A stretch of 64,000 nt of DNA. It comes from an uncultured Verrucomicrobiae bacterium (GTDB taxonomy: Bacteria > Verrucomicrobiota > Verrucomicrobiia > Chthoniobacterales > JAATET01). Below are positions 1-64,000 of this stretch, one piece after another; positions within the stretch are counted from its first letter, which is position 1, and each line of letters begins with the position of its first letter. A program made the translations under genes and the position numbers. Below the pieces are notes generated by a model. The model searched no databases. It worked only from the letters and a program-made list of their open reading frames with translations, and was not told where the DNA came from. Location of the stretch: the NCBI GenBank assembly GCA_963719495.1, contig CAVRCI010000006.1, positions 1-64,000 on the forward strand. The letters are read 5' to 3'.

Positions 1-192
1 CCTTGGGGGAAAGCGGCCAGGCCAGACTAATTCAACGCGCCTTTGACCGGCAGTTCCCACTCGTCAAATTTCTCGAGCAATTGATCCCGGACGGCGGCGT
101 AGGTCCGCAGGGTCTGCGCCGAAACGACTGTTTTCACCGCACCTGGGTCGAATCCGCGCGCCTCGATTCCCGCCCGCGCGTTGTAGGGCAGA

Positions 193-1008
193 TTAAGAGG
201 TGCCAGGATTTCGCCGACCATCCGCAAGTCGCCGCGAAATCGCCGTAGCCTCCTCCAAGGGCTGCCCCCGCCGACACGCGTCGAAAACGTGCATCATGTA
301 TTCCGGCAGGAAATTCGCCAACCCTCCGAGGCACCCCGCCGCCCCCTTCATCAAAAATTCCCCAAGCCGCGGATCGGCGGCCGTGAAGACCGAGAAATCA
401 TGTTCCCGCCCCAGAGCGATCAATTCGTCGTGGTAATCGAGTTCGCCGCCACTCTGCTTGATTCCGACCATCCGCGCCTGCTCCGCGAAACCACGGACGA
501 CCTCCGGCCCGATCCGGTTACCCGTCACTTCCGGGTAGTTGTAAAGATAAACGGGGAGATCGATCGCCTCGGATGCTCGCAGGAAGAATTCCAGAATGTC
601 CTCCTGCTCGAGCGGAAAAAACGGCGGTGGCATCAGCGCGATTCCCGCCGCTCCCAGCCTCTGGGCCGTCCGCCCTAGGGAAATGACGTCGTCCAGACGG
701 ATCGAACTGACGTTCACGATCGTCGGCAGGTCGCTTCTCAACGCCATAATCTCGCGCAACAGATTGGAGCGCGCTCCGAGTTCCATCCGCGCGAATTCGC
801 CCGTGCTTCCCAAGGCCAGAATCCCGTGCACTCCCTTCCGCTCCAGCCACGCAACGTGTCGCGCGAGCAAATCCGTCCGAGGTTCACCCGCCTCGTCGGT
901 CGGAATCCAGAGCGCTGCGATAATGCCGGAGCGTGGCGCGACCGGCGAGATCGGCATCGTCGCCAAAGAGGGTGCGTCGGGCTCAAGTGTTGGGGTCGTC
1001 GTCGTCAT
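193..1008 (-). CDS. Dihydrodipicolinate synthase / N-acetylneuraminate lyase family (DapA-like) aldolase
   Basis: 271-aa ORF with the GSTGEF motif and overall DHDPS-family sequence pattern. An alternative start lies at the internal Met (MPISPVAP...). Confidence 0.7.
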   Translation of the reverse strand: MTTTTPTLEPDAPSLATMPISPVAPRSGIIAALWIPTDEAGEPRTDLLARHVAWLERKGVHGILALGSTGEFARMELGARSNLLREIMALRSDLPTIVNVSSIRLDDVISLGRTAQRLGAAGIALMPPPFFPLEQEDILEFFLRASEAIDLPVYLYNYPEVTGNRIGPEVVRGFAEQARMVGIKQSGGELDYHDELIALGREHDFSVFTAADPRLGEFLMKGAAGCLGGLANFLPEYMMHVFDACRRGQPLEEATAISRRLADGRRNPGTS

Positions 1009-3055
1009 TCGTTTAAATCTTTATTCGCGGATACCGACCGCGGGTTTTTCAAGTAGTAGAATCGTCCGTCCTCCGCACCCGCGAGTAGGTCCGGAACAGA
1101 GTCGCCGTCCCAATCCACGATCGCAGGCGTGGTGCTGTGGCCCGCAAGACGCCGCCCATCGACCGGCCCCCGGTCTTCAAACACCCACTCGCCCTCCACG
1201 TCTGACACGTTGCGCAGAAAATTGACGTTGCGGCTGTTCACCAGCAGGTCCAGCCGCCCGTCGCCATCCCAGTCGACGAATGCGTAAGTCCGCCGTCCCG
1301 ACTTCCCCGCGTAGCCATCACTCAGACGGAGTAGACCATCCTCATCGCCCGTGGCCTTGTGCTTGGCGTCGAAGGTCGAAGGACCCCGCATCTGGAAACT
1401 CGCTGCCCCGGGAGCAGCACCCGTCCGCCGTCCCTATCGACCTGTCGATACCACGCGAGATACCCCTCGTGATCCACGCTCACCAGATCATTGATCCCAT
1501 CCCCGTCCAAATCGATCACCACCGGCGTGCAGCGCCACTCGACCACGAGTTCGTTCGCCTCCGGATCCCACCAATTCCACTCCGGCTTTGGCGGCGCACC
1601 TTCCCAAGCCACCCGCAGTGGCTCGGCCCCCGCCAGCTCGGGGGCGTCCGCCGTCCCCACGTTTCGATACCAGACGACCGTGCCCAGAATCGACCCCGCC
1701 ACGACGTCGACCAACCCATCGCCATCCCAATCGCCGACGCCGATGTTCGTGTAGCCCCACTTTGACTCCGCCGGACCCTGAATCGATCCGTTCGGTCCGG
1801 CCATGATCCGGATCGGCTCGCCGTCGGCCTCCAGCAGTTCCGGCTCCGCCCAAGTCGGCGGTGACCCGCCAAGGTTCTCGATGTATGCGATTTCGCCCGC
1901 CGCGTTGCCGGTCAAAATGTCATCCCGACCGTCGCCGTTCCAGTCGACCGAAACCGGCGACGTCAACACGCCGAAACGAACGTCGTCCGCGACCTGTCGG
2001 AAAAATTCGGGCCGCCGAAACTCCGGAATCCGCGCCACGACTTCCCCTTTGTTGTCCGTCACGTCGACGAACTCCCCCGTATTCTCGAGCCACGCCGTCC
2101 GGCTGTCCTCCTGCGAGACCACGAGGTCCGGTCGACCGTCGCCGTTCCAGTCTGCTCCCGTCACCACGATCATCTCCAGCGGCATCGTGATCGGCTCACC
2201 GTCGAAACGAAGCCGCTGACCCGGCGCATATTTCGGCTCCTCGCGCGTTCCGATGTTTTCGAAAAACGTCAAACCATCCACGAACTCCCCGCAGATGAGG
2301 TCCAATTTCCCCGTCCCCCGGAAGTCCGCGAACACCGGCGACGGCATTCCGTAAACGTCGATGTCCCGGCCATCCGCCTGAAGTCGCACCGGCTCCGCGT
2401 AATCTGGCTCATCGTCCGTGCCACGATTTTTCAGCACGTAAACGAAGCCGTGCAGCGGCCCGTTCACCCAACGCCCGTTCGCGTCGTAGGCGTCGTCCCA
2501 ACCGTAGTCCGTCCAATCCCCCACCCCCACGACGAGATCGAGCACCCCGTCACCATCGTAGTCCACGTAGCTCCACTGCTTGCCGCGGGTCCGCCCGCTC
2601 GACTCGTGCACGGATTTTTCGTCAACCGGTAGGTTTTTCCCGTCTCCAAACCCCTGCTCCAGAAAATCCGGATACTCGACCCCCGGCCCCAGCACCTCGC
2701 GGCCCCGCCCGGCGTCTTCGACAGCGTGAGGTCATTCCTTCCGTCACCGATCCGAGTGGGTGCGGCGAAAAAGCGGCCCGCCCGTCTTCTCATCCACCCG
2801 CCCAGTATTCTCGTAGTAGAACGTCCCCTTCGGCATCGCACCCGCCACCAACGTCAAATCGAGATGCCCGTCCCCATTCCGATCCACGACCATCGGCCAC
2901 CCCCAAAGCCCGACGCCCAGGTCCGCCGTCAGACCTTCGACTCCGTGCGTGATCGGCGCGAATCGCTCCGGCATCTCGTCCGCCAGCGCTCCGCCCACGC
3001 CTCCAATCACCAGTGCCATCACTCCAAGCTTCGGGGAAAACGCCGTCAAATTCAT
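1005..3055 (-). CDS. Secreted FG-GAP/VCBS-repeat (integrin-alpha-like) protein, reading frame broken in several places
   Basis: N-terminal signal peptide (MNLTAFSPKLGVMALVIGGVGGALA). Repeated DxDGDG / DWDGDG / NGDGHLDL motifs occur in three consecutive ORF pieces (3055-2744, 2695-1322, 1391-1005). Two frameshifts lie within ~50 bp around 2700-2760 at G homopolymers. The alternate frame there encodes IGDGRNDLTL. A further frame change lies around 1322-1391. Confidence 0.6.
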
Positions 3056-3127
3056 CTCCAGCCACGAAAACTCAACCCCGACGCGATCGCAAGCAAAAAG
3101 GTTTTAGCAGATCGTTAAAGACGAATC

Positions 3128-4224
3128 TCAGACCGATTGGATCGCCGATCTCGGCACCTTGTCACCCAGCGAATCCCGCAGACTCTCGTCCACCGGCACC
3201 GTCACGCGTGAGTCGGTCGGGGCACCCCCTAGCTGCTTGAAGAGGAGTTCGCTCGCTTCCGTCGCCAATCGTGGATGCGACACCCCCACGCAAGACAGGG
3301 GAGGATCGAAGAACGGAGCCAGGTCGTAATCGCCGACACCGATCACCGCCACGTCCTTCGGAATCCGCAACCCCGCTTCCTTGATCGCCCGATAAGCACC
3401 CATCGCGAGCGCGTCGGACACCGCGTAAAGTGAGTCGCAACGCTGACCGCTCCCGAGGAACGTCCGCATCGCTAAATACCCACCTTCCTCCGAAAGGGAC
3501 GGGGCCACGATCTCCGCCGGATCCTCGCCGTGAAAATGACGGGACCGCTCACCGAACATCGCACCCGCTGCCGGGTGGTCTGCGTCATCGGTTCCCCGTG
3601 TAGCACGGCCGGACGAACCCGATTTTTCCGCTGAAACAACTCCGCGACCCGTCCGCCCGACCCATCGTCTTCCACCACGCAAGGCAGCGACGCGATCACC
3701 CGGTTAATCAGCACGACCGGATACGGAAGCCGCACTCCGGCCAGGAATTCATCGTCCTCCGCGATCGTGTTCATGATGATCGCCGCGTTAAATCCGTGGC
3801 CGGTCAACAGTCCGGGCAGCTCGCGCAAGCGACCAGCGGAGAACATCTCGATCATCAACGAGTAGGTGTGCCGCCCCGTGGTCGCCACCACCTTCTCGGC
3901 TTCCGCGTGGAGGGCGGCCACGAAGTGGTTCACCAACGGAATCGGAGCTTCGAAACTCGAGATCAGCGCCAGAATAACGGTGTTTTTGACGGTCTCCCCG
4001 CTCCGCAACCGCCGCGCATTGATGTTCGGCAGATAGCCCATGCTCGCCGCCGCCTGCCGAATCGCCTCCGCCGTCGCGTCAGGAATCCGCCGCTCGACCT
4101 GCCGGTTATTTAGAACGCTCGAGACCGCGCCAACCGAAACGCCCGCCAATTCGGCAATGTCCTGCAAGTTGATTCGCCGCCCCCCGGCACGCGTCGGCGT
4201 TGGCTTCTTCTCCGCTGACTTCAT
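3128..4224 (-). CDS. LacI-family transcriptional regulator, frameshifted near 3600-3680
   Basis: N-terminal HTH (INLQDIAELAGVSVGAVSSVLNN) lies in ORF 3472-4332. The C-terminal periplasmic-binding-like domain (AVSDALAMGAYRAIKEAGLRIPKDVAVIGVGD) lies in overlapping ORF 3128-3682 in another frame. A T5 run near 3611 is a likely indel site. Confidence 0.7.
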
Positions 4225-4523
4225 CAGGGCTGCGATACTCGATCCCGATCTCTCCGAGTGCAACCGAACATATTTGGGGAATTCCTTCCTTCCCGAATTC
4301 AACGACAACCAACCCACGGGGACCGCGAGCATCCTGCTCGCCGTGCGAGGCTTCTAGCCTCGCACTCGTAGCCAAATGCGAAGCATCATATCCTTCGCGC
4401 CACGTCAAAGAACCCTCCGCCAAATGAGAGACTCTGCGACGGCCTTCCCACCGCCATGCCCATCGCCGACACCCTCGGCAACCTCGCCGCCATCGACCAA
4501 TGGCGCGCCGCCATCGGCCTCAG

Positions 4524-5168
4524 CTACTCCTGAACCTCCCGAACCGCCCGGCGTTTGACCACGCGACCACCGCCCTCGGCGACCCCATTCTCGTCCATCG
4601 TCGCCACCAGATCGTCGTCGACCCGCAGATCCACCAGCTTCCACGAGGCATCCCCGACCGCGTCGTAAAAATAAAATTTCCACCGCAACGGCAACAGCTC
4701 GCCCCGCAGCAAAAACGTCCACCGCTCCAGAAAATCCCCGACCCGCTCCTTCGACACGAGTTCGTAACCGTGGGTCGGCCCGTAGGCATCCAGCGCCGTC
4801 TGCGTCTGCATCCGCAGTTGCTTCGATTCCTCCGCCCGCGAAGCCACCACGGTTCCAGCCGTCAGCCCCTCGTAAGCCAAATCCACCCGATCCGCTTCGA
4901 TCTCGGCGAAGAACGCCTTCACCATTTCGTCCGGCATCCGCTTCGCCAGCGGAGCAGCCGGGGCCGGCGCCGACTCAGGTGATGCCGTTGCCTCGGGAGT
5001 CGCCACCGGTTCCGCCTTCAGTTCCATCGGCAGCTTCCTTGGCGTCGAGGATTCCTCCCGCACCTCCGGCGGCGCATTTTGAATCCCCCCATCCTGCGCA
5101 AACCCCACCGCGCACCACCCGACCCAGCCCAATCCGATCCAAAAACCCAGCTTCTTCATAATCTTCAC
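4524..5168 (-). CDS. Hypothetical secreted protein
   Basis: 214-aa ORF with N-terminal signal peptide (MKIMKKLGFWIGLGWVGWCAVGFA). Its start overlaps the stop of the upstream ORF by 4 nt. No recognisable family. Confidence 0.4.
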   Translation of the reverse strand: MKIMKKLGFWIGLGWVGWCAVGFAQDGGIQNAPPEVREESSTPRKLPMELKAEPVATPEATASPESAPAPAAPLAKRMPDEMVKAFFAEIEADRVDLAYEGLTAGTVVASRAEESKQLRMQTQTALDAYGPTHGYELVSKERVGDFLERWTFLLRGELLPLRWKFYFYDAVGDASWKLVDLRVDDDLVATMDENGVAEGGGRVVKRRAVREVQE

Positions 5169-5650
5169 TTTCCGTAACCAACCCGCCTTGGATCAACGTG
5201 CAGCTTAGCCCCGTCACTCTCGCTCGGCGAGTAATCCGGACGATAATTCATTTCGATCAATTCATGGCGTCGAAACACTGGCCGCCCCGTCACCGACGAC
5301 CGGACAAACGTCCACCGATGCCGCAAATCCGCGATGAGGTGCTCTCCGCCGCCATCCGACTTCCTCCGCCAGGTGTCCCATACCATTTCCGAAGTCATCA
5401 CCAGGGGTGGCCCCGCCGACTCCACCTTGAAGTTGTAATACAGGTGCTGCTCGTCAAAAAATTGCGCCTTCAACCCATCGTGCTCCCGCAGTCCGGCCAG
5501 CCCGATGAGCTTCGTATCCTTGAAGCGAATTTCAAAATCCTCGCCCGACGTAAACCCCAACACCGTCTCCGGCGCGGCGTGATGATCAAACAAATCCGCC
5601 CATCGCCGAATCAACTCCCTCCCCTCAAACTCGCTCACCGCCTGCTCCAT
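5165..5650 (-). CDS. Hypothetical protein
   Basis: 161-aa ORF, divergent from serS and 4-nt overlap with the downstream ORF. No recognisable motif. Confidence 0.4.
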   Translation of the reverse strand: MEQAVSEFEGRELIRRWADLFDHHAAPETVLGFTSGEDFEIRFKDTKLIGLAGLREHDGLKAQFFDEQHLYYNFKVESAGPPLVMTSEMVWDTWRRKSDGGGEHLIADLRHRWTFVRSSVTGRPVFRRHELIEMNYRPDYSPSESDGAKLHVDPRRVGYGK

Positions 5651-5744
5651 CCCAGCAACCTACCCCTGCCCACCAATTCTGTTAATCCCGAAAATCCTGC
5701 AAAATCCTGTTTAGTTCCCTCCCCAAGGCGTTAGAAAACTCGAA

Positions 5745-7016
5745 ATGCTCGACATCCGCCAGATCCGCGAAAATCCCGATGCCACCAAGACCCGTCTACG
5801 CTCGCGCAACGCCGACCACGACGCCGACGTCGACACCCTCCTCCAGATCGACGCCGACCGCCGCCGCGCCGAGACCGAACTCCAGCAGGTTCAAGCCGAC
5901 CGCAAACGCCTCAGCAAACAGATCGGCGCCCTCCGCGCCCAGCATCAGGACACCACCGCCATCGAAGCCGAGGTCAAAGCCTTCGGCCAGTCCCTCGAGA
6001 CCCTCGCCGTCGCCGCCGAAGAAGCCGACGCCCGCCAGACGGACCTCCTCCTCCGCCTTCCCAATCTCCCGCAGGAATCCGTCCCGGTCGGCACCACCGA
6101 AGCCGACAATCCCGAGCTCCGCACCTGGGGCGAAAAGCCCACCACCGCCACCGGCGAAGATCACCTCGCCATCGCCGCCCGCCTCGGACTCATGGACCTC
6201 GACCGCGCCGTTAAAGTCGCCGGCAGCGGTTTCACCTGTTTCACCGGAGCCGGTGCCCGACTCGAGCGCGCCCTGATTTCCTTCCTGCTCGACCTCCACA
6301 CCACCGAGCACGGCTACACCGAGATCGCCCCCCCGTTCCTCGTCCGCCGCGAATGCATGGTCGGTACCAGCCAGCTCCCGAAGTTTGAAGACGACATGTA
6401 TGGAGTCGACGGCGGTGCCGCGTTCCTCGCCCCCACGGCGGAAGTCCCCGTCACCAATCTCCACCGCGAAGAATTGTTGTCCTTGGACCAACTCCCCATC
6501 GCCTACACCGCCTACACCCCCTGCTTCCGACGCGAGGCCGGGTCCGCCGGACGCGACACGCGCGGCATCATCCGCCTGCACCAATTCGACAAAGTCGAAC
6601 TCGTCCGCATCGTCGCCCCCGAGGACTCCCCCGCCGCGCTCGAAGCCATCACCTCCCAAGCCGAGAAGGTCCTCCAGCTCCTCGGCCTGCACTACCGCGT
6701 GATCGAACTCTGCACCGGCGATCTCGGCTTCGGCTCGGCAAAAACCTACGACATCGAAGTCTGGGCTCCCGGCCAGAACGCCTACCTCGAAGTCTCGAGC
6801 TGCTCGAATTTCGAGGACTACCAGGCCCGCCGCATGAACCTCCGCTTCAAGAACGCCGAAGGCAAAAATCAATTCTGCCACACCCTCAACGGCTCCGGCA
6901 CCGCCTTGGCGCGCCTCTACGTCGCCATCCTGGAAACCTACGCTCAACCCGACGGCACCATCGCCCTCCCCGAGCCCCTGCACCGCTATTTCGGAGCGCC
7001 GACCATCCCCGCCTGA
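5745..7016 (+). CDS. serS: Seryl-tRNA synthetase
   Basis: 423 aa with an N-terminal coiled-coil arm and a class II aaRS core. Conserved stretches include FDKVELVRIV, GSGTALARLYVAILETYAQPDGTIALPEPL and YTPCFRREAGSAGRDTRGIIRLHQF. Confidence 0.9.
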   Translation: MLDIRQIRENPDATKTRLRSRNADHDADVDTLLQIDADRRRAETELQQVQADRKRLSKQIGALRAQHQDTTAIEAEVKAFGQSLETLAVAAEEADARQTDLLLRLPNLPQESVPVGTTEADNPELRTWGEKPTTATGEDHLAIAARLGLMDLDRAVKVAGSGFTCFTGAGARLERALISFLLDLHTTEHGYTEIAPPFLVRRECMVGTSQLPKFEDDMYGVDGGAAFLAPTAEVPVTNLHREELLSLDQLPIAYTAYTPCFRREAGSAGRDTRGIIRLHQFDKVELVRIVAPEDSPAALEAITSQAEKVLQLLGLHYRVIELCTGDLGFGSAKTYDIEVWAPGQNAYLEVSSCSNFEDYQARRMNLRFKNAEGKNQFCHTLNGSGTALARLYVAILETYAQPDGTIALPEPLHRYFGAPTIPA

Positions 7017-7070
7017 TCACCCTTTCCCTTCCCAACGGGCCAAATTTTTCCTTAAAAACTCTCTCCACCA

Positions 7071-7995
7071 ATGTTGCCTCCCGTTCCCTTGAGAGTCGCC
7101 GGGGCGTTCAAATGGCCACAATTGAGTCGATTCATCGACGATCTGCATTCTGTCTCGACTGCCAAATCAGGCTGCTTCGAACTCGACCTCAGCGGTCTCG
7201 GGTTTTGCGAACCTATCGGCCTCACCTGCCTCGCTGCGGGAATGCATTACCTACACCTCCGGGAGCAGGAATGCTCGATGATTCATCGCCCGTCGGACCT
7301 TGACGTTAGTCACTATCTCGAACGTTTCGGATTGTTCGAAATGCTGGGTGAGGAAGACCTCTACCCCTATCAACGACGCCCACCAGCGGGCCGTTTCCGC
7401 CGAGTTGATTCGACTGACAGGCCGCGAGGAAGTCGTCGCTGCAACGACCGCCGTCTGCGATGTATTCGAACAGAGTCTCGGCCTGGACCCCACCGCCCGG
7501 CGAGTCATCGACAATGTTCTTTCGGAAATAACCGAGAACGTCTTCCACCACGCCCATTCGCCCACCGGTGCCTACCTGTGTTGCCAGGGCTACCAGGACC
7601 GCCTTACGGCAACCATTGTCGATCTTGGAGATGGAATTGGGCGCCGACTCACCGACACCCCGGCGCTCAAACAAAAAATCGAATTTCACGGTGGACCACT
7701 CCAAGCCGCCATCGCGGCCGGGGTGACCAGCCGCCCAGCGCACAATTCCGGCTACGGGCTCGCCATCACCTCACAGATGATTTTACAGAATCACGGCACG
7801 CTCCAGATTCACTCCCAGCGCGACAGATTAATTCAACACGGCGAAAGCATCCGCGAGGAAACGGTCGAAAGTCGGTGGCCGGGTACGGTGATCAATATCG
7901 TCGTCGATCGATCTCGACCTCTTGACATGAAAGCGATTTACGAAGCGGCGTGGCCGACAGAGACCAACGACGGGATTGATTTCCTCGATGGATGA
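7071..7995 (+). CDS. GHKL/HATPase_c-type ATP-binding protein (anti-sigma-factor-like serine kinase), frameshifted near 7380
   Basis: N box (ENVFHHAH), G1 box (VDLGDGIG) and G2 box (GYGLAI) lie in ORF 7300-7995. The first ~100 aa lie in ORF 7071-7925 in another frame. Confidence 0.55.
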
Positions 7996-8043
7996 TGACA
8001 GTTTAAACGGTCGATTCTTTAGAGGAGAACCACGTTTCCATTC

Positions 8044-8331
8044 ATGACTACCATTAACCTCGCTTCCGATTTTGGTGATCTTTTGAAAACACGCTTCGAA
8101 GGAGACCTTCTGCGGGTCCAGATCGAACGATTTCTCGCCATCGAGCAGGAGATTCGAGTCGATTTCTCCGGGGTCGCCGGGATTTCCCATTCGTTTGCCG
8201 ACGAGTGTTTTGGCACCCTTTTTTCGGAACACGGGCCTGATCTGTTTCGAACGAGGTTGCACCTATCCGGGCTCAACGACGAAATCAAACTCGCGCTCCG
8301 CTGGGTGTTTTCAGACCGACAGAAGGTCTGA
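8044..8331 (+). CDS. DUF4325 / STAS-like small protein (candidate partner of the upstream HATPase protein)
   Basis: 95-aa ORF 49 bp downstream of the HATPase gene. Size and sequence pattern match the DUF4325 family that co-occurs with HATPase_c_2 proteins (recalled from memory, not searched). Confidence 0.5.
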   Translation: MTTINLASDFGDLLKTRFEGDLLRVQIERFLAIEQEIRVDFSGVAGISHSFADECFGTLFSEHGPDLFRTRLHLSGLNDEIKLALRWVFSDRQKV

Positions 8332-8341
8332 TTCCGCTGCC

Positions 8342-10809
8342 TCACCCAGCAAACAAATCCATCTGATCCGCATTCGCGATCGCCGCCATGTCGCGGCGTT
8401 TCCTCCCGCCCGCCGCGATCACCGGCTTCCCCTCGGCGTTCAATTCACTCTTTTCGAGGTTCGCCAGGATCTGCTTGGCCCGGCCGATGATCGATGGCGG
8501 CAGGCCCGCCAGCCGCCCGACCTGGATCCCGTAACTCTGGTCCGCTCGACCCGGCACGATCTTCCGCAAGAAGATCACCTCGTCGTTCCACTCCCGCACC
8601 GACACGCTCAGATTTTTCACCCCGTCCCGCGTCCGGTCCAGATCGGTCAGTTCGTGGTAATGCGTGGCGAACAACGTCCGGCACCCGATCTCGTCGTGCA
8701 AATGCTCGGCCACGCTCCACGCAATCGACAGCCCGTCGAACGTCGACGTCCCCCGCCCGATCTCGTCCAGGATCACGAGGCTGTCGCGCGTCGCGTTATT
8801 GATGATGTTCGCCGTCTCGTTCATCTCGACCATGAACGTCGACTGCCCGCGCGACAGATCGTCATTCGCTCCCACTCGGGTAAAAATCCGATCCGTCACC
8901 CCGATCCGCGCCGTCGCCGCCGGAACGAAACTCCCCACCTGCGCCATCAGCACCAGCAGCGCGACCTGCCGAATGTAAGTGCTTTTCCCCGCCATATTGG
9001 GGCCCGTCAAAATCGCGAACCGCCCGTCGGCCAGAGCCAGCGACGTGTCGTTCGGCACGAACCGCTCCTCGCCCGTCCGTTGATCCAGCACCGGATGCCG
9101 ACCCTCCGTGATCTCGAGCGATCCATCGTCCACGATTTCCGGTCGGCAATAGCCAAACGTCCGCGCCGTCTCCGCCAGCGACGCCAACGAATCGACCGCA
9201 CCCAGCGCCGCCGCCGTCTCCTGGATCTCCCCCAGCGCCTCGTTCACCCGCCGCCGCAACCGCTGGAAAATTTCGATTTCCACCGCCTTGCTCCGCTCTT
9301 CCGCACCGAGAATCTTCCCCTCGATCTCCTTGAGTTCCGGCGTGATGAAGCGCTCGGAATTCGTGGTCGTCTGCTTGCGGTGATAGTCCTCCGGGACGTT
9401 CGCGAGATTCGACTTCGTGATCTCGATGAAGTAGCCGAAGACGGAATTAAATCGCACCTTCAGCGATTTGATCCCGTTCGCTCGATCTCCCGCTCCTGCA
9501 ATCGCGCGATCCACTCCTTCCCCTCACGCCCCGCCGCCCGCAGCTCATCCAGCGTCTCGTCGTAGCCTTCGCGGACCATCCCGCCATCGCGGATCAACGC
9601 CGGAGGCTCGTCGACAATGCCCGCCCGCAGCTCGCCTGCCAAATCCGGCAGCTCGTGAAGCTCGCCGACCAGCGCCGACTCCACGCCCAGCCCCCCGGCA
9701 CTATCCCGGACCCGGGGCACCTGCTCGAGCGAAGCCGCCACGGCGGCCAGGTCCCGCGCGTTTCCTGCCGAGCCACTCAGCCGCGCCGCCGACCGCTCGA
9801 GGTCCCGAATTCCCGCCAGCGCGTCGCGCAACTCCGCCAGCGCGATGGGATTTTCCAGGCAACGCCCGACCACGTCCTGCCGCGCGCGGATCGCATCGAC
9901 CTCGCGCAGCGGATGGAGAATCCACTCCCGCAGCGTCCGCGCGCCCATCGGCGTCACGGTGGCGTCCAGCGAGCCGAGCAACGTCATCGCCCGCCCCCCG
10001 CGCGAACCCACCAACTCGAGGTGCGTCTGCGTCACCGCATCGAGAATCAGGAATTCGCTGACCCGATACGGTCGCAGCCCGCGCAGATGCGCCACGTTCC
10101 GCCGCATTTGCCGCGTCAGATAATGCAGCACCGCGCCAGCCGCGCTCACGGCGGCGCGCATCCCCGAGCAGCCGAAGCCATCGAGCGACTGGACCTTGAA
10201 GTGCTCCAGCAAAAGCGCCTCCGCAGGCTCCGTCTCGAAGACGTAGCCCTCGATGGCAAGCGCCTTCCCAGCCGCTTCCAAGAGTGACGCCTGTTCCTCG
10301 GGCACGAGCAATTCCGCCGGCGCCATCCGCGCCAATTCGTCGAGCAACTGCGCCTCCGTCGCGACCTCGGTGAGCCGAAATTCCCCCGTACTCAGGTCGG
10401 CGAAGGCGAGCCCGAAGCACCCCTTCCGCTCGCAGACAGCGGCGAGGTAATTCTGCTTCCGCTCGTCGAGGCCGAAGTCATCCAACGTCCCCGCGCTAAG
10501 AATTTGCGCCAGCTCGCGCCGCACCAGTTTCCCCGCCTGGACCTCGCCGACCTGATCGCAGATCGCGACCCGCTTCCCGGCGGCGATCAGCTTCTCGATG
10601 TAGCCCTTGGCGGCGTGAAACGGCACCCCGCACATCGGCGTGGTCCCGCGCTTGGTCAGCGCAACGTTCAGCAGGGCGGACGCTTCCTTCGCGTCGTCGC
10701 CAAACATTTCGTAGAAATCCCCGAGACGAAAAAACAGCAGCGTGTCCGGCGGCAGCTCGCGCCGCACGGCCAGATACTGCCGCATCATCGGAGTCACTTT
10801 GTCAGACAT
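8342..10809 (-). CDS. mutS: DNA mismatch repair protein MutS, frameshifted near 9460-9514
   Basis: N-terminal mismatch-binding domain ([32 protein letters not shown]) lies in ORF 9460-10809. C-terminal ABC ATPase ([49 protein letters not shown]) lies in ORF 8342-9514. The ORFs overlap in different frames at C homopolymers. Confidence 0.85.
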
Positions 10810-10925
10810 CGGATGAGGATTGGAACAGAAGGAAACGAAGGAAACAAAGAATACCGAAATTCTGGAAAATTCCGCGCAGCGGAAGCGCCAGAATGCTCTT
10901 CTTCACCCCTTCGTTATCTTCGTTC
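10806..10925. repeat. GAACGAAG-rich inverted-repeat intergenic element, copy A
   Basis: Left arm gaacagaaggaaacgaaggaaacaaagaata and right arm cttcgttatcttcgttctcttctgttc are reverse-complementary. It lies between the miaB stop and the mutS start. A related copy lies at 19752-19855. Confidence 0.5.
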
Positions 10926-10933
10926 TCTTCTGT

Positions 10934-12298
10934 TCAAGATTCAGTGACGACCGCGTCTCCGAACAGCGTGGTGTTCGACCGGCCCACGACGTTCACGTCC
11001 ATCACCTGCCCGACGTGCCGCTCCGCCCCTTCGAACACGACGATCTTGTTCGTCCTCGTCCGTCCCATCAGGCGCTCTGCATTGTGCCGACTCTCGCCCT
11101 CGCAGAGAATTTCCATCCGCGACCCCACGCACGCCTCGAGCTTCCGCTCGACGTTCGCGTTGATCAACGCCAGCAAATCCTGGTTTCGACGCTCCTTCAC
11201 GTCCTCCTCGACCTGACCCGCCATCTCCGCCGCCGGCGTATCCTTGCGCTTCGAATACCGAAAAATAAACGCGTTATCGAAGTCCGCCTCCCGCGCCAGA
11301 TCACACGTCGCTGCGAAGTCCTCCTCCGTCTCGCCCGGGAATCCCACGATCACGTCCGTCGTCACCGCGATCCCCGGTCGCACCGCCCGCAATTGCCCGA
11401 CGAGCTCCAGAAACCGCTCCCGCGTGTAGGCCCGGTGCATGGCCTTCAGCAACCGGTTCGAACCCGACTGCACCGGCAAATGCACGTGCTCCATCAGCCG
11501 CGGCAGCCGCCCGAACGCCTCCACCAGATCGGTCCGAAACCCGATCGGATGCGGCGAAGTGAACCGCACCCGCTCCAGCCCCTCCACGCCGTGCACGGCC
11601 TCCAGCAACTGCACGAACGGACTCAACCCGCCGACCTTCGGGAACTCGTGCCTCCCGTAGAGATTCACGATCTGCCCCAGCAGCGTCACCTCGCGCACCC
11701 CGCCCGCGACCAGCCCGCGCACCTCCTCGACGATCTCCCCAATGGGCCGGGACCGCTCCGCCCCGCGCGTCGATGGCACGATGCAAAAGGTGCAGTGCAT
11801 GTTGCACCCCTGCATGATCGACACAAACGCCGTCGCCTGCCGCTCCTTCAGCGTGTGCTCGCGGATCGTGTTCTGCGATTCTTCCTCCTCCTCGACGTCG
11901 ACAATGGGCAGCCGCTCGTTGTCGATCCGCGCCTCGAAATTTCGGCGCAACAACTCGTCGACGTGATCCGCCACGCGGTGAAACTTTTGCGTTCCCACCA
12001 CCAGATCGACGTGCGGCGAGGTCTGGGTCAATTCCTCCCCGCGACTCTGCGCCATGCAGCCAAGGTAACCCAGGACCAGGTGCGGCCGGTCGCGCCGGAG
12101 TTTGCGCAGCATCCCCATCTTGCCGATGGCCTTCTGCTCCGCCATGTCGCGGACGCTGCAGGTATTTAAGAGGATCACGTCCGCGTCCGACTCGTCACCC
12201 GACAGCCGGTAACCCCGACTCTCGAAGGTGCGCGCCACCTGCTCGGAATCGCGCTCGTTCATCTGGCACCCGTAGGTTTTAATGTAGACACTCGGCAT
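10934..12298 (-). CDS. miaB: tRNA-i6A37 methylthiotransferase MiaB
   Basis: 454 aa with N-terminal MTTase motif (YIKTYGCQMNERDSE), radical-SAM cysteine triad (CNMHCTFCIVP) and a C-terminal TRAM region. Confidence 0.9.
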   Translation of the reverse strand: MPSVYIKTYGCQMNERDSEQVARTFESRGYRLSGDESDADVILLNTCSVRDMAEQKAIGKMGMLRKLRRDRPHLVLGYLGCMAQSRGEELTQTSPHVDLVVGTQKFHRVADHVDELLRRNFEARIDNERLPIVDVEEEEESQNTIREHTLKERQATAFVSIMQGCNMHCTFCIVPSTRGAERSRPIGEIVEEVRGLVAGGVREVTLLGQIVNLYGRHEFPKVGGLSPFVQLLEAVHGVEGLERVRFTSPHPIGFRTDLVEAFGRLPRLMEHVHLPVQSGSNRLLKAMHRAYTRERFLELVGQLRAVRPGIAVTTDVIVGFPGETEEDFAATCDLAREADFDNAFIFRYSKRKDTPAAEMAGQVEEDVKERRNQDLLALINANVERKLEACVGSRMEILCEGESRHNAERLMGRTRTNKIVVFEGAERHVGQVMDVNVVGRSNTTLFGDAVVTES

Positions 12299-12389
12299 GG
12301 GAAACCGACGACCCTATCGCGAGAAGGGAACGATTTCCAGTTAGCCTTTGACGTCCACCCCCATCCAGTGGATCGATACGTAAAGATTC

Positions 12390-14254
12390 ATGCCACGCAC
12401 CCGAGATAACCTGAAAGCAACTCCGCAGCGAGCCGCCGGACCATCCTTCCGGAGAAGCTGCGTGCTTGGGCTCGGGGTCGGCGCGGCAACTTTCGCCCTT
12501 TGGAGCGCCAGTTTTTTGCTCGACGATCAGCCGGTTGGCCACCCGGCTTGGATCCTCGCTGCGGTCGGCTCCACGCTGATCGCGCTCGCTTATGGTCACC
12601 TCCGTCTCCGTCTTGCCTGCGCGCGCCGCCAGGACCCCGCCGGACTCGAGCTCTTCCACCGCCTCACGCGCGACCTGCCGGTGATGCTCTATCAGTTTCG
12701 CCAATATCCCACCGGACGGACATCGGTCACCCAGGCCAGCGACGCCATCCGCACCATCTACGAACTCACCCCCGAGGAGGCCCGGAAAAACGGAGTCGCC
12801 ATCATCGATCTCGTCCACCCCGAAGACCGCGACCGCATCTGGAAAAGCCTCGTGAAGACCTACCGCGACCTCACGCCCTGGCACCAGGAATACCGCGTCG
12901 TCCTCCCGCAAGCCGGCACCGTCTGGCGCGCCGCCCACGCCCGCGTCCAGCGCATGCCCGACGGGGGAACCCTCTGGCACGGATTCATCATCGACATCGA
13001 CGATCAGAAAAGAGGCGCCGCCGAGCTCGAGGCCCAGCGATGTCGCGCCGAGACCGCCGACCGGGCCAAGAGCGAATTTCTGGCCATGATGAGCCACGAT
13101 ATCCGCACGCCCATGAGCGCCGTTCTCGGCTTCGCCGATCTCCTGAACGATACCTCACTGACCGAAAACCAACGGGAATTCCTCAGTTCGATCCGCACCT
13201 CCGGCGAGACCCTCCTCCTCCTCATCAACGAAATCCTCGACCTCTCCCGGGTCGAATCCGGCACGCTCGAACTCAACGAATCGTCCTTCTTCCCTCCGCG
13301 AGTGGCTCGGCGACCTCTCCAGCATCCTGACCTTCCGCGCGGACGTCGAAAGGAATCGTCTTTCACACCGAGATCGTCGCCGGGACCCCCGGAAGCATTC
13401 ACGCCGACCGCGCCCGTCTCACCCAGGTCCTCCAAAACCTCGGCGAGAACGCCATCAAGTTCACCGACGAAGGGCGCGTCCACCTCCGCGTCTCTGCGGC
13501 AGACGGCCCCACCGAGGACTCCCTCGTCTGGACATTCACCCTCCAGGACACCGGCATCGGCATTCCCCCCGAGAAGGTCGCCGTGCTCTTCGAGCCGTTC
13601 CGCCAGGCTCGGGACAGCGATGCCAGTCGTCAGAATGGGGTCGGCCTCGGCCTCACGATCGCCCGGCGCATCAGCCAGAAAATGGGCGGCGACATCGCCG
13701 TCAGCAGCCGACTCGGCACCGGAACCTGCATGACCGTGACCATCCAGTCACGCCGTCAGGTCAGTCCGGCCCTCCCCGCGACAGCGGAATCCGTTGACCC
13801 GGACAGCCCGATCGACTCCGATCCCGTTGATTTCAAAGGCCTGAGAGTTCTTTTGGTGGAAGACCATCCCCTCAACCAGCGGCTGGCCGTTCTGACTCTC
13901 GATCATCTCGGCTGCCGCTGCGACACCGTCGGCGACGGCAGCGAGGCGATTCAGGCCTGCCGCGAGAACGCCTACGATCTCGTGCTCATGGATTTCGAAC
14001 TTCCAACCGTCAACGGCCCGGACGCCACTCGCGAAATCCGCGCTCTCCAATCCCAAGGCCGGATTGCCGGCGACGATCGCCACCTACCCATCGTCGCCCT
14101 CACCGCCAATGCCCTGCCCGAGCAGAGGCAGGAATGCCTCGACGCCGGCATGGACGACGTCCTCACCAAGCCCATCCGCCGGCCCAAGTTGATCAGATTA
14201 CTGGAATCCATCCGCGATCGTGCCCCCGCACCCCATCGCTCCAACCTCGCATGA
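12390..14254 (+). CDS. Hybrid sensor histidine kinase (PAS, HisKA, HATPase, C-terminal receiver), two frameshifts near 13290-13580
   Basis: The H box SHDIRTPMSAVLGFADLL is present. HATPase motifs (LGENAIKFTDEGRVHL, DTGIGIPPEKVAVLFEPF, GVGLGLTIA) are spread over three frames. The receiver shows VLLVEDHPLNQ...DLVLMDFELP...KP. Confidence 0.75.
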
Positions 14255-16965
14255 CGCCCATCGATCAACTCTGGGTCCTGGCCAGCGCCACACTGGTCAT
14301 GTCCATGCAGGTCGGCTTCTGCATGCTCGAAGCCGGGCTCGTGCGGTCGAAGAATTCGATCAACGTCGCGATCAAGAACCTGATCGATTTTTGCGTCGCC
14401 GCCCTCCTTTTTTGGGCCTGCGGCTACGGGATCATGTTCGGCCTCTCACCGACCGGTTGGTTCGGCATCAGCGATTTCTTCGCGGACGCGGCGATGGGGC
14501 CCGACAAGATTCTGCAGTTCATTTTTCAAATGATGTTCTGCGCCACCGCGGCGACCATCGTGTCCGGAGCCGTCGCCGAGCGGATGAGCTTCTCGTCCTA
14601 CATCCTCGTGACCCTCGTCGTCTCCGGCATCCTCTACCCCATCGCCGGCGGCTGGGTCTGGAACGACGCCGGCTGGCTCGCCGCGCTGGGTTTCCGCGAT
14701 TTCGCCGGCTCGACCGTCGTGCACAGCCTCGGTGGCTGGGCCGCGCTGGCCGCCGTCATCATCCTCGGCCCGAGGACTGGTCGCTTCGACTCCCGAAGAC
14801 CACTCGTCAGCTCGCACAGCCTGGTGTTTTCGACCATCGGCGTGATCATCCTCTTCGTCGGCTGGCTGGGTTTCAACGGCGGCAGTTCCATGGAACTCGA
14901 CGGCGCCGTTCCCCGGATCGTCCTCAATACCACCCTCGCCGGCTCCGCGGGTTGCCTCGTCGCGCTCGCCGCCGTCTGGTGGAAAAAACGCCTACCCGAA
15001 CTCCCCGCCACCCTCAACGGCTGCGTCGGCGGCCTCGTCGCCATCACGGCAAATTGCTACGCCGTCACCGCTCCCGAAGCCGTGCTGATCGGAGCGATTG
15101 GCGGCCTGCTCAGCTACGCCGCCGTCTTCGCGCTCGAGTCTCTCAAAATTGACGACGTCGTCGGCGCGTCCGCCGCCCACGCCATCCCGGGCGTCTGGGG
15201 CACGCTGGCGCTCGGCCTTTTCGGCGACCTCCTCATTCTCGATACCGGTCTCTCCCGCTCGTCCCAACTGGGAGTGCAGGCACTCGGCTCGGTGGTCTTT
15301 TTCGTCTGGGCTTTCGGAGTTGGCTTCGTCCTGCTGGCCGTCGTCAACCGCCTCAAACCCCTGCGCATCGGGCTCGAATACGAACGCGTCGGCCTGAACG
15401 TCTCCGAGCACGGAGCCAGCACCGAGATCATCGATCTTCTCACCGAAATGGCGCGCCACAGCGACGACGGCGAGTTCAACCAACGCCTCGCGTTCGAACC
15501 GTTCACCGAGGTCGGCCAGATCGCGTCCGGATACAACCGCGTGATCGACAAGGTCGTTTCGGAAATGGAATTCCGCGAAGGCATCGCGCGCCGACTCCAG
15601 CGCGCCCGCGATGACAGTGAATCCGCCAACCAGAAGATCTTCAGCAGCCTCCAATACGCCCGGCGCATTCAGCAGGCGATGCTCCCCAGTCCGCGCGAAC
15701 TCAGCGACGTCCTCGGTGACCACTTCGTCCTCTACCAACCCCGCGACCTCGTCGCCGGCGACTTTTACTGGTGCCAGCGAGTCGGCGGTAAAAGCTTCTG
15801 CGCGGTCGTCGACTGCACCGGCCACGGCGTCCCGGGCGCCTTCATGTCCATGATCGGGGCTCTCATCCTCGAACACATCATCGTCGAGAAGCAAATTCAC
15901 GAACCCGCCGCGATTCTCTCCGAGATGCACCGCCGGGTCCGCCGGGCCCTCGCGCAGGACAGCCCGGAAGGCGCGGCCAACCGCGACGGGATGGAGGTCG
16001 CGCTCATCCGCATCGATCCCGACCAGATCGTCTTCGCCGGTGCCAACCGTCCCCTCTGGTGGGTTCGGGAGGACGGCTCCGAAAACACGTTCGGCGAGAT
16101 CACCGGAGACCGCCAGGGTCTGGGTGGCGGCCCGCTGGAACCCGCCGAGATCGCCTTTCAGCAGCACGTCCTCCCGGTCACTCCCGGCCTCGCGGTCTAC
16201 CTGCAGACCGACGGCATCGTCCAGCAACCCAACCACCTCCGGGCCATCTTCGACCACCAGCGACTGCGCGACGTTCTCCTCTCGATCCAGAACGAAACCT
16301 CCGCTGGCCAATCCCGAAAAATCAGCGATTCTTTCCGGGAGTTTCGGGGCGGCGCCACCCAGCGCGACGACGTCACCGTCCTCGGCCTTCTGTTTTCATC
16401 CCAACCTAACCCAGTGCCTGATCCCGCCCTCCAATCCGACGTTGCCCTACCCGGATTACACCCGGTGCCTGAAGGAACGCTTTTTCACTCCGAAGGCCCC
16501 GTAACGGCCGCGCTGATCGAGGATTGCGGCCGCAGTCTCCGGGAGCGCACCCAGCTCGGCATCGCTGGTCGCATCGCCCTTTTCGGTGTCTTCGTCGAAC
16601 TTGCCCAGAACGTCGCCCGGCACTCCGCCGATCGCGAGGACGGCCTCGGCTGCGGCCAGCTTTCCGTTCAACTCACCGCCGCCGGGTTCACTCTCCGATC
16701 TTCCAATCGCGTCCGCCCAGCCGACCAGGCCCGTCTGCGCGGTCGGATCGACGAGCTACTTGCCCTCGACAGCGACGCGCTCAATCAGCTCTACCTCGAA
16801 CGCCTGCACCGCCCCAAGAATTCGTCCAAGCCGGCTGGACTCGGATTGATCGACCTCGCGCGCAAATCCTCCCTGCCACTCACCGCCGACTTCCTGCCGG
16901 TGCCAGGCGAAGACACCGTCTTTTCCCTCAGCGTCCACCTGAACAGTCAGATGCAACTCGCCTGA
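14251..16965 (+). CDS. Ammonium transporter (Amt) fused to PP2C/SpoIIE phosphatase and GHKL partner-switching kinase (SiaA/SiaB-like) domains
   Basis: An N-terminal ~430-aa Amt/MEP domain (MQVGFCMLEAGLVRSKNSINV..., multiple TM segments) is followed by a SpoIIE-type PP2C (GDFYWCQRVGGKSFCAVVDCTGHGVPGAF, LQTDGIV). The C-terminal ~190 aa carry GHKL-like N/G boxes (ELAQNVARHS, GLGLIDLARKS). Its ATG overlaps the upstream kinase stop (ATGA). Confidence 0.7.
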   Translation: MTPIDQLWVLASATLVMSMQVGFCMLEAGLVRSKNSINVAIKNLIDFCVAALLFWACGYGIMFGLSPTGWFGISDFFADAAMGPDKILQFIFQMMFCATAATIVSGAVAERMSFSSYILVTLVVSGILYPIAGGWVWNDAGWLAALGFRDFAGSTVVHSLGGWAALAAVIILGPRTGRFDSRRPLVSSHSLVFSTIGVIILFVGWLGFNGGSSMELDGAVPRIVLNTTLAGSAGCLVALAAVWWKKRLPELPATLNGCVGGLVAITANCYAVTAPEAVLIGAIGGLLSYAAVFALESLKIDDVVGASAAHAIPGVWGTLALGLFGDLLILDTGLSRSSQLGVQALGSVVFFVWAFGVGFVLLAVVNRLKPLRIGLEYERVGLNVSEHGASTEIIDLLTEMARHSDDGEFNQRLAFEPFTEVGQIASGYNRVIDKVVSEMEFREGIARRLQRARDDSESANQKIFSSLQYARRIQQAMLPSPRELSDVLGDHFVLYQPRDLVAGDFYWCQRVGGKSFCAVVDCTGHGVPGAFMSMIGALILEHIIVEKQIHEPAAILSEMHRRVRRALAQDSPEGAANRDGMEVALIRIDPDQIVFAGANRPLWWVREDGSENTFGEITGDRQGLGGGPLEPAEIAFQQHVLPVTPGLAVYLQTDGIVQQPNHLRAIFDHQRLRDVLLSIQNETSAGQSRKISDSFREFRGGATQRDDVTVLGLLFSSQPNPVPDPALQSDVALPGLHPVPEGTLFHSEGPVTAALIEDCGRSLRERTQLGIAGRIALFGVFVELAQNVARHSADREDGLGCGQLSVQLTAAGFTLRSSNRVRPADQARLRGRIDELLALDSDALNQLYLERLHRPKNSSKPAGLGLIDLARKSSLPLTADFLPVPGEDTVFSLSVHLNSQMQLA

Positions 16966-16976
16966 GCACCTCGCCG

Positions 16977-17354
16977 ATGGACTTCCCGATCCCCGAGACC
17001 GAGACCACGCCGCGCGTCACCTGGGACGCCGCCACCGCGACACTTCGTCTCGCGGGAGAGTCCTACCCCGAAAACGTCCTCGAGCTATTCGCCCCCCTCG
17101 CCGAATGGCTCGACACCCAGCTCGGCCCCACCTCGACGCTCCACCTCCAACTCGAGCTTTTTTATCTGAACACCTCTTCAATGAAAGCGCTCGTCGACAT
17201 CATCCGCCTCCTCGAGGTCAAGCACGCGCAAGGCACCACCGTCGAAGTCGAGTGGCGCTACCTTCGAGACGTCGATCTCATGCGACAGACCGGCGAGGAC
17301 CTTCTCGCCGGCAGCCACCTCCCGCGCCGCTTCACCCCGGTCGCCGCCATCTAA
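16977..17354 (+). CDS. DUF1987-family protein (SiaC-like partner-switch substrate)
   Basis: 126-aa ORF directly downstream of the Amt-PP2C-kinase fusion. Sequence pattern (TLRLAGESYPENVLELFAPLAEWLD...LQLELFYLNTSSMKAL) resembles DUF1987/SiaC proteins. This is a from-memory family call. Confidence 0.55.
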   Translation: MDFPIPETETTPRVTWDAATATLRLAGESYPENVLELFAPLAEWLDTQLGPTSTLHLQLELFYLNTSSMKALVDIIRLLEVKHAQGTTVEVEWRYLRDVDLMRQTGEDLLAGSHLPRRFTPVAAI

Positions 17355-17369
17355 AGCGGTCTCGACCCC

Positions 17370-18956
17370 CTACTCCCACTCGATCGTGGCCGGGGGTTTG
17401 CTCGAGATGTCGTAGCAGACCCGGTTCACGCCGTTGACCTCGTTGATCACTCGGGCGGAAATTTTTCCCAGCAATTCGTAGGGCAGCCGGACCCAGTTCG
17501 CGGTCATCCCGTCCTGACTGTCCACCACGCGCAGCGCGATGGTGTAGTCGTAGGTGCGCTCATCACCCATCACCCCAACGCTACGGACGGGCAGGAGCAC
17601 CGCGAAGGATTGCCAGACCTTACCGTACCAGCCGGAGGACTTCATTTCCTCCAGCACGATGGTGTCGGCTTCCCGGACGATCCGCAGTCGCTCGGGCGTG
17701 ATCTCACCAAGAATCCGAACGGCCAATCCGGGTCCGGGGAACGGCTGCCGACCGACCAACGACTCCGGCAAACCGAGCTCCCGACCGACCTGGCGGACCT
17801 CGTCCTTGAAGAGCTGACGGAGCGGCTCGACGAGCTGAAATTTCATCCGCTCGGGAAGCCCGCCGACGTTGTGGTGGGATTTGATGAGCGCCGCCGGATT
17901 TCCGCCGATGGCAACGCTCTCGATCACGTCCGGATAGAGCGTGCCTTGACCGAGAAACTTATACCCGTGCGAGCCCTTCACCGATTTCTTCAAATCGCGG
18001 GCCGCCTGTTCGAAGACTTTGATGAATTCGTTACCAATGATCTTCCGCTTCCGCTCGGGGTCGGTGACGCCCTTGAGCTTCTTGAGGAATCGCTCGGAGG
18101 CATCGACGACCTTCAGCTTGATCTTGAAATGTCCGGCGAAGAGCTTTTCCACCGCTTCGGTTTCACGAGCGCGGACGAGGCCGTTGTTCACGAAAATGCA
18201 GGTCAACTGGTCGCCAATCGCCTGGTGGAGCAGGGCGGCGGCGACGGACGAATCCACTCCGCCGCTCAGGCCGAGGATCACGCGGTCCTCGCCGACCTGG
18301 GCACGAATTTGATCGCACGTCGTCTCGATGAACGACCCCATCGTCCAGTCCGACGGGCAACCGCAGACGCGGTGGACGAAGTTGGCCACGATCTCCTTGC
18401 CGCGCGGCGTGTGAACAACTTCGGGGTGAAATTGCAGCCCGTAGATCTTGCGCTTGGCGTCACCGATCACGGCGTGGGGAGAATTTTCCGTCCGGCCAAT
18501 CGCCCGGAAGCCGGGCGGCAACGTCGAGAGTCGGTCGCCGTGACTGTTCCAGACCTCGAGTTCGCGAGGAAGTTCGGTGAAGAGGGCCGATTTGGTCAGG
18601 ACCCGGAGCTGGCCGGGGCCGTATTCGCGGTGGCTTGATCGCTCGACCTTGCCACCCAGATTGTGCGCGATGAGCTGCATCCCGTAGCAGATGCCGAGAA
18701 CGGGGAGGCCAAGGTCGAAGATCTTCGGATCAACCTTCGGCGCGCCCTTCGCGTAGACACTGGCAGGACCGCCCGAGAGGATGATCCCGCGAACACCGAG
18801 TTTTGCGATGGCGCTGGCTTTGGTGTTGTGCGGAACGATCTCGGAGAACACCTGACATTCCCGCACGCGACGGGCGATGACCTGAGTGTATTGCGATCCG
18901 AAATCGAGGATGACGATCCCGCTGGGGCGGCTCGCCGGAGCGGTGGCGTCGGGCAT
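17370..18956 (-). CDS. guaA: GMP synthase (glutamine-hydrolysing)
   Basis: Class I GATase N-terminus ([26 protein letters not shown]), ATP-PPase domain (SGGVDSSV) and GMP synthase C-terminal dimerisation domain. The start was chosen at MPDATAP. Confidence 0.9.
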
Positions 18957-19176
18957 TTTGGAAAGCGGAAAATTAGCGATACTCAGGACCGAGTGAGTCG
19001 TTGGTCGGGTCGTTCGGGACGATGCGCCCGCGGCCCTGAATGCCCTCCTGGAATTGATCGCCGACGTCGTCGGCTGACGTTTCGGAGATCGCACAACTCG
19101 TGCACAAAAACGCGGTCGAGATCGCGCAAAGAATGGAGGCAATTTTCACCGCGAAAGAATAGTAAACTCCCTGCCC

Positions 19177-19767
19177 ATGGCAATGTTGATTCCAGCCGAC
19201 ACTCTCCTGCGTGCCTATCGCGGTGGGATCTTCCCGATGGCGGTCGCACCCGGCCAGATCCGCTGGTTCGCGCCGGATCCCCGCGGAATCCTGCCGCTCG
19301 AGAATTTTCACGTCCCCCACGGTGCGCGGAAAACCCTCCGCGACCCGGCTTGGAACGTCCGCGTGGACTCGGACTTTCCCGCCGTGATGCGGGCGTGCAG
19401 CGAACGGGAGGAGACGTGGATCGACGACGCGATTCTCCGCAGCTACGGAGCGCTCTTCGATCTCGGGCACGCCCACTCCGTCGAAATCTGGCGCGAGGGA
19501 TCGCTGGCCGGCGGACTCTACGGGGTGTCGATCGGGGGCGTTTTTTTCGGCGAATCCATGTTCAGCCGCGTCAGCGGCGGGTCGAAAGTCGCTCTGGTTA
19601 CGCTAATCGAAATCCTTCGCACCGGGGGGTATCAACTGCTCGATATCCAATGGCTCACGCCCCATCTCCAAACCTTCGGTGCCGTCGAAATCCCTCGCGC
19701 GGACTACGAACACCGACTCGCAGCGGGACTGGAGACAGAAGGGAAATTCGGTTTGAACAGAAGATAA
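19177..19767 (+). CDS. aat: Leucyl/phenylalanyl-tRNA--protein transferase
   Basis: 196 aa with ILRAYRGGIFPM, FHVPHGARKTLRD, GHAHSVEIWREGSLAGGLYGVSIGGVFFGESMF, typical of Aat. Confidence 0.8.
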   Translation: MAMLIPADTLLRAYRGGIFPMAVAPGQIRWFAPDPRGILPLENFHVPHGARKTLRDPAWNVRVDSDFPAVMRACSEREETWIDDAILRSYGALFDLGHAHSVEIWREGSLAGGLYGVSIGGVFFGESMFSRVSGGSKVALVTLIEILRTGGYQLLDIQWLTPHLQTFGAVEIPRADYEHRLAAGLETEGKFGLNRR

Positions 19768-19855
19768 CGAAGGAAACGAAGAATACATCTTGTTCCAACC
19801 GAATTCGTATTCCTTGCATCCTTCGTTCCCTTTCTTTCGTTCCGTTCCAACCGCA
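19752..19855. repeat. GAACGAAG-rich inverted-repeat intergenic element, copy B
   Basis: gaacagaagataacgaaggaaacgaagaatac ... ccttcgttccctttctttcgttccgttcc. It is related to the element at 10806-10925 and lies downstream of aat. Confidence 0.5.
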
Positions 19856-19896
19856 TTTCCCTTTACCCGGCGCGCCCGCAATCGCAACCTCCCCGA

Positions 19897-20238
19897 ATGA
19901 ATGCCTCAGTGGACTTCGACCAACTCGACATGATTGCGGACGGCTACACGGAGGATTTCGTGGAGATTTACCACGATTTCGAACAGGACCTCCCGCGCAT
20001 CCTCGGCGAAGTCCAGACGGGCATCGACGCCGGCCAGGCCGAGGCCACCTCGCGAGCCGCCCACCAAGCCAAAGGCAGCGCGGCAAATTTTGGGTTCATC
20101 GGATTCACGACGCTCATGGCGGAACTCGAGAACAACGCGCGCAACGGATCTCTCGCCGGCGCGGGCGACCTACTCGACCGGGCCCGGGTGAACTTCTCGC
20201 AGGCCATCGCGCTGGTCAAAGCGGAACGCGGGATCTAA
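19897..20238 (+). CDS. Hpt (histidine phosphotransfer) domain protein
   Basis: 113 aa containing the phospho-histidine motif HQAKGSAANFGF. Confidence 0.55.
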   Translation: MNASVDFDQLDMIADGYTEDFVEIYHDFEQDLPRILGEVQTGIDAGQAEATSRAAHQAKGSAANFGFIGFTTLMAELENNARNGSLAGAGDLLDRARVNFSQAIALVKAERGI

Positions 20239-20252
20239 TCCAGTCGCGCGAG

Positions 20253-20961
20253 TTACCACGAATACCCGTCGGACATTCCGTCGCGTCCGAGAAATTCGCC
20301 GGACTGTTCCGCACGGAGATGCGTGATCGTCTCGAAGAGAGCCGCCGCCGATTCTTCCGTGGTGATCTCCGCGTTCTCTCCTCCCATGTCGGTCTTCACC
20401 CAGCCGGGGCTGATCGGAGTCACGATGATTTGCTCCGGCCTCAATTCGGCGGCCATCCCTCGAGTCAGCATGTTCAACGCTGCCTTGGACACCGCGTAGG
20501 GGTAATAGGAAGAATCCTCCTTCTCGCTGATCGATCCCGCGCCGGACGAAATGTTCACGATCCGAGCAAAGTCGGATCGGCGGAGATTCGGTAAAAACGT
20601 CCGACTCACCCGGGCAACGCCAGCGACATTCGTCTCGATCGATTCGGCGAACCAATTCAGGTCGAGGGTCTCCAACGTCTCGTCGCCCTCGCCACAAAAG
20701 ATCGCCGCGTTGTTCACGAGGACGTCGAGCCGGCCGGTCGCCCAAAACCTCCGCCGCCCGCGCGAGGGTGCCACCATCGAGCACGTCGATCTCGATCGGA
20801 ACGAAGTTCGAAAATTGCCCTGCGGCCACGGTCATCGCCGGATCATCCGGCCGCCGAGCTCCGGCGTAAACGCGCCACTCCGCGCGCGCAAACGTCAGCG
20901 CGAGCGCATGGCCAATGCCGCGATTCGCGCCGGTGACAAGAACGGTTCGCGTGCCGCTCAT
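20253..20961 (-). CDS. Short-chain dehydrogenase/reductase (SDR), frameshifted near 20760
   Basis: N-terminus TVLVTGANRGIGHALA (Rossmann TGxxxGxG) lies in ORF 20170-20961. The catalytic YxxxK region (YPYAVSKAAL) and LVNNAAI lie in ORF 20253-20777. Confidence 0.7.
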
Positions 20962-21827
20962 TTTCCGCTATCCCCGTCCACCACCTTCGCGCCCTCCGGC
21001 ATCGCAAAGTCGGTCTCGCCCCACGGCTCGAATTTGATCTCGGTCACCACCGCCGAACGCATCGGCTCTCCGACGGTTTCGCCATCCATCCCGTAGGTCA
21101 CGTGCGACGTCGGCAACCAAACGCCGTTAAATTCTTCGAGACCCTCGTGCGTCAACAATTTCTCGGGCCCCGGACCGTTGGGCGCGACCAACTCGCTGGT
21201 CACGATGTAACGCACACCCCTCAGTCGTTTCGTCTCCGGATCGATTAACGCGATGTAGTAATCGTCGGGCGAGTCGCCCGTGCCCGATTCGTAGGTCACC
21301 TTCACCTGGCGGTAGGACTTCCCGTCGAAATCGATGTCGTCCAACGTCTCGAATTTTGTCCCGGGATCGGCCAGAACGAAGGGAAGCCCGACGAAATAGT
21401 AGGGAGTCAGCGCCCAGAATCGCGGCGACGGGCTGAACTCCGCATCACCCGGTTTGATCCACGCCTCCTGACCGTCCCAGCCGAAGCTGACACCGGGTTG
21501 ATCGGGGATCGTGTGCACTGCGCGCGATGACCAGGTATCGACCGTCTGCACGGTATCGCGTCCGACGTTGGGACCCTTGTCGGTCATTTGATAGTCCCAT
21601 CGAAAATGGAGCGGACCATTCTGAAACCAACGCTCGAGCCCGCCGTGCGCGTCAATCGAATCCAGAATCAACTGCCCGCCATCCGACTCCGAAAGCCGCG
21701 CGGTGGAGTCTTCGACGCGCGCTTGGATCGCCGCGTCGGACGGACCGGATTCAGCCGCCGGAGCGACAGGGGCGATGGCGAGGGAGAGCAACGGGACGAT
21801 GAGCGAGAGCGTGGTGCGGATAGTCAT
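20958..21827 (-). CDS. Hypothetical secreted protein
   Basis: ~290-aa coding region starting at MTIRTTLSLIVPLLSLAIAPVAPAAE (signal peptide). Its stop overlaps the SDR start. The upstream part of the long ORF is judged non-coding. Confidence 0.4.
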   Translation of the reverse strand: MTIRTTLSLIVPLLSLAIAPVAPAAESGPSDAAIQARVEDSTARLSESDGGQLILDSIDAHGGLERWFQNGPLHFRWDYQMTDKGPNVGRDTVQTVDTWSSRAVHTIPDQPGVSFGWDGQEAWIKPGDAEFSPSPRFWALTPYYFVGLPFVLADPGTKFETLDDIDFDGKSYRQVKVTYESGTGDSPDDYYIALIDPETKRLRGVRYIVTSELVAPNGPGPEKLLTHEGLEEFNGVWLPTSHVTYGMDGETVGEPMRSAVVTEIKFEPWGETDFAMPEGAKVVDGDSGK

Positions 21828-21933
21828 TGGGATGAATCTGGTGAGAATAGATCGGCGGGGTCGGCAACGCCAAACCCGCAATTTTTCGATGTCGGCTTGC
21901 ATTCGAGACGGAGCCCGCCAGCCTATTCCCACG

Positions 21934-22410
21934 ATGTCGGAAGTATTTTGGTGGGCGGTGACGGTTTTCATGATGGCCATCGGGTTGGTGGGCACCATCG
22001 TGCCGCTGCTCCCGGGATCCATTCTCATCCTCGGAGGTGCGATCATTTGCCACTTCTTCCTCGGCGTGATCGGCTGGCCGACCCTGATCGCCCTCACGGT
22101 GCTGATGCTCCTGGCCCAGGCCCTCGACATCGTCAGCGGATCGCTCGGCGCAAAGTGGTTTGGCGCGACCCGCTGGGGGGCCATCGGCGGGATCCTCGGT
22201 GCCGTCGTCGGGCTGTTCTTCGGCCTGATCGGGATCTTTGTCGAGCCGCTGATCGGAGCGGTGGTCGGCGAGGTCCTCGGCGGCAAAGGGATCCTGCCCG
22301 CCGGCAAATCGGGTTGGGGAACGCTCGTCGGGACGACCGCCGGGATGATCGGAAACTTCCTGATCGGTCTCGTGATGGTCCTTTCGTTTCTGGTCGGAGC
22401 GCTGGTCTGA
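21934..22410 (+). CDS. DUF456-family small membrane protein
   Basis: Glycine-rich TM segments (GGAIICHFFLGVIGWP, GAIGGILGAVVGLFFGLIGIFVEPLIGAVVGE). The start was chosen at MSEVFWW. Confidence 0.55.
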   Translation: MSEVFWWAVTVFMMAIGLVGTIVPLLPGSILILGGAIICHFFLGVIGWPTLIALTVLMLLAQALDIVSGSLGAKWFGATRWGAIGGILGAVVGLFFGLIGIFVEPLIGAVVGEVLGGKGILPAGKSGWGTLVGTTAGMIGNFLIGLVMVLSFLVGALV

Positions 22411-22414
22411 CCCG

Positions 22415-22729
22415 CTACCACGCGGGTGCGCCGATGGCATCGGGGAGCGCCATTTCTTCCTCTTCCTCCGCCTCATTGGTTACCATCGGCGCAAATCGAT
22501 CCGATCGGAACCCCAGCTCCTCCGCGTTGCTCTCGTGCATGTAGGGATCCGGACCGTTGACCAGTTCCTCCAGCAGCACCCGGTAGCTCACGCCGGATTT
22601 CGAACGCCCGATCGAGCACTCCCGCACGGTGTAGACCGTTCCCTCGACCGGAAGCGCTTTGTAGATGTGCTTGTGCAGCGGCTCGAACTTCGCGTCGACG
22701 CAGACGACTTTTTCTCCGGTGTCATACAT
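22415..22729 (-). CDS. Hypothetical small protein, divergent from the nfeD-like gene
   Basis: ~104-aa ORF (MYDTGEKVVCVDAKFEPL...). No recognisable motif. Start uncertain. Confidence 0.3.
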   Translation of the reverse strand: MYDTGEKVVCVDAKFEPLHKHIYKALPVEGTVYTVRECSIGRSKSGVSYRVLLEELVNGPDPYMHESNAEELGFRSDRFAPMVTNEAEEEEEMALPDAIGAPAW

Positions 22730-22860
22730 GGGTCGACCATTCAATCCACCCGCCGACATCACGCAAGCGAGGAAATCCACATTCTCGGAAAGTGCTGAGA
22801 AAAAACCTCGGTTTTTGTAAATGCACAAACCGTCCTCCTCCCTCTAGTCTCCGCCTCGCC

Positions 22861-23511
22861 ATGAACGATCTGATCCACGCCGCACTCTTCCCGGTGAATC
22901 TCCCGTTCACCATCGTCCTCCTTGGACTCGCCGCCTATTGGATCCTCGTTAGCTTCGGCATCTTCGATCTGGACAGCAGCAGCGCCGACGGGGACATCGC
23001 GCTCGTCGACTCCGACGCCGATACCGACATTCACGACGTTCCCTTCAGCGGCTTCCTCCATTTTCTCAACGTCGGCGAAGTCCCGCTCCTCGTCATCGTC
23101 ACCGTCCTCACTCTCTCCATGTGGGTCTGCGGCCTGTTGGCAAATTTTTTCCTCAACCCAGCCGACAGCCTCCTCCTCGGTCTCGTCTACCTGATCCCCA
23201 GCTTCGCCGTCAGCGTGGTGGTCACCCGCTACACCACGATGCCGCTCCGCAGTGTCTTCCGGCTCCTCAACGCCCCCGAGCCCACCGACCGCACCCTGAT
23301 CGGACAGACCTGCATCGTCCGCACCCGCGAAGCCAACGCGACCTACGGCCAGGCCGAAGTCGCCTCCGACGGCGCCCCCCTCACCATTCAGGTCCGCACC
23401 CGCCCCGACGAAACCCTCCCGTCCGGCACCACTGCCCTGATCGTCAGCCAGGACGCCGACACCTCCGCCTACCTCATTCGCCCCGTCACCGCTTCCAATT
23501 TCGACCAATAA
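22861..23511 (+). CDS. NfeD/YqiJ-like membrane protein with C-terminal OB-fold
   Basis: N-terminal TM helices, then a beta-rich C-terminus (GQTCIVRTREANATYGQAEVASDGAPLTIQVRT). It sits directly upstream of the flotillin gene, the classic NfeD-SPFH pairing. Confidence 0.65.
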   Translation: MNDLIHAALFPVNLPFTIVLLGLAAYWILVSFGIFDLDSSSADGDIALVDSDADTDIHDVPFSGFLHFLNVGEVPLLVIVTVLTLSMWVCGLLANFFLNPADSLLLGLVYLIPSFAVSVVVTRYTTMPLRSVFRLLNAPEPTDRTLIGQTCIVRTREANATYGQAEVASDGAPLTIQVRTRPDETLPSGTTALIVSQDADTSAYLIRPVTASNFDQ

Positions 23512-23541
23512 CCAACCACCAAAACCCAACCAACACCACCC

Positions 23542-25545
23542 ATGGATTTCATCACCCCGCTCGCCATCCTCATCGGACTCTTCGTCCTCCTCATCATCTT
23601 CGGCTTCATGGTCATGATCATCCGGTGCTACCGGAAGGTTGACCAAGGCACCGCCCTCGTCCGCAATGGCATGGGCGGCACGAAAGTCTCCTTCTCCGGC
23701 ATTGTCGTCCTCCCGGTCATTCACAAAGCCGAGTTCATGGACATCTCGGTCAAGCGCGTCGAAATCGACCGCCACGGCCAGTTCGGATTGATCTGCAAAG
23801 ACAACATGCGCGCCGACATCAAGGTCGCCTTCTTCGTTCGCGTGAATCAGACCTCCCAGGACGTCCTCAAGGTCGCCCAATCCATCGGCTGCGTCCGCGC
23901 CTCCAGTCAGGAAGCCATGGTCGAACTCTTCGACGCGAAATTCTCCGAAGCCCTCAAAACCGTCGGCCGCCAATTCGATTTCGTCGAACTCTACAACTCC
24001 CGCGAACTCCTCAAGGACGACATCATCAAACTCATCGGCACCGACCTCAACGGCTTCGTCCTGGAAGACGTCGCCATCGATTACCTCGAGCAGACCCCGC
24101 TCAACCTCCTCAACGCCGACAACATCCTCGACTCCGAGGGCATCAAAAAAATCACCGAGCTCACCGCCGCGCAGAAAGTCCTCGCCAATAACATCGACCG
24201 CGAGCGTGAGAAAACCATCAAGCAACAGGACGTCGAAGCCCGCGAAGCCATTCTCGAACTCGAGCGTCAGCAAAAAGAAGCCGAGGAAAAACAGGCCCGC
24301 GAGATCGCCATCGTCACCGCCCGCGAGCAGGCCGAGTCCAAGAAAGTCCAGGCCGAGCAACTCCTCCGCTCCGAGCAGGCCCGCATCGCCGCCGAGGAAG
24401 AGATCGCCATCGCCGAGGAAAACAAGGCCCGCCAGGTCATCGTCGCCGCCCGCAACAAAGAGCGCACCGACGCCGTCGAGACCGAGCGCGTCGAGCGCGA
24501 CCGCATGGTCGAGCGCACCGAGCGCGAGCGCATCGTCGAACTCGCCGTCATCGAGAAAAACAAAGCCGTCGAGGCCGAACAAAAAGTCATCCAGGACGTC
24601 ATTCGCGAACGCCTCGTCGTCGAAAAAGCCGCCGTCGAAGAGCAGGAACGAATCAACGACACCCAGGCCTTCGCCGCCGCCGAGCGTCAGAAAAAGGTCC
24701 AGATCACCGAAGCCGAGATGCAGGCCGAGCAGTCACTGGTGAAAGACATCAAAGCCGCCGAAGCCTCCAAGAAAGCCGCCGAACTCCGCGCCCAGGAGGA
24801 CCTCTTCGCCAAGGTCACCAACGCCGAAGCCGAAAAGGAGTCCGCCGAGCTCCACGCCGAGGAAATCCTCATCGCCGCCGAAGCGCAACAAGCCGCCGCG
24901 ACCAAGCAAGCCCAGGCCCGCCGCACGCTCGCCGAAGCCACCAGCGCCGAAGAGGCCGCCCTCGGGCTGGCCGAGGCTCAGGTCATGGAGGCCAAAGCCG
25001 CCGCCGCCGAGAAGCAATACGCCGCCGAGGCCAAGGGTATCGCCGATAAGGCCGAGAGCATGAAAATGCTCGACGGCGTCGGCAAGGAGCACGAGGAGTT
25101 CAAGCTCCGCCTCGAGAAGGACAAGGAAGTCGAACTCGCGCACATCCACGTCCGCAAGGACATCGCCGAGCAGCAGGCCAACGTCCTCGGCGAGGCGCTC
25201 AAATACGCGAAGATCGACATCGTCGGCGGCGAGGCGCAGTTCTTCGATCGCATCACCAATGCGATCACCAACGGCAAGGCCATCGACCGCCTCGTCGACA
25301 ACAGCCGCACTCTCACCGACGTGAAGGACACCTTCTTCACCGGCGACGCCGACGATTTCCGCGAGCATCTGGACGACCTGATCAAAAAATTTGGGATCAA
25401 AACCGAAGACCTCAAAAACCTCACCATCGCCGCCGCCCTCGGCAAGCTCATCGCCCAAACCGACGACCTGGAGAAGCGCACCTTCCTCGGCAACCTCCTC
25501 CACCAGGCCAAAACCCTCGGCGTAGAGGGCGACCGCATGAACTAA
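23542..25545 (+). CDS. Flotillin-like SPFH/Band-7 protein (YqiK/FloT family)
   Basis: 667 aa with N-terminal TM and SPFH domain (YRKVDQGTALVRNGMGGTKVSFSGIVVLPVIHKAEFMDISVKRVEI), then a long EA-rich coiled coil and a conserved flotillin C-terminus. Confidence 0.85.
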   Translation: MDFITPLAILIGLFVLLIIFGFMVMIIRCYRKVDQGTALVRNGMGGTKVSFSGIVVLPVIHKAEFMDISVKRVEIDRHGQFGLICKDNMRADIKVAFFVRVNQTSQDVLKVAQSIGCVRASSQEAMVELFDAKFSEALKTVGRQFDFVELYNSRELLKDDIIKLIGTDLNGFVLEDVAIDYLEQTPLNLLNADNILDSEGIKKITELTAAQKVLANNIDREREKTIKQQDVEAREAILELERQQKEAEEKQAREIAIVTAREQAESKKVQAEQLLRSEQARIAAEEEIAIAEENKARQVIVAARNKERTDAVETERVERDRMVERTERERIVELAVIEKNKAVEAEQKVIQDVIRERLVVEKAAVEEQERINDTQAFAAAERQKKVQITEAEMQAEQSLVKDIKAAEASKKAAELRAQEDLFAKVTNAEAEKESAELHAEEILIAAEAQQAAATKQAQARRTLAEATSAEEAALGLAEAQVMEAKAAAAEKQYAAEAKGIADKAESMKMLDGVGKEHEEFKLRLEKDKEVELAHIHVRKDIAEQQANVLGEALKYAKIDIVGGEAQFFDRITNAITNGKAIDRLVDNSRTLTDVKDTFFTGDADDFREHLDDLIKKFGIKTEDLKNLTIAAALGKLIAQTDDLEKRTFLGNLLHQAKTLGVEGDRMN

Positions 25546-25572
25546 GGAGTGGCGACATCTTGTCGCCAACAA
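25546..25572. repeat. 27-bp palindrome-containing direct repeat, left copy (GGAGTGGCGACATCTTGTCGCCAACAA)
   Basis: 7-bp stem GGCGACA / TGTCGCC with 3-nt loop, immediately after the flotillin stop. A near-identical copy lies at 26319-26345 after vapC. Confidence 0.6.
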
Positions 25573-25590
25573 GGAGCTTTACGCGCGTTT

Positions 25591-25618
25591 TTGACATCAA
25601 ACCTCCATCGCTATAAAT
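25591..25618 (+). promoter_or_regulatory. Sigma70-like promoter for the vapBC cassette
   Basis: TTGACA at ~25591-25596, 15-16 nt spacer, then TATAAAT at ~25612-25618, about 10 nt upstream of the vapB ATG. Confidence 0.4.
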
Positions 25619-25626
25619 TCTCCATC

Positions 25627-25869
25627 ATGACGAAAACCCAAATTCAACTCCCCGAAGACCTCTACAACCGGGTGAAAGACTTCGCCCGCGAGCGCGAATG
25701 GTCCCTCGCCGAAACCTTCCGCCGTGGTGTCGAAGAACTCCTTCGACACTACCCCGCCAAGCCGCACGGCGGCACGCGATTGGCATCCGCCAAAAGGACA
25801 AAATCTTGGATGCAAGCCGATGTCCGAAGCCGAGCTGAAGCGCCACGCGCAGGAGGATTTCGACTGACC
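25627..25869 (+). CDS. vapB: VapB-like ribbon-helix-helix antitoxin, C-terminus uncertain
   Basis: MTKTQIQLPEDLYNRVKDFAREREWSLAETFRRGVEELL is a typical RHH/CopG antitoxin N-terminus. An alternative frame ends ...MSEAELKRHAQEDFD* five nt before vapC, so a frameshift in the 3' part is possible. Confidence 0.5.
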
Positions 25870-25873
25870 GCTC

Positions 25874-26314
25874 ATGCTCGCCATCGACACAAACATTCTT
25901 TTTCACAGTTACAACGACGACTCTCACATTCACCAGACAGCCTACGAATGGGTGGACGGCATCGGCGGACGGGAGGACATCGTCATCTCCGAATTTGTTC
26001 TCGTCGAACTCTATCGACTCATCCGCAATCCGACGGTCATGGACAAACCGCTCTCACCGTCAGCCGCAGTCGCCGTGATCGCTTCCTACCGCTCCCACCC
26101 TCGCTGGCGCATCGCGGGATTTCCCACCCAATCCCGCGAACTCCACGACGAGCTCTACACCCGCATGGCGAAACCCACCATCGCCTACCGCCGCATCTAC
26201 GACACCCGTCTCGCGCTCAGCCTCCTAGCCGCTGGCGTCACCGAAATCGCCACGACCAACGTGAAAGACTTCAAGGACTTCGGATTCACCAAAGTCTGGA
26301 ACCCGCTCAAATAG
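25874..26314 (+). CDS. vapC: PIN-domain toxin VapC
   Basis: 146 aa. MLAIDTNILF has the first PIN acidic residue and EFVLVELYRL the second. TTNVKDFKDF has the C-terminal acidic residue. Confidence 0.8.
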   Translation: MLAIDTNILFHSYNDDSHIHQTAYEWVDGIGGREDIVISEFVLVELYRLIRNPTVMDKPLSPSAAVAVIASYRSHPRWRIAGFPTQSRELHDELYTRMAKPTIAYRRIYDTRLALSLLAAGVTEIATTNVKDFKDFGFTKVWNPLK

Positions 26315-26318
26315 CCCC

Positions 26319-26345
26319 GGAGTGGCGACATCCTGTCGCCAACAA
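26319..26345. repeat. 27-bp palindrome-containing direct repeat, right copy (GGAGTGGCGACATCCTGTCGCCAACAA)
   Basis: Matches 25546-25572 at 26 of 27 nt. It lies between the vapC stop and the start of the giant ATPase gene. Confidence 0.6.
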
Positions 26346-26377
26346 CCAAAGGCACAGCCTGAAATCACCTCACGAAA

Positions 26378-29300
26378 ATGCCGGACCCCACTCCCACCCC
26401 ACCAGAGGCCACCACCCTCGAATCCGGCACCTACGAGATCCTCCGCCAACGTCTCACCGACCACGGCACGGACCTCCGCACCCGGCTCGAGTCGCTCAAT
26501 ACCGCCCGCCACGAGGTCTTCGGGTCCATCGAGACCGCCCTCGTCGCCACCGACCGGATCACCACCGAAAACAACTGCCTCCCCCGCGACCTCGTTGCCA
26601 TCGGTGCCAACCGCTTCCTCTTCGGTTACAACGTCAAACTCGGCCTCCGCACCGAGACCAAGCTCGCCGACGTGTTCTCCGCCTACGAGTGGAGCGACCG
26701 CGCCTTCCACCCCGTCGCGCTCGATTTCCTCGAGACTTCCGAATTCCTCACCGACTTCCGCAGCCTCTTTAAATACTACCGCGAGACCGTCTTCGCGAAG
26801 TTCGGCTTCATCGGGCCGCACCTCTTCATGGTCTTCCGCGTCGGTCAGCGCACCGAGGACATCAAGACCTTCAAATGGGCGCTCGACCACGGCAAATTCA
26901 CCTACCTCGGCAACCGCAGCGACCACGAATTCGTCTTCCCACCCCAGCACGAATTCACCTGGACCCGGACGCACCGCGACGCCCACCGGTCGGGCAGCCA
27001 CCCCCACATCTCCGTCGACGATCGTCTCTTCGTCGAGTGCACCGGCGGCGACCTCACCATCAAGATCGAGGACAACACCACCACCGGCACCGGCATCCAC
27101 AGCGAGCCCGTCGAGCAGGCCGACCAGACCCTCGACGACGCCGAGATCTTCTACGCCACCCTCGGCAACCTGATTCTCCTCAAAATTCGTCCCTACCAGG
27201 AAAAGGCCCACCGCTACTTCGTCTTCAACGACAAACTCGATCAAGTCCACCGCATCGACGCCATCGAAGAAAGCTGCGTCCTCCTGCCCGACGACCACGG
27301 CATCATCTTCTCCCGCGGCTACTACCTCCGCAATGGCGAGCTCCGCCTCTTCGACGGCAACGACACCGACATGCTCTTCGAACGCCGGATCCAATCGCCC
27401 AACCGCGAGGATTTTCTCTACGTTTTCTACAACCGCCAGCGCGGCGACTACATCCTGATGGCCTACAACGTCATCTCCCAGCGCGTGGAAACCCCCATCC
27501 ACTGCAACGGCTTCTCAACCTTCGAAAACGGCGAGCTCGCCCTCTTCCGCACCGACCCCGAGCCGCAAAAACACCACGCCGTCCAGATCTGGCAAACCCC
27601 CTTCACCGGTCCCGCCTTCGAGACCGCCACCCAGACCGACAGCTACCTCTACAAAATCGGCAACGCCGCCCTCGTCCGCACGATGGCCGAGTGCCAGGAA
27701 ATCCTCGCCCTGCTCGAACGCGACGATTCCTACGCCGGTCTCTACCACGACCTGCAGAAGCGTTCCGGCGACCTCCTCGACGCCACGTTCTGGCTCGACC
27801 GCGAAGAAACCCATCATCTCGACAAGCCCCTCGCCGCCCTCCGGGACGCCGCCGCCCGGACCGTCGACGAATACGAAAAAGTCCGCGACCTCCGCCGCCA
27901 CGCCACCGCCGAGATCGAGCGCGTCGGCACCACCGCCCGCTCGCTCCTCGACGAACTCCTCCCCGGCGAACTCGACACCATCGACGCCTACGTCGCGGCC
28001 CTGACCCAACTCCGCACCACCCGCGGCGAGCTGATTACGCTGCGCGATCTCCGCTACGCCGACCTCCCCGCCATCGACGAGCTGGAACGGGCGGTCACCG
28101 AAAAATCCGAAACCCTCTCCGCCGACTGCGTCCAATTTCTCCTCACCGACACCGCCCTCGAACCCTACCGTCAGCGCACCACCGAGCTCGAAAGCGCCTC
28201 CGCCGAGATCACCAAGGTCGTCGAAGGCCGCGAGCTCGAGCAACGCATCGAGCAGGGCGGCACCGAACTCGAACTCCTCATCGAGATCGTCAGCAATCTC
28301 GACATCGCCGACGCCACCGAGACCACCCGCATCGTCGAGAGCATCTCCGCCATCTACGCGAGCCTCAACCAGACCCTCGCCCGCCTCCGGCAACGCATTC
28401 GCGAACTCCAGACCACCGAAGGCGCCGCCCAGTTCGCCGCCCAGCTCCGCCTTGTTAGCCAAGCTGTGGCGAACTCTCTCGAGCGCTGCGACACCCCCGC
28501 GAAGTGCGACGAATTCCTCGGCCGCCTCATGGTTCAGGTCGAAGAACTCGAAAGCCGCTTCGCCGGATTCGACGACTACCTCATCGACCTCGCCGAGAAA
28601 CGGACCGAAATCCAATCCGCCTTCGAGAGCAAGAAGCTCGCCCTCATCGACGCCCGCAACCGCCGCGCCACCGCTCTCCAATCCGTCGCCGACCGGCTCC
28701 TCAAGAGCATCGCCCACCGCGTCGGCACCCTCGATGACGTCTCCGCCATCAACGCCTTCTACGCCAGCGACCAGATGGTCGACCGCCTCCGCGACGTCGT
28801 CACCCAGCTCCTCGACCTCGGCGACCCCGTCAAATCCGACGATCTCCAGGGCCGTCTCAAGACAATCCGCGAAGACGCCGTCCGCCAACTTCGCGACCGC
28901 AAGGAACTCTTCGTCGGCGGCGGCGACGTGATCGCTTTCGGCGAGCACCACTTCAACGTCAACGTCCAACCCGTCGAGCTGACCGTCCTCCAGCGCGACG
29001 ACCACCTCGCCCTCCACCTCACCGGCACCCGACTCTTCGAAACCGTCGAAGACGAGGAGATCAATCAACTCCAACCCGTCTGGTCGCTCGAAGTGGTCTC
29101 CGAGAGCCCGAGCGTCTATCGCGCCGAATACCTCGCCCACCAGGCGCTCGGTGAGTTGGACGACGTCACCGCCGAGGCCGTCGCCGCCTTCATGGCTCCA
29201 CGCTACGCCGAGGGTTACGTCAAAGGCGTCCACGACCACGATGCCACCCTCATCCTCACCGCGCTGGCCGGGATTCACCACTCCATCGGTACCCTCCGCA

Positions 29301-31348
29301 CCCACCCCGAGGCCCGCGCCCTTGCCGTGACCGCCTGGGAACTCCACCCCGACGAGGACCTCCGGAATCAACTCGCCAGCTTCGGTGCCGCCCGCACTCT
29401 CTTCCCGATCGTGGACGCCCAGCCCGGCTACCTCGCCCGGCTGGAGTCGATTTGCCGCAAGGTCGATTTCTTTCCAGCCGCCCGCGTCCCCGAAGCCGCC
29501 GCCTACCTCTTCGACGTCCTCACCGCAGACGGGGCCTTCGCCTTCAGCCACGACGCCTACTCCGCCTACGACGCCTTCGGCAAATCGCTCGCCGAACAGC
29601 ACGCCGCCGACCGATTTGCCGCGCTCCGCGAACCGCTCCGCGACGACTTCGTCCGCCACTTCGAACTCCTACGCGATTGGGTCGGCGGCTTCCTTGCCGC
29701 CACCGATCCCGCCCGCGCGCGCTACCGCGACGAAGTCGTCCTCCTCCTTCTCCGCGACCTCCACAACCGCAAGGACGTCCAACCCATCTCGCTCCAGACC
29801 GAGATAAAAGGCCTCCTCGGCCAGCACCCGCGCGTCGACGGTGGCACCCTCACGCTCGACTACCTCGATTTCACCGACCGCCTCCGCCGTCACCAGACGG
29901 AGACCGCCCCCGCCTTCACCGAATTCCAAGCCGCCAAACGCCGCCTCGTCGAGACCGCCCAGCGCCGCCTCCGCACCGAAGAATTCAAACCCCGCGTCCT
30001 TTCGTCCTTTGTCCGCAACCAACTCGTCGACAAAGTCTTTCTCCCGCTCATCGGTGCGAATCTCGCCAAGCAAATGGGCACCGCCGGCGAGAACACCCGC
30101 ACCGACCGCATGGGGTTGCTTCTCCTCATCTCCCCGCCCGGCTACGGCAAGACCACGCTCATGGAATACGTCGCCGACCGCCTCGGCGTCGTCTTCATGA
30201 AGATCAACGGCCCCTCACTCGGCCACGAAGTCACCAACCTCGACCCCGAACAAGCCCCGAACTCCGCCGCCCGCGAGGAGCTCAAAAAACTCAATCTCGC
30301 CTTCGAGATGGGCGACAACGTCATGATCTATCTGGACGACATCCAGCACTGCGCGCCCGAGTTGCTGCAGAAATTCATCTCCCTCTGCGACGGCCAACGC
30401 CGCATCGAAGGCGTCCACAACGGCGTCGCCCGCACCTATGACCTGCGCGGGCGCAAGGTCGCCGTCGTCATGGCCGGCAACCCCTACACCGAGAGCGGCG
30501 AGAAATTCCGCATCCCCGACATGCTTTCCAACCGCGCCGACACCTACAACCTCGGCGACCTCGCCACCGGCGCGCACCTCGACGCCTTCAAGCTCAGCTA
30601 CCTCGAGAACGCGCTGACCTCCAATCCGATCCTCAACGGCCTCGCCACCAAGAGCCGTCCCGACATCCTCGGCGTCATCAAAATCGCGCAGACCGGAGCC
30701 ACCGACACCGTCGCGCTCGAGGCCAGCTACTCTCCCCGCGAACTGGAAGACCTCGTGGCCGTGATGAAAAAGCTCATCCGCATTCGCGACGTCATCCTCA
30801 CCGTCAACAGCGCCTACATCGCCTCCGCCGGCCAGGCCGACGCCTACCGCACCGAGCCGCCATTTTTGCTTCAGGGTTCCTATCGCAACATGAACCGCCT
30901 CGCGGAAAAGATCGTCCCCGTGATGAACGATGCCGAGCTGGAAGCGCTCATCGCGGACCACTACCGCAACGAAGCCCAGACGCTGACGACTGGCGCCGAG
31001 GCCAACCTCCTCAAGCTCCGCGAACTCCTCGGCAAATTGACGCCCGAGGAAAAGACGCGCTGGGAGGAGATTAAGAAAACGTTCACCCGCAACCTGCTGG
31101 TCGCGGGCGGCGACGACAACGACCCCGTCTCCCAGGTCGTCCGCCAGCTCTCCAGCATCCAGGCGACCATCCAGGCCGCCGCCGACAAACCCGCGCCAGC
31201 GTCCGCATCGCCAGGTCTCGGCAGCGCCACCGGAAAACGAGTCGCCATCAACCCCGACACCCTCCGCAAAATCTGGGACTTGATCGAAAACCAGGACGCG
31301 ACCGACGCCCCGGAGACCGACACCATCATCGAAGTCCCCGAGCGCTGA
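26378..31348 (+). CDS. Giant (1656 aa) uncharacterised protein with C-terminal MoxR/McrB/dynein-like AAA+ ATPase domain
   Basis: Single uninterrupted ORF. Walker A LLISPPGYGKTTLMEYVADRLG (~aa 1225), Walker B VMIYLDDIQH and sensor region VAVVMAGNPYTESGEKFRIPDMLSNRADTY. There is a beta-rich N-terminal ~430 aa and a long helical middle region. It lies downstream of the nfeD-like and flotillin genes on the same strand. Confidence 0.7.
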   Translation: MPDPTPTPPEATTLESGTYEILRQRLTDHGTDLRTRLESLNTARHEVFGSIETALVATDRITTENNCLPRDLVAIGANRFLFGYNVKLGLRTETKLADVFSAYEWSDRAFHPVALDFLETSEFLTDFRSLFKYYRETVFAKFGFIGPHLFMVFRVGQRTEDIKTFKWALDHGKFTYLGNRSDHEFVFPPQHEFTWTRTHRDAHRSGSHPHISVDDRLFVECTGGDLTIKIEDNTTTGTGIHSEPVEQADQTLDDAEIFYATLGNLILLKIRPYQEKAHRYFVFNDKLDQVHRIDAIEESCVLLPDDHGIIFSRGYYLRNGELRLFDGNDTDMLFERRIQSPNREDFLYVFYNRQRGDYILMAYNVISQRVETPIHCNGFSTFENGELALFRTDPEPQKHHAVQIWQTPFTGPAFETATQTDSYLYKIGNAALVRTMAECQEILALLERDDSYAGLYHDLQKRSGDLLDATFWLDREETHHLDKPLAALRDAAARTVDEYEKVRDLRRHATAEIERVGTTARSLLDELLPGELDTIDAYVAALTQLRTTRGELITLRDLRYADLPAIDELERAVTEKSETLSADCVQFLLTDTALEPYRQRTTELESASAEITKVVEGRELEQRIEQGGTELELLIEIVSNLDIADATETTRIVESISAIYASLNQTLARLRQRIRELQTTEGAAQFAAQLRLVSQAVANSLERCDTPAKCDEFLGRLMVQVEELESRFAGFDDYLIDLAEKRTEIQSAFESKKLALIDARNRRATALQSVADRLLKSIAHRVGTLDDVSAINAFYASDQMVDRLRDVVTQLLDLGDPVKSDDLQGRLKTIREDAVRQLRDRKELFVGGGDVIAFGEHHFNVNVQPVELTVLQRDDHLALHLTGTRLFETVEDEEINQLQPVWSLEVVSESPSVYRAEYLAHQALGELDDVTAEAVAAFMAPRYAEGYVKGVHDHDATLILTALAGIHHSIGTLRTHPEARALAVTAWELHPDEDLRNQLASFGAARTLFPIVDAQPGYLARLESICRKVDFFPAARVPEAAAYLFDVLTADGAFAFSHDAYSAYDAFGKSLAEQHAADRFAALREPLRDDFVRHFELLRDWVGGFLAATDPARARYRDEVVLLLLRDLHNRKDVQPISLQTEIKGLLGQHPRVDGGTLTLDYLDFTDRLRRHQTETAPAFTEFQAAKRRLVETAQRRLRTEEFKPRVLSSFVRNQLVDKVFLPLIGANLAKQMGTAGENTRTDRMGLLLLISPPGYGKTTLMEYVADRLGVVFMKINGPSLGHEVTNLDPEQAPNSAAREELKKLNLAFEMGDNVMIYLDDIQHCAPELLQKFISLCDGQRRIEGVHNGVARTYDLRGRKVAVVMAGNPYTESGEKFRIPDMLSNRADTYNLGDLATGAHLDAFKLSYLENALTSNPILNGLATKSRPDILGVIKIAQTGATDTVALEASYSPRELEDLVAVMKKLIRIRDVILTVNSAYIASAGQADAYRTEPPFLLQGSYRNMNRLAEKIVPVMNDAELEALIADHYRNEAQTLTTGAEANLLKLRELLGKLTPEEKTRWEEIKKTFTRNLLVAGGDDNDPVSQVVRQLSSIQATIQAAADKPAPASASPGLGSATGKRVAINPDTLRKIWDLIENQDATDAPETDTIIEVPER

Positions 31349-31501
31349 CCCGCCAAAAATTTCTTCCTGATTTGCCCGCGAACAACGCGAATAGCGCAAA
31401 TCAATCAACCCGGAGGGACGGCATCCTGCCGTCCAATCGAACTCAAGACCTCGCCTTCACCTTCATCCATTCGCGCCCATCCGCGCAATTCGCGGGCTCC
31501 C
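30639..31501. repeat. ~865-bp direct repeat, copy 1 (3' end of the giant ATPase gene plus ~150 bp downstream)
   Basis: About 95% identical by eye to 33271-34135. Covers the last ~235 codons of the gene plus the downstream hairpin region. Confidence 0.8.
31416..31434 (+). terminator. GC-rich hairpin downstream of the giant ATPase gene (GGACGGCA-TCC-TGCCGTCC)
   Basis: Perfect 8-bp stem with 3-nt loop, ~65 nt after the stop and preceded by GGAGG. It has the same architecture as the vapBC-flanking hairpins. No U tract follows, so its terminator function is uncertain. Confidence 0.3.
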
Positions 31502-31602
31502 GAATCTATTCTCGAAGCCGATTACACGACGGCAACAAAACAACCACGCCTCGTGTGAATATCTCCATCGACCTCATTAACGCGTCGCGTAAATGTGAAT
31601 TC

Positions 31603-31800
31603 GTGATTCAAGGATTCGCGTGCAAGGATACGAAAATTGCCTTCGGAGAGACTCGCACCCGCAAGCTCCCCGGGAATCTACAGCCGGTGATGCTGCGCAA
31701 GTATGTGATGCTCAACATCGCCACGCAACTCGAAAGACCTCCAGTGCCGACCGGGAATCGTCTTGAGGCGCTCAAAGGTAATCGCGAGGGGCAACACAGC
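31603..31800 (+). pseudogene. higB: HigB-like toxin (RelE/ParE superfamily, plasmid maintenance system killer family), orphan and probably decayed
   Basis: From a GTG start: IQGFACKDTKIAFGETRTRKLPGNLQPVMLRKYVMLNIATQLERPPVPTGNRLEALKGNREGQHSIRV. This matches the HigB consensus (...FxCxxTexLF...RKLxMLdaA...L...PGNRLEALkGdRaGQhSIRiNdQWRicF) up to SIRV. The conserved NDQWRICF...VEIVDYH tail is not recovered in any frame and no higA follows. Confidence 0.45.
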
Positions 31801-31979
31801 ATCCGCGTCCTGCCTCGCAATCCAGCATCAGTCGGGCGGCAAGGCGATTGCGAAAAGCAGACAGTCACGAAATCAGCAAGTCGGAACAGCTTCTGCACAT
31901 ATGCTCTGACGATCCCTCCCTCTTCGCTTGAAACTACTCGGACTCTTGGCGGTGCCGCTGCTTAATCTCGGCGAGATAA

Positions 31980-32360
31980 TCAAGATCCGACTGCTTGAGC
32001 GACGGAACTTTCAAGCAGTGGGATAGTCACTGCTGGATACCCGGCTCTGGAGCTCAAACCGTAAATGTGCTCTCTCAGAAACGGATACAAAATATAAGGA
32101 GCAACTTTATCTGCCCAAAGATCTAATTTTTCAACAGGGAACAGCGTGGTATTCACCTTAAACTGACCTACTAGCTCGACTAAAAGGTAGAAGGGTAGAT
32201 TAGCAAAATCTTCTTCTACGCCAATCTCTCCCCGAAGGAATACATGTATCGTGTTCGAACTAGGATCCAAATCCGAATGCCTGTCACCCATTCGAAAGTC
32301 GTCTTCGTTGATATTCAGGTCACTCTTTCCCCGCTTGGTAGCAACAAAGCGGACGGTCAC
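31980..32360 (-). CDS. Hypothetical protein (cassette gene 3)
   Basis: 126-aa ORF in the low-GC segment, where an ORF of this length is unlikely by chance. No recognisable motif. Confidence 0.35.
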   Translation of the reverse strand: MTVRFVATKRGKSDLNINEDDFRMGDRHSDLDPSSNTIHVFLRGEIGVEEDFANLPFYLLVELVGQFKVNTTLFPVEKLDLWADKVAPYILYPFLREHIYGLSSRAGYPAVTIPLLESSVAQAVGS

Positions 32361-32430
32361 GCGGTGATACCCAATTTAATGAGATTGGGTGGATGGAAAC
32401 TGTAGAATCGGACACGCTCAATTCTAAAAA

Positions 32431-32691
32431 TCAGGCCGCAAGAGCCAAATCCTCGTGGTCGAACGGAAGGCAATTTAGGCGAAACGTCGATGGAGAAGCC
32501 TCATTGAAGAAAACCTCTTCGAGGTTGCCCTGAATATCCACGGGAATGACGACCGTGCTCGACCCGCGGAGGTCAAAATCAGGAGCGCAGGCACACTCCT
32601 CGCGTGCAGATTCAAGCAGCGCTACCATTGCCTCATCCGTTGCCGAACCGAGAAAGTTATCGACGATCTCTGAAATGTTGATGGTTTCCAT
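32431..32691 (-). CDS. Hypothetical small acidic protein (cassette gene 2, immunity/antitoxin-like)
   Basis: 86 aa, rich in Asp/Glu. Starts 7 nt downstream of the cassette gene 1 stop on the same strand. Confidence 0.35.
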   Translation of the reverse strand: METINISEIVDNFLGSATDEAMVALLESAREECACAPDFDLRGSSTVVIPVDIQGNLEEVFFNEASPSTFRLNCLPFDHEDLALAA

Positions 32692-32697
32692 AGCTTG

Positions 32698-33201
32698 TTA
32701 CATGCCATTATAGCTCATGATAACGTTTTGAACACAATCAAGATTACGAACGCATATGATTATGCGGGTGTGTCGGACAAATTGAGACTCAGGAGACAAA
32801 TTTCTTGGATGGTTCGGGTATTGCACCGCACGCACGCTGTCAAGCCGCCCAAGATTTGCTACCATAGTAACGGCTTGCTTGTCGGTCACAACGATCTTAA
32901 ATTTTTCGGAATACGCTTTGATCAGTTTCTGGACTTCGTCTGCGTGCTCAGAAATTGTTAGGTCCAAGCAGAATCCCAGTTGCACGGTCGCTCGTAGAAC
33001 AGCGATCTTATTCTGCTTGTAGCGTTTTCGAGCCCACCACTTCACCATTGCTTCCGACCCCTCCCAGAAGTAAACGCCAGAAGCGCGAAGCCCATCGGTC
33101 TTCTTGAAGGTATCTTTTATGATTCGCTCTCCAAGGTCCCGTGAGGTGCCATGAAAAGCGTCAGGAATCTCCTTGGATGACCGACTGATGAAGGTGGGCA
33201 T
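32698..33201 (-). CDS. Hypothetical protein (cassette gene 1, candidate toxin/effector)
   Basis: 167-aa ORF in low-GC DNA. A TTGACA-containing putative promoter lies in the ~60 bp between its start and the repeat boundary. Weak, unverified resemblance to RES-domain toxins in the segment GLRASGVYFWEGSEAMVKW. Confidence 0.45.
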   Translation of the reverse strand: MPTFISRSSKEIPDAFHGTSRDLGERIIKDTFKKTDGLRASGVYFWEGSEAMVKWWARKRYKQNKIAVLRATVQLGFCLDLTISEHADEVQKLIKAYSEKFKIVVTDKQAVTMVANLGRLDSVRAVQYPNHPRNLSPESQFVRHTRIIICVRNLDCVQNVIMSYNGM

Positions 33202-33270
33202 TGGGGCAAACGGAAGGATGGTGATCTAGGGACACGGAGGTTGTCAACTTGACATTGCTCAGAGGAACGA

Positions 33271-34135
33271 GCCTCGTCACCAAGAGCCGGCCCGACATCC
33301 TCGGCGTCATCAAAATCGCGCAGACCGGGACCACCGACACCGTCACGCTCGAGGCCAGCTACTCACCCGCGAATTGGAAGACCTCGTGGCCGTGATGAAA
33401 AAGCTCATCCGCATCCGCGACGTCATCCTCACCGTCAACAGCGCCTACATCGCCTCCGCCGGCCAGGCCGACGCCTACCGCACCGAGCCGCCGTTTTTGC
33501 TCCAGGGTTCCTATCGCAACATGAACCGCCTCGCGGAAAAGATCGTCCCCGTGATGAACGATGCCGAGCTCGAAGCGCTCATCGCCGACCACTACCGCAA
33601 CGAAGCCCAGACGCTCACCACCGGAGCCGAAGCCAACCTCCTCAAGCTCCGCGAGCTCCTCGGCAAATTGACGCCCGAGGAAAAGACGCGCTGGGAGGAG
33701 ATCAAGAAAACGTTCACCCGCAACCTGCTGGTCGCGGGCGGCGACGACAACGACCCCGTCACCCAGGTCATCCGCCAACTCTCCAGCATCCAGGCGACCA
33801 TCCAGGCCGCTGCCTAAAAACCCGCGCCAGCGTCCGCGCCGCCAGCCCTCGGCAACGCAGGCGGCAATCGAGTCGCCATCAACCCCGACACCCTCCGCAA
33901 GATCTGGGACTTGATCGAAAACCAGGACGCGACCGACGCCCCGGCCACCGACACCATCATCGAAGTCCCCGAGCGCTGACCCGCCAAGAATTTCTTCCTG
34001 ATTTGCCCGCGAATTACGAATAGCGCGAAACAATCAGCGCGGAGGGACGGCATCCTGCTGTTCCCAATAGCGTTCGGGTCCCTGCCTTCGACGCCCTCCC
34101 CCCTTCGCGCTCATTCGCGCAATTCGCGGGCTCCC
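33271..34135. repeat. ~865-bp direct repeat, copy 2
   Basis: See copy 1. Both copies end at ...cattcgcgcaattcgcgggctccc. Confidence 0.8.
33279..33978 (+). pseudogene. Degenerate duplicate of the 3' end of the giant ATPase gene
   Basis: Aligns to 30647-31348. A 1-nt deletion (ctactcacccgcgaattgg vs ctactctccccgcgaactgg) shifts the frame. A premature TAA (gccgctgcctaaaaaccc vs gccgccgccgacaaaccc) also occurs. ORF 33374-33817 encodes a near-identical 147-aa segment. Confidence 0.75.
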
Positions 34136-34280
34136 TGCATTTCTCACCACGATAGGACCGCGACTTGCTCGTTCGTTTTCATATATCGAATTTGATAAAT
34201 TCATCTATTGGAAGAAAAATACCCAGCCCCCTACGATCACCGCCGTCACCCAACCAACCAACACTCAACCGACTCACTTC

Positions 34281-35243
34281 ATGGATTTCCTGACCTCACT
34301 TTTCAACCCCGGCGTTCTTTTTTTTCTACTGGGTTTTATCGCCGTAATGCTCAACTCGAACCTCGAGTTGCCGGAGCCCATCGTGAAGTTCGTCAGCTTC
34401 TACCTGATGCTCTCCATCGGGTTTAAGGGCGGAGTCAGCCTCTCCGAATCTTCCCTCTGGGGGGATGGCATTCTCATGATCGTCATCGTGCTCGTGATGA
34501 GTGCCATCGTGCCGATCTACGCGTACTTTTTCTTCCGCAAGCGGCTGGGGATCGCGGACGCCGCGGCCATCGGAGCGACTTACGGCTCGAACAGCACCCT
34601 GACCTACATCACGGCGGCGGGTTTTCTGACTTCGATCGGCGTGGCCTACGAGGGCTACATGACGGTTGCCCTTGTGGTGATGGAGACGCCGGCCATCGTG
34701 TTTGCGGTGGTGATGGCCCAGATCGCGATGAAGGGCGGGGCCAAAAAGCCGACCGGATTAGTCGTCCGCGAGGCGCTGACCGACGGCACGTTGCTCCTCA
34801 TGGTCGGCAGCATGGTCATCGGCTACGTGTTGAGCCTGATGGGAACCGAAGAGACGCCGCTGGCGTCGTTCATCGGCGGGGACATGTTCACCGGGATGCT
34901 CGTCTTCTTCCTCCTCTACATGGGGATCGCGGTCGGACGAAAATTCAAGGAGATCGAGTCGTTCTCGCCGGTGCTCGTCGTTTTCGCCATCGTCGCCCCG
35001 TTGCTCAACGCCGCGATCGCGATCTCGGCCTGCAAGTTCTTCGGATTTGCCCCCGGCGATTCGCTCCTCCTGACGATTCTCTGCGCATCGTCGTCCTACA
35101 TCGTCGCTCCCGCGATTCTGAAAGACACCCTGCCTGAAGCCAATCCGGCCAATTATCTCACGATGAGCATCGGAATCACGTTTCCGCTGAACATTGTGAT
35201 CGGTATCCCGCTCTACTGGTGGGTCATCCAAAACTGGGTGTAG
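34281..35243 (+). CDS. SbtA-like (DUF897) sodium-dependent bicarbonate transporter family permease
   Basis: 320 aa, about 10 TM segments. The overall pattern (MDFLTSLFNPGVLFFLLGF..., GGDMFTGMLVFFLLYMGIAVG) is typical of the SbtA family. No PII-like SbtB gene is recognisable downstream. Confidence 0.65.
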   Translation: MDFLTSLFNPGVLFFLLGFIAVMLNSNLELPEPIVKFVSFYLMLSIGFKGGVSLSESSLWGDGILMIVIVLVMSAIVPIYAYFFFRKRLGIADAAAIGATYGSNSTLTYITAAGFLTSIGVAYEGYMTVALVVMETPAIVFAVVMAQIAMKGGAKKPTGLVVREALTDGTLLLMVGSMVIGYVLSLMGTEETPLASFIGGDMFTGMLVFFLLYMGIAVGRKFKEIESFSPVLVVFAIVAPLLNAAIAISACKFFGFAPGDSLLLTILCASSSYIVAPAILKDTLPEANPANYLTMSIGITFPLNIVIGIPLYWWVIQNWV

Positions 35244-35549
35244 CCCTGATCAGAGATCATCGCCCGACCCATTCACCGGGTCGGTGGGTCACGCCGAAGC
35301 GGTCAGCCCGGTGAGCTCGAGACACTCGTCCTTCATTCCATCGAAAAATGGATTCCACGTCTGACGCAGCATGGCCCCGGGAGAGATCAAGAGCGCGCCG
35401 CGTTCGCCACAGAGCGCGAGGTTGCCCAGGGTGGGAACTTCGCCTCCGTTGCCGCTGCCGTCGAGGGGGTCGAATTCCGTCAGGCTGCCTTTCGGAGAAA
35501 GGCTACGCACGCCGCAACGGAAGCAAGACCTTCTTGCGGACAGCCTGAC

Positions 35550-36720
35550 TCAAGCGCTCAGGAGGTGGGCGATCATCACCCCGACCAGGAGCGTGAGGAA
35601 AGCAGCGTAGGATCGTTTCAACGTGACCGGTTCCAAGCGCGATGCCAAAGCCACACCCGGAGCGGTTGCCAACAAAACCCCAGGCAGCAGTGCGACGAGC
35701 ACGACCCCATCGACGTAACCCAGACACCAGCTCGGGCGACCCACCGCTCCGATTCCGTTCCAGATCCCGCCGACCGAACCAAGCGCCGCCACCACCAGGC
35801 TCGTACCCGAGCCAATTGCCAGCGCCCGCGCCATCGGCATCGAGAAGGCCTTCAGGAACGGCACCGCCAGACTTCCGCCCGCCACACCAATCATCAAGCA
35901 ATACGCCCCGATCCCGGCGCTCACCGCCACCGTCCCGCCCGCGCGCGGAGGGTGTTTCGCCAAAACGAAGCGGTCCGGAATCAACGCAAAGTCGATCGCC
36001 ATCAACGCCAGAAACGCAACGAACGCGATCTTCAGCGCCCCCGAGCTGACGTGTGGCGTCAACCAGATCCCCAGCGCTGCCCCGACCAGCAAGCCAATCG
36101 CCCACGTCGCAAAGAAATCACGATCCAGATTTCCCAACTTCAGGTGCTTTCGCAGCGCCACGATCCCCGTCGGGACCGCTGCGGCCAACGAAGTCGCCGC
36201 CGCCACGTGCATTTCGATCCCGGCGTGAACTCCAAACGGTGGAAAGACGACCGCAAAGACGGGGATTCGCAGGATTCCCCCGCCGATCCCAAACAGCCCC
36301 GAAGCAAAACCGCTCAAAATCCCAGTCAGCACAAAGACCAGGACGTATCCCGCCAGCCGCCATTCCGACCAATCCATTCCGGAACGTACCACCACGCCCT
36401 CGGAGCCGACGAGGGCGAAGATTTGTCTACGCGCCGCCGCTCCAGCAGCCGTCGATCACAAACGTCTAGCCCGTCACCATGCTGGATTCCTCCGCCGCGA
36501 GGCAAACCGCCAACCCCGAGTTTGTCAGCCTGCTCATGTGGGAGAATCTCCACGGCGAGCGCTCCCATTCCCGACATGCCGGAAGAGACCGCCAGGAGAT
36601 ACGTCGCCGCCGACCGGTTTGCCGCCAGGAGATCCGCAACGCTCTTCGTCAACGACGACGCAGCCCACGTGATCGCGATGAGCACGCCGATCAACCCGCC
36701 CGGGATGGGGCCCGGTTCAG
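35550..36720 (-). CDS. TauE/SafE (DUF81) family anion exporter, frameshifted near 36330-36400
   Basis: The C-terminal 281-aa ORF has glycine-rich TM helices typical of TauE (GFASGLFGIGGGILRIPVF, LAIGSGTSLVVAALGSVGGIW). An overlapping ORF 36326-36847 in another frame supplies a further TM segment (GGLIGVLIAITWAASSL). The N-terminal boundary is approximate. Confidence 0.6.
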
Positions 36721-36898
36721 AGGCTCCATGCCCACGTCGCAATTCCCTCCCAGGCACTGTATTGGATTGACTGGTTAAATGGTTCTCATCAGGCGCATAT
36801 CTGACACTGTGACCGGCTTTTCCGGTTCTGAACGCGAAGAACCCCACCCCGGCTATCGGGGTGGGGTTTCGCGTTGAGTTGCCAGTCGGGGCGTCGAC

Positions 36899-39039
36899 TT
36901 AGTCGTCGAGCGACCCGGGCGCGGGCGTGGCAGCCGGGGTGACCGGCTTTTCCCGCGTGATCACGATTCGCTTCACGCGCGACCGATTGCCCGAAGCATC
37001 GAGAGCGACGATGCGAACCGGGTTGCGACCCGGATCCAGGCGAAGCCGGAAGCGCCAGTTGCGCGTGCCGTTGGCTTCTTTGAACTTCTCACCCTTCTCC
37101 TTCACGAGCACCTGCGTGACGGTCGTGTCATCAATCGCCTTGCCACGAAGCATGAACCGGCTCCGAGCGTCGCGAACCGTCTTTTTCCGGCTGATCTTTT
37201 TGGTTACCACGCGGGGCCTGGTCGTGTCAGGTGCGATCACAACCGGGGGCGCCACCGGCAACACCGCGAGCGAGAACCCGTTCACCGGCGTGAATCCCAC
37301 CGGGAATGTCCCGATTGGCGTGCTGAGCCGGCCCGTCTGGAGATCGATCGTATTTAGGGTGTAGATCCCAGTCCCGCCCGCATCGACGGTGACGTAGCCT
37401 ACGTTGTAACCGCCGAAAGACAGGATATCGAAGCCCGAGTTGGCGTCGACATTGCTCCCCAAGGCACCCACCGCCAGGGAATCCCCGGCATTGGCAGAAG
37501 GCGAAGTGAGCAGCCGGTCGGCAGAGGCATCGAGGTAGAAGAGTCGCGTCGGGGTGACCGCCGCTCCCATTCGACCCGTGTCGCTGTTGGTGTAGGCCGC
37601 TCCACTGACTCCCGTGACGGTCGTTCCCGCAATGTTGATGTCACCATCAACGCTGGCGACGCCCCCGGTCTGATCATTCAGCCGCAGATTTGTCCCCCCG
37701 TCATCGACGAGTCGGACGCGGATGCTTCCGTCGGATTGAACGGTGGTCGGGTTGAAGTCGAAGCCAAACTGCGAAGCCGGGTCGACGCTGTAGGTCGCCA
37801 ACATGGGAACGACGTTGTCCGTATTCGGGAAACCAGCTCCGACGTTGGTCACCCCACCAGTCGAGATGTTGACCAGACCGAGTTGGGAAGCGGCGGCTCC
37901 GACCGATATCGAGAAGAGGTTGAACGTGCCGGGTCGGAAATCGAGCCCCTTCACGTCAGTGCCATTACCCGCGGGCCCAATGGGCGTGACGGCGGCGGGA
38001 TTCGTCAGTGGGAACGAGAACAGCTGGCCAGTCGCGTTGTAGGCGTATCCGGTCGCACCAGCTGGCGGGGTCAACTCCGGTGCCTCGACGATGGCAAAAC
38101 CATTGATCGGTTCGAAACCAGCGGGAAAATTGCCGAAGGAAGCCGAAACGCCCGCAGTTGGAGCCGCGATGTCACCGCCTCCGTCGACGCCTCCGTCGAT
38201 CACCGCATCCAGATCGGGAATGGTCCGGAGTTGGAAGGTCGCTCCGTTATCCTCGGAGGTGACGAGGTAGGCAAAATTGTTCCCCCCGCCCCCCGCGACG
38301 TTGCCGGTCGGCGAATAGATTTCCATGCCGCCCGCAGGACTGATGTCGATCCCCAAGGCCCCAGCGGCTCCGGATGTTACCGCCATTCGGGTTCGTCGAC
38401 CGGATCAGGACGTCGTTGTTAGCGTCGAGGTAGAAGAGCGCGGTGGGTGCGGTGGCCGTGCCAGCGCGCTCCGCGTCAGAGTTCGAGTAAGCTGCCGCAG
38501 CGAGCGACACGCCCGCCGGGGTGTCGCCGCCATTCGATCCGACGACGCCATCAACGTTGCTGACGGTGCCGTTGGCCGTCGTGAATCGGAAGTTGCTGCC
38601 GGCTGAATCGACCAGCCGGAACCGGCTGCTGCCATCCCCCTGTAGAGTGACGGGGTTGAAATTGAATCCGTATCCCATCGCCAACGGACTGATGGTGTAA
38701 GGATTCGCGTCGCCGGCGGTCCCGGAGTTCGGAATGGCTGGCCCGACGGCGGTCCGGACGCCGGTCGTTGGATTGACCGTAAAAATTTGGGTCGTCGTCG
38801 CGGTGATATCGACCGCGTAGATCGTCGACGTCCCCGGTCGGACGTCAATGCCCTTGGTGTTCGCTCCAGCCGTGGCTGGACCGATCGGGACCACTGAAGA
38901 CGGATTTGTCAAATCGAACGCAAAGAGCTGCCCGGTGGCATTGTAAGCGTAGCCGTAAGGCCGCGCGTCCGCCGAGGCGACGGCCAGGCCGATGAGCCCC
39001 GCTGCGATGGCGAAGACTGAAGAGGTAGTTAGTTTCATA
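36899..39039 (-). CDS. Secreted protein with two DUF4394-like repeats and C-terminal basic region, frameshifted near 38250-38400
   Basis: Signal peptide MKLTTSSVFAIAAGLIGLAVASA. The motif YAYNATGQLF(A/S)F(D/P)LTNP...GIDVRPG / GLDFRPG...LFYLDA repeats in two ORF pieces (39039-38247 and 38386-36899). The DUF4394 family call is from memory. Confidence 0.55.
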
Positions 39040-39334
39040 GGGTTTTTGGGGTCACTGATTAGAATTAATTTGGGTCGATTGACTCTTTCGCGGAGTGGTT
39101 CGCCGCGCCCGACGACCCGGATCAATTTATCTTCCCCGTTCCAGAAATTCTCGGTCGGAGTTCGAACCTTCCCAATCAGGAGGTGAATCGATTCGCGGGC
39201 GAGTGAGTCAATATTCTGCTGAATTCTGGTAAGCGAGGGGCGCAAGATTTCGCAGAGCGGCAGGGCATCGAACGATGCGGAGCCCACGGCAATTTTCAGT
39301 GCGCTTGATGCAATCAACGGTAGGCAGTCGGTGT

Positions 39335-39515
39335 CATCCGTTTCTCCCACCTCCCTCGGATCGTCACGCAGGTGGAATAATTCCCCCCACGCGCGCCCCA
39401 GATAAGCCGTGAGCTTGTAACGCTCGGTCACCACCGTCCGCAGATGAAAGGCCTCCGCGGTGTGGTGATTTTTGACGATCACGTGATCCCGCGCCGTTGT
39501 CCACGCCCCTACCAC
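39335..39515 (-). pseudogene. Sulfatase C-terminal fragment (gene remnant)
   Basis: HVIVKNHHTAEAFHLRTVVTERYKLTAYLGRAWGELFHLRDDPREVGE matches the conserved C-terminal sulfatase tail (...YKL...ELYDLxxDPxExxN). No upstream sulfatase body is present. It is fused in frame to the upstream region of the DUF4394 gene. Confidence 0.4.
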
Positions 39516-39787
39516 GAGTCAAATTGATTCCGCCCCCGCGTCGCGATCAAGGTTCGGCGTCTGGATCTGCGGTCGGATGGTCGCAGTTCGCGAGTCGTTC
39601 CGGGTATGGTAGCGCTTCAACAGTAGAGTTTGCTCGAAGGACCTACCCGCGATCGCAAGCTTTCGTGACGTTTTGTGACAAACTCTTTTCGAGTCCAGCC
39701 AACTCGATGCAACTGTGCAACCGAAGGGAGTCGTCTGGAGACCCTGTAAACAAGGGTGTCTGCAGGACTTTTAGGCCTGCGATAAGG

Positions 39788-39861
<74 letters not shown>

Positions 39862-39901
39862 ATGAAACGCGAGGGACAGAATACGGATTCCCGTTGGGTC
39901 G

Positions 39902-40258
39902 TCAACTCGTTCTTTCGCGGACACAGCGCACGCCCACCCACTCGGTCTGCGGGAGGATGAACTTGCGGATTCCCACCTCGATCCGCGTCACCGCAAATTC
40001 CCGCAGGATCGTTGTCGCGATTTCTTCAGCAAAGGTTTCGATGAGCTGGCGCTCGCGCTCGGCGGCGAGGGCATCGACGCGGATCGCGACGGCGTGGTAG
40101 TCGACCGTGCCTTCGATGCGATCGCTCAACGTGTCGAAGCCGCGCCTTGGGTGCAGCGTCAGGTCGACGAAGAGTTCCTGCGGTTCGCCGCGCTCGGCGT
40201 CGGGGACTCCGATGTGCGTGCTGACGCGAAGGCCTTTGATCTCGATGGTATCGGACAT
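39902..40258 (-). CDS. folB: Dihydroneopterin aldolase
   Basis: ~118 aa from MSDTIEIKGLRVSTHIGVPDAERGEPQELFVDLTL, the typical FolB N-terminus. Confidence 0.7.
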   Translation of the reverse strand: MSDTIEIKGLRVSTHIGVPDAERGEPQELFVDLTLHPRRGFDTLSDRIEGTVDYHAVAIRVDALAAERERQLIETFAEEIATTILREFAVTRIEVGIRKFILPQTEWVGVRCVRERTS

Positions 40259-40262
40259 GATT

Positions 40263-40880
40263 TTACCCGAGAAGGCGCTGCAGGGTCGGCAGGCCATCGA
40301 CGATCACCTCGGGATTGGCGGGGATCAGCTTTTCGATGGGATCGAAGCCGGTCGTCACGGCGATGCCGAGGATGCCGCCGTGGTGAGCGGTTTCGATGTC
40401 GTGGACCATGTCACCGACGAACGCCGTTTCAGTCGGATCAAGGTGGTGAATTTCGAGGATTTCCCGGATTTTTTCCCGCTTGTCCATGATGCCGACGTAG
40501 GGATGCTCGAAGCGGTCACGAACACCAAGCCGACCCGCCTGGGTGTCGAAATGGGCGGCCTGAATGGTGCTCAGCAAAAACGTCCGCCGCCCAGTGCAGT
40601 CGCAGAAGTCCAGGAAATCGACCGCGCCGGGGAGCAGAACCACATCGTCCTGCAGCCCGGCAAAATGGTGTTGGTAGAGTTCTTCGAGTCCTTCGGCACT
40701 GGCTTCCGGGAGCAGCTCGGCGTAGAAGCCGGAGAACGGGAGCCGGAAGTGATGGCGGAATTCGTCGCGAGTCAGTTCGACTTTTCCGTATTCGCGAAAG
40801 ATCGCGTTGGTAGCGGCGAGGACGGGACCGAGGTCGTCGGCGAGGGTGCCGGACCAATCGAGAAGGAGGTTTTTGATCAA
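40263..40880 (-). CDS. HAD-superfamily hydrolase (phosphoglycolate phosphatase-like)
   Basis: Motif I LLLDWSGTLAD, motif III/IV (FVGDMVHDIETA). A probable TTG start (LIKNLLLDW) lies directly after the heptamer repeat. Coordinates are +/-1. Confidence 0.6.
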   Translation of the reverse strand: MIKNLLLDWSGTLADDLGPVLAATNAIFREYGKVELTRDEFRHHFRLPFSGFYAELLPEASAEGLEELYQHHFAGLQDDVVLLPGAVDFLDFCDCTGRRTFLLSTIQAAHFDTQAGRLGVRDRFEHPYVGIMDKREKIREILEIHHLDPTETAFVGDMVHDIETAHHGGILGIAVTTGFDPIEKLIPANPEVIVDGLPTLQRLLG

Positions 40881-40881
40881 T

Positions 40882-40916
40882 TTTCGAGTCTCGAGTTTCG
40901 AGTTTCGAGTTGGAGT
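40882..40916. repeat. Tandem heptamer array (TTTCGAG/TCTCGAG x ~4.5) between the DUF721 stop and the HAD start
   Basis: tttcgagtctcgagtttcgagtttcgagttggagtc fills the entire 35-bp intergenic spacer. Coordinates are +/-1. Confidence 0.6.
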
Positions 40917-41269
40917 CAGGTTCGGAAGCGGAGGTCCTTGACGGTTTTTGCGCCGAATTGCGCGCGGAGTTTTTTCAGGATCTCGGGTCGCCACGTGCGG
41001 TCGAGTTCGTAGCGGACGCTGGGCTGGAGGACCTGAATGTGCAGGATGCCGTCGACCAGCCGGATCGGCGTGGAATGTTGCGCGATGAATTCGCCGACCA
41101 CGTCGCGCCAGGCAGCGAGAATGTCGCCTTCGTTGATCCGCTCGGCGAGACCGAGTCGGCTGACGAGGGCCTGGACGGCGTCCGCTGCGGTGACCGTGCG
41201 GTCGGGACGCTCGTCTTCGGGCAGTCCCCGCCACTCGCGCAAGACGAAGCGGCGGAGGGATTTAGTCAT
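40916..41269 (-). CDS. DUF721 (DciA-like) protein
   Basis: 117 aa. The pattern ...LAAWRDVVGEFIAQHSTPIRLVDGILHIQVLQPSVRYEL... matches the DUF721 family, the proposed DnaC/DnaI antecedent DciA. Confidence 0.5.
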   Translation of the reverse strand: MTKSLRRFVLREWRGLPEDERPDRTVTAADAVQALVSRLGLAERINEGDILAAWRDVVGEFIAQHSTPIRLVDGILHIQVLQPSVRYELDRTWRPEILKKLRAQFGAKTVKDLRFRT

Positions 41270-41305
41270 CTCAGTGGGCAAGCCGGGAGCCTGCGCGAGC
41301 GCTGT

Positions 41306-41539
41306 CTAGGTGCCGTCGCTGCCGATGGCCTCCACCGGACAGCCTTCCATGGCCTCGCTGCAGAGCGCCTTCTCTTCGTCGTTCTCGGGCTGCTTGTAGA
41401 CGTAGGAGTAGCCCCCATCGTCGCTGCGAGTGAAATTAGCCGGCGCGGTTTCGCGGCAGAGATCACAGTCGATGCACTGGTCATCGCAGTAAAAAGCGCC
41501 TGCGGCGTTTTCGGAGTATTTATTTTCGACGTCTGCCAT
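41306..41539 (-). CDS. 4Fe-4S ferredoxin
   Basis: 78 aa with CDDQCIDCDLCRE (CxxCxxC) and CPVEAI motifs. Confidence 0.6.
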   Translation of the reverse strand: MADVENKYSENAAGAFYCDDQCIDCDLCRETAPANFTRSDDGGYSYVYKQPENDEEKALCSEAMEGCPVEAIGSDGT

Positions 41540-41629
41540 GAGATTTAGGTCCTTGGAAGGGTGGAAACTAGGAATCAGGAGCGGGATTGCAATTGTTTTT
41601 TCCGGTGAATCACCGATTTTCGCGACCGC

Positions 41630-42451
41630 ATGCAAGTCACACCCACCCCGATCCTGCCCACTGAAGGCCGCCACGTCCTCCACGTTTTTTACCGCGTCGA
41701 TTACCCAAGCTGGGATTTGCTCCCCAACGAGGATCGTTTATCGGCGAAAACGGACCTCGCCAATCTCGTAAAGGACGTCCGCGCGGAACCGGACACGCAG
41801 CTACTCACTCTGAGCATGGTGACGCCGCGGGCGGATGTCGGATTCATGCTGGTCTGCCCCGACCTGCAAGCGCTGGACCGGATCTCGAAACAACTCACGC
41901 TGTCGCTGGGGCCGGGGGTCTTGCAGCCGGAGTTCAGCTATCTCTCCATGACGGAGCGGAGCGAATACACGACCAGTGAGGAGGATTACGCCGCGTCGCT
42001 CGTGGCGGAGGACGGGCTGACCGCCGGATCGCCCGAGCTGGAGGAGAAGTTGGTGGGATTTCGCGAGCGGATGGCGAAATACGGGAAGGATCGCCTCGAG
42101 CCGAACCTGGCGGATTGGCCGGTTTTTTGTTTTTACCCGATGGCGAAGCGGCGGGCGGTGGGTCAAAATTGGTACGCGCTGGATTTCGAGACCCGGAAGA
42201 AATTGATGGCGGGACACGCGAAGGTCGGGCGGACGTATGCGGGCAGGGTCCGGCAGTTGATCACGGGGTCGACGGGGTTGGACGATGCGGAGTGGGGCGT
42301 GACGCTCTGGGCCCACACGACGAGCGAGATCAAGGCGATCGTCTACGAAATGCGGTTCGATGCGGTGAGCGCGGAATACGCGGAGTTCGGCGAGTTTTTC
42401 ATCGGGATTCAGTTGCCGCTGGACGCTTTGTTTGCGCGGATGGCCATCTGA
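41630..42451 (+). CDS. Chlorite dismutase-family protein (HemQ/coproheme decarboxylase-like)
   Basis: 273 aa with paired ferredoxin-like halves. Conserved C-terminal region WYALDFETRKKLMAGHAKVGRTYAG...WGVTLWAHT. Confidence 0.6.
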   Translation: MQVTPTPILPTEGRHVLHVFYRVDYPSWDLLPNEDRLSAKTDLANLVKDVRAEPDTQLLTLSMVTPRADVGFMLVCPDLQALDRISKQLTLSLGPGVLQPEFSYLSMTERSEYTTSEEDYAASLVAEDGLTAGSPELEEKLVGFRERMAKYGKDRLEPNLADWPVFCFYPMAKRRAVGQNWYALDFETRKKLMAGHAKVGRTYAGRVRQLITGSTGLDDAEWGVTLWAHTTSEIKAIVYEMRFDAVSAEYAEFGEFFIGIQLPLDALFARMAI

Positions 42452-42457
42452 CCGGGC

Positions 42458-43093
42458 ATGAATGGCGAGGCGGCAGGTGTGAGGCGTGAGACGGGCTGGT
42501 TGGTCTGCCCGGACTGCGAATCGTCCTGCCGCGATCGCAAGTTGACGGCGGGTGAGATGCTGCGGTGTCGGCGGTGCGGCTACGCGGTGAAAAAACACCG
42601 GGGGCCGCTCGCCATGCAGATGCTCTGGGCGTTGGCGACGGCAGGATTGATCCTGGCGGTGCTGGCCAATGTCGAGCCGATCATGACGTTCGACGTGGCG
42701 GGGAATACGCAGACGAACCGGATTTTCACCGGGATCCGGGGGTTGGTTGTGCAGGGGTATTCGCCGGTGGCGGCGTTGGTGGGGTTTGGGGCAATCGTGG
42801 GGCCGCTGCTGCATTTGTCAGCGGTCTGGTACGTGGCGGCGGCTTGTTGTCTTGGGCGGCGCTGGCCGGGTTTGCCGCGGATGACGGCGGCGATCGAGAA
42901 GCTGGCTCCTTGGAATCTGGTGATCGTCTTCGCCGTGGGCGTGCAGGTGTCCGTGGTGAAGCTGGATCTGCTGGGCAAGGTCGAGTGGCGGCAGGGAGCG
43001 GTGTGGATCCTTCTGCTGGCGTTGTGCTCGATGGTGACCGTGCAGGTATTCGACCGGGTGACGGTGGATGAAGAGGTGGCGGCGCTCGGATAA
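42458..43093 (+). CDS. pqiA: Paraquat-inducible protein A, N-terminal half
   Basis: Zn-ribbon-like LVCPDCESSCRD...LRCRRCGYAV followed by TM segments. The stop overlaps the next start (TAATG). Confidence 0.7.
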   Translation: MNGEAAGVRRETGWLVCPDCESSCRDRKLTAGEMLRCRRCGYAVKKHRGPLAMQMLWALATAGLILAVLANVEPIMTFDVAGNTQTNRIFTGIRGLVVQGYSPVAALVGFGAIVGPLLHLSAVWYVAAACCLGRRWPGLPRMTAAIEKLAPWNLVIVFAVGVQVSVVKLDLLGKVEWRQGAVWILLLALCSMVTVQVFDRVTVDEEVAALG

Positions 43094-43596
43094 TGAAGTC
43101 GGACGCGATGCGGGTGCAGCGGGTGACGGCGCTGGTAGCGACGGGGCTGCTGCTCTACGTGCCGGCGAACGTGTTGCCGGTGATGACGATGACGGTGGCC
43201 GGACAGGTCGAGCCGCTGACCGTGCTGGGCGGGGTGCAGGAGTTGTACGATTCGGGTCTGGCACCGATTGCGGGCATCGTTTTTCTGGCGAGTATCGTGG
43301 TGCCCTTCGGAAAATTGGCGAGCATGTGCTGGCTGCTCATGCTGCATGGCCAGACGGGGCTGCGGCGGGAGCGGACGGCGGTCCTGCGGGTGCTGCACCG
43401 CATCGGGAGCTGGTCGATGATCGATCTCTTTCTACTGTCGATCCTCGTTGCCGTTGGACAATTGGGAATTCTGGCCAGCGTGGTCGCGGAGCCGGGCGTC
43501 TTGTTCTTTGCGGGCGTGCTTGTGGCGACGTTGGTGGCGGCGGAGATTTACGAAACGCGCCTGATCTGGCAGAACGACAATGAGATGACGGAATGA
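43093..43596 (+). CDS. pqiA: Paraquat-inducible protein A, C-terminal half (encoded as a separate ORF)
   Basis: Second PqiA-type repeat (LLYVPANVLPVMT..., GSWSMIDLFLLSILVAV). Its end overlaps the pqiB start (ATGA). Confidence 0.7.
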   Translation: MKSDAMRVQRVTALVATGLLLYVPANVLPVMTMTVAGQVEPLTVLGGVQELYDSGLAPIAGIVFLASIVVPFGKLASMCWLLMLHGQTGLRRERTAVLRVLHRIGSWSMIDLFLLSILVAVGQLGILASVVAEPGVLFFAGVLVATLVAAEIYETRLIWQNDNEMTE

Positions 43597-45941
43597 CCGA
43601 CCGCGAACCCCCGAACGAACCGCGCGCCGACGAGGGCGAAGTCGTCCGCGCCTCACGGACGCGGATCTCGGTCGCGTGGATTTTCCCGATTCTGGCGGTG
43701 GCAGCAGCGGCTTGGTTATTTTGGTCTCACTGGCGGGCGGAGGGGCCTGAGATCACGATCGAATTCGCAGACGCCCCGGGCTTGCAGGCCGGGAAGACGG
43801 TCTTGATCTACCGGGGAGTGACGGCGGGGATCGTCAGGGCGATCGAATTGGATCCGAATCTGGAGGGTGTGGTGGTGACCGTGCTATTGAAGGCATTTGC
43901 TTCGGATCTCGCGCGGGAGGAGACCGTTTTTTGGATCGATCAGCCGGAAATTTCGCTCGTGGAGCTGTCGGGGCTGGAGTCGATCATTCAGGGAAATTCC
44001 CTGCAGGCCCGGATGGGCGGTGGCGCGAAGGCGACGCATTTTGTCGGTAAAAGTATGAAGCCGGTCGATTTACGGGACGCCCCGTCGGTGGTGTTGAAAC
44101 TGCGACCGCACGAGATGCCCCGGATCGTTCGGGGGGCACCGGTGTTTCATCGCGGCGTGGCGGTCGGCGCCGTGAGTGAGGCGATGCTGGACGATGACGG
44201 TGAACCGCTGCTGCAGATCGTCGTGGACGAACCTCATGGCGCTTTGGTGAGGAAAGATACGCGATTTTGGATTATGCCGCTCGCTTCGTTGAAGACGGGA
44301 TCGGGTGGGTTGAAGGTGGACGTGCCGAGTCTGGCGGCTTTGCTGCAGGGCGGGTTGGCCTTCGAGACTTATGGGGACGGCGGCGAGGCGGCGGTGGATG
44401 AGGATGAGTTCCCTTTATTCGAAACGGAGGCGGCGGCGCGCGCGACCTCACCGCCGATCCGGATCACGTTCGACGGTGGATTGGGGCTGATCGCCGGGCA
44501 GACGGAGCTGCGGTATCTCGATATGACCATCGGGCTGGTCGAATCGGCGAAGCTGAATTTCGAAACCAGCACGGTGGATGTCATGGCGCGATTTCGGCCG
44601 GGATATGAGCAATTTCAGCGGGAAGGAGCGGAGTTTACCGTCGTGCAGGCGAGAATTTCCCCGGAGGGGTTTACGGGGCTGAACACGCTGCTGACGGGAA
44701 TTTACATTGCGTGCGAGCCCGGGAAAGGCGACGCGATGCCGGGCAAATTCGTGGGGCGCACGACGGGCGAGAGTTGGATCGATCTGCCGCTGGCCAGGGA
44801 AGGTCTGAGCATCACGTTGGCCGCCCCTCAGATTTCTTCGCTGGCGAAGGGGGCGCCGGTGCTACACCGCGGTCTGATCGTGGGTCGGGTGATCGAGAAG
44901 CGGCTGGCGGCTGATGGATCGCCGCTGCTCAAGGTCGTGGTGCGGCGGGAATTTGCTTCGCTCGTGAGGGAGAATTCGCGGTTCTGGTCAGTGGATGCTG
45001 TCTCGGTCGGACTGGGCCCCGGGGGCGTGCAGGTGGCAATCGTCGGCTTTCAGACCTTGTTGCAGGGCGCGTTGGAATTTGACGCCTTCGGTGAGTCGGC
45101 GGGCGCGGCGGCGGACGGAGCGGCGTTTTCGCTCTACGAGACGGAGGCAGCGGCGCGGGCAGTCTCGCCGCCGATTCGGATTTCCTTCGCGAACGGACAG
45201 GGTCTGGTCGCAGGACGGACGCAATTGCGATTCCGCGGACTGCCGGTCGGGTTGGTCGAGTCAGTGACCGTGGAGGAGGATGGTGTGCGGGTCGTCGCGC
45301 GATTCGAGGCCGGATACGCGATGCTGCGGCGGCAGGGGAGCGTGTTCTCACTGGTGCGTCCGGAGGTGTCCCTCGAGGGGGTGACGGGGCTGGAAACGTT
45401 GGTGAGTGGGGTCTACATCGAGTGCGTTCCCGGGACCGGGGCGGAGCCGGCCGAGGAATTTGTCGCGCAATCGACGGAGGTCGCCGAGGAGGCCATCGAG
45501 GAAATTCAGGTCGCGGAAGCGGGGGGCCTCGAGATCGTTCTGGTGGCCCGGACTTCCAAAATCGGGACGAATGCACCGGTGCTTTATCGGGGCGTCCCGG
45601 TCGGGAAAGTCGTGCGGAAAGAGCTGTCACCGGAAGCGGGGCGGGTTGATTTGGTCATCGAGATCGATCCCCGCTACGCGCCACTGGTGCGGACGAACAC
45701 CCGGTTCTGGGACGTCGGCGGACTGAAGGCGTCGCTTGGATTCCTGTATCTCAAAGTCGATCCCGCTCCGCTGACGACGTTGACGCTGGGTGGAATCGCG
45801 TTTGCCACCCCCGACGACGATGATCTGGGCGAGCGCGTGGCGAGCGGAAGCCGTTTTCTCCTGCACGAGAAGCCGAAGGAAGCCTGGTTGAAGTGGACCC
45901 CTTCGCTGCCAGTCGGGGCAGCGAGCGCCATGGACAAGTGA
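43593..45941 (+). CDS. pqiB: Multi-MCE-domain protein (PqiB/LetB-like)
   Basis: 782 aa with an N-terminal TM helix and at least five repeats of the MCE pattern (...GLxxGxxVxxRGVxVGxV...). Confidence 0.75.
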   Translation: MTDREPPNEPRADEGEVVRASRTRISVAWIFPILAVAAAAWLFWSHWRAEGPEITIEFADAPGLQAGKTVLIYRGVTAGIVRAIELDPNLEGVVVTVLLKAFASDLAREETVFWIDQPEISLVELSGLESIIQGNSLQARMGGGAKATHFVGKSMKPVDLRDAPSVVLKLRPHEMPRIVRGAPVFHRGVAVGAVSEAMLDDDGEPLLQIVVDEPHGALVRKDTRFWIMPLASLKTGSGGLKVDVPSLAALLQGGLAFETYGDGGEAAVDEDEFPLFETEAAARATSPPIRITFDGGLGLIAGQTELRYLDMTIGLVESAKLNFETSTVDVMARFRPGYEQFQREGAEFTVVQARISPEGFTGLNTLLTGIYIACEPGKGDAMPGKFVGRTTGESWIDLPLAREGLSITLAAPQISSLAKGAPVLHRGLIVGRVIEKRLAADGSPLLKVVVRREFASLVRENSRFWSVDAVSVGLGPGGVQVAIVGFQTLLQGALEFDAFGESAGAAADGAAFSLYETEAAARAVSPPIRISFANGQGLVAGRTQLRFRGLPVGLVESVTVEEDGVRVVARFEAGYAMLRRQGSVFSLVRPEVSLEGVTGLETLVSGVYIECVPGTGAEPAEEFVAQSTEVAEEAIEEIQVAEAGGLEIVLVARTSKIGTNAPVLYRGVPVGKVVRKELSPEAGRVDLVIEIDPRYAPLVRTNTRFWDVGGLKASLGFLYLKVDPAPLTTLTLGGIAFATPDDDDLGERVASGSRFLLHEKPKEAWLKWTPSLPVGAASAMDK

Positions 45942-46057
45942 TTGACCGAGGCCGCCGGGACCTCTGGGGTCGGCGTTTGCAGGTGTAAGCTGGAGTTTGC
46001 CAGGGAGGGTTCGTTAGCATACGACTTCCGGTGTGTTGACTCTCCCCTGACGATCGG

Positions 46058-48013
46058 ATGGATGCCGCCAATCTTCGCTGGATTGCCGTTGTTGCGGGGA
46101 TTGCGGGCGTTGTTGGCTTTGGCTTCGGCTTCGGCTTCGGGGGGACCGAGGGAGCCGAGCCCGGCCAACCGGCGGATGAGGTCGGGCGAGGGGAAGATAA
46201 TCCGGTGACAACGATCGAGCTGTCGGGAGAATCCTTGCCTCGCGCTGGATCGTTAGCGATCCGGGTGGGAGGGTTTCTCGCCGATCTGAAAGGGGCCGAT
46301 CGTGATCAGCTGACTGCTCGACTGCGGATGCTGCGGGCGGATCGGAATCTGCCTTCGGAGATGGCGCAGTTTTTCCAGCGGGAACTGATCGAGCGATTGG
46401 TCGGACTCGGGGTGCCGCGGGCCGAGATTGTAGTAGGAACCGATCGAGAGCTTCAGGAGCAGATCGAAATGGTCGTGAAGGCTTTGGTGAGCCGTGATCC
46501 GGCTGCGGCAGAAACCCTTGTTTCGGAGCTTCCCGCTGGGCCAATGCAGAATGTCGCGCAGCGGGAATTCCTGGCCTACTTGGGCGCGAATGATCCCGAG
46601 CCCGGTCTGGAATTTTTCAGAAAACGAGGAGGCGAGGGCCGACGGCTACCCTTTTTTCGGGAGTGGGCGAAGAACGAGCCGCGCTTGGCGACGGAGACCG
46701 CGTTCGCGATGGATCGGGAATTGGACACGTCCTTTGCGCGTTCGGCGCTTTACCAGTGGGCCTTCGATGACCCGGACGCGGCCTGGGAATACATCGAACG
46801 CCTTCCACCGGACGACCGGCAAATGGGGCGCGGCGCCTACGGTAACGCGCTGGCGAACGGGGACCCGCTTGCCGCGATCGACACGATGTTGGCGAAACCA
46901 GAGTTGGGGAACTTCATGTTCCTGGATTCCATCGGTTACCGACTGGCCAGCGATCCTGAAAGTGTGAGTGCAGCGCTGGAGCGGGTGCCGCCGGGCGAAT
47001 TTCTCACGCGTCTGACGGCGGGGATCGCGAGTGGATTGCTGAGGCAGGGTCCGGAGGTGGCCTTGGATTGGGCCGACACGTTGCTCCCCGGCGAGCGAGA
47101 AGCGGCGGTGAACGATATCTTCCGTCGGCTTGCGCGTGAGGATCCGAGGTCGGCCATTGAGTTGGCCGCCACGAGGTTGTCGGGTCCGACCGGGGAGAAG
47201 GCGGCGACTGCCGTGCTGCGGGAATGGTCGAACAATGACTTTGAGGGGGCGTTCACGGCATTGAATGCCTCCTACGAAGGCGAGGCAAGGGATCGGTTGC
47301 TCCTTGGGATTTTCTCGATGAATTATTCTTCGATTGGTGCGGACTTCGGACGGCGGCTGGAGCTGCTCAGCACGCTGGATCCGGAGCTGCGCCGCCAAGC
47401 ACTCCGGGTGGCGGGGAGGAACTGGGGGAGTGTGGACGCGGATGGGCTGGCCGCAGAACTCGACGGGCTGGCCGGTGAGGATCGCATCGCTCTGGCGGAG
47501 GGCTTGGCTGGGTCGTTGCTTGATGGTTCAAAATCGTTGATCCAGCAAGTTGTCGCGGCACTGCCGCCGGACCGACAGGCCGGAAAAGCGGTGGCAATCG
47601 CGGGCGCGCTGGCGAAGTCGGACCCCGCCGCGGCGGCGAAGTTTCTCAACAATCTCCCTCGCGATGCGGCACCCCGGGAACAGCGTCGGGCGATCAATCA
47701 TCTGGTGAGTGACTGGGTCTACGACGATCCGGGCGCGGCGGGCGCGTTCGTTGCTGAAATGCCGCCGGGGGAAGCTCGCGATCGGGCGGCGCTGGCCTTG
47801 GCGAGTGAATGGCGAACCTTTGACTTGGCTGGCGCGACGGCGGTCCTGGACGACGTCGCGGGTCCGGAGGTCCGCGCCCAGTTGATCCGTCGCGTGGGTG
47901 AGTCGTGGCGTCGGGTGGATCGCGCTCGCGGGCGCGCTGCGTTGGCAACTCGGGTGCAGTCGCCGGAGGAGCGCCGGATTGTGGACGAAGTCATGGCGGA
48001 GGATGTTCGATGA
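46058..48013 (+). CDS. Membrane-anchored alpha-helical repeat protein, paralog 1 of 3
   Basis: 651 aa with an N-terminal TM helix (IAVVAGIAGVVGFGF) and recurring W(A/S)xxDPxAAxx(W/F)...LPxGxxR units. Confidence 0.5.
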   Translation: MDAANLRWIAVVAGIAGVVGFGFGFGFGGTEGAEPGQPADEVGRGEDNPVTTIELSGESLPRAGSLAIRVGGFLADLKGADRDQLTARLRMLRADRNLPSEMAQFFQRELIERLVGLGVPRAEIVVGTDRELQEQIEMVVKALVSRDPAAAETLVSELPAGPMQNVAQREFLAYLGANDPEPGLEFFRKRGGEGRRLPFFREWAKNEPRLATETAFAMDRELDTSFARSALYQWAFDDPDAAWEYIERLPPDDRQMGRGAYGNALANGDPLAAIDTMLAKPELGNFMFLDSIGYRLASDPESVSAALERVPPGEFLTRLTAGIASGLLRQGPEVALDWADTLLPGEREAAVNDIFRRLAREDPRSAIELAATRLSGPTGEKAATAVLREWSNNDFEGAFTALNASYEGEARDRLLLGIFSMNYSSIGADFGRRLELLSTLDPELRRQALRVAGRNWGSVDADGLAAELDGLAGEDRIALAEGLAGSLLDGSKSLIQQVVAALPPDRQAGKAVAIAGALAKSDPAAAAKFLNNLPRDAAPREQRRAINHLVSDWVYDDPGAAGAFVAEMPPGEARDRAALALASEWRTFDLAGATAVLDDVAGPEVRAQLIRRVGESWRRVDRARGRAALATRVQSPEERRIVDEVMAEDVR

Positions 48014-49887
48014 GGGGCGCGGTTGCGGGCGTGTTGATCGGAGCCGTGGTCGTGGGGTCAATCCTTGGATTTGGCGTGGGTCGGTGGGCAAGAGGGAGCA
48101 ATCCGTCGAGCGGATCGTCGGATGCTGCCAAGCCGTCATCCGGGCGAATCGGATCGAGCAAATCGGCGGATGATTTTGAGAGTGGCGGGATAGCGGGCGC
48201 AGTGCTTCCGGCGGTGGATTTTCGGGATGCGGCGGGCTTTGAGGACTACGTGAGAGGGCTGGTGGCGCTGGGGGTGGACGAAAACCTCGCGAAGTGGTTG
48301 GCATTGGCCTCGCTGGCGGAGGCGGATTTCCAAGCCGCCGCGGAACTGGCGCAGTCGGAGGATCTCATCGGATGGTGGGCGTCTGGAGCGGCCCTGGTCG
48401 ATCTCGACGCGACCGTGGACGTGATCGACTCGCTCCCGGAAAAATTAGCGATTCGGGCCATCTACGCGGCTTCTGGCACGGTGGGGCGACGACAGCCCGA
48501 GCGCGGTTTTGAATTGCTGAAAAAATTGCCCCCATCCGATGCGACGGAGGCGGCGTTCCCATTCTTCGAGGAGTGGGCGTCCGCGTCGCTGCCGGCGGCT
48601 CGACGCGCGGCGATGGCGCTGGATCCCGGGAGATTTCGCGAGCGGGCGCTGGCTGGAGTTTTTCACGCGTGGAACGAAGGGGATCGCGAGGAGATGCTGG
48701 AGTGGGCGGTCGGGCAGGGTCCGGAGATTGGGCGAAAGGCCTTCTGGTCGGTCTACGAAATGGCCGGCATCCGCGATGCCGCCGCGATCCTCGAGCTGGC
48801 GCAAAAATTTCCAGCGGCGGTCGACACCATGTTGATAGCCCAATTTGCCGATGCGCTCACTGAGTTGGGATCACCCGGGTGGGAGGCGGTGATGGCATTG
48901 CCTCCTGGCCAGATGCGCAATCAGCTGCTCCTACGATACGGCGAGAATCTTGGACGAACGGATGCAGCGCGTCTTTGGGAGTTGGCGCAGTCGCTTCCGA
49001 GTGGAGAGCGGACCTATCTACTGCGTCTAGGGACCCGCAACGTCGCCAAAGCGGCACCCCGCGAGATGGCGGAACTCGCGGTCCGCGGAGAGCTGGGCGC
49101 TTCTTACGGTGTGGACAGCGTGATGGAATCGTGGGCGGCGGACGATCCGTTGGCTGCCTACGCGTGGGGCCTGGCTCGGTGGAATCAGAGGCAGGGATCG
49201 AGCGCACTGGGTTCGGTCTTATCGACGTGGTCGCAAACGGATCCGAACGCCGCGACGAGGGCTTTGGTAAAATTGCCCGATGGGCTGCGGGCAAAGTTTC
49301 TGCCGGACGTCGTCGAGGCTTGGGCGACGAACGAGCCGGAGGAAGCCTTCCGTTGGGCCTCGGGGCGACCTCCTCTCGAGCAAACGAGCGCGGTGGCTGC
49401 GGCGCTCGAAGGCTGGGCGAGCGAAGATCCTGCGGCTGCAGCGACCGCCGCGAGGGGCGTGTTGCCGGACGGCTTGAACGATGCTCTGAAGAAGGTCGCC
49501 TGGGAATACGGTCAGGTCAGCCCGGACGATGCCATGAGTTGGGCGCACGGGCTTCAGGGGGTGGACGCGCAGCGCGTGACAGTGGCGGAGGTGGCGAATT
49601 CCTGGGGTCGCCGGGATGCCAGCGCGGCGTCGGATTATTTGGCATCCCTGCCGGAGGGCGAGTTGCGGGACCAAGCGGTCGGCGGTTTTGTTTCTGCGAT
49701 CACGAATCTGGACCCGCCAACCGCTGCCCAGTGGGCGTTATCCATCGGTGACGATTCGCTGCAGGGTCAGCGGATGCAGAGCGCGTTGCGATCGTGGAAG
49801 GAGAAGGATCCCGCCGAGGCACGAGCGTTCGTCGAAGCACTCCCGGATGCGGCCCTGCGTGAAAAAATGATGGGGGTCGTCAAGTGA
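48010..49887 (+). CDS. Membrane-anchored alpha-helical repeat protein, paralog 2 of 3
   Basis: Start overlaps the paralog 1 stop (ATGA). N-terminal TM (VAGVLIGAVVVGSILGFGV) and the same repeat units (WAADDPLAAYAW, WATNEPEEAFRW, WASEDPAAAATAA). Confidence 0.5.
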   Translation: MRGAVAGVLIGAVVVGSILGFGVGRWARGSNPSSGSSDAAKPSSGRIGSSKSADDFESGGIAGAVLPAVDFRDAAGFEDYVRGLVALGVDENLAKWLALASLAEADFQAAAELAQSEDLIGWWASGAALVDLDATVDVIDSLPEKLAIRAIYAASGTVGRRQPERGFELLKKLPPSDATEAAFPFFEEWASASLPAARRAAMALDPGRFRERALAGVFHAWNEGDREEMLEWAVGQGPEIGRKAFWSVYEMAGIRDAAAILELAQKFPAAVDTMLIAQFADALTELGSPGWEAVMALPPGQMRNQLLLRYGENLGRTDAARLWELAQSLPSGERTYLLRLGTRNVAKAAPREMAELAVRGELGASYGVDSVMESWAADDPLAAYAWGLARWNQRQGSSALGSVLSTWSQTDPNAATRALVKLPDGLRAKFLPDVVEAWATNEPEEAFRWASGRPPLEQTSAVAAALEGWASEDPAAAATAARGVLPDGLNDALKKVAWEYGQVSPDDAMSWAHGLQGVDAQRVTVAEVANSWGRRDASAASDYLASLPEGELRDQAVGGFVSAITNLDPPTAAQWALSIGDDSLQGQRMQSALRSWKEKDPAEARAFVEALPDAALREKMMGVVK

Positions 49888-51562
49888 CGCTGCGAGTCGG
49901 CGCTGCAGTAGCGGTGGCATGCGTCGGGGCAGCCAGTTTGGGATATCTGGGGGGGCGAGCGGAAGAGGGTGAAGCGGCCAGCCCGTCGACGCCGGAGGTT
50001 TCGAATCCCTCCTCCATCGGTCATCGCTCTGTTGCCACCGAGCCCGCCCCTCCCAATTCCGAGAATTTGATCGACGTGCTGCGGAGCGAGGATCCGGTGG
50101 AGATCATGACGCGACTGCAGGTTGTGTTGGGCGATCGGTCTCTGCCGCCGCGGGTGGCGCGGATATACCGGGATGCGCTCGTCGAGCGGATCGTGGCGGT
50201 GGGTGAGATCGCGCGCCTGCTCTCGACCAAGGGGAAGGATCGCGAGGACATCCTGGCGGTGGCCGTGCGGGCGCTGGCCGAGCGGGACCTAGCGGCGGCC
50301 GAGCACTTTGTGACGAACCTGTCGGATGAGCCCTCGAGCGAGCGCGTGGGGTTGGCGTTTTTGAGCGAACTTGCACGACAGAATCCCGCTGCGGCGTTGC
50401 CCGGATCGAGTCTGCCACGAATACCGAGAAGGAACTGCGGGCGATCTTCTCGGGCTGGGCCAAGTCGGACCCGCGCGGCGCGGCGGAGGTGGCGTTCGCG
50501 CGGGGCGAAGATTATCGATCGGCTCGGCAGGCTGTTGTCTCGACCTGGATTCAGGAAGATTCGGCTGCGGCGTGGGCGTGGGTCGAGAGTTCGGAGGGTG
50601 AGAATCGGCGCGAAACGTTGGATACGGCTTTTGGGAATACGATCTGGGCGGACCCACGGGAGGGACTCGCACGGATGGCTCGAATGCCGGAGCTGGCCGA
50701 TAATTACGGGGCACAGTGGATCGGGATGCGGATCGCGACCGACGTGGCGGGTGCCGAGGCTGCGATGGCTCAATTGCCTCCGGGGAGGGGCCGGACGCAG
50801 TTGGTCAGCGGACTGGCCGTGAGTCTGGCGGGCGAACCGGAGGTCGCGCTGAGTTGGGCGGATACCCTCCTACCGGGTGAGCGGAAAGTGTTCCTCGGCG
50901 GACTTTTCAGCGCGATCGGGACCTTGGATCCTGATCAGGCCCTGCGGCTCGCCGCCGATCGACTCACCGGTGAGGAGCGGAGCGAAGCGCTGATGTCGCT
51001 CCAGGACGGGTGGGCGCACCTGGATTTTGAAGCGGCATTTACGGCGATGACCGAGCGTTTGGACTCGGACGCCTTGGTCGAGACGATCCCGGCAATCTTC
51101 GGCTCCCGGGATCTTCGTACGCCGGAGAGCGTCCAACGGGAGATGGCGCGAGTGGACGCCTTGAATCCAACGGTGCGTCGATCCGTCCTCCGCGGGCTGG
51201 GTGAGTCTCACAGCGGTGCGAGTCCGGCGCTGATCGATCACGTGAGTGGGCTGAGTCCGGAAGATCAAGCGAGCTTCGCGGAGGGGGCGAGTGAGGGGGC
51301 CAGCTACCTGCCTCTCGAAAGCGTGCAGCGAATCGCTGCCATGCTTCCGGTGGAGAAGCGGATCGCGCGGGCGGATCAACTGGCGGATGCGATGGCGAAA
51401 GACGATCTGGCGACGGCGGCTCGGTTCGTCGTTGGACTCCCGGAGGTCAGTGATGGGGACGGGCGAGCGAGCGCGCCGATCGCTCAACCAATAGGAATTC
51501 GCAGGGTCGACTCGGCTCCGGGTGGTGGGTTCCGATTTTCGACGGTGGCCGTGCCGTGGTGA
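49884..51562 (+). CDS. Membrane-anchored alpha-helical repeat protein, paralog 3 of 3, frameshifted near 50420-50490
   Basis: GTG start overlapping the paralog 2 stop (GTGA). The N-terminal piece is ORF 49884-50822 and the continuation in another frame is ORF 50489-51562. Repeat units include WIQEDSAAAWAW and WADPREGLARMARMPE. Confidence 0.45.
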
Positions 51563-52914
51563 AGGGTCGCGGCCTCCCGGACGAAGCAGAGCCCGAGACC
51601 GGAGCTCTTGCGTTCGGTGCCGGGACGGGGAAGCGAGTAGAAGCGCTCGAACACGCGGGGGGCCGCGTAGTCGGGGAGACCAGGGCCTTCATCGCGGACG
51701 CTGACCTCGATCTGACCGTCTTCGGTGGGCCGGACTGCGACTTCGATGCGGCCGTCGGCCGGAGAGAATTCGGCGGCGTTCTGAACCAGATTGCGGATGG
51801 CGGTTTCCAGAAGAAATTCGTCTCCCGGAGCCAGCGCGGAGGCGGGAACGGCGAGGAGAAATTGCTGGTCAGCGCGTCGCTCGCGGGCTTCGTCAACGAC
51901 GCGGCGGACGATCCCGGAGAGGTCGACGGTGCCGGGACTATCGAGGCGTTTGCGGCTTTCGAGGGAGGCCAGGGCGAGCAGTTGCTCGATGAGCCGCTGG
52001 AGGCGGGCGGATTCGGTGCGGATGTTTAACGTGAACCGCTGGCGGCGGTCGGCGGGAAGGTCCTCGTCGAGCAGCTCGGCGGCACCGCGGATAGCCGCGA
52101 CGGGGGCCTTCATTTCGTGACTGAGGGTCTGGACGTAATTGCCAACGTAGTCGCGGTCCTCGAGCGCGACCCGCATGCGCTCGATGGATTCGCCGAGCAC
52201 TCGGAGATGTTGGCCCGGCATGGACGGCGGAGGTGGGCGCTCGCCGCGGGTGACGGCTTCCGCGTGACGGGTCAGCCGGGCGAGGGGCTCCGTGACCCAG
52301 CGGGAGAGGAGGTAGCCGAAAAGCAGGAATGCCACCGTGCCGGTGAGGCCGACTCGGAGGATGCGGCGTTTCGTCTCGAGAATGAATTCGCGGAGGGCGC
52401 GCTGGGGTTTGTAGACCGAGAGGACGCCGACGATTTTGCCGTCCACGATCAACGGCGCTCCGACGAACATGATGGAGGACAGGTCATCGGTTTCGTCCGC
52501 GCGGGAGGAGCGGGCGCCATAGCGACCCTGGAGGGTGAGGTACACGTCCGACCGATCCGAGAAGTCGAGACCGACCCGCTCGGGTTCCTCGGAATCAAAA
52601 ATCACGAGTCCCTTCTCGTCGGTCACGTAGGTTCCCATGGAGACTTCCGTCTTGAGGATGTTGTAAATCTTCGCCGTGAGCGTGCGGTCATTCACGGCGG
52701 CGAAGCCACTCGTGAGGGCGGTCGGGAGGCGGCCATGGGTGGCGAGTTCCGCCGAAACGATGGCGGCAAGGATCTCGGCGGTGTCGACCATCGGCTCCTC
52801 CGCAGCCTCGAGATACTGCCGCTCGACGCGGTCGAGAATGGGGTTGAGAAGGAGGTAGATCGCCGCGATGGCGACGCCGACGAAGCTGAGCAGGACGCGA
52901 AGGGTGAGACTCAC
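51484..52914 (-). CDS. Two-component sensor histidine kinase
   Basis: 476 aa with two TM segments, a HAMP-like linker, H box LSHEMKAPVAAIRGAAELL and HATPase N/G boxes (NLVQNAAEFS, DEGPGLP, GLGLCFV). GTG start. Confidence 0.8.
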   Translation of the reverse strand: MSLTLRVLLSFVGVAIAAIYLLLNPILDRVERQYLEAAEEPMVDTAEILAAIVSAELATHGRLPTALTSGFAAVNDRTLTAKIYNILKTEVSMGTYVTDEKGLVIFDSEEPERVGLDFSDRSDVYLTLQGRYGARSSRADETDDLSSIMFVGAPLIVDGKIVGVLSVYKPQRALREFILETKRRILRVGLTGTVAFLLFGYLLSRWVTEPLARLTRHAEAVTRGERPPPPSMPGQHLRVLGESIERMRVALEDRDYVGNYVQTLSHEMKAPVAAIRGAAELLDEDLPADRRQRFTLNIRTESARLQRLIEQLLALASLESRKRLDSPGTVDLSGIVRRVVDEARERRADQQFLLAVPASALAPGDEFLLETAIRNLVQNAAEFSPADGRIEVAVRPTEDGQIEVSVRDEGPGLPDYAAPRVFERFYSLPRPGTERKSSGLGLCFVREAATLHHGTATVENRNPPPGAESTLRIPIG

Positions 52915-53635
52915 TCAATTTTCGATTTTTGATTCTCGATTTTCGATTGGGATTCTTCGGCGAGCGAGTAGCCGAAGCCGCGGTGGGTGACGATGGGGTC
53001 TTCGTCGGGGCGGAGGGCGTGGAGCTTGGCGCGGAGGGTTTTCACGTGGGCGTCGACGGTGCGGTCGAAGGAAGCCTCGGGTTCGTCCCAGGCGGCGTCC
53101 ATGAGCTGAGCCCGCGAAAAGACCCGGCCAGGCTTGGCGATCAACGCGGAGAGCAGGCGATATTCCGTTCTGGATAATTCGAGCGGGTGGCCGTGGAAAC
53201 GAATCGCGCAGCGCTCGGCGTCGATCTCGAAGCGGCCCGAGTCCGAGGTAGACGCTGCGCCGGGGCGCGCGCGGCGCAGGATGGCCCGGATGCGGGCGGC
53301 GAGTTCGCGCGGGCTGAACGGTTTGGTCACGTAGTCGTCCCCGCCGAGTTCGAGCCCGACCACGCGGTCGATTTCATCGGAGCGCGCGGTCAGAAAAGGA
53401 TCGGCACGTCGGAGTGCGCCCGGATGCTTCGGCAGACGTCGAAACCGGTGATGTCCGGCAGGCCAACGTCGAGGACAATGAGATCAAACCCGGCTTCCGC
53501 AACTGCGGCGAGGGCCTCGGTGCCGGTGCCGCAGCAGTGGGTCCGGCAGCCGTCCGATTCGAGCGGGTATTGGATCGTGTCGCGAATGGAGGGCTCGTCC
53601 TCGACGATCAGGATGCGCGGCGGCGGCGGATTCAT
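52911..53635 (-). CDS. OmpR-family response regulator, frameshifted near 53370-53400
   Basis: Receiver N-terminus (RILIVEDEPSIRDTI...DLIVLDVGLPDITGFDVC) lies in ORF 53390-54175. The winged-helix C-terminus (LSRTEYRLLSALIAKPGRVFSRAQLM...THRGFGYSL) lies in ORF 52911-53363. Its stop overlaps the kinase start. Confidence 0.75.
52919..52955. repeat. Tandem heptamer array (TTTCGAT/TTTTGAT/TCTCGAT) inside the 3' tail of the response-regulator gene
   Basis: aattttcgatttttgattctcgattttcgattgggattc. On the coding strand it encodes the non-canonical tail ...AEESQSKIENQKSKIE after the normal GFGYSL end. Related to the 40882-40916 array. Confidence 0.55.
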
Positions 53636-53705
53636 CGTCCGCTGAATTACCCTGCGAAACTGGGACGGGCGAGGGTGGAGTTTCCCGTTGAGATCCCGGA
53701 TTCTT

Positions 53706-56756
<3,051 letters not shown>

Positions 56757-58001
56757 CTATCCGAAGATCGGAACGATGTGCCGAACAAGCAGATTGTGCG
56801 TCACGTTACGGTTCACGACTTCGGCGTTCGCTTCGAGCGCGTCGATGAACTCGTCGCCGAGCCGAGCGGCCACCTTGAAACCCACGTGAACGAGTTGGCG
56901 AAGGTGCGGGTTGTAGTCGGCGCAAGCCGGGTCGTGGCGGAGGGCGGCGGCGAACCGGTCGCCGCTCCAGCCCGCGACGTCGTCCGGGGTGGGCAACTGC
57001 GCCCGGTCGATGTCGATGACCGTCGCGTAGGGCGCGGTGAGTTCGTCGAACTTCGCGTGCGCTCCGGCGTGGATTTTCTTCGCGACTTCGAGTCCCGTGC
57101 CGCCGGATTCGGCGAGGCCGATCACTTCCTCGAGCCACGTCGTGCCGGCCGTTTTCACGTGGAGGCCGGCGTCGTGCTGGCGCACGAGGCGGTTGATGAT
57201 CGGGTAGAGCGAAAATTTGTCGCTGCCGGAATGGACGCTGAGCTTGAGCGTCTCGGGCAAACCGAATTCCGCGACGGCGTAGGCGAGCACGCTGAGATCC
57301 TGGTCGAACTCGCGCTCGAACTGCGCGAGGTCGCCGACGTAATCGACGCCCTTGTTGAATCGACCGGTGAACTTCGGCGCGATGGTCTGCACCGGGACGT
57401 TTTCGTCGGCTAGCATGGCGAGGATGAGCAGCAGCTCGACGGGGCTCTGCGGCGTGTCGGTCTCGTCGACCGAGACTTCCGTCACGAATTCGTCGCCTTT
57501 CGCCGCGGCGATGTGCCGGTGAATGCGTCCCGCCTCCTGGGCGGCGAGGAGAAATTTCTCCGCCGCGCGGCGGATCGTGTCCTCGCTGATTTCCAGCGGC
57601 TCGTCGATCCCGGGGACCGCGATACTCCCGATCAACGTCCCGTGCGCTGCGACGAACGCGTCGATGTCCGCAGCGGAGGCGGGTTTCCCGATGGAATCGG
57701 CCACGTCCAGCGTGAAGAAGTCGCTCCCAGCCAGAAAGCCATCAACCGTGCCGAGCCCGATGTGATCCGCGTCGACGTAGTAGGCGCAGTCGTAGCCGAG
57801 CGCGGCGACGGCGGCGTCCGCTTCGGCGCGGAGGTCGTCCGGCTTGGACCCGATGATCGAATGCTCGCGGTTTGATTTGTTCCAGGTCGGGCAAACGTCG
57901 ATGCCGCGCGTGCGGGCGTCGAGGACGGCGGAGAGCTGCGCTTCGCCTTGATGACCGAACCGGTCGCCGCTACCGAAGGTGAATTTCTGGATTGTTTTCA
58001 T
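56757..58001 (-). CDS. Putative tagaturonate/fructuronate epimerase (UxaE-like)
   Basis: 414 aa with a N-terminal FGSGDRFG motif. Size and context (hexuronate genes) are consistent with the UxaE family. The assignment is from memory and tentative. Confidence 0.45.
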   Translation of the reverse strand: MKTIQKFTFGSGDRFGHQGEAQLSAVLDARTRGIDVCPTWNKSNREHSIIGSKPDDLRAEADAAVAALGYDCAYYVDADHIGLGTVDGFLAGSDFFTLDVADSIGKPASAADIDAFVAAHGTLIGSIAVPGIDEPLEISEDTIRRAAEKFLLAAQEAGRIHRHIAAAKGDEFVTEVSVDETDTPQSPVELLLILAMLADENVPVQTIAPKFTGRFNKGVDYVGDLAQFEREFDQDLSVLAYAVAEFGLPETLKLSVHSGSDKFSLYPIINRLVRQHDAGLHVKTAGTTWLEEVIGLAESGGTGLEVAKKIHAGAHAKFDELTAPYATVIDIDRAQLPTPDDVAGWSGDRFAAALRHDPACADYNPHLRQLVHVGFKVAARLGDEFIDALEANAEVVNRNVTHNLLVRHIVPIFG

Positions 58002-58023
58002 GATTTTGGAAACTGGCCGCGCG

Positions 58024-59454
58024 TCAGACCTTGCCGCGTTGAGCTTCGAGCTGCGCGCGGATTTCTTCCATCCGCGCGGGACTCAGGGGATACAAGCGCA
58101 ACAGCAGCAGCGCGCAAATCCAAAAGCCCATCGGCAGGAAAACGTACCATTCCAGCATGCGTTCGAGTGTCTCGGGCGGTTGGGTCTTGCCGTATTTCAC
58201 GACGTCGAAGCCGGTCCAGACGAGGATGAAACCCGCCAGGCCGGTCGTCAGGGTGGCGGACAATTTGAAGATCCACGAGAAGATCGCGGAGAAGCTGCCC
58301 TCGCGTCGTTCGTGGGTGTGGAGCTCGTCGAAGTCGACAATGTCGGCTTGCATCGAGGGGATGAGCATCCACATCGCGACACCGAAGGCCGAGAGGAAGA
58401 CGTGCGGCAGGATCTGTAAATACGGCTGCTCCGGCGTGTAGCAGAAGTAGATGAGAATATTGGCGATGAAGCCCATCGAGAGCGTGAGGGCGAGGGCTTT
58501 CGTCTTGCCGATGCGCTCGCTGACCCACGTCCAGAACGGGACGCTGAGGAGGCCGGGGATGAAGGTCGCCGTGGACTTCCAACCCTGGATCAGCGAGGCG
58601 GTGCCGAGGTCGCCTTGGTTGATGTAATAGATGTTGAGGTAGAGGCCGAGGCTGCTGACGAGGGTGGAGCCGACGGTATTGAAGAGGACGATCCCGAGGA
58701 CGAGTTGGAAGGGACGGCAGGACAGTGTCTCGCGCATGCTTTTGATGAGCGGAATCTTCGGCTGATCCTTGGCCTCCTTCGCGTAGTAGCGCTCCTTGAC
58801 GAAAACGCCGGGCAGGATGGCGACGGACAGAATGATCAATCCCATGACCCAACCCATCACGCTCATGCCCTTGGCGATGTCGGGTTCGCCGGTGAGCGGG
58901 TCGGCGAAGGCGGGCAGCGCCGTGAGGGCCAGCATCCAGCCGCCGAGCAGGCCGACGAATTTGGAAAAGATGGTCCGCCACGCCACGATGCGGGTTCGTT
59001 CGTAGTAGTTCGGCGTCATCTCCATGCCGAGGCTGTAGTAGGGCATCGCCCACATGGTGAAGCAGGTGTAGAAAAGCAGTCCGACGCCGACCATGTAGGC
59101 GATGAGCGCCGTTTGACTCCAATCCGGCGAGGGCTGCCAGAGCAGCGGCATCACGAGGCCGGTGAGGATGCCGCCGACAACGATGAAGGGGCGGCGTCGG
59201 CCCCAACGGGAACGCGTGTTGTCGGAGATGTTGCCCATGATGGGATCCGCGAGCGCGTCCCAGAGTTGGTAGACCATGAGCACGCTGCCGATAATCGCCG
59301 GGCTGATGCCGAGGCCGATGTTGTAGACCGGCACGAACATGTTCTTGGTCACCGCATTCGACAATTGCTCGGTCATCCCGCCGAGGCCGTAGGCAATTTT
59401 GTGCCAGAAGGGAGCCTTGTCTTCTTGGCGGATTCGGGGGGGGGAAGAACTCAT
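58024..59454 (-). CDS. MFS glycoside-pentoside-hexuronide (GPH) cation symporter
   Basis: 476 aa, ~12 TM. N-terminal region (GLGGMTEQLSNAVTKNMFVPVYNIGLGISPAIIGSVLMVYQLWDALADPIMGNISDNTRSRWGRRRPF) is typical of MelB/GusB-type transporters. Confidence 0.75.
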   Translation of the reverse strand: MSSSPPRIRQEDKAPFWHKIAYGLGGMTEQLSNAVTKNMFVPVYNIGLGISPAIIGSVLMVYQLWDALADPIMGNISDNTRSRWGRRRPFIVVGGILTGLVMPLLWQPSPDWSQTALIAYMVGVGLLFYTCFTMWAMPYYSLGMEMTPNYYERTRIVAWRTIFSKFVGLLGGWMLALTALPAFADPLTGEPDIAKGMSVMGWVMGLIILSVAILPGVFVKERYYAKEAKDQPKIPLIKSMRETLSCRPFQLVLGIVLFNTVGSTLVSSLGLYLNIYYINQGDLGTASLIQGWKSTATFIPGLLSVPFWTWVSERIGKTKALALTLSMGFIANILIYFCYTPEQPYLQILPHVFLSAFGVAMWMLIPSMQADIVDFDELHTHERREGSFSAIFSWIFKLSATLTTGLAGFILVWTGFDVVKYGKTQPPETLERMLEWYVFLPMGFWICALLLLRLYPLSPARMEEIRAQLEAQRGKV

Positions 59455-59637
59455 AATTTAAACAGGGAACCCGCACATTCACCGGGGTGGGTCGGTCAAC
59501 CAATCCGGGGGTAGTTTAACGTTAAGCACTTCGACCGGGTGGCGCTCGATCGACCGCTCGGATGATGAAAGAAAAACGGTGGCACCCTTGGGGGATGCCA
59601 CCGCGAATCAGTGGGTGCCGTGGAACGACGACGCGAG

Positions 59638-60312
59638 TCAGGCTGCTGAGCGATTCGTCTGCCGACGGCGCAGGATGACTAGCAGGCAGCCTCCGCCGAT
59701 CAGGAGAGCGACGCTGCTGGGCTCGGGGACGGCGGTGACGTCGCCGTTGAGCACGACGTTGTCGACGCCGGAAAGGCGGGTCAAACTTGGGCTGTTAGAA
59801 TCGTCCGTGAAATAGATGCGAAATGTGATTGGAGTTGATAAACCTTGGAAGCTCGCGGAACTCAGACTGACGGATTTTGGAGTGAAGGTATTTTGACTGA
59901 CGACTTGGTTGTCTGGCGTGATAGTCAAATCGGTGTCGAAGGCAACTGCGCCAATGTCTGACCGAACAAAATAGCTCACCGGACCAACGTTCGCATTCTC
60001 GAAGATTCCGTCGAAGGTCAACGAGGTGAGGTCGACGGTGGTCAATGCGGGAATCGTGAGAGTGAAGGTGAAATAGATCTCGGCATCGAAATTCTCCGGA
60101 ACCTGTCCCGTCTGCACCGAGCGATACTGGTTGCTCGAGACCGTGCTGAAGCCCGGCGTCCAGCCCGCGTTGTCGAACGTGGAGGCGGTCGTCAGCGGTT
60201 CGCTGTCACCGGAAGCGGTGTTCGTAGTGAAGTCGTAGCTGGCCAGCACGACGGCTTGGGCGGGACTCGACGCGATCGCGACGAAGGCGAGAATGGAGAG
60301 GGCTCTTTTCAT
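59638..60312 (-). CDS. PEP-CTERM-anchored secreted protein
   Basis: Signal peptide MKRALSILAFVAIASSPAQA. C-terminal VPEPSSVALLIGGGCLLVILRRRQ is a PEP-CTERM sorting signal. Confidence 0.7.
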   Translation of the reverse strand: MKRALSILAFVAIASSPAQAVVLASYDFTTNTASGDSEPLTTASTFDNAGWTPGFSTVSSNQYRSVQTGQVPENFDAEIYFTFTLTIPALTTVDLTSLTFDGIFENANVGPVSYFVRSDIGAVAFDTDLTITPDNQVVSQNTFTPKSVSLSSASFQGLSTPITFRIYFTDDSNSPSLTRLSGVDNVVLNGDVTAVPEPSSVALLIGGGCLLVILRRRQTNRSAA

Positions 60313-60426
60313 GGTAGGACGGGTAGGTTCGGGGTGGATGACCGGAACGAGGATCCCGGCCTTTGTCGTTGAATGGCTGAAGGTAGCCCAGCCCACCCAC
60401 CCCCGCGAATTCGTTGTCGTTATACG

Positions 60427-62100
60427 TTAACCCACGCTTTTCCGAAAAACTTCCCGCACCACGGCGCAGGCGGCTTTCGGGCGGCGGTATTCGTCGAACG
60501 TTCCTTTGTTGTTGTAACCGCGCGGACGGCGGATGAGCTGCTCGTTGCGGTCGACGCGGGCGTCGGAGAAGTGCCAGATCGCCAGGCCGGCGATGGCGGG
60601 ATTGCCAACGGCTTCTTCGCAGAAGACGCGCAGGTATTCGGCCTGATACTCCTCGGTGAAAAATCCGTTGAGCGGATCGTGCCAGCCCGGGAGCGCCTCG
60701 GCACCGGTCTCGCTGATGACGTAGGGTTTGTCGAATTGCGCGACGTGGGCGAGGCATTCGTGGACCCGCGGGAGGATGAGGCTGAGCGGATCGGGGTGCT
60801 CGCCGGTGTCATACCAGCCCGGGTAGAGGTTGTGGTTGATGATGTCGACCTGGTCGTGGAAGAGGTCGTCGAGCGGGAACATGCTGGCGCAGGCGACGAG
60901 GCGGTCGGGGTCACGTTCGCGGAGCCGCGCGACGGATTCCTCGAAGATCGGGCGGGTGGATTCCTCGTTGGTGCCGGCTTCGTTGAGGAAACCCCAGATG
61001 ATCACGCACGGGTGGTTGACGCTGGCGTCGACCATTTCGTCGAGCATGCGAAGGTGGGACTGGCGGAAGTGCGGGTCGGTGAGTTGGCGCTCGCGCTGAC
61101 CCCAGCCGAGCCCCTCCTCCCAGACGAGGATTCCGAGTTCGTCGCACAGATCGAGAAACCGCTGGTCCTGCGGGTAGTGACTGCCGCGAACGAAATTGCA
61201 GCCCAGATCCTCGAGCAAATGAAGGTCGATGAGATGCTGCGCGGGCGAGACCGACGAGCCGGTGTCGGGGTGAAATTCGTGGCGGTTGTAGCCGAGGAGT
61301 TTGATCGGCTGGTCGTTGAGGAGAATTTCCCGGCCCGACGTGCGGATCGTGCGCAGGCCGAAGCGGACGATGAGGTCGTCTTCGCCAACGCGGATGGCGA
61401 GCGTGTGAAGGTGCGGCGCGTCCGGCGACCACGGGCGGGGGTCGGGGACGCTGAGCTCGATTGAGAATTCCGAACCCGACACCGCGTGGACTCCCGACGC
61501 CGCACCATCGATCGAGGTCGTCACTTCGGCTGCCGCGGCGGAGAGCCGGACCGTGACGGTGATCATCCCGGCGACGAAATCGTCCACGCGGACGTGGGCC
61601 GAGCGGACGTATGTCTCGGGCACCTCGTGCAGCCACGCGGAGCGCGTGATCCCGCCCCACTGGTAGAAGTCGAAGAATTGCTCGTGGAGCGGCGTCCGTT
61701 GCCAGTCGAAGCGGTTGTCGACGACCACGATGATCTCCGTCGATTCCCGCTCGCTGGCACCCGCGTCGCACCAGAATCCGGTGTAACCGCAGTCGTGATC
61801 GGTGAGCGCGACGCCGTCGACGAAGACGCGGCACCAGAGACTGACCGCCTCGAAGTGAAGCAGGCGGCGGCGACCAGGCGTGGTCGGAATGGAGCGGCGG
61901 TAAACGGCGACGCCACGCCGTCCCATCAGCCGGGGCAGGGAGTCGAAAGCCGCCGGGACGAGCATTCGATCCGCGAAGTCGACGGAACCCAGGTCGACGG
62001 AATCGCCATCGACGTCGCCGAGAAAGGAAAAGTCCCAACTCCCATCGAGGGAATGGACGACGCGGCGCTGATGCTGAGGGAAGGGCTTGTTGATGGTCAT
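60427..62100 (-). CDS. GH2-family glycoside hydrolase (beta-glucuronidase-like)
   Basis: ~558 aa from MTINKPFPQ with sugar-binding, Ig-like and TIM-barrel regions. Conserved NRHEFHPDTG, NFVRGSHYPQDQRFLDLCDELGILVWEE and WGFLNEAG blocks match GH2 catalytic motifs. Confidence 0.65.
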   Translation of the reverse strand: MTINKPFPQHQRRVVHSLDGSWDFSFLGDVDGDSVDLGSVDFADRMLVPAAFDSLPRLMGRRGVAVYRRSIPTTPGRRRLLHFEAVSLWCRVFVDGVALTDHDCGYTGFWCDAGASERESTEIIVVVDNRFDWQRTPLHEQFFDFYQWGGITRSAWLHEVPETYVRSAHVRVDDFVAGMITVTVRLSAAAAEVTTSIDGAASGVHAVSGSEFSIELSVPDPRPWSPDAPHLHTLAIRVGEDDLIVRFGLRTIRTSGREILLNDQPIKLLGYNRHEFHPDTGSSVSPAQHLIDLHLLEDLGCNFVRGSHYPQDQRFLDLCDELGILVWEEGLGWGQRERQLTDPHFRQSHLRMLDEMVDASVNHPCVIIWGFLNEAGTNEESTRPIFEESVARLRERDPDRLVACASMFPLDDLFHDQVDIINHNLYPGWYDTGEHPDPLSLILPRVHECLAHVAQFDKPYVISETGAEALPGWHDPLNGFFTEEYQAEYLRVFCEEAVGNPAIAGLAIWHFSDARVDRNEQLIRRPRGYNNKGTFDEYRRPKAACAVVREVFRKSVG

Positions 62101-62164
62101 GGGAGTGGCGGGTGGGAAAGGATAGCGGGACACCGAGTGATCCCAATTCGAGGCGGGTTTTACG

Positions 62165-63277
62165 TTAAGCCGTCGCGGCGAGCAGGTCGGCGGTGGCGGT
62201 GAACGCGACGTCGAGCCGACCGCGCACGGTGGTCGTGTAAGCGACGAATTCTTCCCCGAGGACGAAGCGGGGGTGCGGGTCGATGTGGTATTTCGAGCCG
62301 ACTTCACCGATCAGCTCGGGATTGTGAGCGATCTCGATCTGGCGACCGGTGGGGAGATTTTTGAACGTCACCCGCGATTCGCAGCCGCGAAAAAATTTCC
62401 CGTGGCGGTCCCCGACGAGCAGCGTGTCGTCGGAGTTGGCGTGCGTGTGCCAGGTGGCGCCGGGCCAGACGGGTTCGCGCCGCCGGGTCGCCAGATCGAC
62501 CCGGAACGTGCCGTCGCCGTCGATGGCGTAGATCGCGCGTCCGTCGGCGCTCCACCATTCGTGCGTGCAGACGGTCGGCGTCGGCAGGACGGGGCGCGGG
62601 CTTTCACCGCGCCGCAGGGTCCACATGCGGTCGTCGCACGAAATCCGCCGCCCGGTGATCGGGTCGACGTGGATTTCCTGCGAGAAAAGCACGAGGTCGG
62701 GATCGGTCGGATGAAATTGCGCGTGGTCCCAGGTGCCGTCGAGTTCCGCCCAGCAATCGAACGCCCCGGTCGCAATGGTCATCGTGCCGAGGTAGGTCTT
62801 CGCCGGGGTGCGCAGGTCGATGAAAAATTCCCGCCCGTCCGCCGATCGCGAGAGGTGCGTGACCGTGCAGGTGACGTCGCGCCAACCGATGAGATCCTTC
62901 GGGACTTCGCCGATCTTCTCGGCCCGGTCACTGGAGCGCGGTCCGCGTTTCCAGATCGCGCGCCCCGTTCCCCAGAAGACCTCGCCGGTGTCGGGGTCGA
63001 CCCATGGTGAGGCGTGGGAAAATTGAGTCTCGGGAAAATGGCGGATGTCGCCGTCGACGAAATCGATCACCCCGAGCGTGCGCCCCGCGTTCGCGTCGCC
63101 GGACGGCGGGAAGGCGCAGTAGAACCAAAAGAACCGCCGGTCTCGGGACGAGCCGTCGTTGACGTAATAGAACGTCTGCTGCTGCGGGGCGACGCGTTGG
63201 TCGAGCAGGTGGCTCGTGATGCCCGTGTCGGGATGAACGTGGGCTCGAAAAAGGGGGGATTGGGAAATCGAAATCAT
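62165..63277 (-). CDS. ogl: Oligogalacturonate lyase (PL22 family)
   Basis: ~370 aa from MISISQSPLF. Similarity to Yersinia Ogl in THEWWSADGRAIYAIDGDG (THEFWVPDGSALVYVSY in Ogl) and the C-terminal HPHPRFVLGEEFVAYTTTVRGRLDVAFTA (HPHPSFTPDDKQILFTSDVHGKPALYLA in Ogl). Confidence 0.7.
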   Translation of the reverse strand: MISISQSPLFRAHVHPDTGITSHLLDQRVAPQQQTFYYVNDGSSRDRRFFWFYCAFPPSGDANAGRTLGVIDFVDGDIRHFPETQFSHASPWVDPDTGEVFWGTGRAIWKRGPRSSDRAEKIGEVPKDLIGWRDVTCTVTHLSRSADGREFFIDLRTPAKTYLGTMTIATGAFDCWAELDGTWDHAQFHPTDPDLVLFSQEIHVDPITGRRISCDDRMWTLRRGESPRPVLPTPTVCTHEWWSADGRAIYAIDGDGTFRVDLATRRREPVWPGATWHTHANSDDTLLVGDRHGKFFRGCESRVTFKNLPTGRQIEIAHNPELIGEVGSKYHIDPHPRFVLGEEFVAYTTTVRGRLDVAFTATADLLAATA

Positions 63278-63336
63278 CGAGCGGGCGGGTTGGAGGTTGA
63301 AAAATTTCCCGGCGGAGCGTTGGGTGCGGGTGCCCC

Positions 63337-64000
63337 ATGAACAAACGTCGAGTGACTCTGCGCGATATCGCGGAGCGAGCCAAATTGTCCCGAGCGGCGG
63401 TCTCGTTCGCGCTGCGCAATCATCCGCGGATGCCCCAGAGCACCATCGACCGGGTGCAAATAGATCGCGCGCGAACTCGGTTACGCGCCCGACCCCGACG
63501 TGTCGAAATTGATGGCCCACGTCCGCGGCAACCAATCGACTCCCTACCGGGCGACCATCGCGTGGCTGACTGCGTGGCCGACCGAGGAGGGCTGGCATCC
63601 TTATCGCAAAAACCTCCGCATTTTCGACGGCGCGCAACGCCGGGCCGAAAGCCTCGGCTACCTGCTGGAACCCTTCTGGTTGCGGGCCGAGGGGATGACC
63701 GGAAAGCGCGCCGTGTCCATCCTGCAGGCGCGCGGGGTCGAGGCCGCCATCGTGGCGCCGCTCCCCGACGGCATGACGACGATCGATTTCGAATGGTCGG
63801 CCTTCTCCATCGCGGCGATCGGGCACTCGCTCGAGGACCCCGACATCCACCGCGTCGAAAGCGCCCACGCCGACAATTTCGAATTGGCCCTGCGAAAAAT
63901 TCGTGAGCGCGGGGTGACGAGGATCGGCTTCGTCGAGACCGAGGGCACCGACTCCCGCGTCGCCCACGCTTGGACGGGAGCGTTCCTCGCGGATCAGCAA
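63337..64000 (+). CDS. LacI-family transcriptional regulator, frameshifted near 63460 and running off the window end
   Basis: HTH MNKRRVTLRDIAERAKLSRAAVSFALRNHP lies in ORF 63337-63906. The continuation in another frame reads ARELGYAPDPDVSKLMAHVRGNQSTPYRATIAWL...ERGVTRIGFV. Confidence 0.6.

Follow-up and report, generated by a model that had tools for sequence, protein, structure and literature searches.

The locus and its gene products

Within a 64-kb stretch of verrucomicrobial DNA (the window, meaning the whole stretch that was analysed), three consecutive genes on the forward strand encode a hybrid histidine kinase, a large fusion protein and a small homologue of SiaC. The genes and the parts of the fusion are as follows (positions of the window):

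12390-14254, + strand: PAS_3-HisKA-HATPase_c-REC hybrid histidine kinase, membrane-anchored in relatives, here with two frameshifts near 13290-13350
14251-16965, + strand: fusion gene, 904 aa, consisting of a putative Amt receptor, a HAMP-like linker, a SiaA-type PP2C phosphatase, a flexible linker and a SiaB-type kinase
14251-15420, + strand: Amt domain, aa 1-390, supported by PDB matches, a signature regular expression and conservation among 41 homologues
15421-15690, + strand: HAMP-like helix-loop-helix, about aa 389-440, continuing as a long helix to aa 477
15691-16395, + strand: SiaA-type PP2C phosphatase, aa 481-715, with metal-binding motifs GD504, D521CTGHG, D579G, TD654G and RD706D707
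16396-16473, + strand: Pro-rich linker, aa 716-741, predicted by AF2 to be disordered
16474-16962, + strand: SiaB-type GHKL protein kinase domain, aa 742-904, with N-box E783-x3-N787 and G-box G863-L-G-L866
16977-17354, + strand: SiaC homologue (DUF1987), 125 aa, with phospho-acceptor T66 in YLNTSS

The four modules named in a preliminary description of this DNA (Amt, PP2C, GHKL and DUF1987) were all recovered where it had placed them, with strong statistics, in searches of Pfam, NCBIfam and PDB sequences, and matches in the same three collections bear out that all three Sia roles (phosphatase, kinase and SiaC) sit at one locus. Two lengths had to be corrected: the 943 aa given for the fusion are those of a mechanical ORF from 14134, whereas the true protein starts at the ATG at 14251 and has 904 aa (894-917 aa in homologues), and the downstream protein has 125 rather than 126 aa. 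That the phosphatase and the kinase belong to a single polypeptide is borne out by Pfam and by an AF2 model of the full-length fusion (pLDDT 85.7), with the HAMP-like linker, the PP2C and the SiaB domain coming after TM11 of the Amt part.

Pfam assigns aa 7-390 of the fusion to Ammonium_transp (E 8e-112), and the best PDB relatives of this part are Sd-Amt1 (8qj3, E 6e-114) and Ks-Amt5 (6eu6, E 6e-86). The Amt pore residues W137, S212, F96 and F208 and the twin histidines H158/H310 are present and align with those of Sd-Amt1. The published signature of the N1/N2 ammonium site, QX6EX15NX2D[F/T]X54-60TX2[S/T] (PMC11152129), is matched completely as a regular expression at aa 20-105 by residues Q20, E27, N43, D46, F47, T102 and S105, and N256 is the equivalent of the exit-blocking Asn-269. 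Across 41 homologues, the pore residues, the N1/N2 residues and N256 either do not vary or are conserved to at least 90%. This part had been taken for a complete permease, and the Amt domain with its canonical pore residues is indeed intact, but the sensor-type N1/N2 signature and the exit-blocking Asn make it more than a permease. Because both features occur together with a HAMP-like linker as in Sd-Amt1, the comparison favours a sensor-type domain, that is, a receptor over a transporter.

The Sd-Amt1 alignment extends across the HAMP linker of that protein; on the linker of the fusion the Pfam HAMP model remains sub-threshold (E 0.012, 16 bits), and AF2 places helices at aa 389-406 and 420-477 with pLDDT 46-67. 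The phosphatase is of the SpoIIE type, as had been described, by its matches to Pfam SpoIIE (aa 514-712, E 5e-17) and to the SiaA PP2C domain among PDB sequences (6k4e, E 2.5e-37). Its metal aspartates D504, D521, D579, D654, D706 and D707 are intact, with the motif residues invariant or nearly so in alignments A1 and A6. The NCBIfam SiaA model is matched from its HAMP region to its end (positions 341-655 of 658, E 1e-55), and the score of 189 bits lies below the equivalog level (cutoff 700), the N-terminal part being Amt instead.

Beyond the Pro-rich linker, whose pLDDT is 34-40 in the full-length prediction and stays under 50 in that of the domain, the kinase domain matches Pfam DUF6272 (aa 776-891, E 1e-24), exceeds the cutoff of the NCBIfam SiaB_fam_kinase model (101.9 bits, cutoff 85) and aligns with SiaB of 6kko_A (E 1e-14); its N-box and G-box residues are invariant in alignment A4. 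With the SiaB domain by itself as query, a protein search returned no matches, so that the domain model was built from only seven sequences. An AF2 prediction for the last 188 aa (pLDDT 83) gives this part the GHKL fold that the preliminary description had attributed to it: the top Foldseek match is SiaB (E 2e-9, TM 0.75), followed by SpoIIAB, RsbW, histidine-kinase CA domains, CheA P4 and PDK.

The siaC start lies 11 nt past the fusion stop. The assignment of its product to DUF1987/SiaC stands, with a Pfam match to PF09345 (E 9e-29) and a PDB match to SiaC of 6kko_C (E 7e-20). T66 aligns with T68 of P. aeruginosa SiaC, the phospho-Thr motif is kept in 13 orthologues and the alpha2/alpha3 surface is retained. 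Against NF038265 the protein scores 97.6 bits, under the equivalog cutoff of 150, and we therefore regard it as a member of the SiaC family and not as an equivalog.

Gene integrity and operon linkage

A protein identical to the window fusion is found in a public protein collection (P0001), and a survey of other genomes recovered the same three-domain protein in independent assemblies (P0002-P0006, P0009 and L090-L092); the fusion is therefore not an artefact. Suspicion that the assembly had joined separate siaA and siaB genes could draw on the indel errors that do exist in it, on the many relatives in which SiaB is a separate gene (L006, L010, L095-L099), and on P0008 (L003), an apparent two-domain protein that is itself a frameshift artefact, albeit in the opposite direction. 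Such a joining is nevertheless hardly credible: at 90% identity, at least seven clusters contain the fusion with its conserved 25-aa linker, and they come from independent assemblies of short as well as long reads. The named relatives are Chthoniobacterales, Opitutaceae, Rariglobus and Puniceicoccus.

The Pfam domains of the upstream hybrid kinase are divided between two frames, and tblastn with the intact 618-aa orthologue from L001 as query runs through three successive frames of the window gene. Two frameshifts within about 100 nt could mean that the locus is decaying, with real lesions in the kinase gene and an operon reduced to a pseudogenised remnant. We consider this very unlikely: mutS is split too, both in this window and in a relative obtained from a long-read metagenome; the kinase indels sit at short homopolymer runs, typical of assembly errors; L001, L003 and L170 each have an intact hybrid kinase immediately before the fusion; and neither the fusion ORF nor that of SiaC is interrupted, with every catalytic motif kept. 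Since both the kinase and mutS are intact in L001, and the kinase also in L170, the frameshifts in the two genes are probably assembly indels.

The overlap of the kinase stop with the fusion start, reported earlier as ATGA, is present (ATG 14251-14253, TGA 14252-14254). Translational coupling through this overlap had been proposed, of which the operon linkage of kinase and fusion holds, being conserved in relatives, whereas the overlap itself is specific to the window genome: relatives have gaps of 6-116 nt instead (6 in L170, 84 in L001 and 64-115 in L003). Scans for promoters and terminators gave no usable signal.

Gene neighbourhoods and the docking stalk

A histidine kinase adjoins every one of the 17 distinct Amt-SiaA/SiaB/SiaC loci with enough flanking sequence, while a kinase of any sort accompanies only 2 of 21 non-Amt loci containing SiaC. 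Directly after SiaC in 13 of the 17 (L005, L006, L010, L090, L091/92, L093-L097, L099, L172 and L173) lies a small soluble kinase, here called sHK, which keeps this position even where the gene order is permuted (L096, L173) and which in L172 is followed by a single-domain response regulator. A PAS hybrid kinase is found directly upstream in four loci (the window, L170, L001 and L003), and both kinds of kinase occur in L005 and L094. The preliminary description had left the output unknown; relatives always show an adjacent histidine kinase, usually a stalk-bearing sHK.

Its statement that no SiaD-type diguanylate cyclase is encoded nearby agrees with the absence of a Pfam GGDEF domain from the 40 window ORFs scanned, and no GGDEF domain was found in any Amt-SiaABC locus either; a GGDEF-motif ORF in L093 proved to be a shadow frame, not a cyclase. 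A scan of a genome collection with a HAMP-PP2C alignment was swamped by the generic DCTGHGVP motif and returned mostly Bacteroidota SiaA-like phosphatases with only one close relative, and its output served as a background set.

The sHK proteins are orthologues and few in number: the best 150 matches in 1.84 billion proteins include about a dozen full-length representatives, and all carry the motif K-L-T-R-I-S-D-x-x-Q-x-Q-L. In L071, SiaC is followed by a class III cyclase whose N-terminus is matched by a profile of the sHK stalk (hmmsearch E 5e-8). No other non-sHK sequence among 6,222 ORFs was matched, and with an hhalign P of 9e-8 the two stalks are, as judged from their sequences, homologous. 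The top match of the profile in the whole PDB is SiaD (7e6g, E 0.11; pairwise P 7e-4), with the alignment falling on the SiaC-binding motif K77-V78-x-R80-I81-S82-D83-x-x-Q86. This likeness is suggestive, and in a BLOSUM scan with the two SiaD motifs only, the sHK stalks ranked about 30th of 1.1 million windows, not first; the SiaD similarity being weak when taken by itself, the stalk argument rests on the match to the L071 cyclase.

Of the negative controls, another small kinase gave P 0.09 and the hybrid kinase P 0.2; the latter thus shows no docking-stalk similarity. Neither an sHK nor a docking stalk was detected in the 64-kb window by tblastn, regular expression or hmmsearch of the stalk profile, and none of the loci of the window's clade (the window, L170, L001 and L003) contains an sHK. 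Database hits likewise included no sHK relative on the large contigs of this clade, which is a weak test as the hits are non-exhaustive per genome. An 'ISDAFQ' match in the L094 hybrid kinase was rejected as a stalk, since it lies inside the PAS domain and is due to chance.

A candidate ammonium-responsive switch and its relation to known systems

An ammonium-responsive, SiaABC-like partner switch anchored to an Amt sensor had been suggested for this locus, and the family, structure and motif tests support it. We propose, with a probability of roughly 0.6, that the locus is an ammonium-receptor SiaABC switch in which ammonium determines how far SiaC is phosphorylated and SiaC in turn gates a histidine kinase. 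The first three steps, from sensing to the phospho-cycle of SiaC, are drawn from homology, and the fourth, the output, from gene neighbourhoods and stalk homology. External NH4+ would enter the Amt pore and, past the twin His, be diverted into the N1/N2 site instead of being transported (compare Sd-Amt1 and Ks-Amt5). The ensuing conformational change would reach the PP2C domain by way of the HAMP-like linker and the long helix and, by analogy with Sd-Amt1, in which HAMP pairing dimerises the transducer, ammonium most likely turns the phosphatase on. The tethered SiaB kinase would then add, and the PP2C domain remove, the phosphate on Thr66 of SiaC; since the two act oppositely on this residue, we propose that the unphosphorylated fraction of SiaC reports ammonium. 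Fusing the enzymes would fix the kinase:phosphatase ratio at 1:1 and put the cycle at the membrane. Finally, unphosphorylated SiaC would bind the coiled-coil stalk of a dimer-dependent output enzyme, which is the SiaD cyclase in Pseudomonas and would be the stalk-bearing sHK in most relatives of the locus. The presumably co-transcribed PAS hybrid kinase is the only adjacent candidate partner in the window, one without a SiaD-like stalk, and a stalk-bearing target elsewhere in the genome and this adjacent kinase are about equally likely.

In a more general form, to which we give a little under an even chance, the histidine kinase of a two-component system is gated by a Ser/Thr partner switch: Amt-bound ammonium would set the phospho-state of SiaC, and unphosphorylated SiaC would clamp a portable docking stalk that in the course of evolution became joined to three different dimer-dependent enzymes (GGDEF cyclase, class III nucleotide cyclase and histidine kinase), with the window's clade as a derived form in which SiaC acts on the PAS hybrid kinase or on a partner elsewhere.

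The sensing and the switching of SiaC would also hold if the adjacent hybrid kinase were an independent or upstream input, for example for a second signal through PAS, and SiaC acted on a stalk-bearing enzyme elsewhere (an sHK, a SiaD-like diguanylate cyclase or a class III cyclase). This account, which we see as possible if rather unlikely, gains from the hybrid kinase having no stalk and from the window SiaC keeping the Thr loop and alpha3 surface of sHK-adjacent SiaCs; moreover, the neighbours of SiaC vary widely by lineage (kinase, class III cyclase, TerB-ABC transporter, CYTH), and the presence of sHK and PAS hybrid kinase together in L005 and L094 indicates that the two are not equivalent. 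It loses from the conservation of hybrid kinase, fusion and SiaC as a unit in four genomes whose downstream genes differ, and from the lack of sHK relatives among the (non-exhaustive) hits on the large contigs of the clade.

A further reading appears improbable to us, namely that the Amt domain does transport ammonium and that phosphatase, kinase and SiaC serve to control this uptake, with no signal relayed. SiaC or its phospho-form could, for instance, gate the pore, like GlnK or C-terminal phosphorylation in other Amts, and the intact canonical pore residues and the fact that no downstream target was identified within the window are in keeping with it. Plant AMT1 proteins, moreover, carry the N1/N2 signature, fall in the N1/N2 cluster and yet transport (PMC11152129), so that the signature leaves room for a transport function. 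Against such a role, however, the nearest solved relatives are two non-transporting receptors, the Asn that narrows the exit is invariant, the domain is followed by a HAMP-like transducer linker, and the invariable kinase neighbour and the SiaC-docking-type stalk would have no role if the locus served transport only.

The proposed receptor switch shares with the SiaABCD system of P. aeruginosa (6k4e, 6kko, 6k4f, 7e6g) a homologous PP2C SiaA, GHKL SiaB and DUF1987 SiaC with the phospho-Thr kept and, by expectation, the logic of unphosphorylated SiaC activating a dimeric enzyme through a coiled-coil stalk. It differs in that its sensor would be an Amt ammonium receptor, where Pseudomonas SiaA has a membrane domain of its own, in that SiaA and SiaB form one polypeptide, and in that the locus lacks a SiaD diguanylate cyclase and has a histidine kinase as its conserved neighbour. 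Sd-Amt1 (Amt-HAMP-GGDEF) and Ks-Amt5 (Amt-histidine kinase) are the closest solved Amts and share the N1/N2 signature and the exit-blocking Asn, and Sd-Amt1 also the C-terminal transducer joined by a HAMP-like linker; here, in contrast, the transducer is a Ser/Thr phosphatase and a kinase working on a separate small protein, and the signal would leave as the phospho-state of a diffusible partner and not as c-di-GMP or phospho-histidine.

HsbR of P. aeruginosa is a REC-PP2C-kinase fusion that acts on the STAS protein HsbA. The HsbR-HsbA system (cited in PMC8457831) resembles the present one in having phosphatase and antagonistic kinase in one polypeptide, an N-terminal input and a small switch-protein substrate that binds other enzymes, but its input is a receiver, its kinase of the RsbW type (HATPase_c_2) and its substrate STAS, in place of Amt, SiaB (DUF6272) and SiaC (DUF1987); Pfam finds no REC domain in our fusion. 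A parallel design from other parts is seen in the Amt-HAMP-GAF-PAS-SpoIIE-HATPase_c_2 fusions (L104, L103, L118, L142, L009), where Amt receptor, PP2C and RsbW-like kinase are likewise fused, the gene for a small phospho-substrate (STAS) is adjacent, and several loci continue with a small histidine kinase and a single-domain receiver. These fusions, however, use RsbU/RsbW/RsbV-type parts with extra GAF and PAS domains and a STAS substrate, and their small kinase has no SiaC-type stalk (P 0.09).

To our knowledge, only two Amt-type ammonium receptors have been characterised, one with a histidine kinase and one with a diguanylate cyclase. In the open-access texts searched, neither Amt-PP2C fusions nor an action of SiaC on a kinase came up, and the papers on Amt-type ammonium receptors that were consulted make no mention of a PP2C/SiaB transducer. 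The locus suggests that bacteria can signal ammonium in a way not described so far. It would add a third transducer principle for Amt receptors, a phosphatase/kinase pair whose output is the phospho-state of a small protein, and would extend the SiaABC system to functions other than the control of biofilms in Pseudomonas. According to the survey of loci, a docking stalk that can be recognised in the sequence is common to SiaC partners with different output enzymes, which could allow SiaC targets to be predicted; the survey also hints that partner-switch signalling is linked with two-component signalling. As the proteins are small and modular, every step is open to in vitro assay.

The fusion gene and its setting

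A mechanical ORF of 943 aa, the length given in the preliminary description, does run from 14134 to 16965, but its initial 39 codons lie in a different frame over the last part of the preceding gene, the Amt match begins at residue 7 counting from the ATG at 14251 and homologues are 894-917 aa long; we therefore assign the gene to 14251-16965 (904 aa). Its ATG overlaps the stop of the upstream gene (ATGA), as had been claimed, and the SiaC gene begins 11 nt past the stop of the fusion. The proposed joining of an Amt permease, a SpoIIE-type PP2C phosphatase and a C-terminal GHKL domain in one ORF was borne out by Pfam, NCBIfam and solved-structure matches, and the downstream protein is indeed DUF1987, its Thr66 corresponding to Thr68, the phosphorylated residue of Pseudomonas aeruginosa SiaC:

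Fusion aa 7-390: Ammonium_transp (Pfam E 8e-112)
Fusion aa 514-712: SpoIIE (Pfam E 5e-17)
Fusion aa 776-891: DUF6272 (Pfam E 1e-24)
Window 16977-17354: SiaC, 125 aa (DUF1987, PF09345; Pfam E 9e-29)
Upstream of the kinase-fusion-SiaC unit: mutS and a miaB-like gene, minus strand
Downstream of the unit: guaA, minus strand

With NCBIfam, the C-terminal domain scored over the cutoff of the SiaB_fam_kinase model and positions 341-655 of the SiaA model aligned with fusion aa 397-713. Searches against solved structures matched the phosphatase part to SiaA-PP2C (6k4e, 2.5e-37), the kinase part to SiaB (6kko_A, 1e-14) and the downstream protein to SiaC (6kko_C, 7e-20), in line with the earlier view that all three roles sit at one locus. 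On the features tested, the locus falls within the protein families of SiaA, SiaB and SiaC.

The C-terminal 188 residues, modelled with AF2 (pLDDT 83, core >90), returned SiaB as the top Foldseek match (E 2e-9, TM 0.75), followed by SpoIIAB, UsfX, RsbW, histidine-kinase CA domains, CheA P4 and pyruvate dehydrogenase kinases, a list that identifies the GHKL fold predicted for this C-terminus; neither its N-box (E783...N787) nor its G-box (G863-L866) varies across fused forms. In the full-length model (pLDDT 85.7) the Amt domain, the PP2C (481-715) and the SiaB domain (743-900) are all confident, the linker 716-741 is disordered, and helices 375-387 and 389-406 lead by way of a loop into a single long helix (420-477) of lower confidence (46-67). 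Because the Pfam HAMP match at aa ~394-434 is sub-threshold (E 0.012), we call this segment HAMP-like. None of the PP2C metal-binding motifs (GD504, D521CTGHG, D579G, TD654G and RD706D707) is disrupted, and all are conserved. Surveying genomes for the same fusion, as had been proposed, yielded the three-domain protein in independent assemblies, grouped into seven clusters at 90% identity, and also in JGI contigs (L090-L092), and we take the fusion to be real. P0008, a candidate two-domain relative from locus L003, was rejected as a frameshifted triple fusion.

The upstream PAS_3 hybrid kinase changes frame twice within ~100 nt (near 13290-13350), and mutS falls into two overlapping ORFs owing to one frameshift (9460-9514). 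Among three related loci from one long-read metagenome sample (L170, L001 and L003), L001 has both genes intact, and L170 has an intact hybrid kinase and again a split mutS. Since intact orthologues exist in relatives, the window probably derives from an error-prone long-read assembly, and the hybrid-kinase frameshifts are probable assembly errors; other ORF calls in the window should be read with assembly indels in mind. A Pfam scan of 40 ORFs of the 64-kb window found no GGDEF domain, in agreement with the earlier remark that no SiaD-type cyclase is encoded nearby. Other features of the window are as follows:

22792-23511, plus strand: YqiJ-like membrane protein, first of a gene run (22792-31348)
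23542-25545, plus strand: 667-aa protein without any Pfam match
26378-31348, plus strand: 1656-aa protein with DUF3686 ('ATPase involved in DNA repair'), DUF7902 and AAA domains
32000-35300: G+C 0.54, against 0.60-0.66 in the rest, adjoining a Na+-dependent bicarbonate transporter (SbtA-like, 34281-35243)
41630-42451: chlorite-dismutase-family protein
43593-45941: 782-aa protein with six MlaD repeats
51484-52914, minus strand: GAF-HAMP kinase with receiver-domain ORFs directly beyond, a second, unrelated two-component system (51484-54175)

The Amt domain as a candidate ammonium sensor

The solved structures closest to the Amt domain are Sd-Amt1 (8qj3/8qpf, E 6e-114) and Ks-Amt5 (6eu6, E 6e-86), both characterised sensor Amts, with AmtB and Mep2 scoring far behind, and the Sd-Amt1 alignment runs past TM11 across the segment that its authors term a HAMP domain. 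The signature that the same authors proposed for the N1/N2 ammonium-sensing site, QX6EX15NX2D[F/T]X54-60TX2[S/T] (PMC11152129), matches exactly at fusion aa 20-105 (Q20, E27, N43, D46, F47, T102 and S105), and N256 is the equivalent of Asn-269, which constricts the cytoplasmic exit of Sd-Amt1. Across 41 homologues, these residues and those of the pore (W137, S212, F96, F208, H158 and H310) either do not vary or reach at least 90% conservation. By these features the protein is assigned to the N1/N2 class of Amt proteins; the signature, also common to plant AMT1 transporters (PMC11152129), marks a sensing site but does not prove transport loss.

Histidine kinases and a putative SiaC-docking stalk

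Verrucomicrobiota commonly encode Amt-SpoIIE proteins of ~715 aa whose phosphatase is SiaA-like (source names include Opitutaceae, Rariglobus and Puniceicoccus), and more distant examples come from Pseudoalteromonas, Spirulina and Beggiatoa. SiaB is fused onto them in only a few clusters, one named Chthoniobacterales, and is a separate gene directly downstream in the remainder. At 38-39% identity, the proteins of Pseudoalteromonas (L007, BBZB01000001.1) and Spirulina subsalsa (L008) have neither SiaB nor SiaC adjacent; transposase fragments flank the former gene, and after the latter come a periplasmic binding protein and a dCache-HAMP-SpoIIE protein.

In all 17 distinct loci in which Amt-SiaA, SiaB and SiaC were present with a sufficiently long flank, a histidine kinase is adjacent, compared with any kinase in only 2 of 21 non-Amt loci with SiaC. 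Thirteen (L005, L006, L010, L090, L091/92, L093, L094, L095, L096, L097, L099, L172 and L173) encode a small soluble histidine kinase (sHK, 315-370 aa; N-terminal helical stalk, HisKA, HATPase_c) starting 0-24 nt past SiaC, in L172 followed by a single-domain receiver. The order SiaB-SiaC-sHK-AmtSiaA in L096 and L173 indicates that the four genes are kept together despite rearrangement. The other four loci, the window's clade (the window, L170, L001 and L003), lack an sHK and carry the hybrid kinase directly upstream, with variable downstream genes. Both kinases are present in L005 and L094, the L005 hybrid kinase sharing 33% identity over ~550 aa with that of the window's clade.

Orthology among the sHKs extends over the full length (31-72% identity); their match to the hybrid kinases is confined to the catalytic core (~27%). 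When 1.84 billion representatives were searched exhaustively by profile, the best 150 matches included about a dozen full-length proteins of the sHK type, and all those listed carry K-L-T-R-I-S-D-x-x-Q-x-Q-L ~40 residues ahead of the phospho-histidine. In the SiaC-SiaD crystal structure paper, a repeated motif of the SiaD stalk is the SiaC binding site, with Thr68 of SiaC contacting S82 and Q86 and further contacts at K77, V78, R80, I81 and D83 of SiaD. Against all PDB sequences, the sHK stalk profile matched SiaD best (7e6g_A, residues 35-99, E 0.11; pairwise hhalign P 6.9e-4), the alignment falling exactly on this motif; a scan by SiaD motifs alone did not rank the sHK first, and by itself the SiaD link is suggestive.

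Stronger and independent evidence comes from L071 (alphaproteobacterial MAG CAWBYO010000005.1, with a non-Amt SiaA), where a class III adenylate/guanylate cyclase (9756-10799) directly follows SiaA-SiaB-SiaC. Its N-terminal 95 residues match the stalk profile (hhalign probability 94%, P 9.3e-8), the cyclase is the sole non-sHK match among 6,222 ORFs by hmmsearch (E 4.7e-8), and it looks like a SiaC-controlled cAMP/cGMP cyclase. Neither control comparison was positive: P was 0.2 for the window-clade hybrid kinase and 0.09 for an unrelated small kinase. A homologous stalk thus appears on three dimer-dependent catalytic domains, each SiaC-adjacent, which points to the sHK as the likely target of SiaC across most of the family.

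Other SiaC neighbours are a CYTH protein and, in four SiaA-SiaB-SiaC loci of Bacteroidota, TerB-ABC transporter fusions of ~1020 aa (ATPase and ABC-2 permease) following SiaC:

L037: 4896-7955
L044: 9825-12893
L069: 9919-12993
L081: 1946-5044

These fusions, which gave no match to the stalk profile, are possible SiaC-regulated transporters, and both kinds of neighbour fit a proposal in the literature that DUF1987 proteins act as modulators of the proteins encoded next to them. In three Bacteroidota MAGs (L056, L060 and L039), 3-5 tandem paralogous SiaA-like sensor phosphatases (~445-1400 aa each) accompany a single SiaC and a doubled SiaB of ~370-381 aa, like that of L014 with its two DUF6272 repeats (Pfam), which suggests many inputs into one switch protein.

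A proposed ammonium-responsive partner switch

In the published SiaABCD system, SiaB phosphorylates SiaC at Thr68 and SiaA takes the phosphate off; only unphosphorylated SiaC binds SiaD, stabilising the active stalk dimer. In Sd-Amt1, the receptor is turned on by NH4+ at N1/N2, and its transducer dimerises through HAMP pairing. By analogy, NH4+ at N1/N2 of the fusion would signal via the HAMP-like linker to the PP2C and probably turn it on, upon which phosphorylation of SiaC-Thr66 would decrease and free SiaC could bind a partner. The flexible 25-aa linker may allow the tethered kinase onto the same substrate, and the fusion would set the enzyme ratio. As to that partner, conservation of the window SiaC surface with SiaCs linked to sHKs argues for a stalk-type protein elsewhere in the genome, while the conserved trio of hybrid kinase, fusion and SiaC argues for the hybrid kinase.

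With SiaD absent and SiaA's own sensor replaced, the locus is not SiaABCD in the strict sense. HsbR also has phosphatase and kinase in one polypeptide; the fusion shares this feature with it and differs in input, kinase type and substrate. In the open-access literature searched we found neither an Amt-PP2C receptor nor a SiaC-kinase link described.

Further partners of Amt-HAMP are histidine kinases, GGDEF domains and GAF-PAS-PP2C-HATPase_c_2. The last forms one protein of ~1160 aa (Amt-HAMP-GAF-PAS-SpoIIE-HATPase_c_2) in L104 (region 6885-12111), L103, L118 and L142, with a 314-aa histidine kinase and a 130-aa single-domain receiver on the opposite strand; a STAS protein follows it in L104 and lies beside an Amt-SpoIIE-HATPase_c_2 protein in L009. 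Fusion to Amt receptors has therefore involved two unrelated sets of partner-switch parts, which supports the general reading as an ammonium-responsive partner switch. The HATPase_c_2/STAS type is a second putative ammonium-receptor partner switch, assembled independently.

Follow-up and report, generated by a model that had tools for sequence, protein, structure and literature searches.

Three genes on the forward strand (22861-31348) of a 64-kb stretch of DNA from an uncultured Verrucomicrobiae bacterium (the window, meaning the whole stretch that was analysed) are arranged in the order yqiJ/nfeD, flotillin and giant AAA+ ATPase, and are the short three-gene form, without PspA, of a conserved bacterial operon. 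The preliminary description had placed an NfeD-like, a flotillin and a giant AAA+ gene on this strand at these coordinates, and all three were found there. Each ORF is full-length, with no family-invariant residue lost. Hydrophobic segments number three in the NfeD-like protein, one in the flotillin and none in the giant protein. The nfeD gene comes first, 30 bp from the flotillin gene on the same strand, and the genes upstream of it in the window are on the opposite strand and unrelated. The three-gene module is not new, having already been described in silico in a comparative-genomics study of phage-shock proteins (PMC11237479). The features of the locus are as follows.

22861..23511, + strand: NfeD/YqiJ-like inner-membrane protein, 216 aa (PF21001, hydropathy, hhalign)
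23542..25545, + strand: flotillin, YqiK-type SPFH protein, 667 aa (Band_7, hhalign, TM, synteny)
25547..25573, + strand: first copy of a 27-nt repeat, GGAGTGGCGACATCTTGTCGCCAACAA (sequence; fold -12.8 kcal/mol)
25627..26314, + strand: vapBC toxin-antitoxin cassette, inserted, outside the module (TIGR00028, PIN)
26319..26345, + strand: second copy of the 27-nt hairpin repeat, directly 3' of the vapC stop codon (-17.8 kcal/mol, z -4.1)
26378..31348, + strand: giant AAA+ protein, soluble, 1656 aa, named 'DNA repair ATPase' in databases (Pfam, homologs)
26471..27787, + strand: DUF3686 domain of the giant protein, aa 32-470 (PF12458, E 6e-181)
28154..28405, + strand: DUF7902, aa 593-676, within the central region, aa ~411-1190 (PF25472, E 4e-25)
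30095..30637, + strand: AAA+ core, aa ~1240-1420
31410..31437, + strand: third hairpin of the same type as the 27-nt repeat, GGAGGGACGGCATCCTGCCGTC (-16.9 kcal/mol)

Domain composition of the three proteins

The ATG at 22861 agrees with the public gene call, and an identical 216-aa call is present in public data. The NfeD/YqiJ-like protein is matched by YqiJ_N (PF21001) with 27.5 bits (cutoff 23, E 3.9e-6), and its three hydrophobic segments are taken as three TM helices. The protein also has an acidic loop (DLDxxDxDxD...) that is conserved. Comparison of the NfeD profile with E. coli YqiJ by hhalign gave a probability of 96.8% (E 3e-10, residues 4-197 of 209). A C-terminal OB-fold is probable: the alignment with YqiJ runs on through this region, the NfeD OB-fold family PF01957 scored below its cutoff (E 0.093), and the profile matched the OB-fold structure of B. 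subtilis YuaF (2K14) weakly (E 0.1).

In the flotillin, an N-terminal TM anchor (a single TM, residues 1-33) precedes the SPFH domain, and a long coiled coil rich in E, A and K leads to a conserved C-terminal region. Pfam scans of the full-length protein (667 aa) gave no match; when aa 1-253 were scanned alone, Band_7 was detected with 34 bits (cutoff 23.6, E 3.9e-8). Public annotations show no Pfam match for the flotillin and NfeD proteins, the Band_7 match being suppressed by the coiled coil, and their linkage to the ATPase is therefore invisible to automated pipelines. Against E. coli YqiK the flotillin profile gave an hhalign probability of 100% (E 3e-41, 32% identity over 401 columns). 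The Pfam Flot C-terminal domain PF15975 was absent from aa 251-667 and 401-667 (E up to 0.1), despite which the C-terminus is conserved within the subfamily. Orthologs encoded upstream of giant genes are 40-62% identical.

From N- to C-terminus, the giant protein has a helix, a beta-propeller, a central region of ~770 aa with DUF7902 and a MoxR-class AAA+ domain, and it ends in a helical part. In the AlphaFold2 model of the DUF3686 region (pLDDT 86), a long helix (16-48) is followed by the propeller (~54-406) and a helical hairpin; comparison of the propeller with the PDB returned generic WD40/propeller matches only. No family match besides DUF7902 was found in aa 471-1190. The AAA/AAA_5 match in Pfam has an E value of 2e-7. 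Walker A (GYGKTT) lies at residues 1255-1260 and not at ~aa 1225 as first noted. Walker B (YLDD, 1318-1321) reads D-D and not D-E, a difference that could make the catalytic rate of the ATPase unusual. A putative sensor-1 residue (N1368) and a conserved R1386 are also seen. The core has a MoxR/midasin/dynein/McrB-type AAA+ fold with its pre-sensor-1 beta-hairpin (1341-1356), and the earlier call of a MoxR/McrB/dynein-like clade was correct; the accompanying label 'mechano-ATPase' is best read as an analogy. The giant protein lacks TM segments (its hydropathy peaks at 1.27), and the Pfam scan gave no peptidase family match for it.

More than 3700 homologs of the giant protein were found (alignment coverage 100%), with 45-55% identity over the full length across phyla, and all family-invariant residues are present in the window protein. 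The architecture of DUF3686 proteins is fixed: wherever the propeller is found, it is N-terminal in a protein of ~1600-1900 aa. Ankyrin or TPR domains are fused to the C-terminus of some homologs.

Gene-order conservation and the published operon

The decisive test of the association was the gene neighbourhood of homologs of the giant protein. One locus per species was sampled; flotillin was scored where 2.6 kb or more of DNA lay upstream, and NfeD where 3.6 kb or more did. A flotillin gene was located directly upstream of the giant gene, on the same strand, at 61 of 66 loci; the remaining 5/66 had no adjacent flotillin. NfeD was detectable at 53 of 62 loci, and the order nfeD then flotillin was kept in 53 loci. 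Thus, the linkage to SPFH/NfeD genes suspected from the single locus is general among homologs. The sample covers seven phyla (Verrucomicrobiota, Planctomycetota, Bacteroidota, Desulfobacterota, Omnitrophota, Kiritimatiellota, Clostridia), and the arrangement is kept in members whose giant protein is only 27-36% identical, among them two with an ATPase of about 30-36% identity. Identities of the giant protein and flotillin fall in step (86/93, 55/67, 54/55, 36/43 and ~30/28%). That the three genes are one module is supported.

A longer form of the operon, with CesT_Tir_1 and PspA (PF04012, E 4e-41) upstream, was seen at 15 Bacteroidota loci, 13 of which also have a divergent HTH-S24 regulator. 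PspA adjoins the module in two Verrucomicrobiota loci and is found in or beside the operon at no fewer than 18 loci in total. Neither PspA nor CesT was detected by tblastn in the whole 64-kb window. Clustering of 80 loci revealed no conserved neighbours beyond NfeD, flotillin, PspA, CesT and the HTH-S24 regulator, and Pfam scans of neighbouring ORFs revealed no VWA family. CII-like (phage-repressor-like) regulators also neighbour the module. The flanking genes are ordinary housekeeping genes that differ between species.

An operon of YqiJ/YuaF, Band-7/flotillin and a 'beta-propeller + coiled-coil + AAA+' protein, often preceded by CesT-PspA, was reported by Ravi et al. 2024 (mSystems, PMC11237479) with Dokdonia donghaensis ANH61663.1 as the prototype. 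Abbreviated operons (flotillin, YqiJ/YuaF and sometimes the ATPase) were described as more widespread, and Band-7/CesT/AAA+ were read as assembly chaperones for membrane complexes (PMC11237479). The window shares the core gene order and the domain architecture of the ATPase with the published operon and differs from its long form in that the operon lacks CesT/Tir, PspA and phospholipase D; since CesT and PspA are absent from the whole window, it belongs to the 'abbreviated' class. The long form is reproduced in the 15 Bacteroidota loci, which were found with the giant protein of the window. A further difference is the vapBC cassette carried between the flotillin and ATPase genes. No experimental work on the module was found in the searchable literature, where no paper uses the Pfam names of the family. 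To this extent the remark that the system is not a characterised one stands; it is qualified by the earlier in silico description of the operon (PMC11237479).

The pair of membrane proteins is homologous to E. coli yqiJK and B. subtilis yuaF-floT, with the same order, a 3-TM NfeD and an N-terminally anchored flotillin. In E. coli, however, no giant ATPase is encoded downstream of yqiK, and sibD/ibsD and sibE/ibsE are located there instead. The window flotillin is also longer than E. coli YqiK (667 vs 553 aa).

The flotillin-ATPase gap and its inserted cassette

The intergenic gap between the flotillin and giant genes is 832 bp. Subtraction of the 772-bp spacing of the two 27-nt repeats leaves 60 bp, in accordance with the gap of ~60 bp estimated earlier for the locus before vapBC; in other species the gap is mostly 60-350 bp. 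The first repeat forms an 8-bp hairpin that begins 5 nt past the stop codon of the flotillin gene and lacks a U-tract. The third hairpin lies about 60 nt past the stop codon of the giant gene. The motif has three copies only in the 64 kb, each shortly past a stop codon, and was found at 0 of 86 other loci. No canonical terminator was found after the flotillin gene. A sigma-70-like promoter match (25591-25619) precedes vapB; one such match equals the expectation from shuffled sequence. Because the hairpin and the inserted cassette split the flotillin gene from the ATPase gene, co-transcription in this organism is unproven.

Within the cassette, vapB (RHH, from 25627) is frameshifted and degraded, and vapC (PIN, 25874-26314) is intact (TIGR00028 VapC E 2e-24, PIN E 4e-7). 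The closest relative, L081, has an orthologous vapBC cassette at the same site, and the insertion is thus older than the split of the two. AbiEii, DUF559 and DMP19 genes occupy the flotillin-giant gap in other species. HigB/SecB-like cargo is also present in the window. The downstream duplication proved real: positions 30639-31501, with the 3' end of the giant gene, recur at 33271-34135 with ~95% identity. The second copy has a frameshift and a stop, and the intact copy is the one joined to the gene.

Possible role of the ATPase and alternative explanations

SPFH proteins build membrane cages that partner with AAA+ machines, as HflK/C does with FtsH. MoxR ATPases remodel specific partner proteins, usually with a VWA/MIDAS partner; the MoxR-class members CbbQ and NorQ mature or repair specific client enzymes. 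We know of no ATPase dedicated to a flotillin. With about even confidence, the giant protein is proposed to be a cytoplasmic ATPase that remodels the flotillin/NfeD (and PspA) membrane assemblies in envelope stress. The flotillin would be held by its one N-terminal TM helix, with the SPFH domain and coiled coil facing the cytoplasm, and would form a large oligomeric scaffold on the inner membrane face together with its 3-TM NfeD/YqiJ partner. For docking on this scaffold, the soluble giant protein would use its central region and N-terminal propeller. The one AAA+ module, which probably forms a ring oligomer, would then spend ATP in assembling, opening or disassembling the scaffold. PspA polymers, of the ESCRT-III type, may be a further target where they are co-encoded. 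The whole unit could thus act as an envelope-stress or membrane-maintenance device, like Vps4 on ESCRT-III or HflK/C-FtsH. We infer each of the interaction of the three proteins, the oligomeric state, the substrate of the ATPase and the triggering stress.

This remodelling role is supported by the synteny, the short gaps, the fixed architecture, the PspA/CesT neighbours and the distribution of TM segments, and the published interpretation of the operon is the same (Ravi et al. 2024, PMC11237479). Against it are the 5/66 loci without flotillin, the missing VWA/MIDAS partner, the D-D Walker B, the absence of PspA from the window and the hairpin and cassette that lie between the flotillin and ATPase genes. 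Known systems offer partial parallels. MoxR-class ATPases (CbbQ, NorQ, RavA; clade relatives midasin, dynein, McrB) are stand-alone proteins of ~300 aa with a VWA/MIDAS partner, whereas the giant protein is 1656 aa long, has the AAA+ domain at its end, its own propeller and central region and a D-D Walker B, and has no VWA gene near the window module. HflK/C-FtsH and prohibitin with the m-AAA protease likewise pair an SPFH membrane scaffold with an AAA+ ATPase. FtsH, however, is anchored in the membrane, falls in the classical AAA clade and has an M41 protease domain. In the giant protein neither a TM segment nor a protease domain is present, and its AAA+ clade is a different one. In Vps4/ESCRT-III and PspF/PspA an AAA+ ATPase is likewise linked to a membrane-remodelling polymer (PspA being of the ESCRT-III superfamily), but Vps4 belongs to the classical AAA clade and has a MIT domain, PspF is a sigma-54 activator, and the giant protein has neither architecture.

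The flotillin/NfeD scaffold could instead be a mere platform, with the AAA+ protein acting as a chaperone or extractase on other membrane proteins of the microdomain (in quality control or complex assembly, like FtsH in HflK/C but without the protease) and not on the scaffold or PspA. The clients of CbbQ and NorQ, the ankyrin/TPR fusions, which suggest variable adaptors or clients, and the assembly-chaperone reading of Band-7/CesT/AAA+ by Ravi et al. (PMC11237479) are in its favour. We consider it rather unlikely: no conserved client gene accompanies the triad beyond PspA/CesT at 80 loci, and conservation of 45-55% over the full length across phyla is more easily reconciled with an invariant partner than with variable clients. 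The stable hairpin past the flotillin stop, the 832-bp gap with its foreign cassette and sigma-70-like promoter match, and the insertion that duplicated the 3' end of the giant gene could also indicate that the module is decaying in this genome, the ATPase gene being uncoupled from the flotillin gene and joint action lost. This is very improbable, as the three ORFs are full-length with all family-invariant residues, the giant gene itself ends in the intact copy of the duplicated part, and the same cassette is found in a relative with an intact giant gene of 86% identity; since the relative shares it, the arrangement with the cassette has been stable under selection.

An anti-phage (abortive-infection-like) or other conflict system, in which the triad senses membrane perturbation by phage, was suggested by the toxin-antitoxin and nuclease-type genes that gather nearby (vapBC and HigB/SecB-like here; AbiEii, DUF559 and DMP19 elsewhere) and by the adjoining phage-repressor-like regulators (HTH-S24, CII-like). 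It is improbable. PADLOC-DB v2 gave marginal partial matches only (LmuB 2e-4, IetA 1e-3, mad8 5e-3), which fall on coiled-coil or P-loop stretches, the best, LmuB, at coiled-coil level. Relatives are encoded in 0 of 2.9 million viral contigs, the very high conservation and fixed architecture are unlike fast-evolving defence genes, and no effector domain (nuclease, protease, TIR) was found in the module proteins by Pfam scan, with species-variable housekeeping genes on the flanks. Of the earlier hint at stress and phage defence, the stress part is thus upheld by the PspA/CesT neighbours, and the phage part is not, there being no significant PADLOC match and no relative in viral contigs. That the giant protein is a DNA repair ATPase lying beside flotillin incidentally merits almost no credence. 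NCBI and Pfam use the names 'DNA repair ATPase' and 'ATPase involved in DNA repair', weak RuvB P-loop matches occur in the protein, and LexA-like HTH-S24 regulators flank the Bacteroidota operons. The name was rejected as unsupported, with no full-length RuvB/repair-ATPase match and no DNA-binding domain.

A more specific form of the proposed remodelling role, possible but offered tentatively, is that bacterial flotillin has its dedicated motor in the giant DUF3686 protein: a MoxR-type AAA+ ring of ~1 MDa would grip the cytoplasmic flotillin/NfeD cage with six propeller arms and open or dismantle it on demand.

For annotation, the value of the locus lies in an ATPase mislabelled 'DNA repair ATPase' and in flotillin/NfeD partners that lack a Pfam match in public annotations, in an operon distributed over several hundred sampled species of at least seven phyla. 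The assembly, opening and turnover of flotillin/SPFH scaffolds are an open question in bacteria and eukaryotes, and the module provides a compact three-gene test system. If the giant protein is indeed a dedicated motor, no ATP-driven regulator of a flotillin scaffold would have been known before it, and bacteria would have a counterpart of Vps4/ESCRT-III assembled from unrelated parts.

Gene products of the module

The three genes of the module lie on one strand of the window, and encode the following products.

22861-23511, + strand: NfeD/YqiJ-like protein of 216 aa, with a Pfam YqiJ_N match and three hydrophobic segments, aligned to YqiJ by hhalign
23542-25545, + strand: flotillin of 667 aa, with Band_7 on the N-terminus, aligned to YqiK by hhalign
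26378-31348, + strand: giant protein of 1656 aa, with Pfam matches to DUF3686, DUF7902 and AAA

Third-codon-position G+C in these ORFs is 0.82-0.86 in a window of 62% G+C, a coding-type codon bias. Read mechanically, the nfeD ORF begins at 22792 with GTG; the preliminary description took the ATG at 22861, which yields the 216-aa product of the public gene calls and is where homolog alignments begin too. YqiJ_N matched this protein with 27.5 bits (cutoff 23). A profile of 14 sequences (the protein and its orthologs) was aligned with E. coli YqiJ over nearly the full length (probability 96.8%, E 3e-10). The C-terminal OB-fold was only weakly detectable, with a weak match to YuaF in a profile search; a single-sequence search of the PDB gave no match. 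The loop between TM1 and TM2 (aa about 23-50; window 22927-23010) carries conserved alternating aspartates (consensus DLDxxDxDxDxxDxDxD) and might bind cations or a partner.

Neither Pfam nor NCBIfam models matched the flotillin when it was scanned at full length, presumably because its E/A/K-rich coiled coil triggers composition filters. When the first 253 residues were scanned alone, Band_7 was matched with 34 bits. The ortholog profile aligned with E. coli YqiK over 401 columns (probability 100%, E 3e-41, 32% identity), and the hhalign comparisons with YqiJ and YqiK settle the homology of both proteins. The flotillin has a single N-terminal TM helix. The Pfam 'Flot' model was not matched in scans of its C-terminus, a single-sequence PDB search gave no match, and a profile search gave a weak match to QmcA. 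In public annotation of homologous loci from other genomes (numbered with the prefix L), the flotillin and NfeD proteins of the operon have no precomputed Pfam match and one is called 'hypothetical protein' (L082 4011-6713; L083 3237-6041; L084 4239-6890; L085 3987-6805). Band_7 is seen only when the N-terminus is scanned without the coiled coil. Automated neighbourhood tools are therefore blind to the linkage.

The giant protein matches PF12458 (DUF3686) at aa 32-470 (E 6e-181), PF25472 (DUF7902) at aa 593-676 and generic AAA models around aa 1248-1370, and no TM segment was found in it. In the AlphaFold2 model of aa 1-484 (41-sequence alignment, pLDDT 86), a helix of 33 residues leads into a beta-propeller (about aa 54-406), after which comes a helical hairpin; the model's PDB matches were generic WD40-type propellers with no specific relative. 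In the model of aa 1177-1656 (pLDDT 80), the AAA+ core, which has a beta-hairpin ahead of sensor 1, is followed by a helical lid and C-terminal extension, with a disordered tail. The core is the best-conserved segment, with a mean top-residue frequency of 0.85 against 0.74 (propeller and aa 677-845). The PDB profile search gave only P-loop-level matches, to p97 and RuvB, and the protein thus has no solved relative. The GYGKTT Walker A motif, placed near residue 1225 in the preliminary description, lies at 1255-1260. Walker B is YLDD at 1318-1321, its D-D pair being invariant across the family; the family form is hhhDD (YLDDIQH; window 30329-30340; alignments A1, A3 and A4) instead of the usual AAA+ hhhhDE, and resembles the 'IDDIQ' box of DnaA type. 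The ATPase has an intact MoxR-type motor. Its C-terminal tail is variable across homologs. Extra ankyrin repeats occur in the homologous proteins P0075, P0078, P0084, P0101 and P0102 and TPR in P0080, and where checked (P0102, P0080) these repeats sit on the tail. This placement hints that the C-terminal end recruits adaptors.

Gene order across phyla and the published operon

A 14-sequence alignment of the giant protein was used to scan GTDB r232 (one genome per species), giving matches in at least 595 species, of which 80 loci were kept. These come from Verrucomicrobiota, Planctomycetota, Bacteroidota, Desulfobacterota, Omnitrophota, Kiritimatiellota and Clostridia. The preliminary description had proposed asking whether homologs of the giant gene adjoin SPFH/NfeD genes, and had named a lack of any linkage elsewhere as grounds against the module. 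Of the 66 loci whose upstream DNA extends to at least 2.6 kb, 61 have the flotillin gene immediately before the giant gene and co-directional with it, and the other five genuinely lack an adjacent flotillin; the linkage is thus clearly not peculiar to the window. NfeD lies upstream of flotillin in 53/62 loci with at least 3.6 kb of upstream DNA, and the flotillin-giant gap is mostly 60-350 bp. As both genes are kept upstream of the giant gene across phyla, the module is real, and this strong synteny supports a conserved NfeD-flotillin-giant AAA+ unit.

With the propeller domain as query, exhaustive HMMER searching of 1.84 billion representatives yielded 739 clusters (50% identity); in every full-length match the protein is about 1600-1900 aa long and the domain is N-terminal. 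In two distant members, whose giant proteins show 36% and about 27-47% identity, the gene directly upstream still encodes a flotillin homolog (43% and 28% identity) and is preceded in both by a small gene of 212-245 aa. By tblastn, NfeD matched this small gene in L085 and gave no match in L084. Flotillin and giant-protein identities are weakly correlated over 62 loci (Spearman 0.32, p 0.01) because the identity range is narrow, and the trend is cited over the wider range only.

Ravi, Anantharaman, Aravind, Gennaro and colleagues (mSystems 2024; preprint 2020; PMC11237479) described an operon of four elements, including CesT/Tir-PspA and a 3-TM YqiJ/YuaF, and reported a wider distribution for abbreviated operons, which consist only of flotillin and YqiJ/YuaF, in some cases with the ATPase. 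When all ORFs of the 80 loci were clustered, the published arrangement was recovered: PspA was found directly upstream of nfeD in 15 Bacteroidota loci (PF04012, E 4e-41), preceded by CesT_Tir_1 (E 4e-54) and, in 13 of the 15, by a divergent HTH-peptidase S24 regulator beyond CesT; PspA also stands beside the triad in two Verrucomicrobiota loci. The window thus holds the published 'abbreviated' form, and its giant protein is the 'novel AAA+ ATPase' of that study (PMC11237479). The module had been called uncharacterised in the preliminary description. This stands for experiment, as no experimental work on DUF3686/PF12458 proteins, or on a 'DNA repair ATPase' with flotillin, was found in the literature searched, but not for comparative genomics, which had already described the module (PMC11237479); it is not a new kind.

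The divergent HTH_3 and peptidase S24 (LexA/CI-like) gene adjoins the operon in L021 (3935-4732, - strand) and 12 other Bacteroidota loci. A cluster of six loci, whose members include Verrucomicrobiales and Kiritimatiellota, contains a CII-like (Phage_CP76) gene, which lies at about 6170-6970 in L025, L030 and L039. Both regulators resemble phage or SOS repressors, which suggests stress-inducible derepression of the operon. Other membrane-stress genes next to the triad are a TelA-family gene directly downstream in the distant member L084 (12001-13221), and a divergent PspA with a 559-aa AAA gene upstream in a Verrucomicrobiota genome (L083 151-2750).

Insertions around the giant gene

Flotillin and giant genes were proposed in the preliminary description to have lain about 60 bp apart before vapBC was inserted. 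The arithmetic bears this out: of the 832 bp now between the genes, the spacing of two 27-nt direct repeats accounts for 772 bp, and 60 bp remain. The closest relative, L081 (a Chthoniobacterales MAG, giant protein 86% identical), has a vapBC cassette at the same site with about 85% nucleotide identity and without flanking repeats; the insertion is therefore not recent. The vapB gene is disrupted independently in the two, by a +1 frameshift after ...HYPAKP in the window (25627-25875) and by an early TAG at codon 8 in L081 (1595-1834), and vapC (146 aa) is intact in both. Either the cassette is decaying or these are assembly errors in MAGs.

Across lineages, the short flotillin-giant spacer has repeatedly received unrelated small genes of selfish or accessory type. 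Spacers with small genes are as follows.

25546-26377, window
8496-9964, L006
7956-9442, L018
6834-8239, L022
9245-9925, L034
9122-10000, L036

The inserted genes are vapBC in the window and L081, and elsewhere AbiEii, a DUF559 endonuclease, DMP19, DUF3997, DUF3784 and a lipoprotein. A similar situation is seen in E. coli, where type I toxin-antitoxin loci (ibs/sib) come after yqiK. PspA and CesT had been expected in the 0.7-1.5 kb gaps of Bacteroidota; this was ruled out, as the gaps hold unrelated small genes and PspA/CesT lie upstream of nfeD.

A consensus scan found no + strand terminator between the flotillin and giant genes, and one sigma-70-like promoter match before vapB, which does not exceed the shuffled-sequence expectation. 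A hairpin motif (GGAG, then a G+C-rich stem of 8 bp whose 3-nt loop is UCU or UCC, with no U-tract) occurs in near-identical form after three stop codons.

25551-25567: after the flotillin stop codon, starting 5 nt past it
26324-26340: after the vapC stop codon
31417-31433: after the giant-gene stop codon
near 34046: degenerate copy

These three are the only copies in the 64 kb, each just past a module stop codon, and the motif is absent from 86/86 related loci, including the closest relative. The hairpin could act as a non-canonical terminator or stabilise RNA, or it could be a repeat specific to this genome.

Downstream, a segment made up of the giant gene's 3' 710 bp and about 150 bp beyond it (30639-31501) recurs at 33271-34135 with about 95% identity. 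The second copy of this 863-bp direct duplication (window 30639-34135) is a pseudogene fragment with a frameshift and a stop. The copies are separated by 1.77 kb in which G+C is lower (0.54) and which has a HigB-like toxin match and a SecB-like chaperone gene. The arrangement bears the hallmark of insertion by a single crossover, the cargo being of toxin-antitoxin-chaperone type. L081 has a different cassette, PIN with PhdYeFM, at the same position.

Proposed role of the ATPase

SPFH proteins build large membrane-attached cages, of which HflK/C encloses the AAA+ protease FtsH, and NfeD proteins are their obligate partners. MoxR ATPases remodel specific partner proteins, and PspA is a membrane-repair polymer of ESCRT-III type. 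Of the module's proteins, flotillin is anchored by one TM segment and NfeD has three TM helices; the ATPase lacks TM segments. The soluble ATPase would dock through its propeller and central region on a cytoplasmic flotillin/NfeD assembly; under envelope stress it would spend ATP on building, opening or taking apart that assembly, or PspA recruited with it. We consider the chances of this docking and remodelling to be evenly balanced. The nearest alternative keeps the complex and gives it other membrane proteins as substrate, which we regard as possible and distinctly less probable.

A role of the triad in defence appears improbable, as PADLOC gave no significant match, the viral-contig scan found no relative, the triad proteins carry no effector domain and they evolve slowly; the two negative scans led to the downgrading of the defence and phage readings. 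That the database label 'DNA repair ATPase' is correct is very hard to credit: RuvB models match the P-loop only, at a tenth of the cutoff, and no supporting basis for the label was found. The module is experimentally untouched, widely distributed and mis-annotated. For these reasons the finding is only moderately surprising, and the module is a reasonable experimental target.

Follow-up and report, generated by a model that had tools for sequence, protein, structure and literature searches.

In an uncultured Verrucomicrobiae bacterium, the 3′ end of a giant ATPase gene occurs twice, on either side of a low-GC insert that carries a predicted defence cassette. We think it about evenly probable that this arrangement is a genuine recombination scar, left by a homology-driven insertion in which either a small circle integrated by single crossover or the homologous recombination was one-sided. 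The source sequence is one assembly (GCA_963719495.1, contig CAVRCI010000006.1), of which we analysed positions 1 to 64,000; this whole 64,000-nt stretch is referred to as the window. The case is a tidy but fairly ordinary instance of defence-gene uptake, well explained and of modest novelty.

A repeat finder and a MAFFT alignment placed the two direct repeats, both on the plus strand, exactly where the initial annotation had put them: copy A at 30639-31501 (863 nt) and copy B at 33271-34135 (865 nt). The 18- and 22-mers derived from the repeat were present at just these two sites in the window, with 0 expected; a repeat of 860 nt does not originate by chance. The identity of about 95% claimed earlier holds for the 710-nt coding part (94.6%; 38 substitutions and one 1-nt deletion in copy B) but not for the 153-nt 3′ non-coding tail, in which 31 columns differ (approximately 80% identity), and overall identity is approximately 92%. 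As had been claimed, copy A is intact, consisting of the functional 3′ end (30639-31348) of the 1656-aa open reading frame at 26378-31348 and the 153-nt tail with its downstream hairpin. In copy B the 3′ part of the gene is displaced and silent; its 1-nt deletion (after 33364) and its premature TAA (33815-33817; GAC to TAA, two substitutions within one codon) were both found again, as was the drop in GC between the copies (0.499 in the insert versus 0.629 and 0.637 in the copies and 0.627 across the window). This is the arrangement that characterizes Campbell-type integration or Rhs-like displacement: new DNA enclosed by direct repeats of the gene's 3′ part, of which the upstream one still reads in frame with the gene and the downstream one is cut off from it and silent.

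The giant ATPase gene (26378-31348, plus strand) is intact and encodes 1656 aa with DUF3686, DUF7902 and AAA domains (PF12458, E = 6e-181; PF25472, E = 4e-25; PF00004, E = 2e-7), and its last 710 nt lie within copy A. A search of genome contigs retrieved 539 relatives. Its C-terminus is approximately 88% identical to that of another species, and copies A and B differ in this region at 14 amino acids and by one stop codon. The neighbouring 667-aa open reading frame had been labelled a flotillin, which our searches did not confirm: it matched nothing in Pfam or NCBIfam. Past the stop codon of the giant gene is a structured element of approximately 125 nt (31374-31497, plus strand; RNA fold z = -2.6), whose closing stem has 9 bp (GCCCGCGAA/TTCGCGGGC) and encloses a further hairpin (GGACGGCA-TCC-TGCCGTCC), and for which Rfam held no matching family. 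Copy A ends 4 nt beyond this element, and copy B carries its own structured tail at 34005-34131. Both stems are unchanged between the copies, whereas the remaining tail is approximately 20% diverged.

Judging by their substitutions, the two copies are alleles of two lineages that diverged while both were functional, and not an in-place duplicate that later decayed. The divergence is that of alleles under purifying selection: third codon positions account for 24 of the 38 coding substitutions, and Nei-Gojobori estimates gave a dS of 0.145 and a dN of 0.026 (dN/dS = 0.18). Within a conserved core of 386 nt (30744-31129), the copies differ by 12 synonymous and 0 non-synonymous changes, which together with the low dN/dS argues for the two-lineage origin. 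The distance to the outgroups is equal for the two copies (85.5% and 84.9%). When the changes were polarized with one outgroup (L087, 88% identical), both branches were affected and third positions predominated: copy A had 7 derived changes in third and 5 in first codon positions, and copy B had 10 in third, 4 in first and 3 in second positions. A tandem duplication in place, followed by long decay of copy B and with the islet caught at the duplication joint, would account for the stop codon and the 1-nt deletion of copy B, and for its slightly larger number of derived first- and second-position changes. However, a neutrally evolving copy B predicts that roughly three quarters of the changes would be non-synonymous, which disagrees with both the dN/dS and the core; even if only half of the 12 core changes had occurred on a neutral branch, the probability that all were synonymous would be approximately 0.236^6 = 2e-4. 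Duplication in place also requires an extra step to put foreign DNA exactly at the joint, and we regard it as extremely improbable. Alleles of two lineages fit a single crossover in which the incoming DNA brought a copy of the gene end.

The insert between the copies (31502-33270; 1,769 bp; GC 0.50 versus 0.63 in the genome) is foreign by composition, and it showed no similarity to any of the loci of the giant-gene relatives. It contains a plus-strand remnant of a RelE/HigB-type toxin gene, higB′ (31603-31809; PF05015, E = 1.9e-6), which matches profile positions 14-68 of 91 and is truncated at its 3′ end after about codon 68 of approximately 91. A higA partner is absent, and higB′ is a dead remnant. 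Its truncation at approximately 31809 shows that further DNA was lost from the islet by deletion.

The insert also holds a minus-strand operon of three genes that we assign, from sequence, to a divergent defence cassette of the CmdTAC/PD-T4-9 type; the initial annotation had recognized neither this cargo nor the higB′ remnant. The first gene (32698-33201) is an intact open reading frame of 167 aa for a predicted CmdT-family ADP-ribosyltransferase toxin (PD-T4-9_A, E = 1.5e-5). Among the 81 members of the toxin family, 69 match PD-T4-9_A (best E = 5.5e-17); the family shows no variation at H17, Y44 and F45 and very little at D121. PARP catalytic domains were the sole matches of the family profile in the PDB. 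An AF2 model of the toxin (pLDDT 95) had as its top fold matches ADP-ribosyltransferase-fold or related NAD+-utilizing enzymes, namely PARPs, NatT, MbcT, Tpt1 and exotoxin A (1AER). The middle gene (32431-32691, minus strand) encodes 86 aa and matched no family HMM. Its counterpart in a homologous cassette at another locus, L083, is also of 86 aa and shares 59% identity with it; the position of the gene suggests that it encodes the antitoxin. At L083 the cassette also has a lower GC content than its surroundings, and it adjoins Type ISP and Mrr restriction genes. The 69 nt that lead into the toxin gene include a palindrome (TGTCAA-C-TTGACA, 33242-33254), read from the sequence, that could serve the cassette as operator and -35 box, although it was not picked up by a consensus promoter scan.

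The third gene (31934-32421, minus strand) would encode a SecB-like, CmdC-like chaperone and, as sequenced, is interrupted twice by a +1 insertion, once near 32336-32342 (GACCGTC) and once near 32010-32013 (GAAAG). Removing both yields a 161-aa product. A tblastn search with the intact 161-aa homologue from L083 matched as pieces in three different frames, the central one at 76% identity, and the length and third-gene position agree with that homologue. The repaired product matched PD-T4-9_C (E = 8e-5) and SecB (PF02556, E = 1.3e-4, 22 bits); the SecB scores, of 22-23 bits (E about 1e-4), lie under the 26-bit curated cut-off. An otherwise well-conserved adh_short gene in the same assembly has at least one frameshift, near 20733, so sequencing error, and not decay, could explain the indels of copy B and of the chaperone gene. 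The cassette may be active at present. At least one probable indel error, strain-level differences between the copies and the origin of the sequence in a single 154-kb contig from an uncultured organism would also suit an assembly artefact, a chimera of two strains in which the A allele and the islet were joined to the B allele and the sbtA gene beyond it. We consider this very unlikely. The junction at 33270/33271 offers no overlap that an assembler could use; the longest run of identity between the copies is 77 nt and internal to the repeat, so they are easily told apart; and copy B carries a stop codon that took two substitutions, a strain with copy B alone lacking the conserved gene.

The next gene after copy B is sbtA (34281-35243, plus strand), which belongs to the Na+-dependent bicarbonate transporter family (PF05982, E = 1.5e-95). 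Its closest homologue (P0155) is 94% identical; in the closest homologue for which DNA is available (L084), the gene alone aligns (85% nucleotide identity) and both flanks differ. In the nearest relatives of the giant gene with DNA (88% and 77% nucleotide identity in the gene), synteny ends exactly at the stop codon, with neither sbtA nor the cassette behind it, and neither an empty site nor a donor arrangement was seen among these closest genomes. At the loci of 80 other species that have the giant gene, no second copy of the C-terminus, no sbtA and no such cassette turned up within 10 kb. Downstream open reading frames, scanned in 63 of the 80, matched 128 different Pfam families, and the 25 commonest included no integrase or toxin-antitoxin family. 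In the nearest species representative (L001), a PIN/VapC toxin gene begins 27 nt past the giant gene. A metagenome scan gave chance matches only.

These surveys bear on how the insert arrived. The initial annotation had described an inserted element that carried a second 3′ end of the gene, and this description is partly supported: the layout is that of an element that brought, or met, a second gene end, the roles of the intact and damaged copies hold, and the allelic substitutions fit the reading as a single crossover. No support was found for its other suggestion, an island that targeted the gene's 3′ end and then lost its integrase. Such an island or prophage would have integrated at the 3′ region with a replacement end, and a later internal deletion would have removed the integrase along with the bulk of the element. 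The layout equals an attL with the replacement end and an attR with the displaced end, the truncation of higB′ shows an internal deletion, and CmdT-family toxins were found on 46 IMG/VR viral contigs, which indicates that cassettes of this type ride on phages. Yet no recombinase or integrase domain was detected in the open reading frames of the insert or of the flanks scanned (approximately 17-48 kb), and no short identical attL/attR cores were present at the repeat ends, where nothing but an offset AACG stands before the left edges. Instead, the homology extends over 863 nt, is diverged throughout (5-20%) and reaches 153 nt past the stop codon. The toxin of the window matched nothing in phage and plasmid collections. 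With no integrase nearby, and with neither a second gene end nor the cassette in any of the 80 species, recurrent site-specific targeting is unsupported, and we hold an island remnant to be quite unlikely.

Under the homology-driven insertion that we favour, the donor DNA would have come from a close lineage, approximately 5% diverged in the giant gene, and would have contained the terminal 0.86 kb of the gene with its structured tail, adjoined by the foreign low-GC islet. Host homologous recombination within the common gene end would then have brought it into the chromosome, most simply as a small circle, no shorter than 2.6 kb, that integrated by a Campbell-type single crossover. The gene end in copy A would thereby have been fused to the gene, keeping it intact, and the other end would have been shifted 2.6 kb downstream as the promoterless copy B, in which decay may have begun. 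The second join, 33270/33271, connects the cassette leader to an internal position of the gene; it would have been illegitimate, near a 4-nt AACG match that one additional A puts out of register and that may have arisen by chance. We infer a circular intermediate, a role for RecA and the direction of transfer.

The last of these is ambiguous, a point that the initial annotation had not raised, as copy B and the sbtA side could be the newcomer. The A-allele gene and the islet would then be resident, and a linear fragment from a relative, running from the B allele to sbtA and beyond, would have been inserted by homology-facilitated illegitimate recombination (HFIR; mechanism described in PMC5361080), with a homologous anchor somewhere downstream, the left end joined illegitimately at 33270/33271 and the duplication incidental. 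A single HFIR event suffices and no circle is needed. Moreover, sbtA is not syntenic in its nearest relative, and the PIN/VapC gene in L001 indicates that toxin-antitoxin modules can be resident behind the giant gene. Against this, neither the downstream anchor nor a right-hand junction was found, and it is the islet, not the sbtA side, that has a foreign composition, although a donor of 95% identity would not look foreign. We view this reversed order of events as possible but unlikely.

More doubtful is the idea that the 0.86-kb gene end serves as an attachment site, so that the repeat and the toxin-antitoxin-chaperone cassette form a mobile unit free of an integrase. If so, the unit could leave as a 2.63-kb circle through host recombination between the copies and enter, by single crossover, any relative with the conserved giant ATPase gene. 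C-terminal displacement of the Rhs type would then extend to defence cassettes on ordinary conserved genes. The cassette would be retained since a toxin-antitoxin system makes its loss harmful, and, owing to the damage in copy B, deletion of the cassette by crossover would in most cases cost the host a working ATPase gene; crossovers that spare it would be confined to the last approximately 320 nt, downstream of the stop in copy B.

The features of this locus can be set beside several known systems. higB′ matches PF05015 over the N-terminal two thirds, as in the HigB toxin (RelE family) of type II higBA, from which the remnant differs in ending after profile position 68 of 91 and in having no higA. 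In Escherichia coli, e14 and phage 21 insert into icd and bring a replacement 3′ end; there, a short core is the substrate of an integrase, and approximately 0.16 kb is replaced. There, as here, the incoming 3′ end preserves the gene, the original end becomes a pseudogene on the far side and the two ends differ mostly synonymously. Here, however, the homology is 0.86 kb and includes a non-coding tail of 153 nt, and neither an integrase nor recurrence was found.

CmdTAC of E. coli ECOR22 is an anti-phage toxin-antitoxin-chaperone system (PMC11618068, PMC9519451), in which the toxin blocks phage by ADP-ribosylating mRNA once the antitoxin, which has a C-terminal chaperone-addiction segment, has been degraded (PMC11618068). 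The cassette described here likewise has three genes, for a predicted toxin, a small antitoxin candidate and a putative SecB-like chaperone. One HMM family covers its toxin and CmdT, and of the HY-[EDQ] triad of ADP-ribosyltransferases the invariant H and Y are present; the toxin model matches exotoxin A (1AER), the reference used for CmdT. It differs in its strong divergence (E = 1.5e-5 for the toxin and 8e-5 for the chaperone, with no match for the antitoxin), in its verrucomicrobial host and in a chaperone gene that reads as frameshifted twice.

The geometry of the locus is that of Rhs C-terminal displacement, in which a circle carrying a fragment of the conserved gene integrates by single crossover (Jackson et al. 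2009; PMC2935791), and of the displacement of type VI secretion (T6SS) effector-immunity modules by one-sided homologous recombination (Kirchberger et al. 2017; PMC5361080). As in those systems, a fragment of a conserved gene would have come in with new downstream genes and recombined in the common part, and the resident 3′ end is kept at a silent site downstream, behind the conserved-gene fragment; the proposed routes, single crossover of a circle or HFIR, are free of an integrase. The giant ATPase, by contrast, is not a polymorphic toxin and has a conserved C-terminus, and a single displaced copy, with no array and no recurrence in 80 species, takes the place of a series of displaced ends. 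The cargo differs too, being a free-standing defence cassette and not a toxin tip with its immunity gene.

The 3′ end of the giant gene, which encodes a 1656-aa DUF3686-DUF7902-AAA ATPase (26378-31348, plus strand), is duplicated around a low-GC insert. A repeat finder and MAFFT alignment placed two direct repeats at 30639-31501 (copy A, 863 nt) and 33271-34135 (copy B, 865 nt), the same coordinates that the initial annotation had read from the sequence. Its by-eye identity of roughly 95% held for the coding sequence, where the 710 nt of copy A and their counterpart differ by 38 substitutions and by a single nucleotide missing from copy B (94.6% identity), but not for the 153-nt non-coding tail, in which 31 columns differ (about 80% identity). 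The reported drop in GC content was also borne out, the 1,769-bp insert having a value of 0.499 versus 0.63 for both repeats and for the window overall. Short words of the repeat did not occur elsewhere in the window beyond the two copies. As had been proposed, copy A is the intact, in-frame end of the 1656-aa ORF and copy B carries both annotated lesions: one base is missing after 33364, and a TAA stands at 33815-33817, where GAC became TAA through two substitutions within a single codon.

We considered whether the copies arose by duplication in place, after which a neutral copy B would be expected to accumulate changes of which about three quarters alter the protein. We reject this explanation on the ratio of dN to dS between the copies, which was 0.18 (Nei–Gojobori; dS 0.145, dN 0.026). 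Third codon positions hold 24 of the 38 substitutions, and the conserved core (30744-31129) contains 12 synonymous and no non-synonymous changes. We polarized the changes with L087, the closest outgroup (88% nucleotide identity in the gene), a contig that belongs with L084 to one Chthoniobacterales MAG (ERZ25039505 for L087). This placed changes on both branches, mostly at third positions, and the two copies were equidistant from the outgroups. When the more distant L001, an uncultured Verrucomicrobiae MAG and the nearest species representative, was used instead, copy B seemed much more decayed than copy A; the closer outgroup largely abolished this asymmetry, and we therefore do not claim a long neutral decay of copy B. 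Together, the substitution pattern and the polarization show that copies A and B are alleles, which separated while functional in two different lineages and were united only later. The earlier description of copy B as decayed holds for the stop codon and perhaps for the 1-nt deletion, but little more than these has accumulated since the union.

The cargo of the insert (31502-33270) is best read, from sequence comparison, as a divergent CmdTAC-type toxin–antitoxin–chaperone cassette next to a dead higB. The latter is a HigB/RelE-type toxin gene of which the first two thirds remain (31603-31809, plus strand; Pfam PF05015, profile positions 14-68 of 91, E 1.9e-6), the frame of which loses sense after 31809; no higA partner is present. 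This truncation indicates that at least one internal deletion has occurred. The cassette consists of three tightly packed minus-strand genes. PD-T4-9 is CmdTAC, in which the mRNA-modifying toxin CmdT, an HY-[EDQ] ADP-ribosyltransferase, is restrained by the antitoxin CmdA; CmdA in turn depends on the SecB-like chaperone CmdC for its escape from ClpP (PMC11618068). A search of the insert against defence-system HMMs, which the initial annotation had suggested, matched the 167-aa toxin (32698-33201, minus strand) to the PADLOC model PD-T4-9_A. An exhaustive search (E up to 0.001) gave 294 representative clusters of toxin relatives; in an alignment of 81 of these relatives H17, Y44 and F45 are invariant, and 69 of the 81 match PD-T4-9_A (best 5.5e-17). 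PARP catalytic domains were the sole matches of the family profile among solved structures. An AlphaFold model built on the 81-sequence alignment (pLDDT 95.4), used in place of an unusable single-sequence model (pLDDT 43), had its best fold matches among ART-fold and related NAD+-utilizing enzymes, namely PARPs, the NatT and MbcT toxins, Tpt1 and exotoxin A. The toxin is a member of the CmdT/CmdTAC family.

The two remaining genes of the cassette are identified less directly. The 86-aa middle gene (32431-32691, minus strand) lies in the antitoxin position, has no family match by HMM and shares conserved sequence with its counterpart in a homologous cassette on a 4.1-kb contig (L083). The third gene (31934-32421, minus strand) is SecB-like, with weak matches to SecB (E 1e-4, under the Pfam cut-off) and PD-T4-9_C (E 8e-5). 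Position and the L083 homologue fit both assignments: that cassette, the only close homologue found, has the same gene order (168-86-161 aa) and adjoins Type ISP and Mrr restriction genes, and no relevant repeats were seen around it. Searching phage and plasmid collections with the toxin by tblastn gave no match. Among IMG/VR sequences, 46 viral or proviral contigs (L089-L134) encode CmdT-family toxin relatives at 21-37% identity, which indicates that such cassettes commonly travel on phages or prophages. The window cassette would be a new, distant CmdTAC family member.

Compared with the intact 161-aa homologue, the third gene is read in three frames through two +1 insertions, near 32336-32342 and 32010-32013, the removal of which gives a full-length product. 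A short-chain dehydrogenase gene elsewhere in the window (20256-20949, minus strand) likewise changes frame partway, at a +1 indel within a CCGGCCGG stretch (approximately 20730-20737), and its protein is 76-89% identical to the L087 orthologue. This gene is either a very recent pseudogene or the site of an assembly indel error. Because a frameshift near 20733 interrupts such a well-conserved gene, the assembly is not indel-free, which bears on how far the remaining frameshifts can be trusted. Three indels in 2.6 kb nevertheless exceed what that background predicts, since comparable sequence shows about one in every 11 kb. The chaperone gene may in truth be intact, its frameshifts notwithstanding.

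The two edges of the homology differ in kind. Directly after the giant gene's stop codon lies a structured element of about 125 nt (31374-31497 in copy A, 34005-34131 in copy B). Its 9-bp closing stem (GCCCGCGAA/TTCGCGGGC) and its 8-bp inner hairpin are identical in the two copies, the remaining tail being about 20% diverged. The homology ends 4 nt past this element (31501/34135), and this right edge is the natural end of the two lineages' gene units. The element matched no Rfam family at gathering thresholds and is missing after the orthologous giant gene in L087 and L001; a promoter and terminator scan of 31300-34320 gave matches no commoner than in shuffled sequence. The sole Rfam match was tRNA-Gly (39790-39861), and this tRNA-Gly(GCC) gene (39789-39861) follows two adjacent DUF4394 genes (36899-39515, minus strand) with no integrase beside it. 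At the left edge of copy B (33270/33271), the toxin gene's 69-nt leader abuts a point inside the giant gene; the leader contains the palindrome TGTCAA-C-TTGACA. The sequences share only AACG there, offset by one base, and this edge is an illegitimate joint. An assembly chimera is unlikely, given a joint without overlap and a two-substitution stop in copy B that a strain dependent on copy B could not afford.

The giant gene ends a widespread operon (22792-31348; 539 confirmed relatives in Verrucomicrobiota, Bacteroidota, Planctomycetota and others) that encodes, in order, a YqiJ_N protein, a 667-aa protein, an ORF of up to 407 aa and the ATPase. The 667-aa protein had been labelled a flotillin, a name that no Pfam or NCBIfam match supports. 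The 407-aa ORF overlaps the giant gene start by approximately 395 nt, and its true extent may differ. In L087 (6503-11827) gene calling recovers just the C-terminal 608 aa of the giant orthologue, and the calls upstream of this piece are spurious and on the opposite strand; frameshifts in that assembly probably interrupt the gene.

We found no recombinase genes in the insert or the scanned flanks (approximately 17-48 kb), and in none of 80 other species with the giant gene did the cassette, sbtA or another copy of the C-terminal end lie within 10 kb of it. In 63 of these species, the ORFs that follow the gene fall into 128 unrelated Pfam families. These results do not support the suggestion that an island habitually targets this gene end site-specifically. 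Nor is the position a general hot spot for toxin–antitoxin or mobile genes, as the neighbours in the 63 species are mostly unrelated housekeeping genes and a PIN toxin follows the giant gene in L001 only. That PIN-domain (VapC-like) toxin gene (11519-11896, minus strand) ends 27 nt after the ATPase gene and likely has a small partner ORF upstream, making it a different toxin–antitoxin module at the same position. An empty site was not found in L087, L084 or L001, the closest readable relatives, and the giant protein is the sole member of its own 90% cluster. Scanning metagenomes with a 21-mer from the repeat's right end returned two contigs, otherwise dissimilar to the window, which we regard as chance hits.

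Host homologous recombination is the simplest account. A small circle carrying the gene end and the islet would integrate through one crossover, restoring the giant gene and shifting the resident end downstream, precisely as has been suggested for Rhs C-terminal displacement (PMC2935791). The circular element and single crossover put forward initially fit copies that are alleles of two lineages. A linear-fragment variant, homology-facilitated illegitimate recombination with one homologous and one illegitimate end, has been proposed for T6SS effector–immunity displacement (PMC5361080). By this route the event may have run in the reverse direction: the cassette would have been resident behind the giant gene, and a relative's fragment, running from inside its giant gene through sbtA (34281-35243, plus strand), inserted alongside it. 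Synteny with L087, L084 and L001 is kept up to the stop codon and stops exactly there, the window sbtA has a different context in the relative with the closest retrievable homologue, and a PIN toxin gene occupies the same position in L001; these observations make the reverse direction equally conceivable. The closest SbtA homologue overall, a different one, is 94% identical. We think it improbable that the gene end serves as the portable homology arm of a recombination-dependent mobile cassette stabilized by its toxin–antitoxin system.

On the single-crossover account, the locus would be a clean, datable case of a small, predicted anti-phage cassette entering a chromosome without its own recombinase, by homology to a conserved neighbouring gene that was kept intact while its old end was left as a fossil. 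In addition, an uncultured, Chthoniobacterales-like verrucomicrobial lineage is shown to carry a divergent ADP-ribosyltransferase system of the CmdTAC type, from a large family. If gene-end duplications are common around defence islets, they would offer a simple sequence signature of integrase-independent defence-gene traffic among close relatives and would date each event, because the copies record donor–recipient divergence and post-insertion decay. The finding is real, largely explained by now and modest in interest. Scars of this sort are already known, whether from Campbell-type insertion or from Rhs-like C-terminal displacement; the replacement gene end that a prophage brings to icd resembles the duplication less closely. 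The combination is slightly unusual, in that a defence cassette with no integrase is carried along by 0.86 kb of a conserved, ordinary gene that encodes no toxin.
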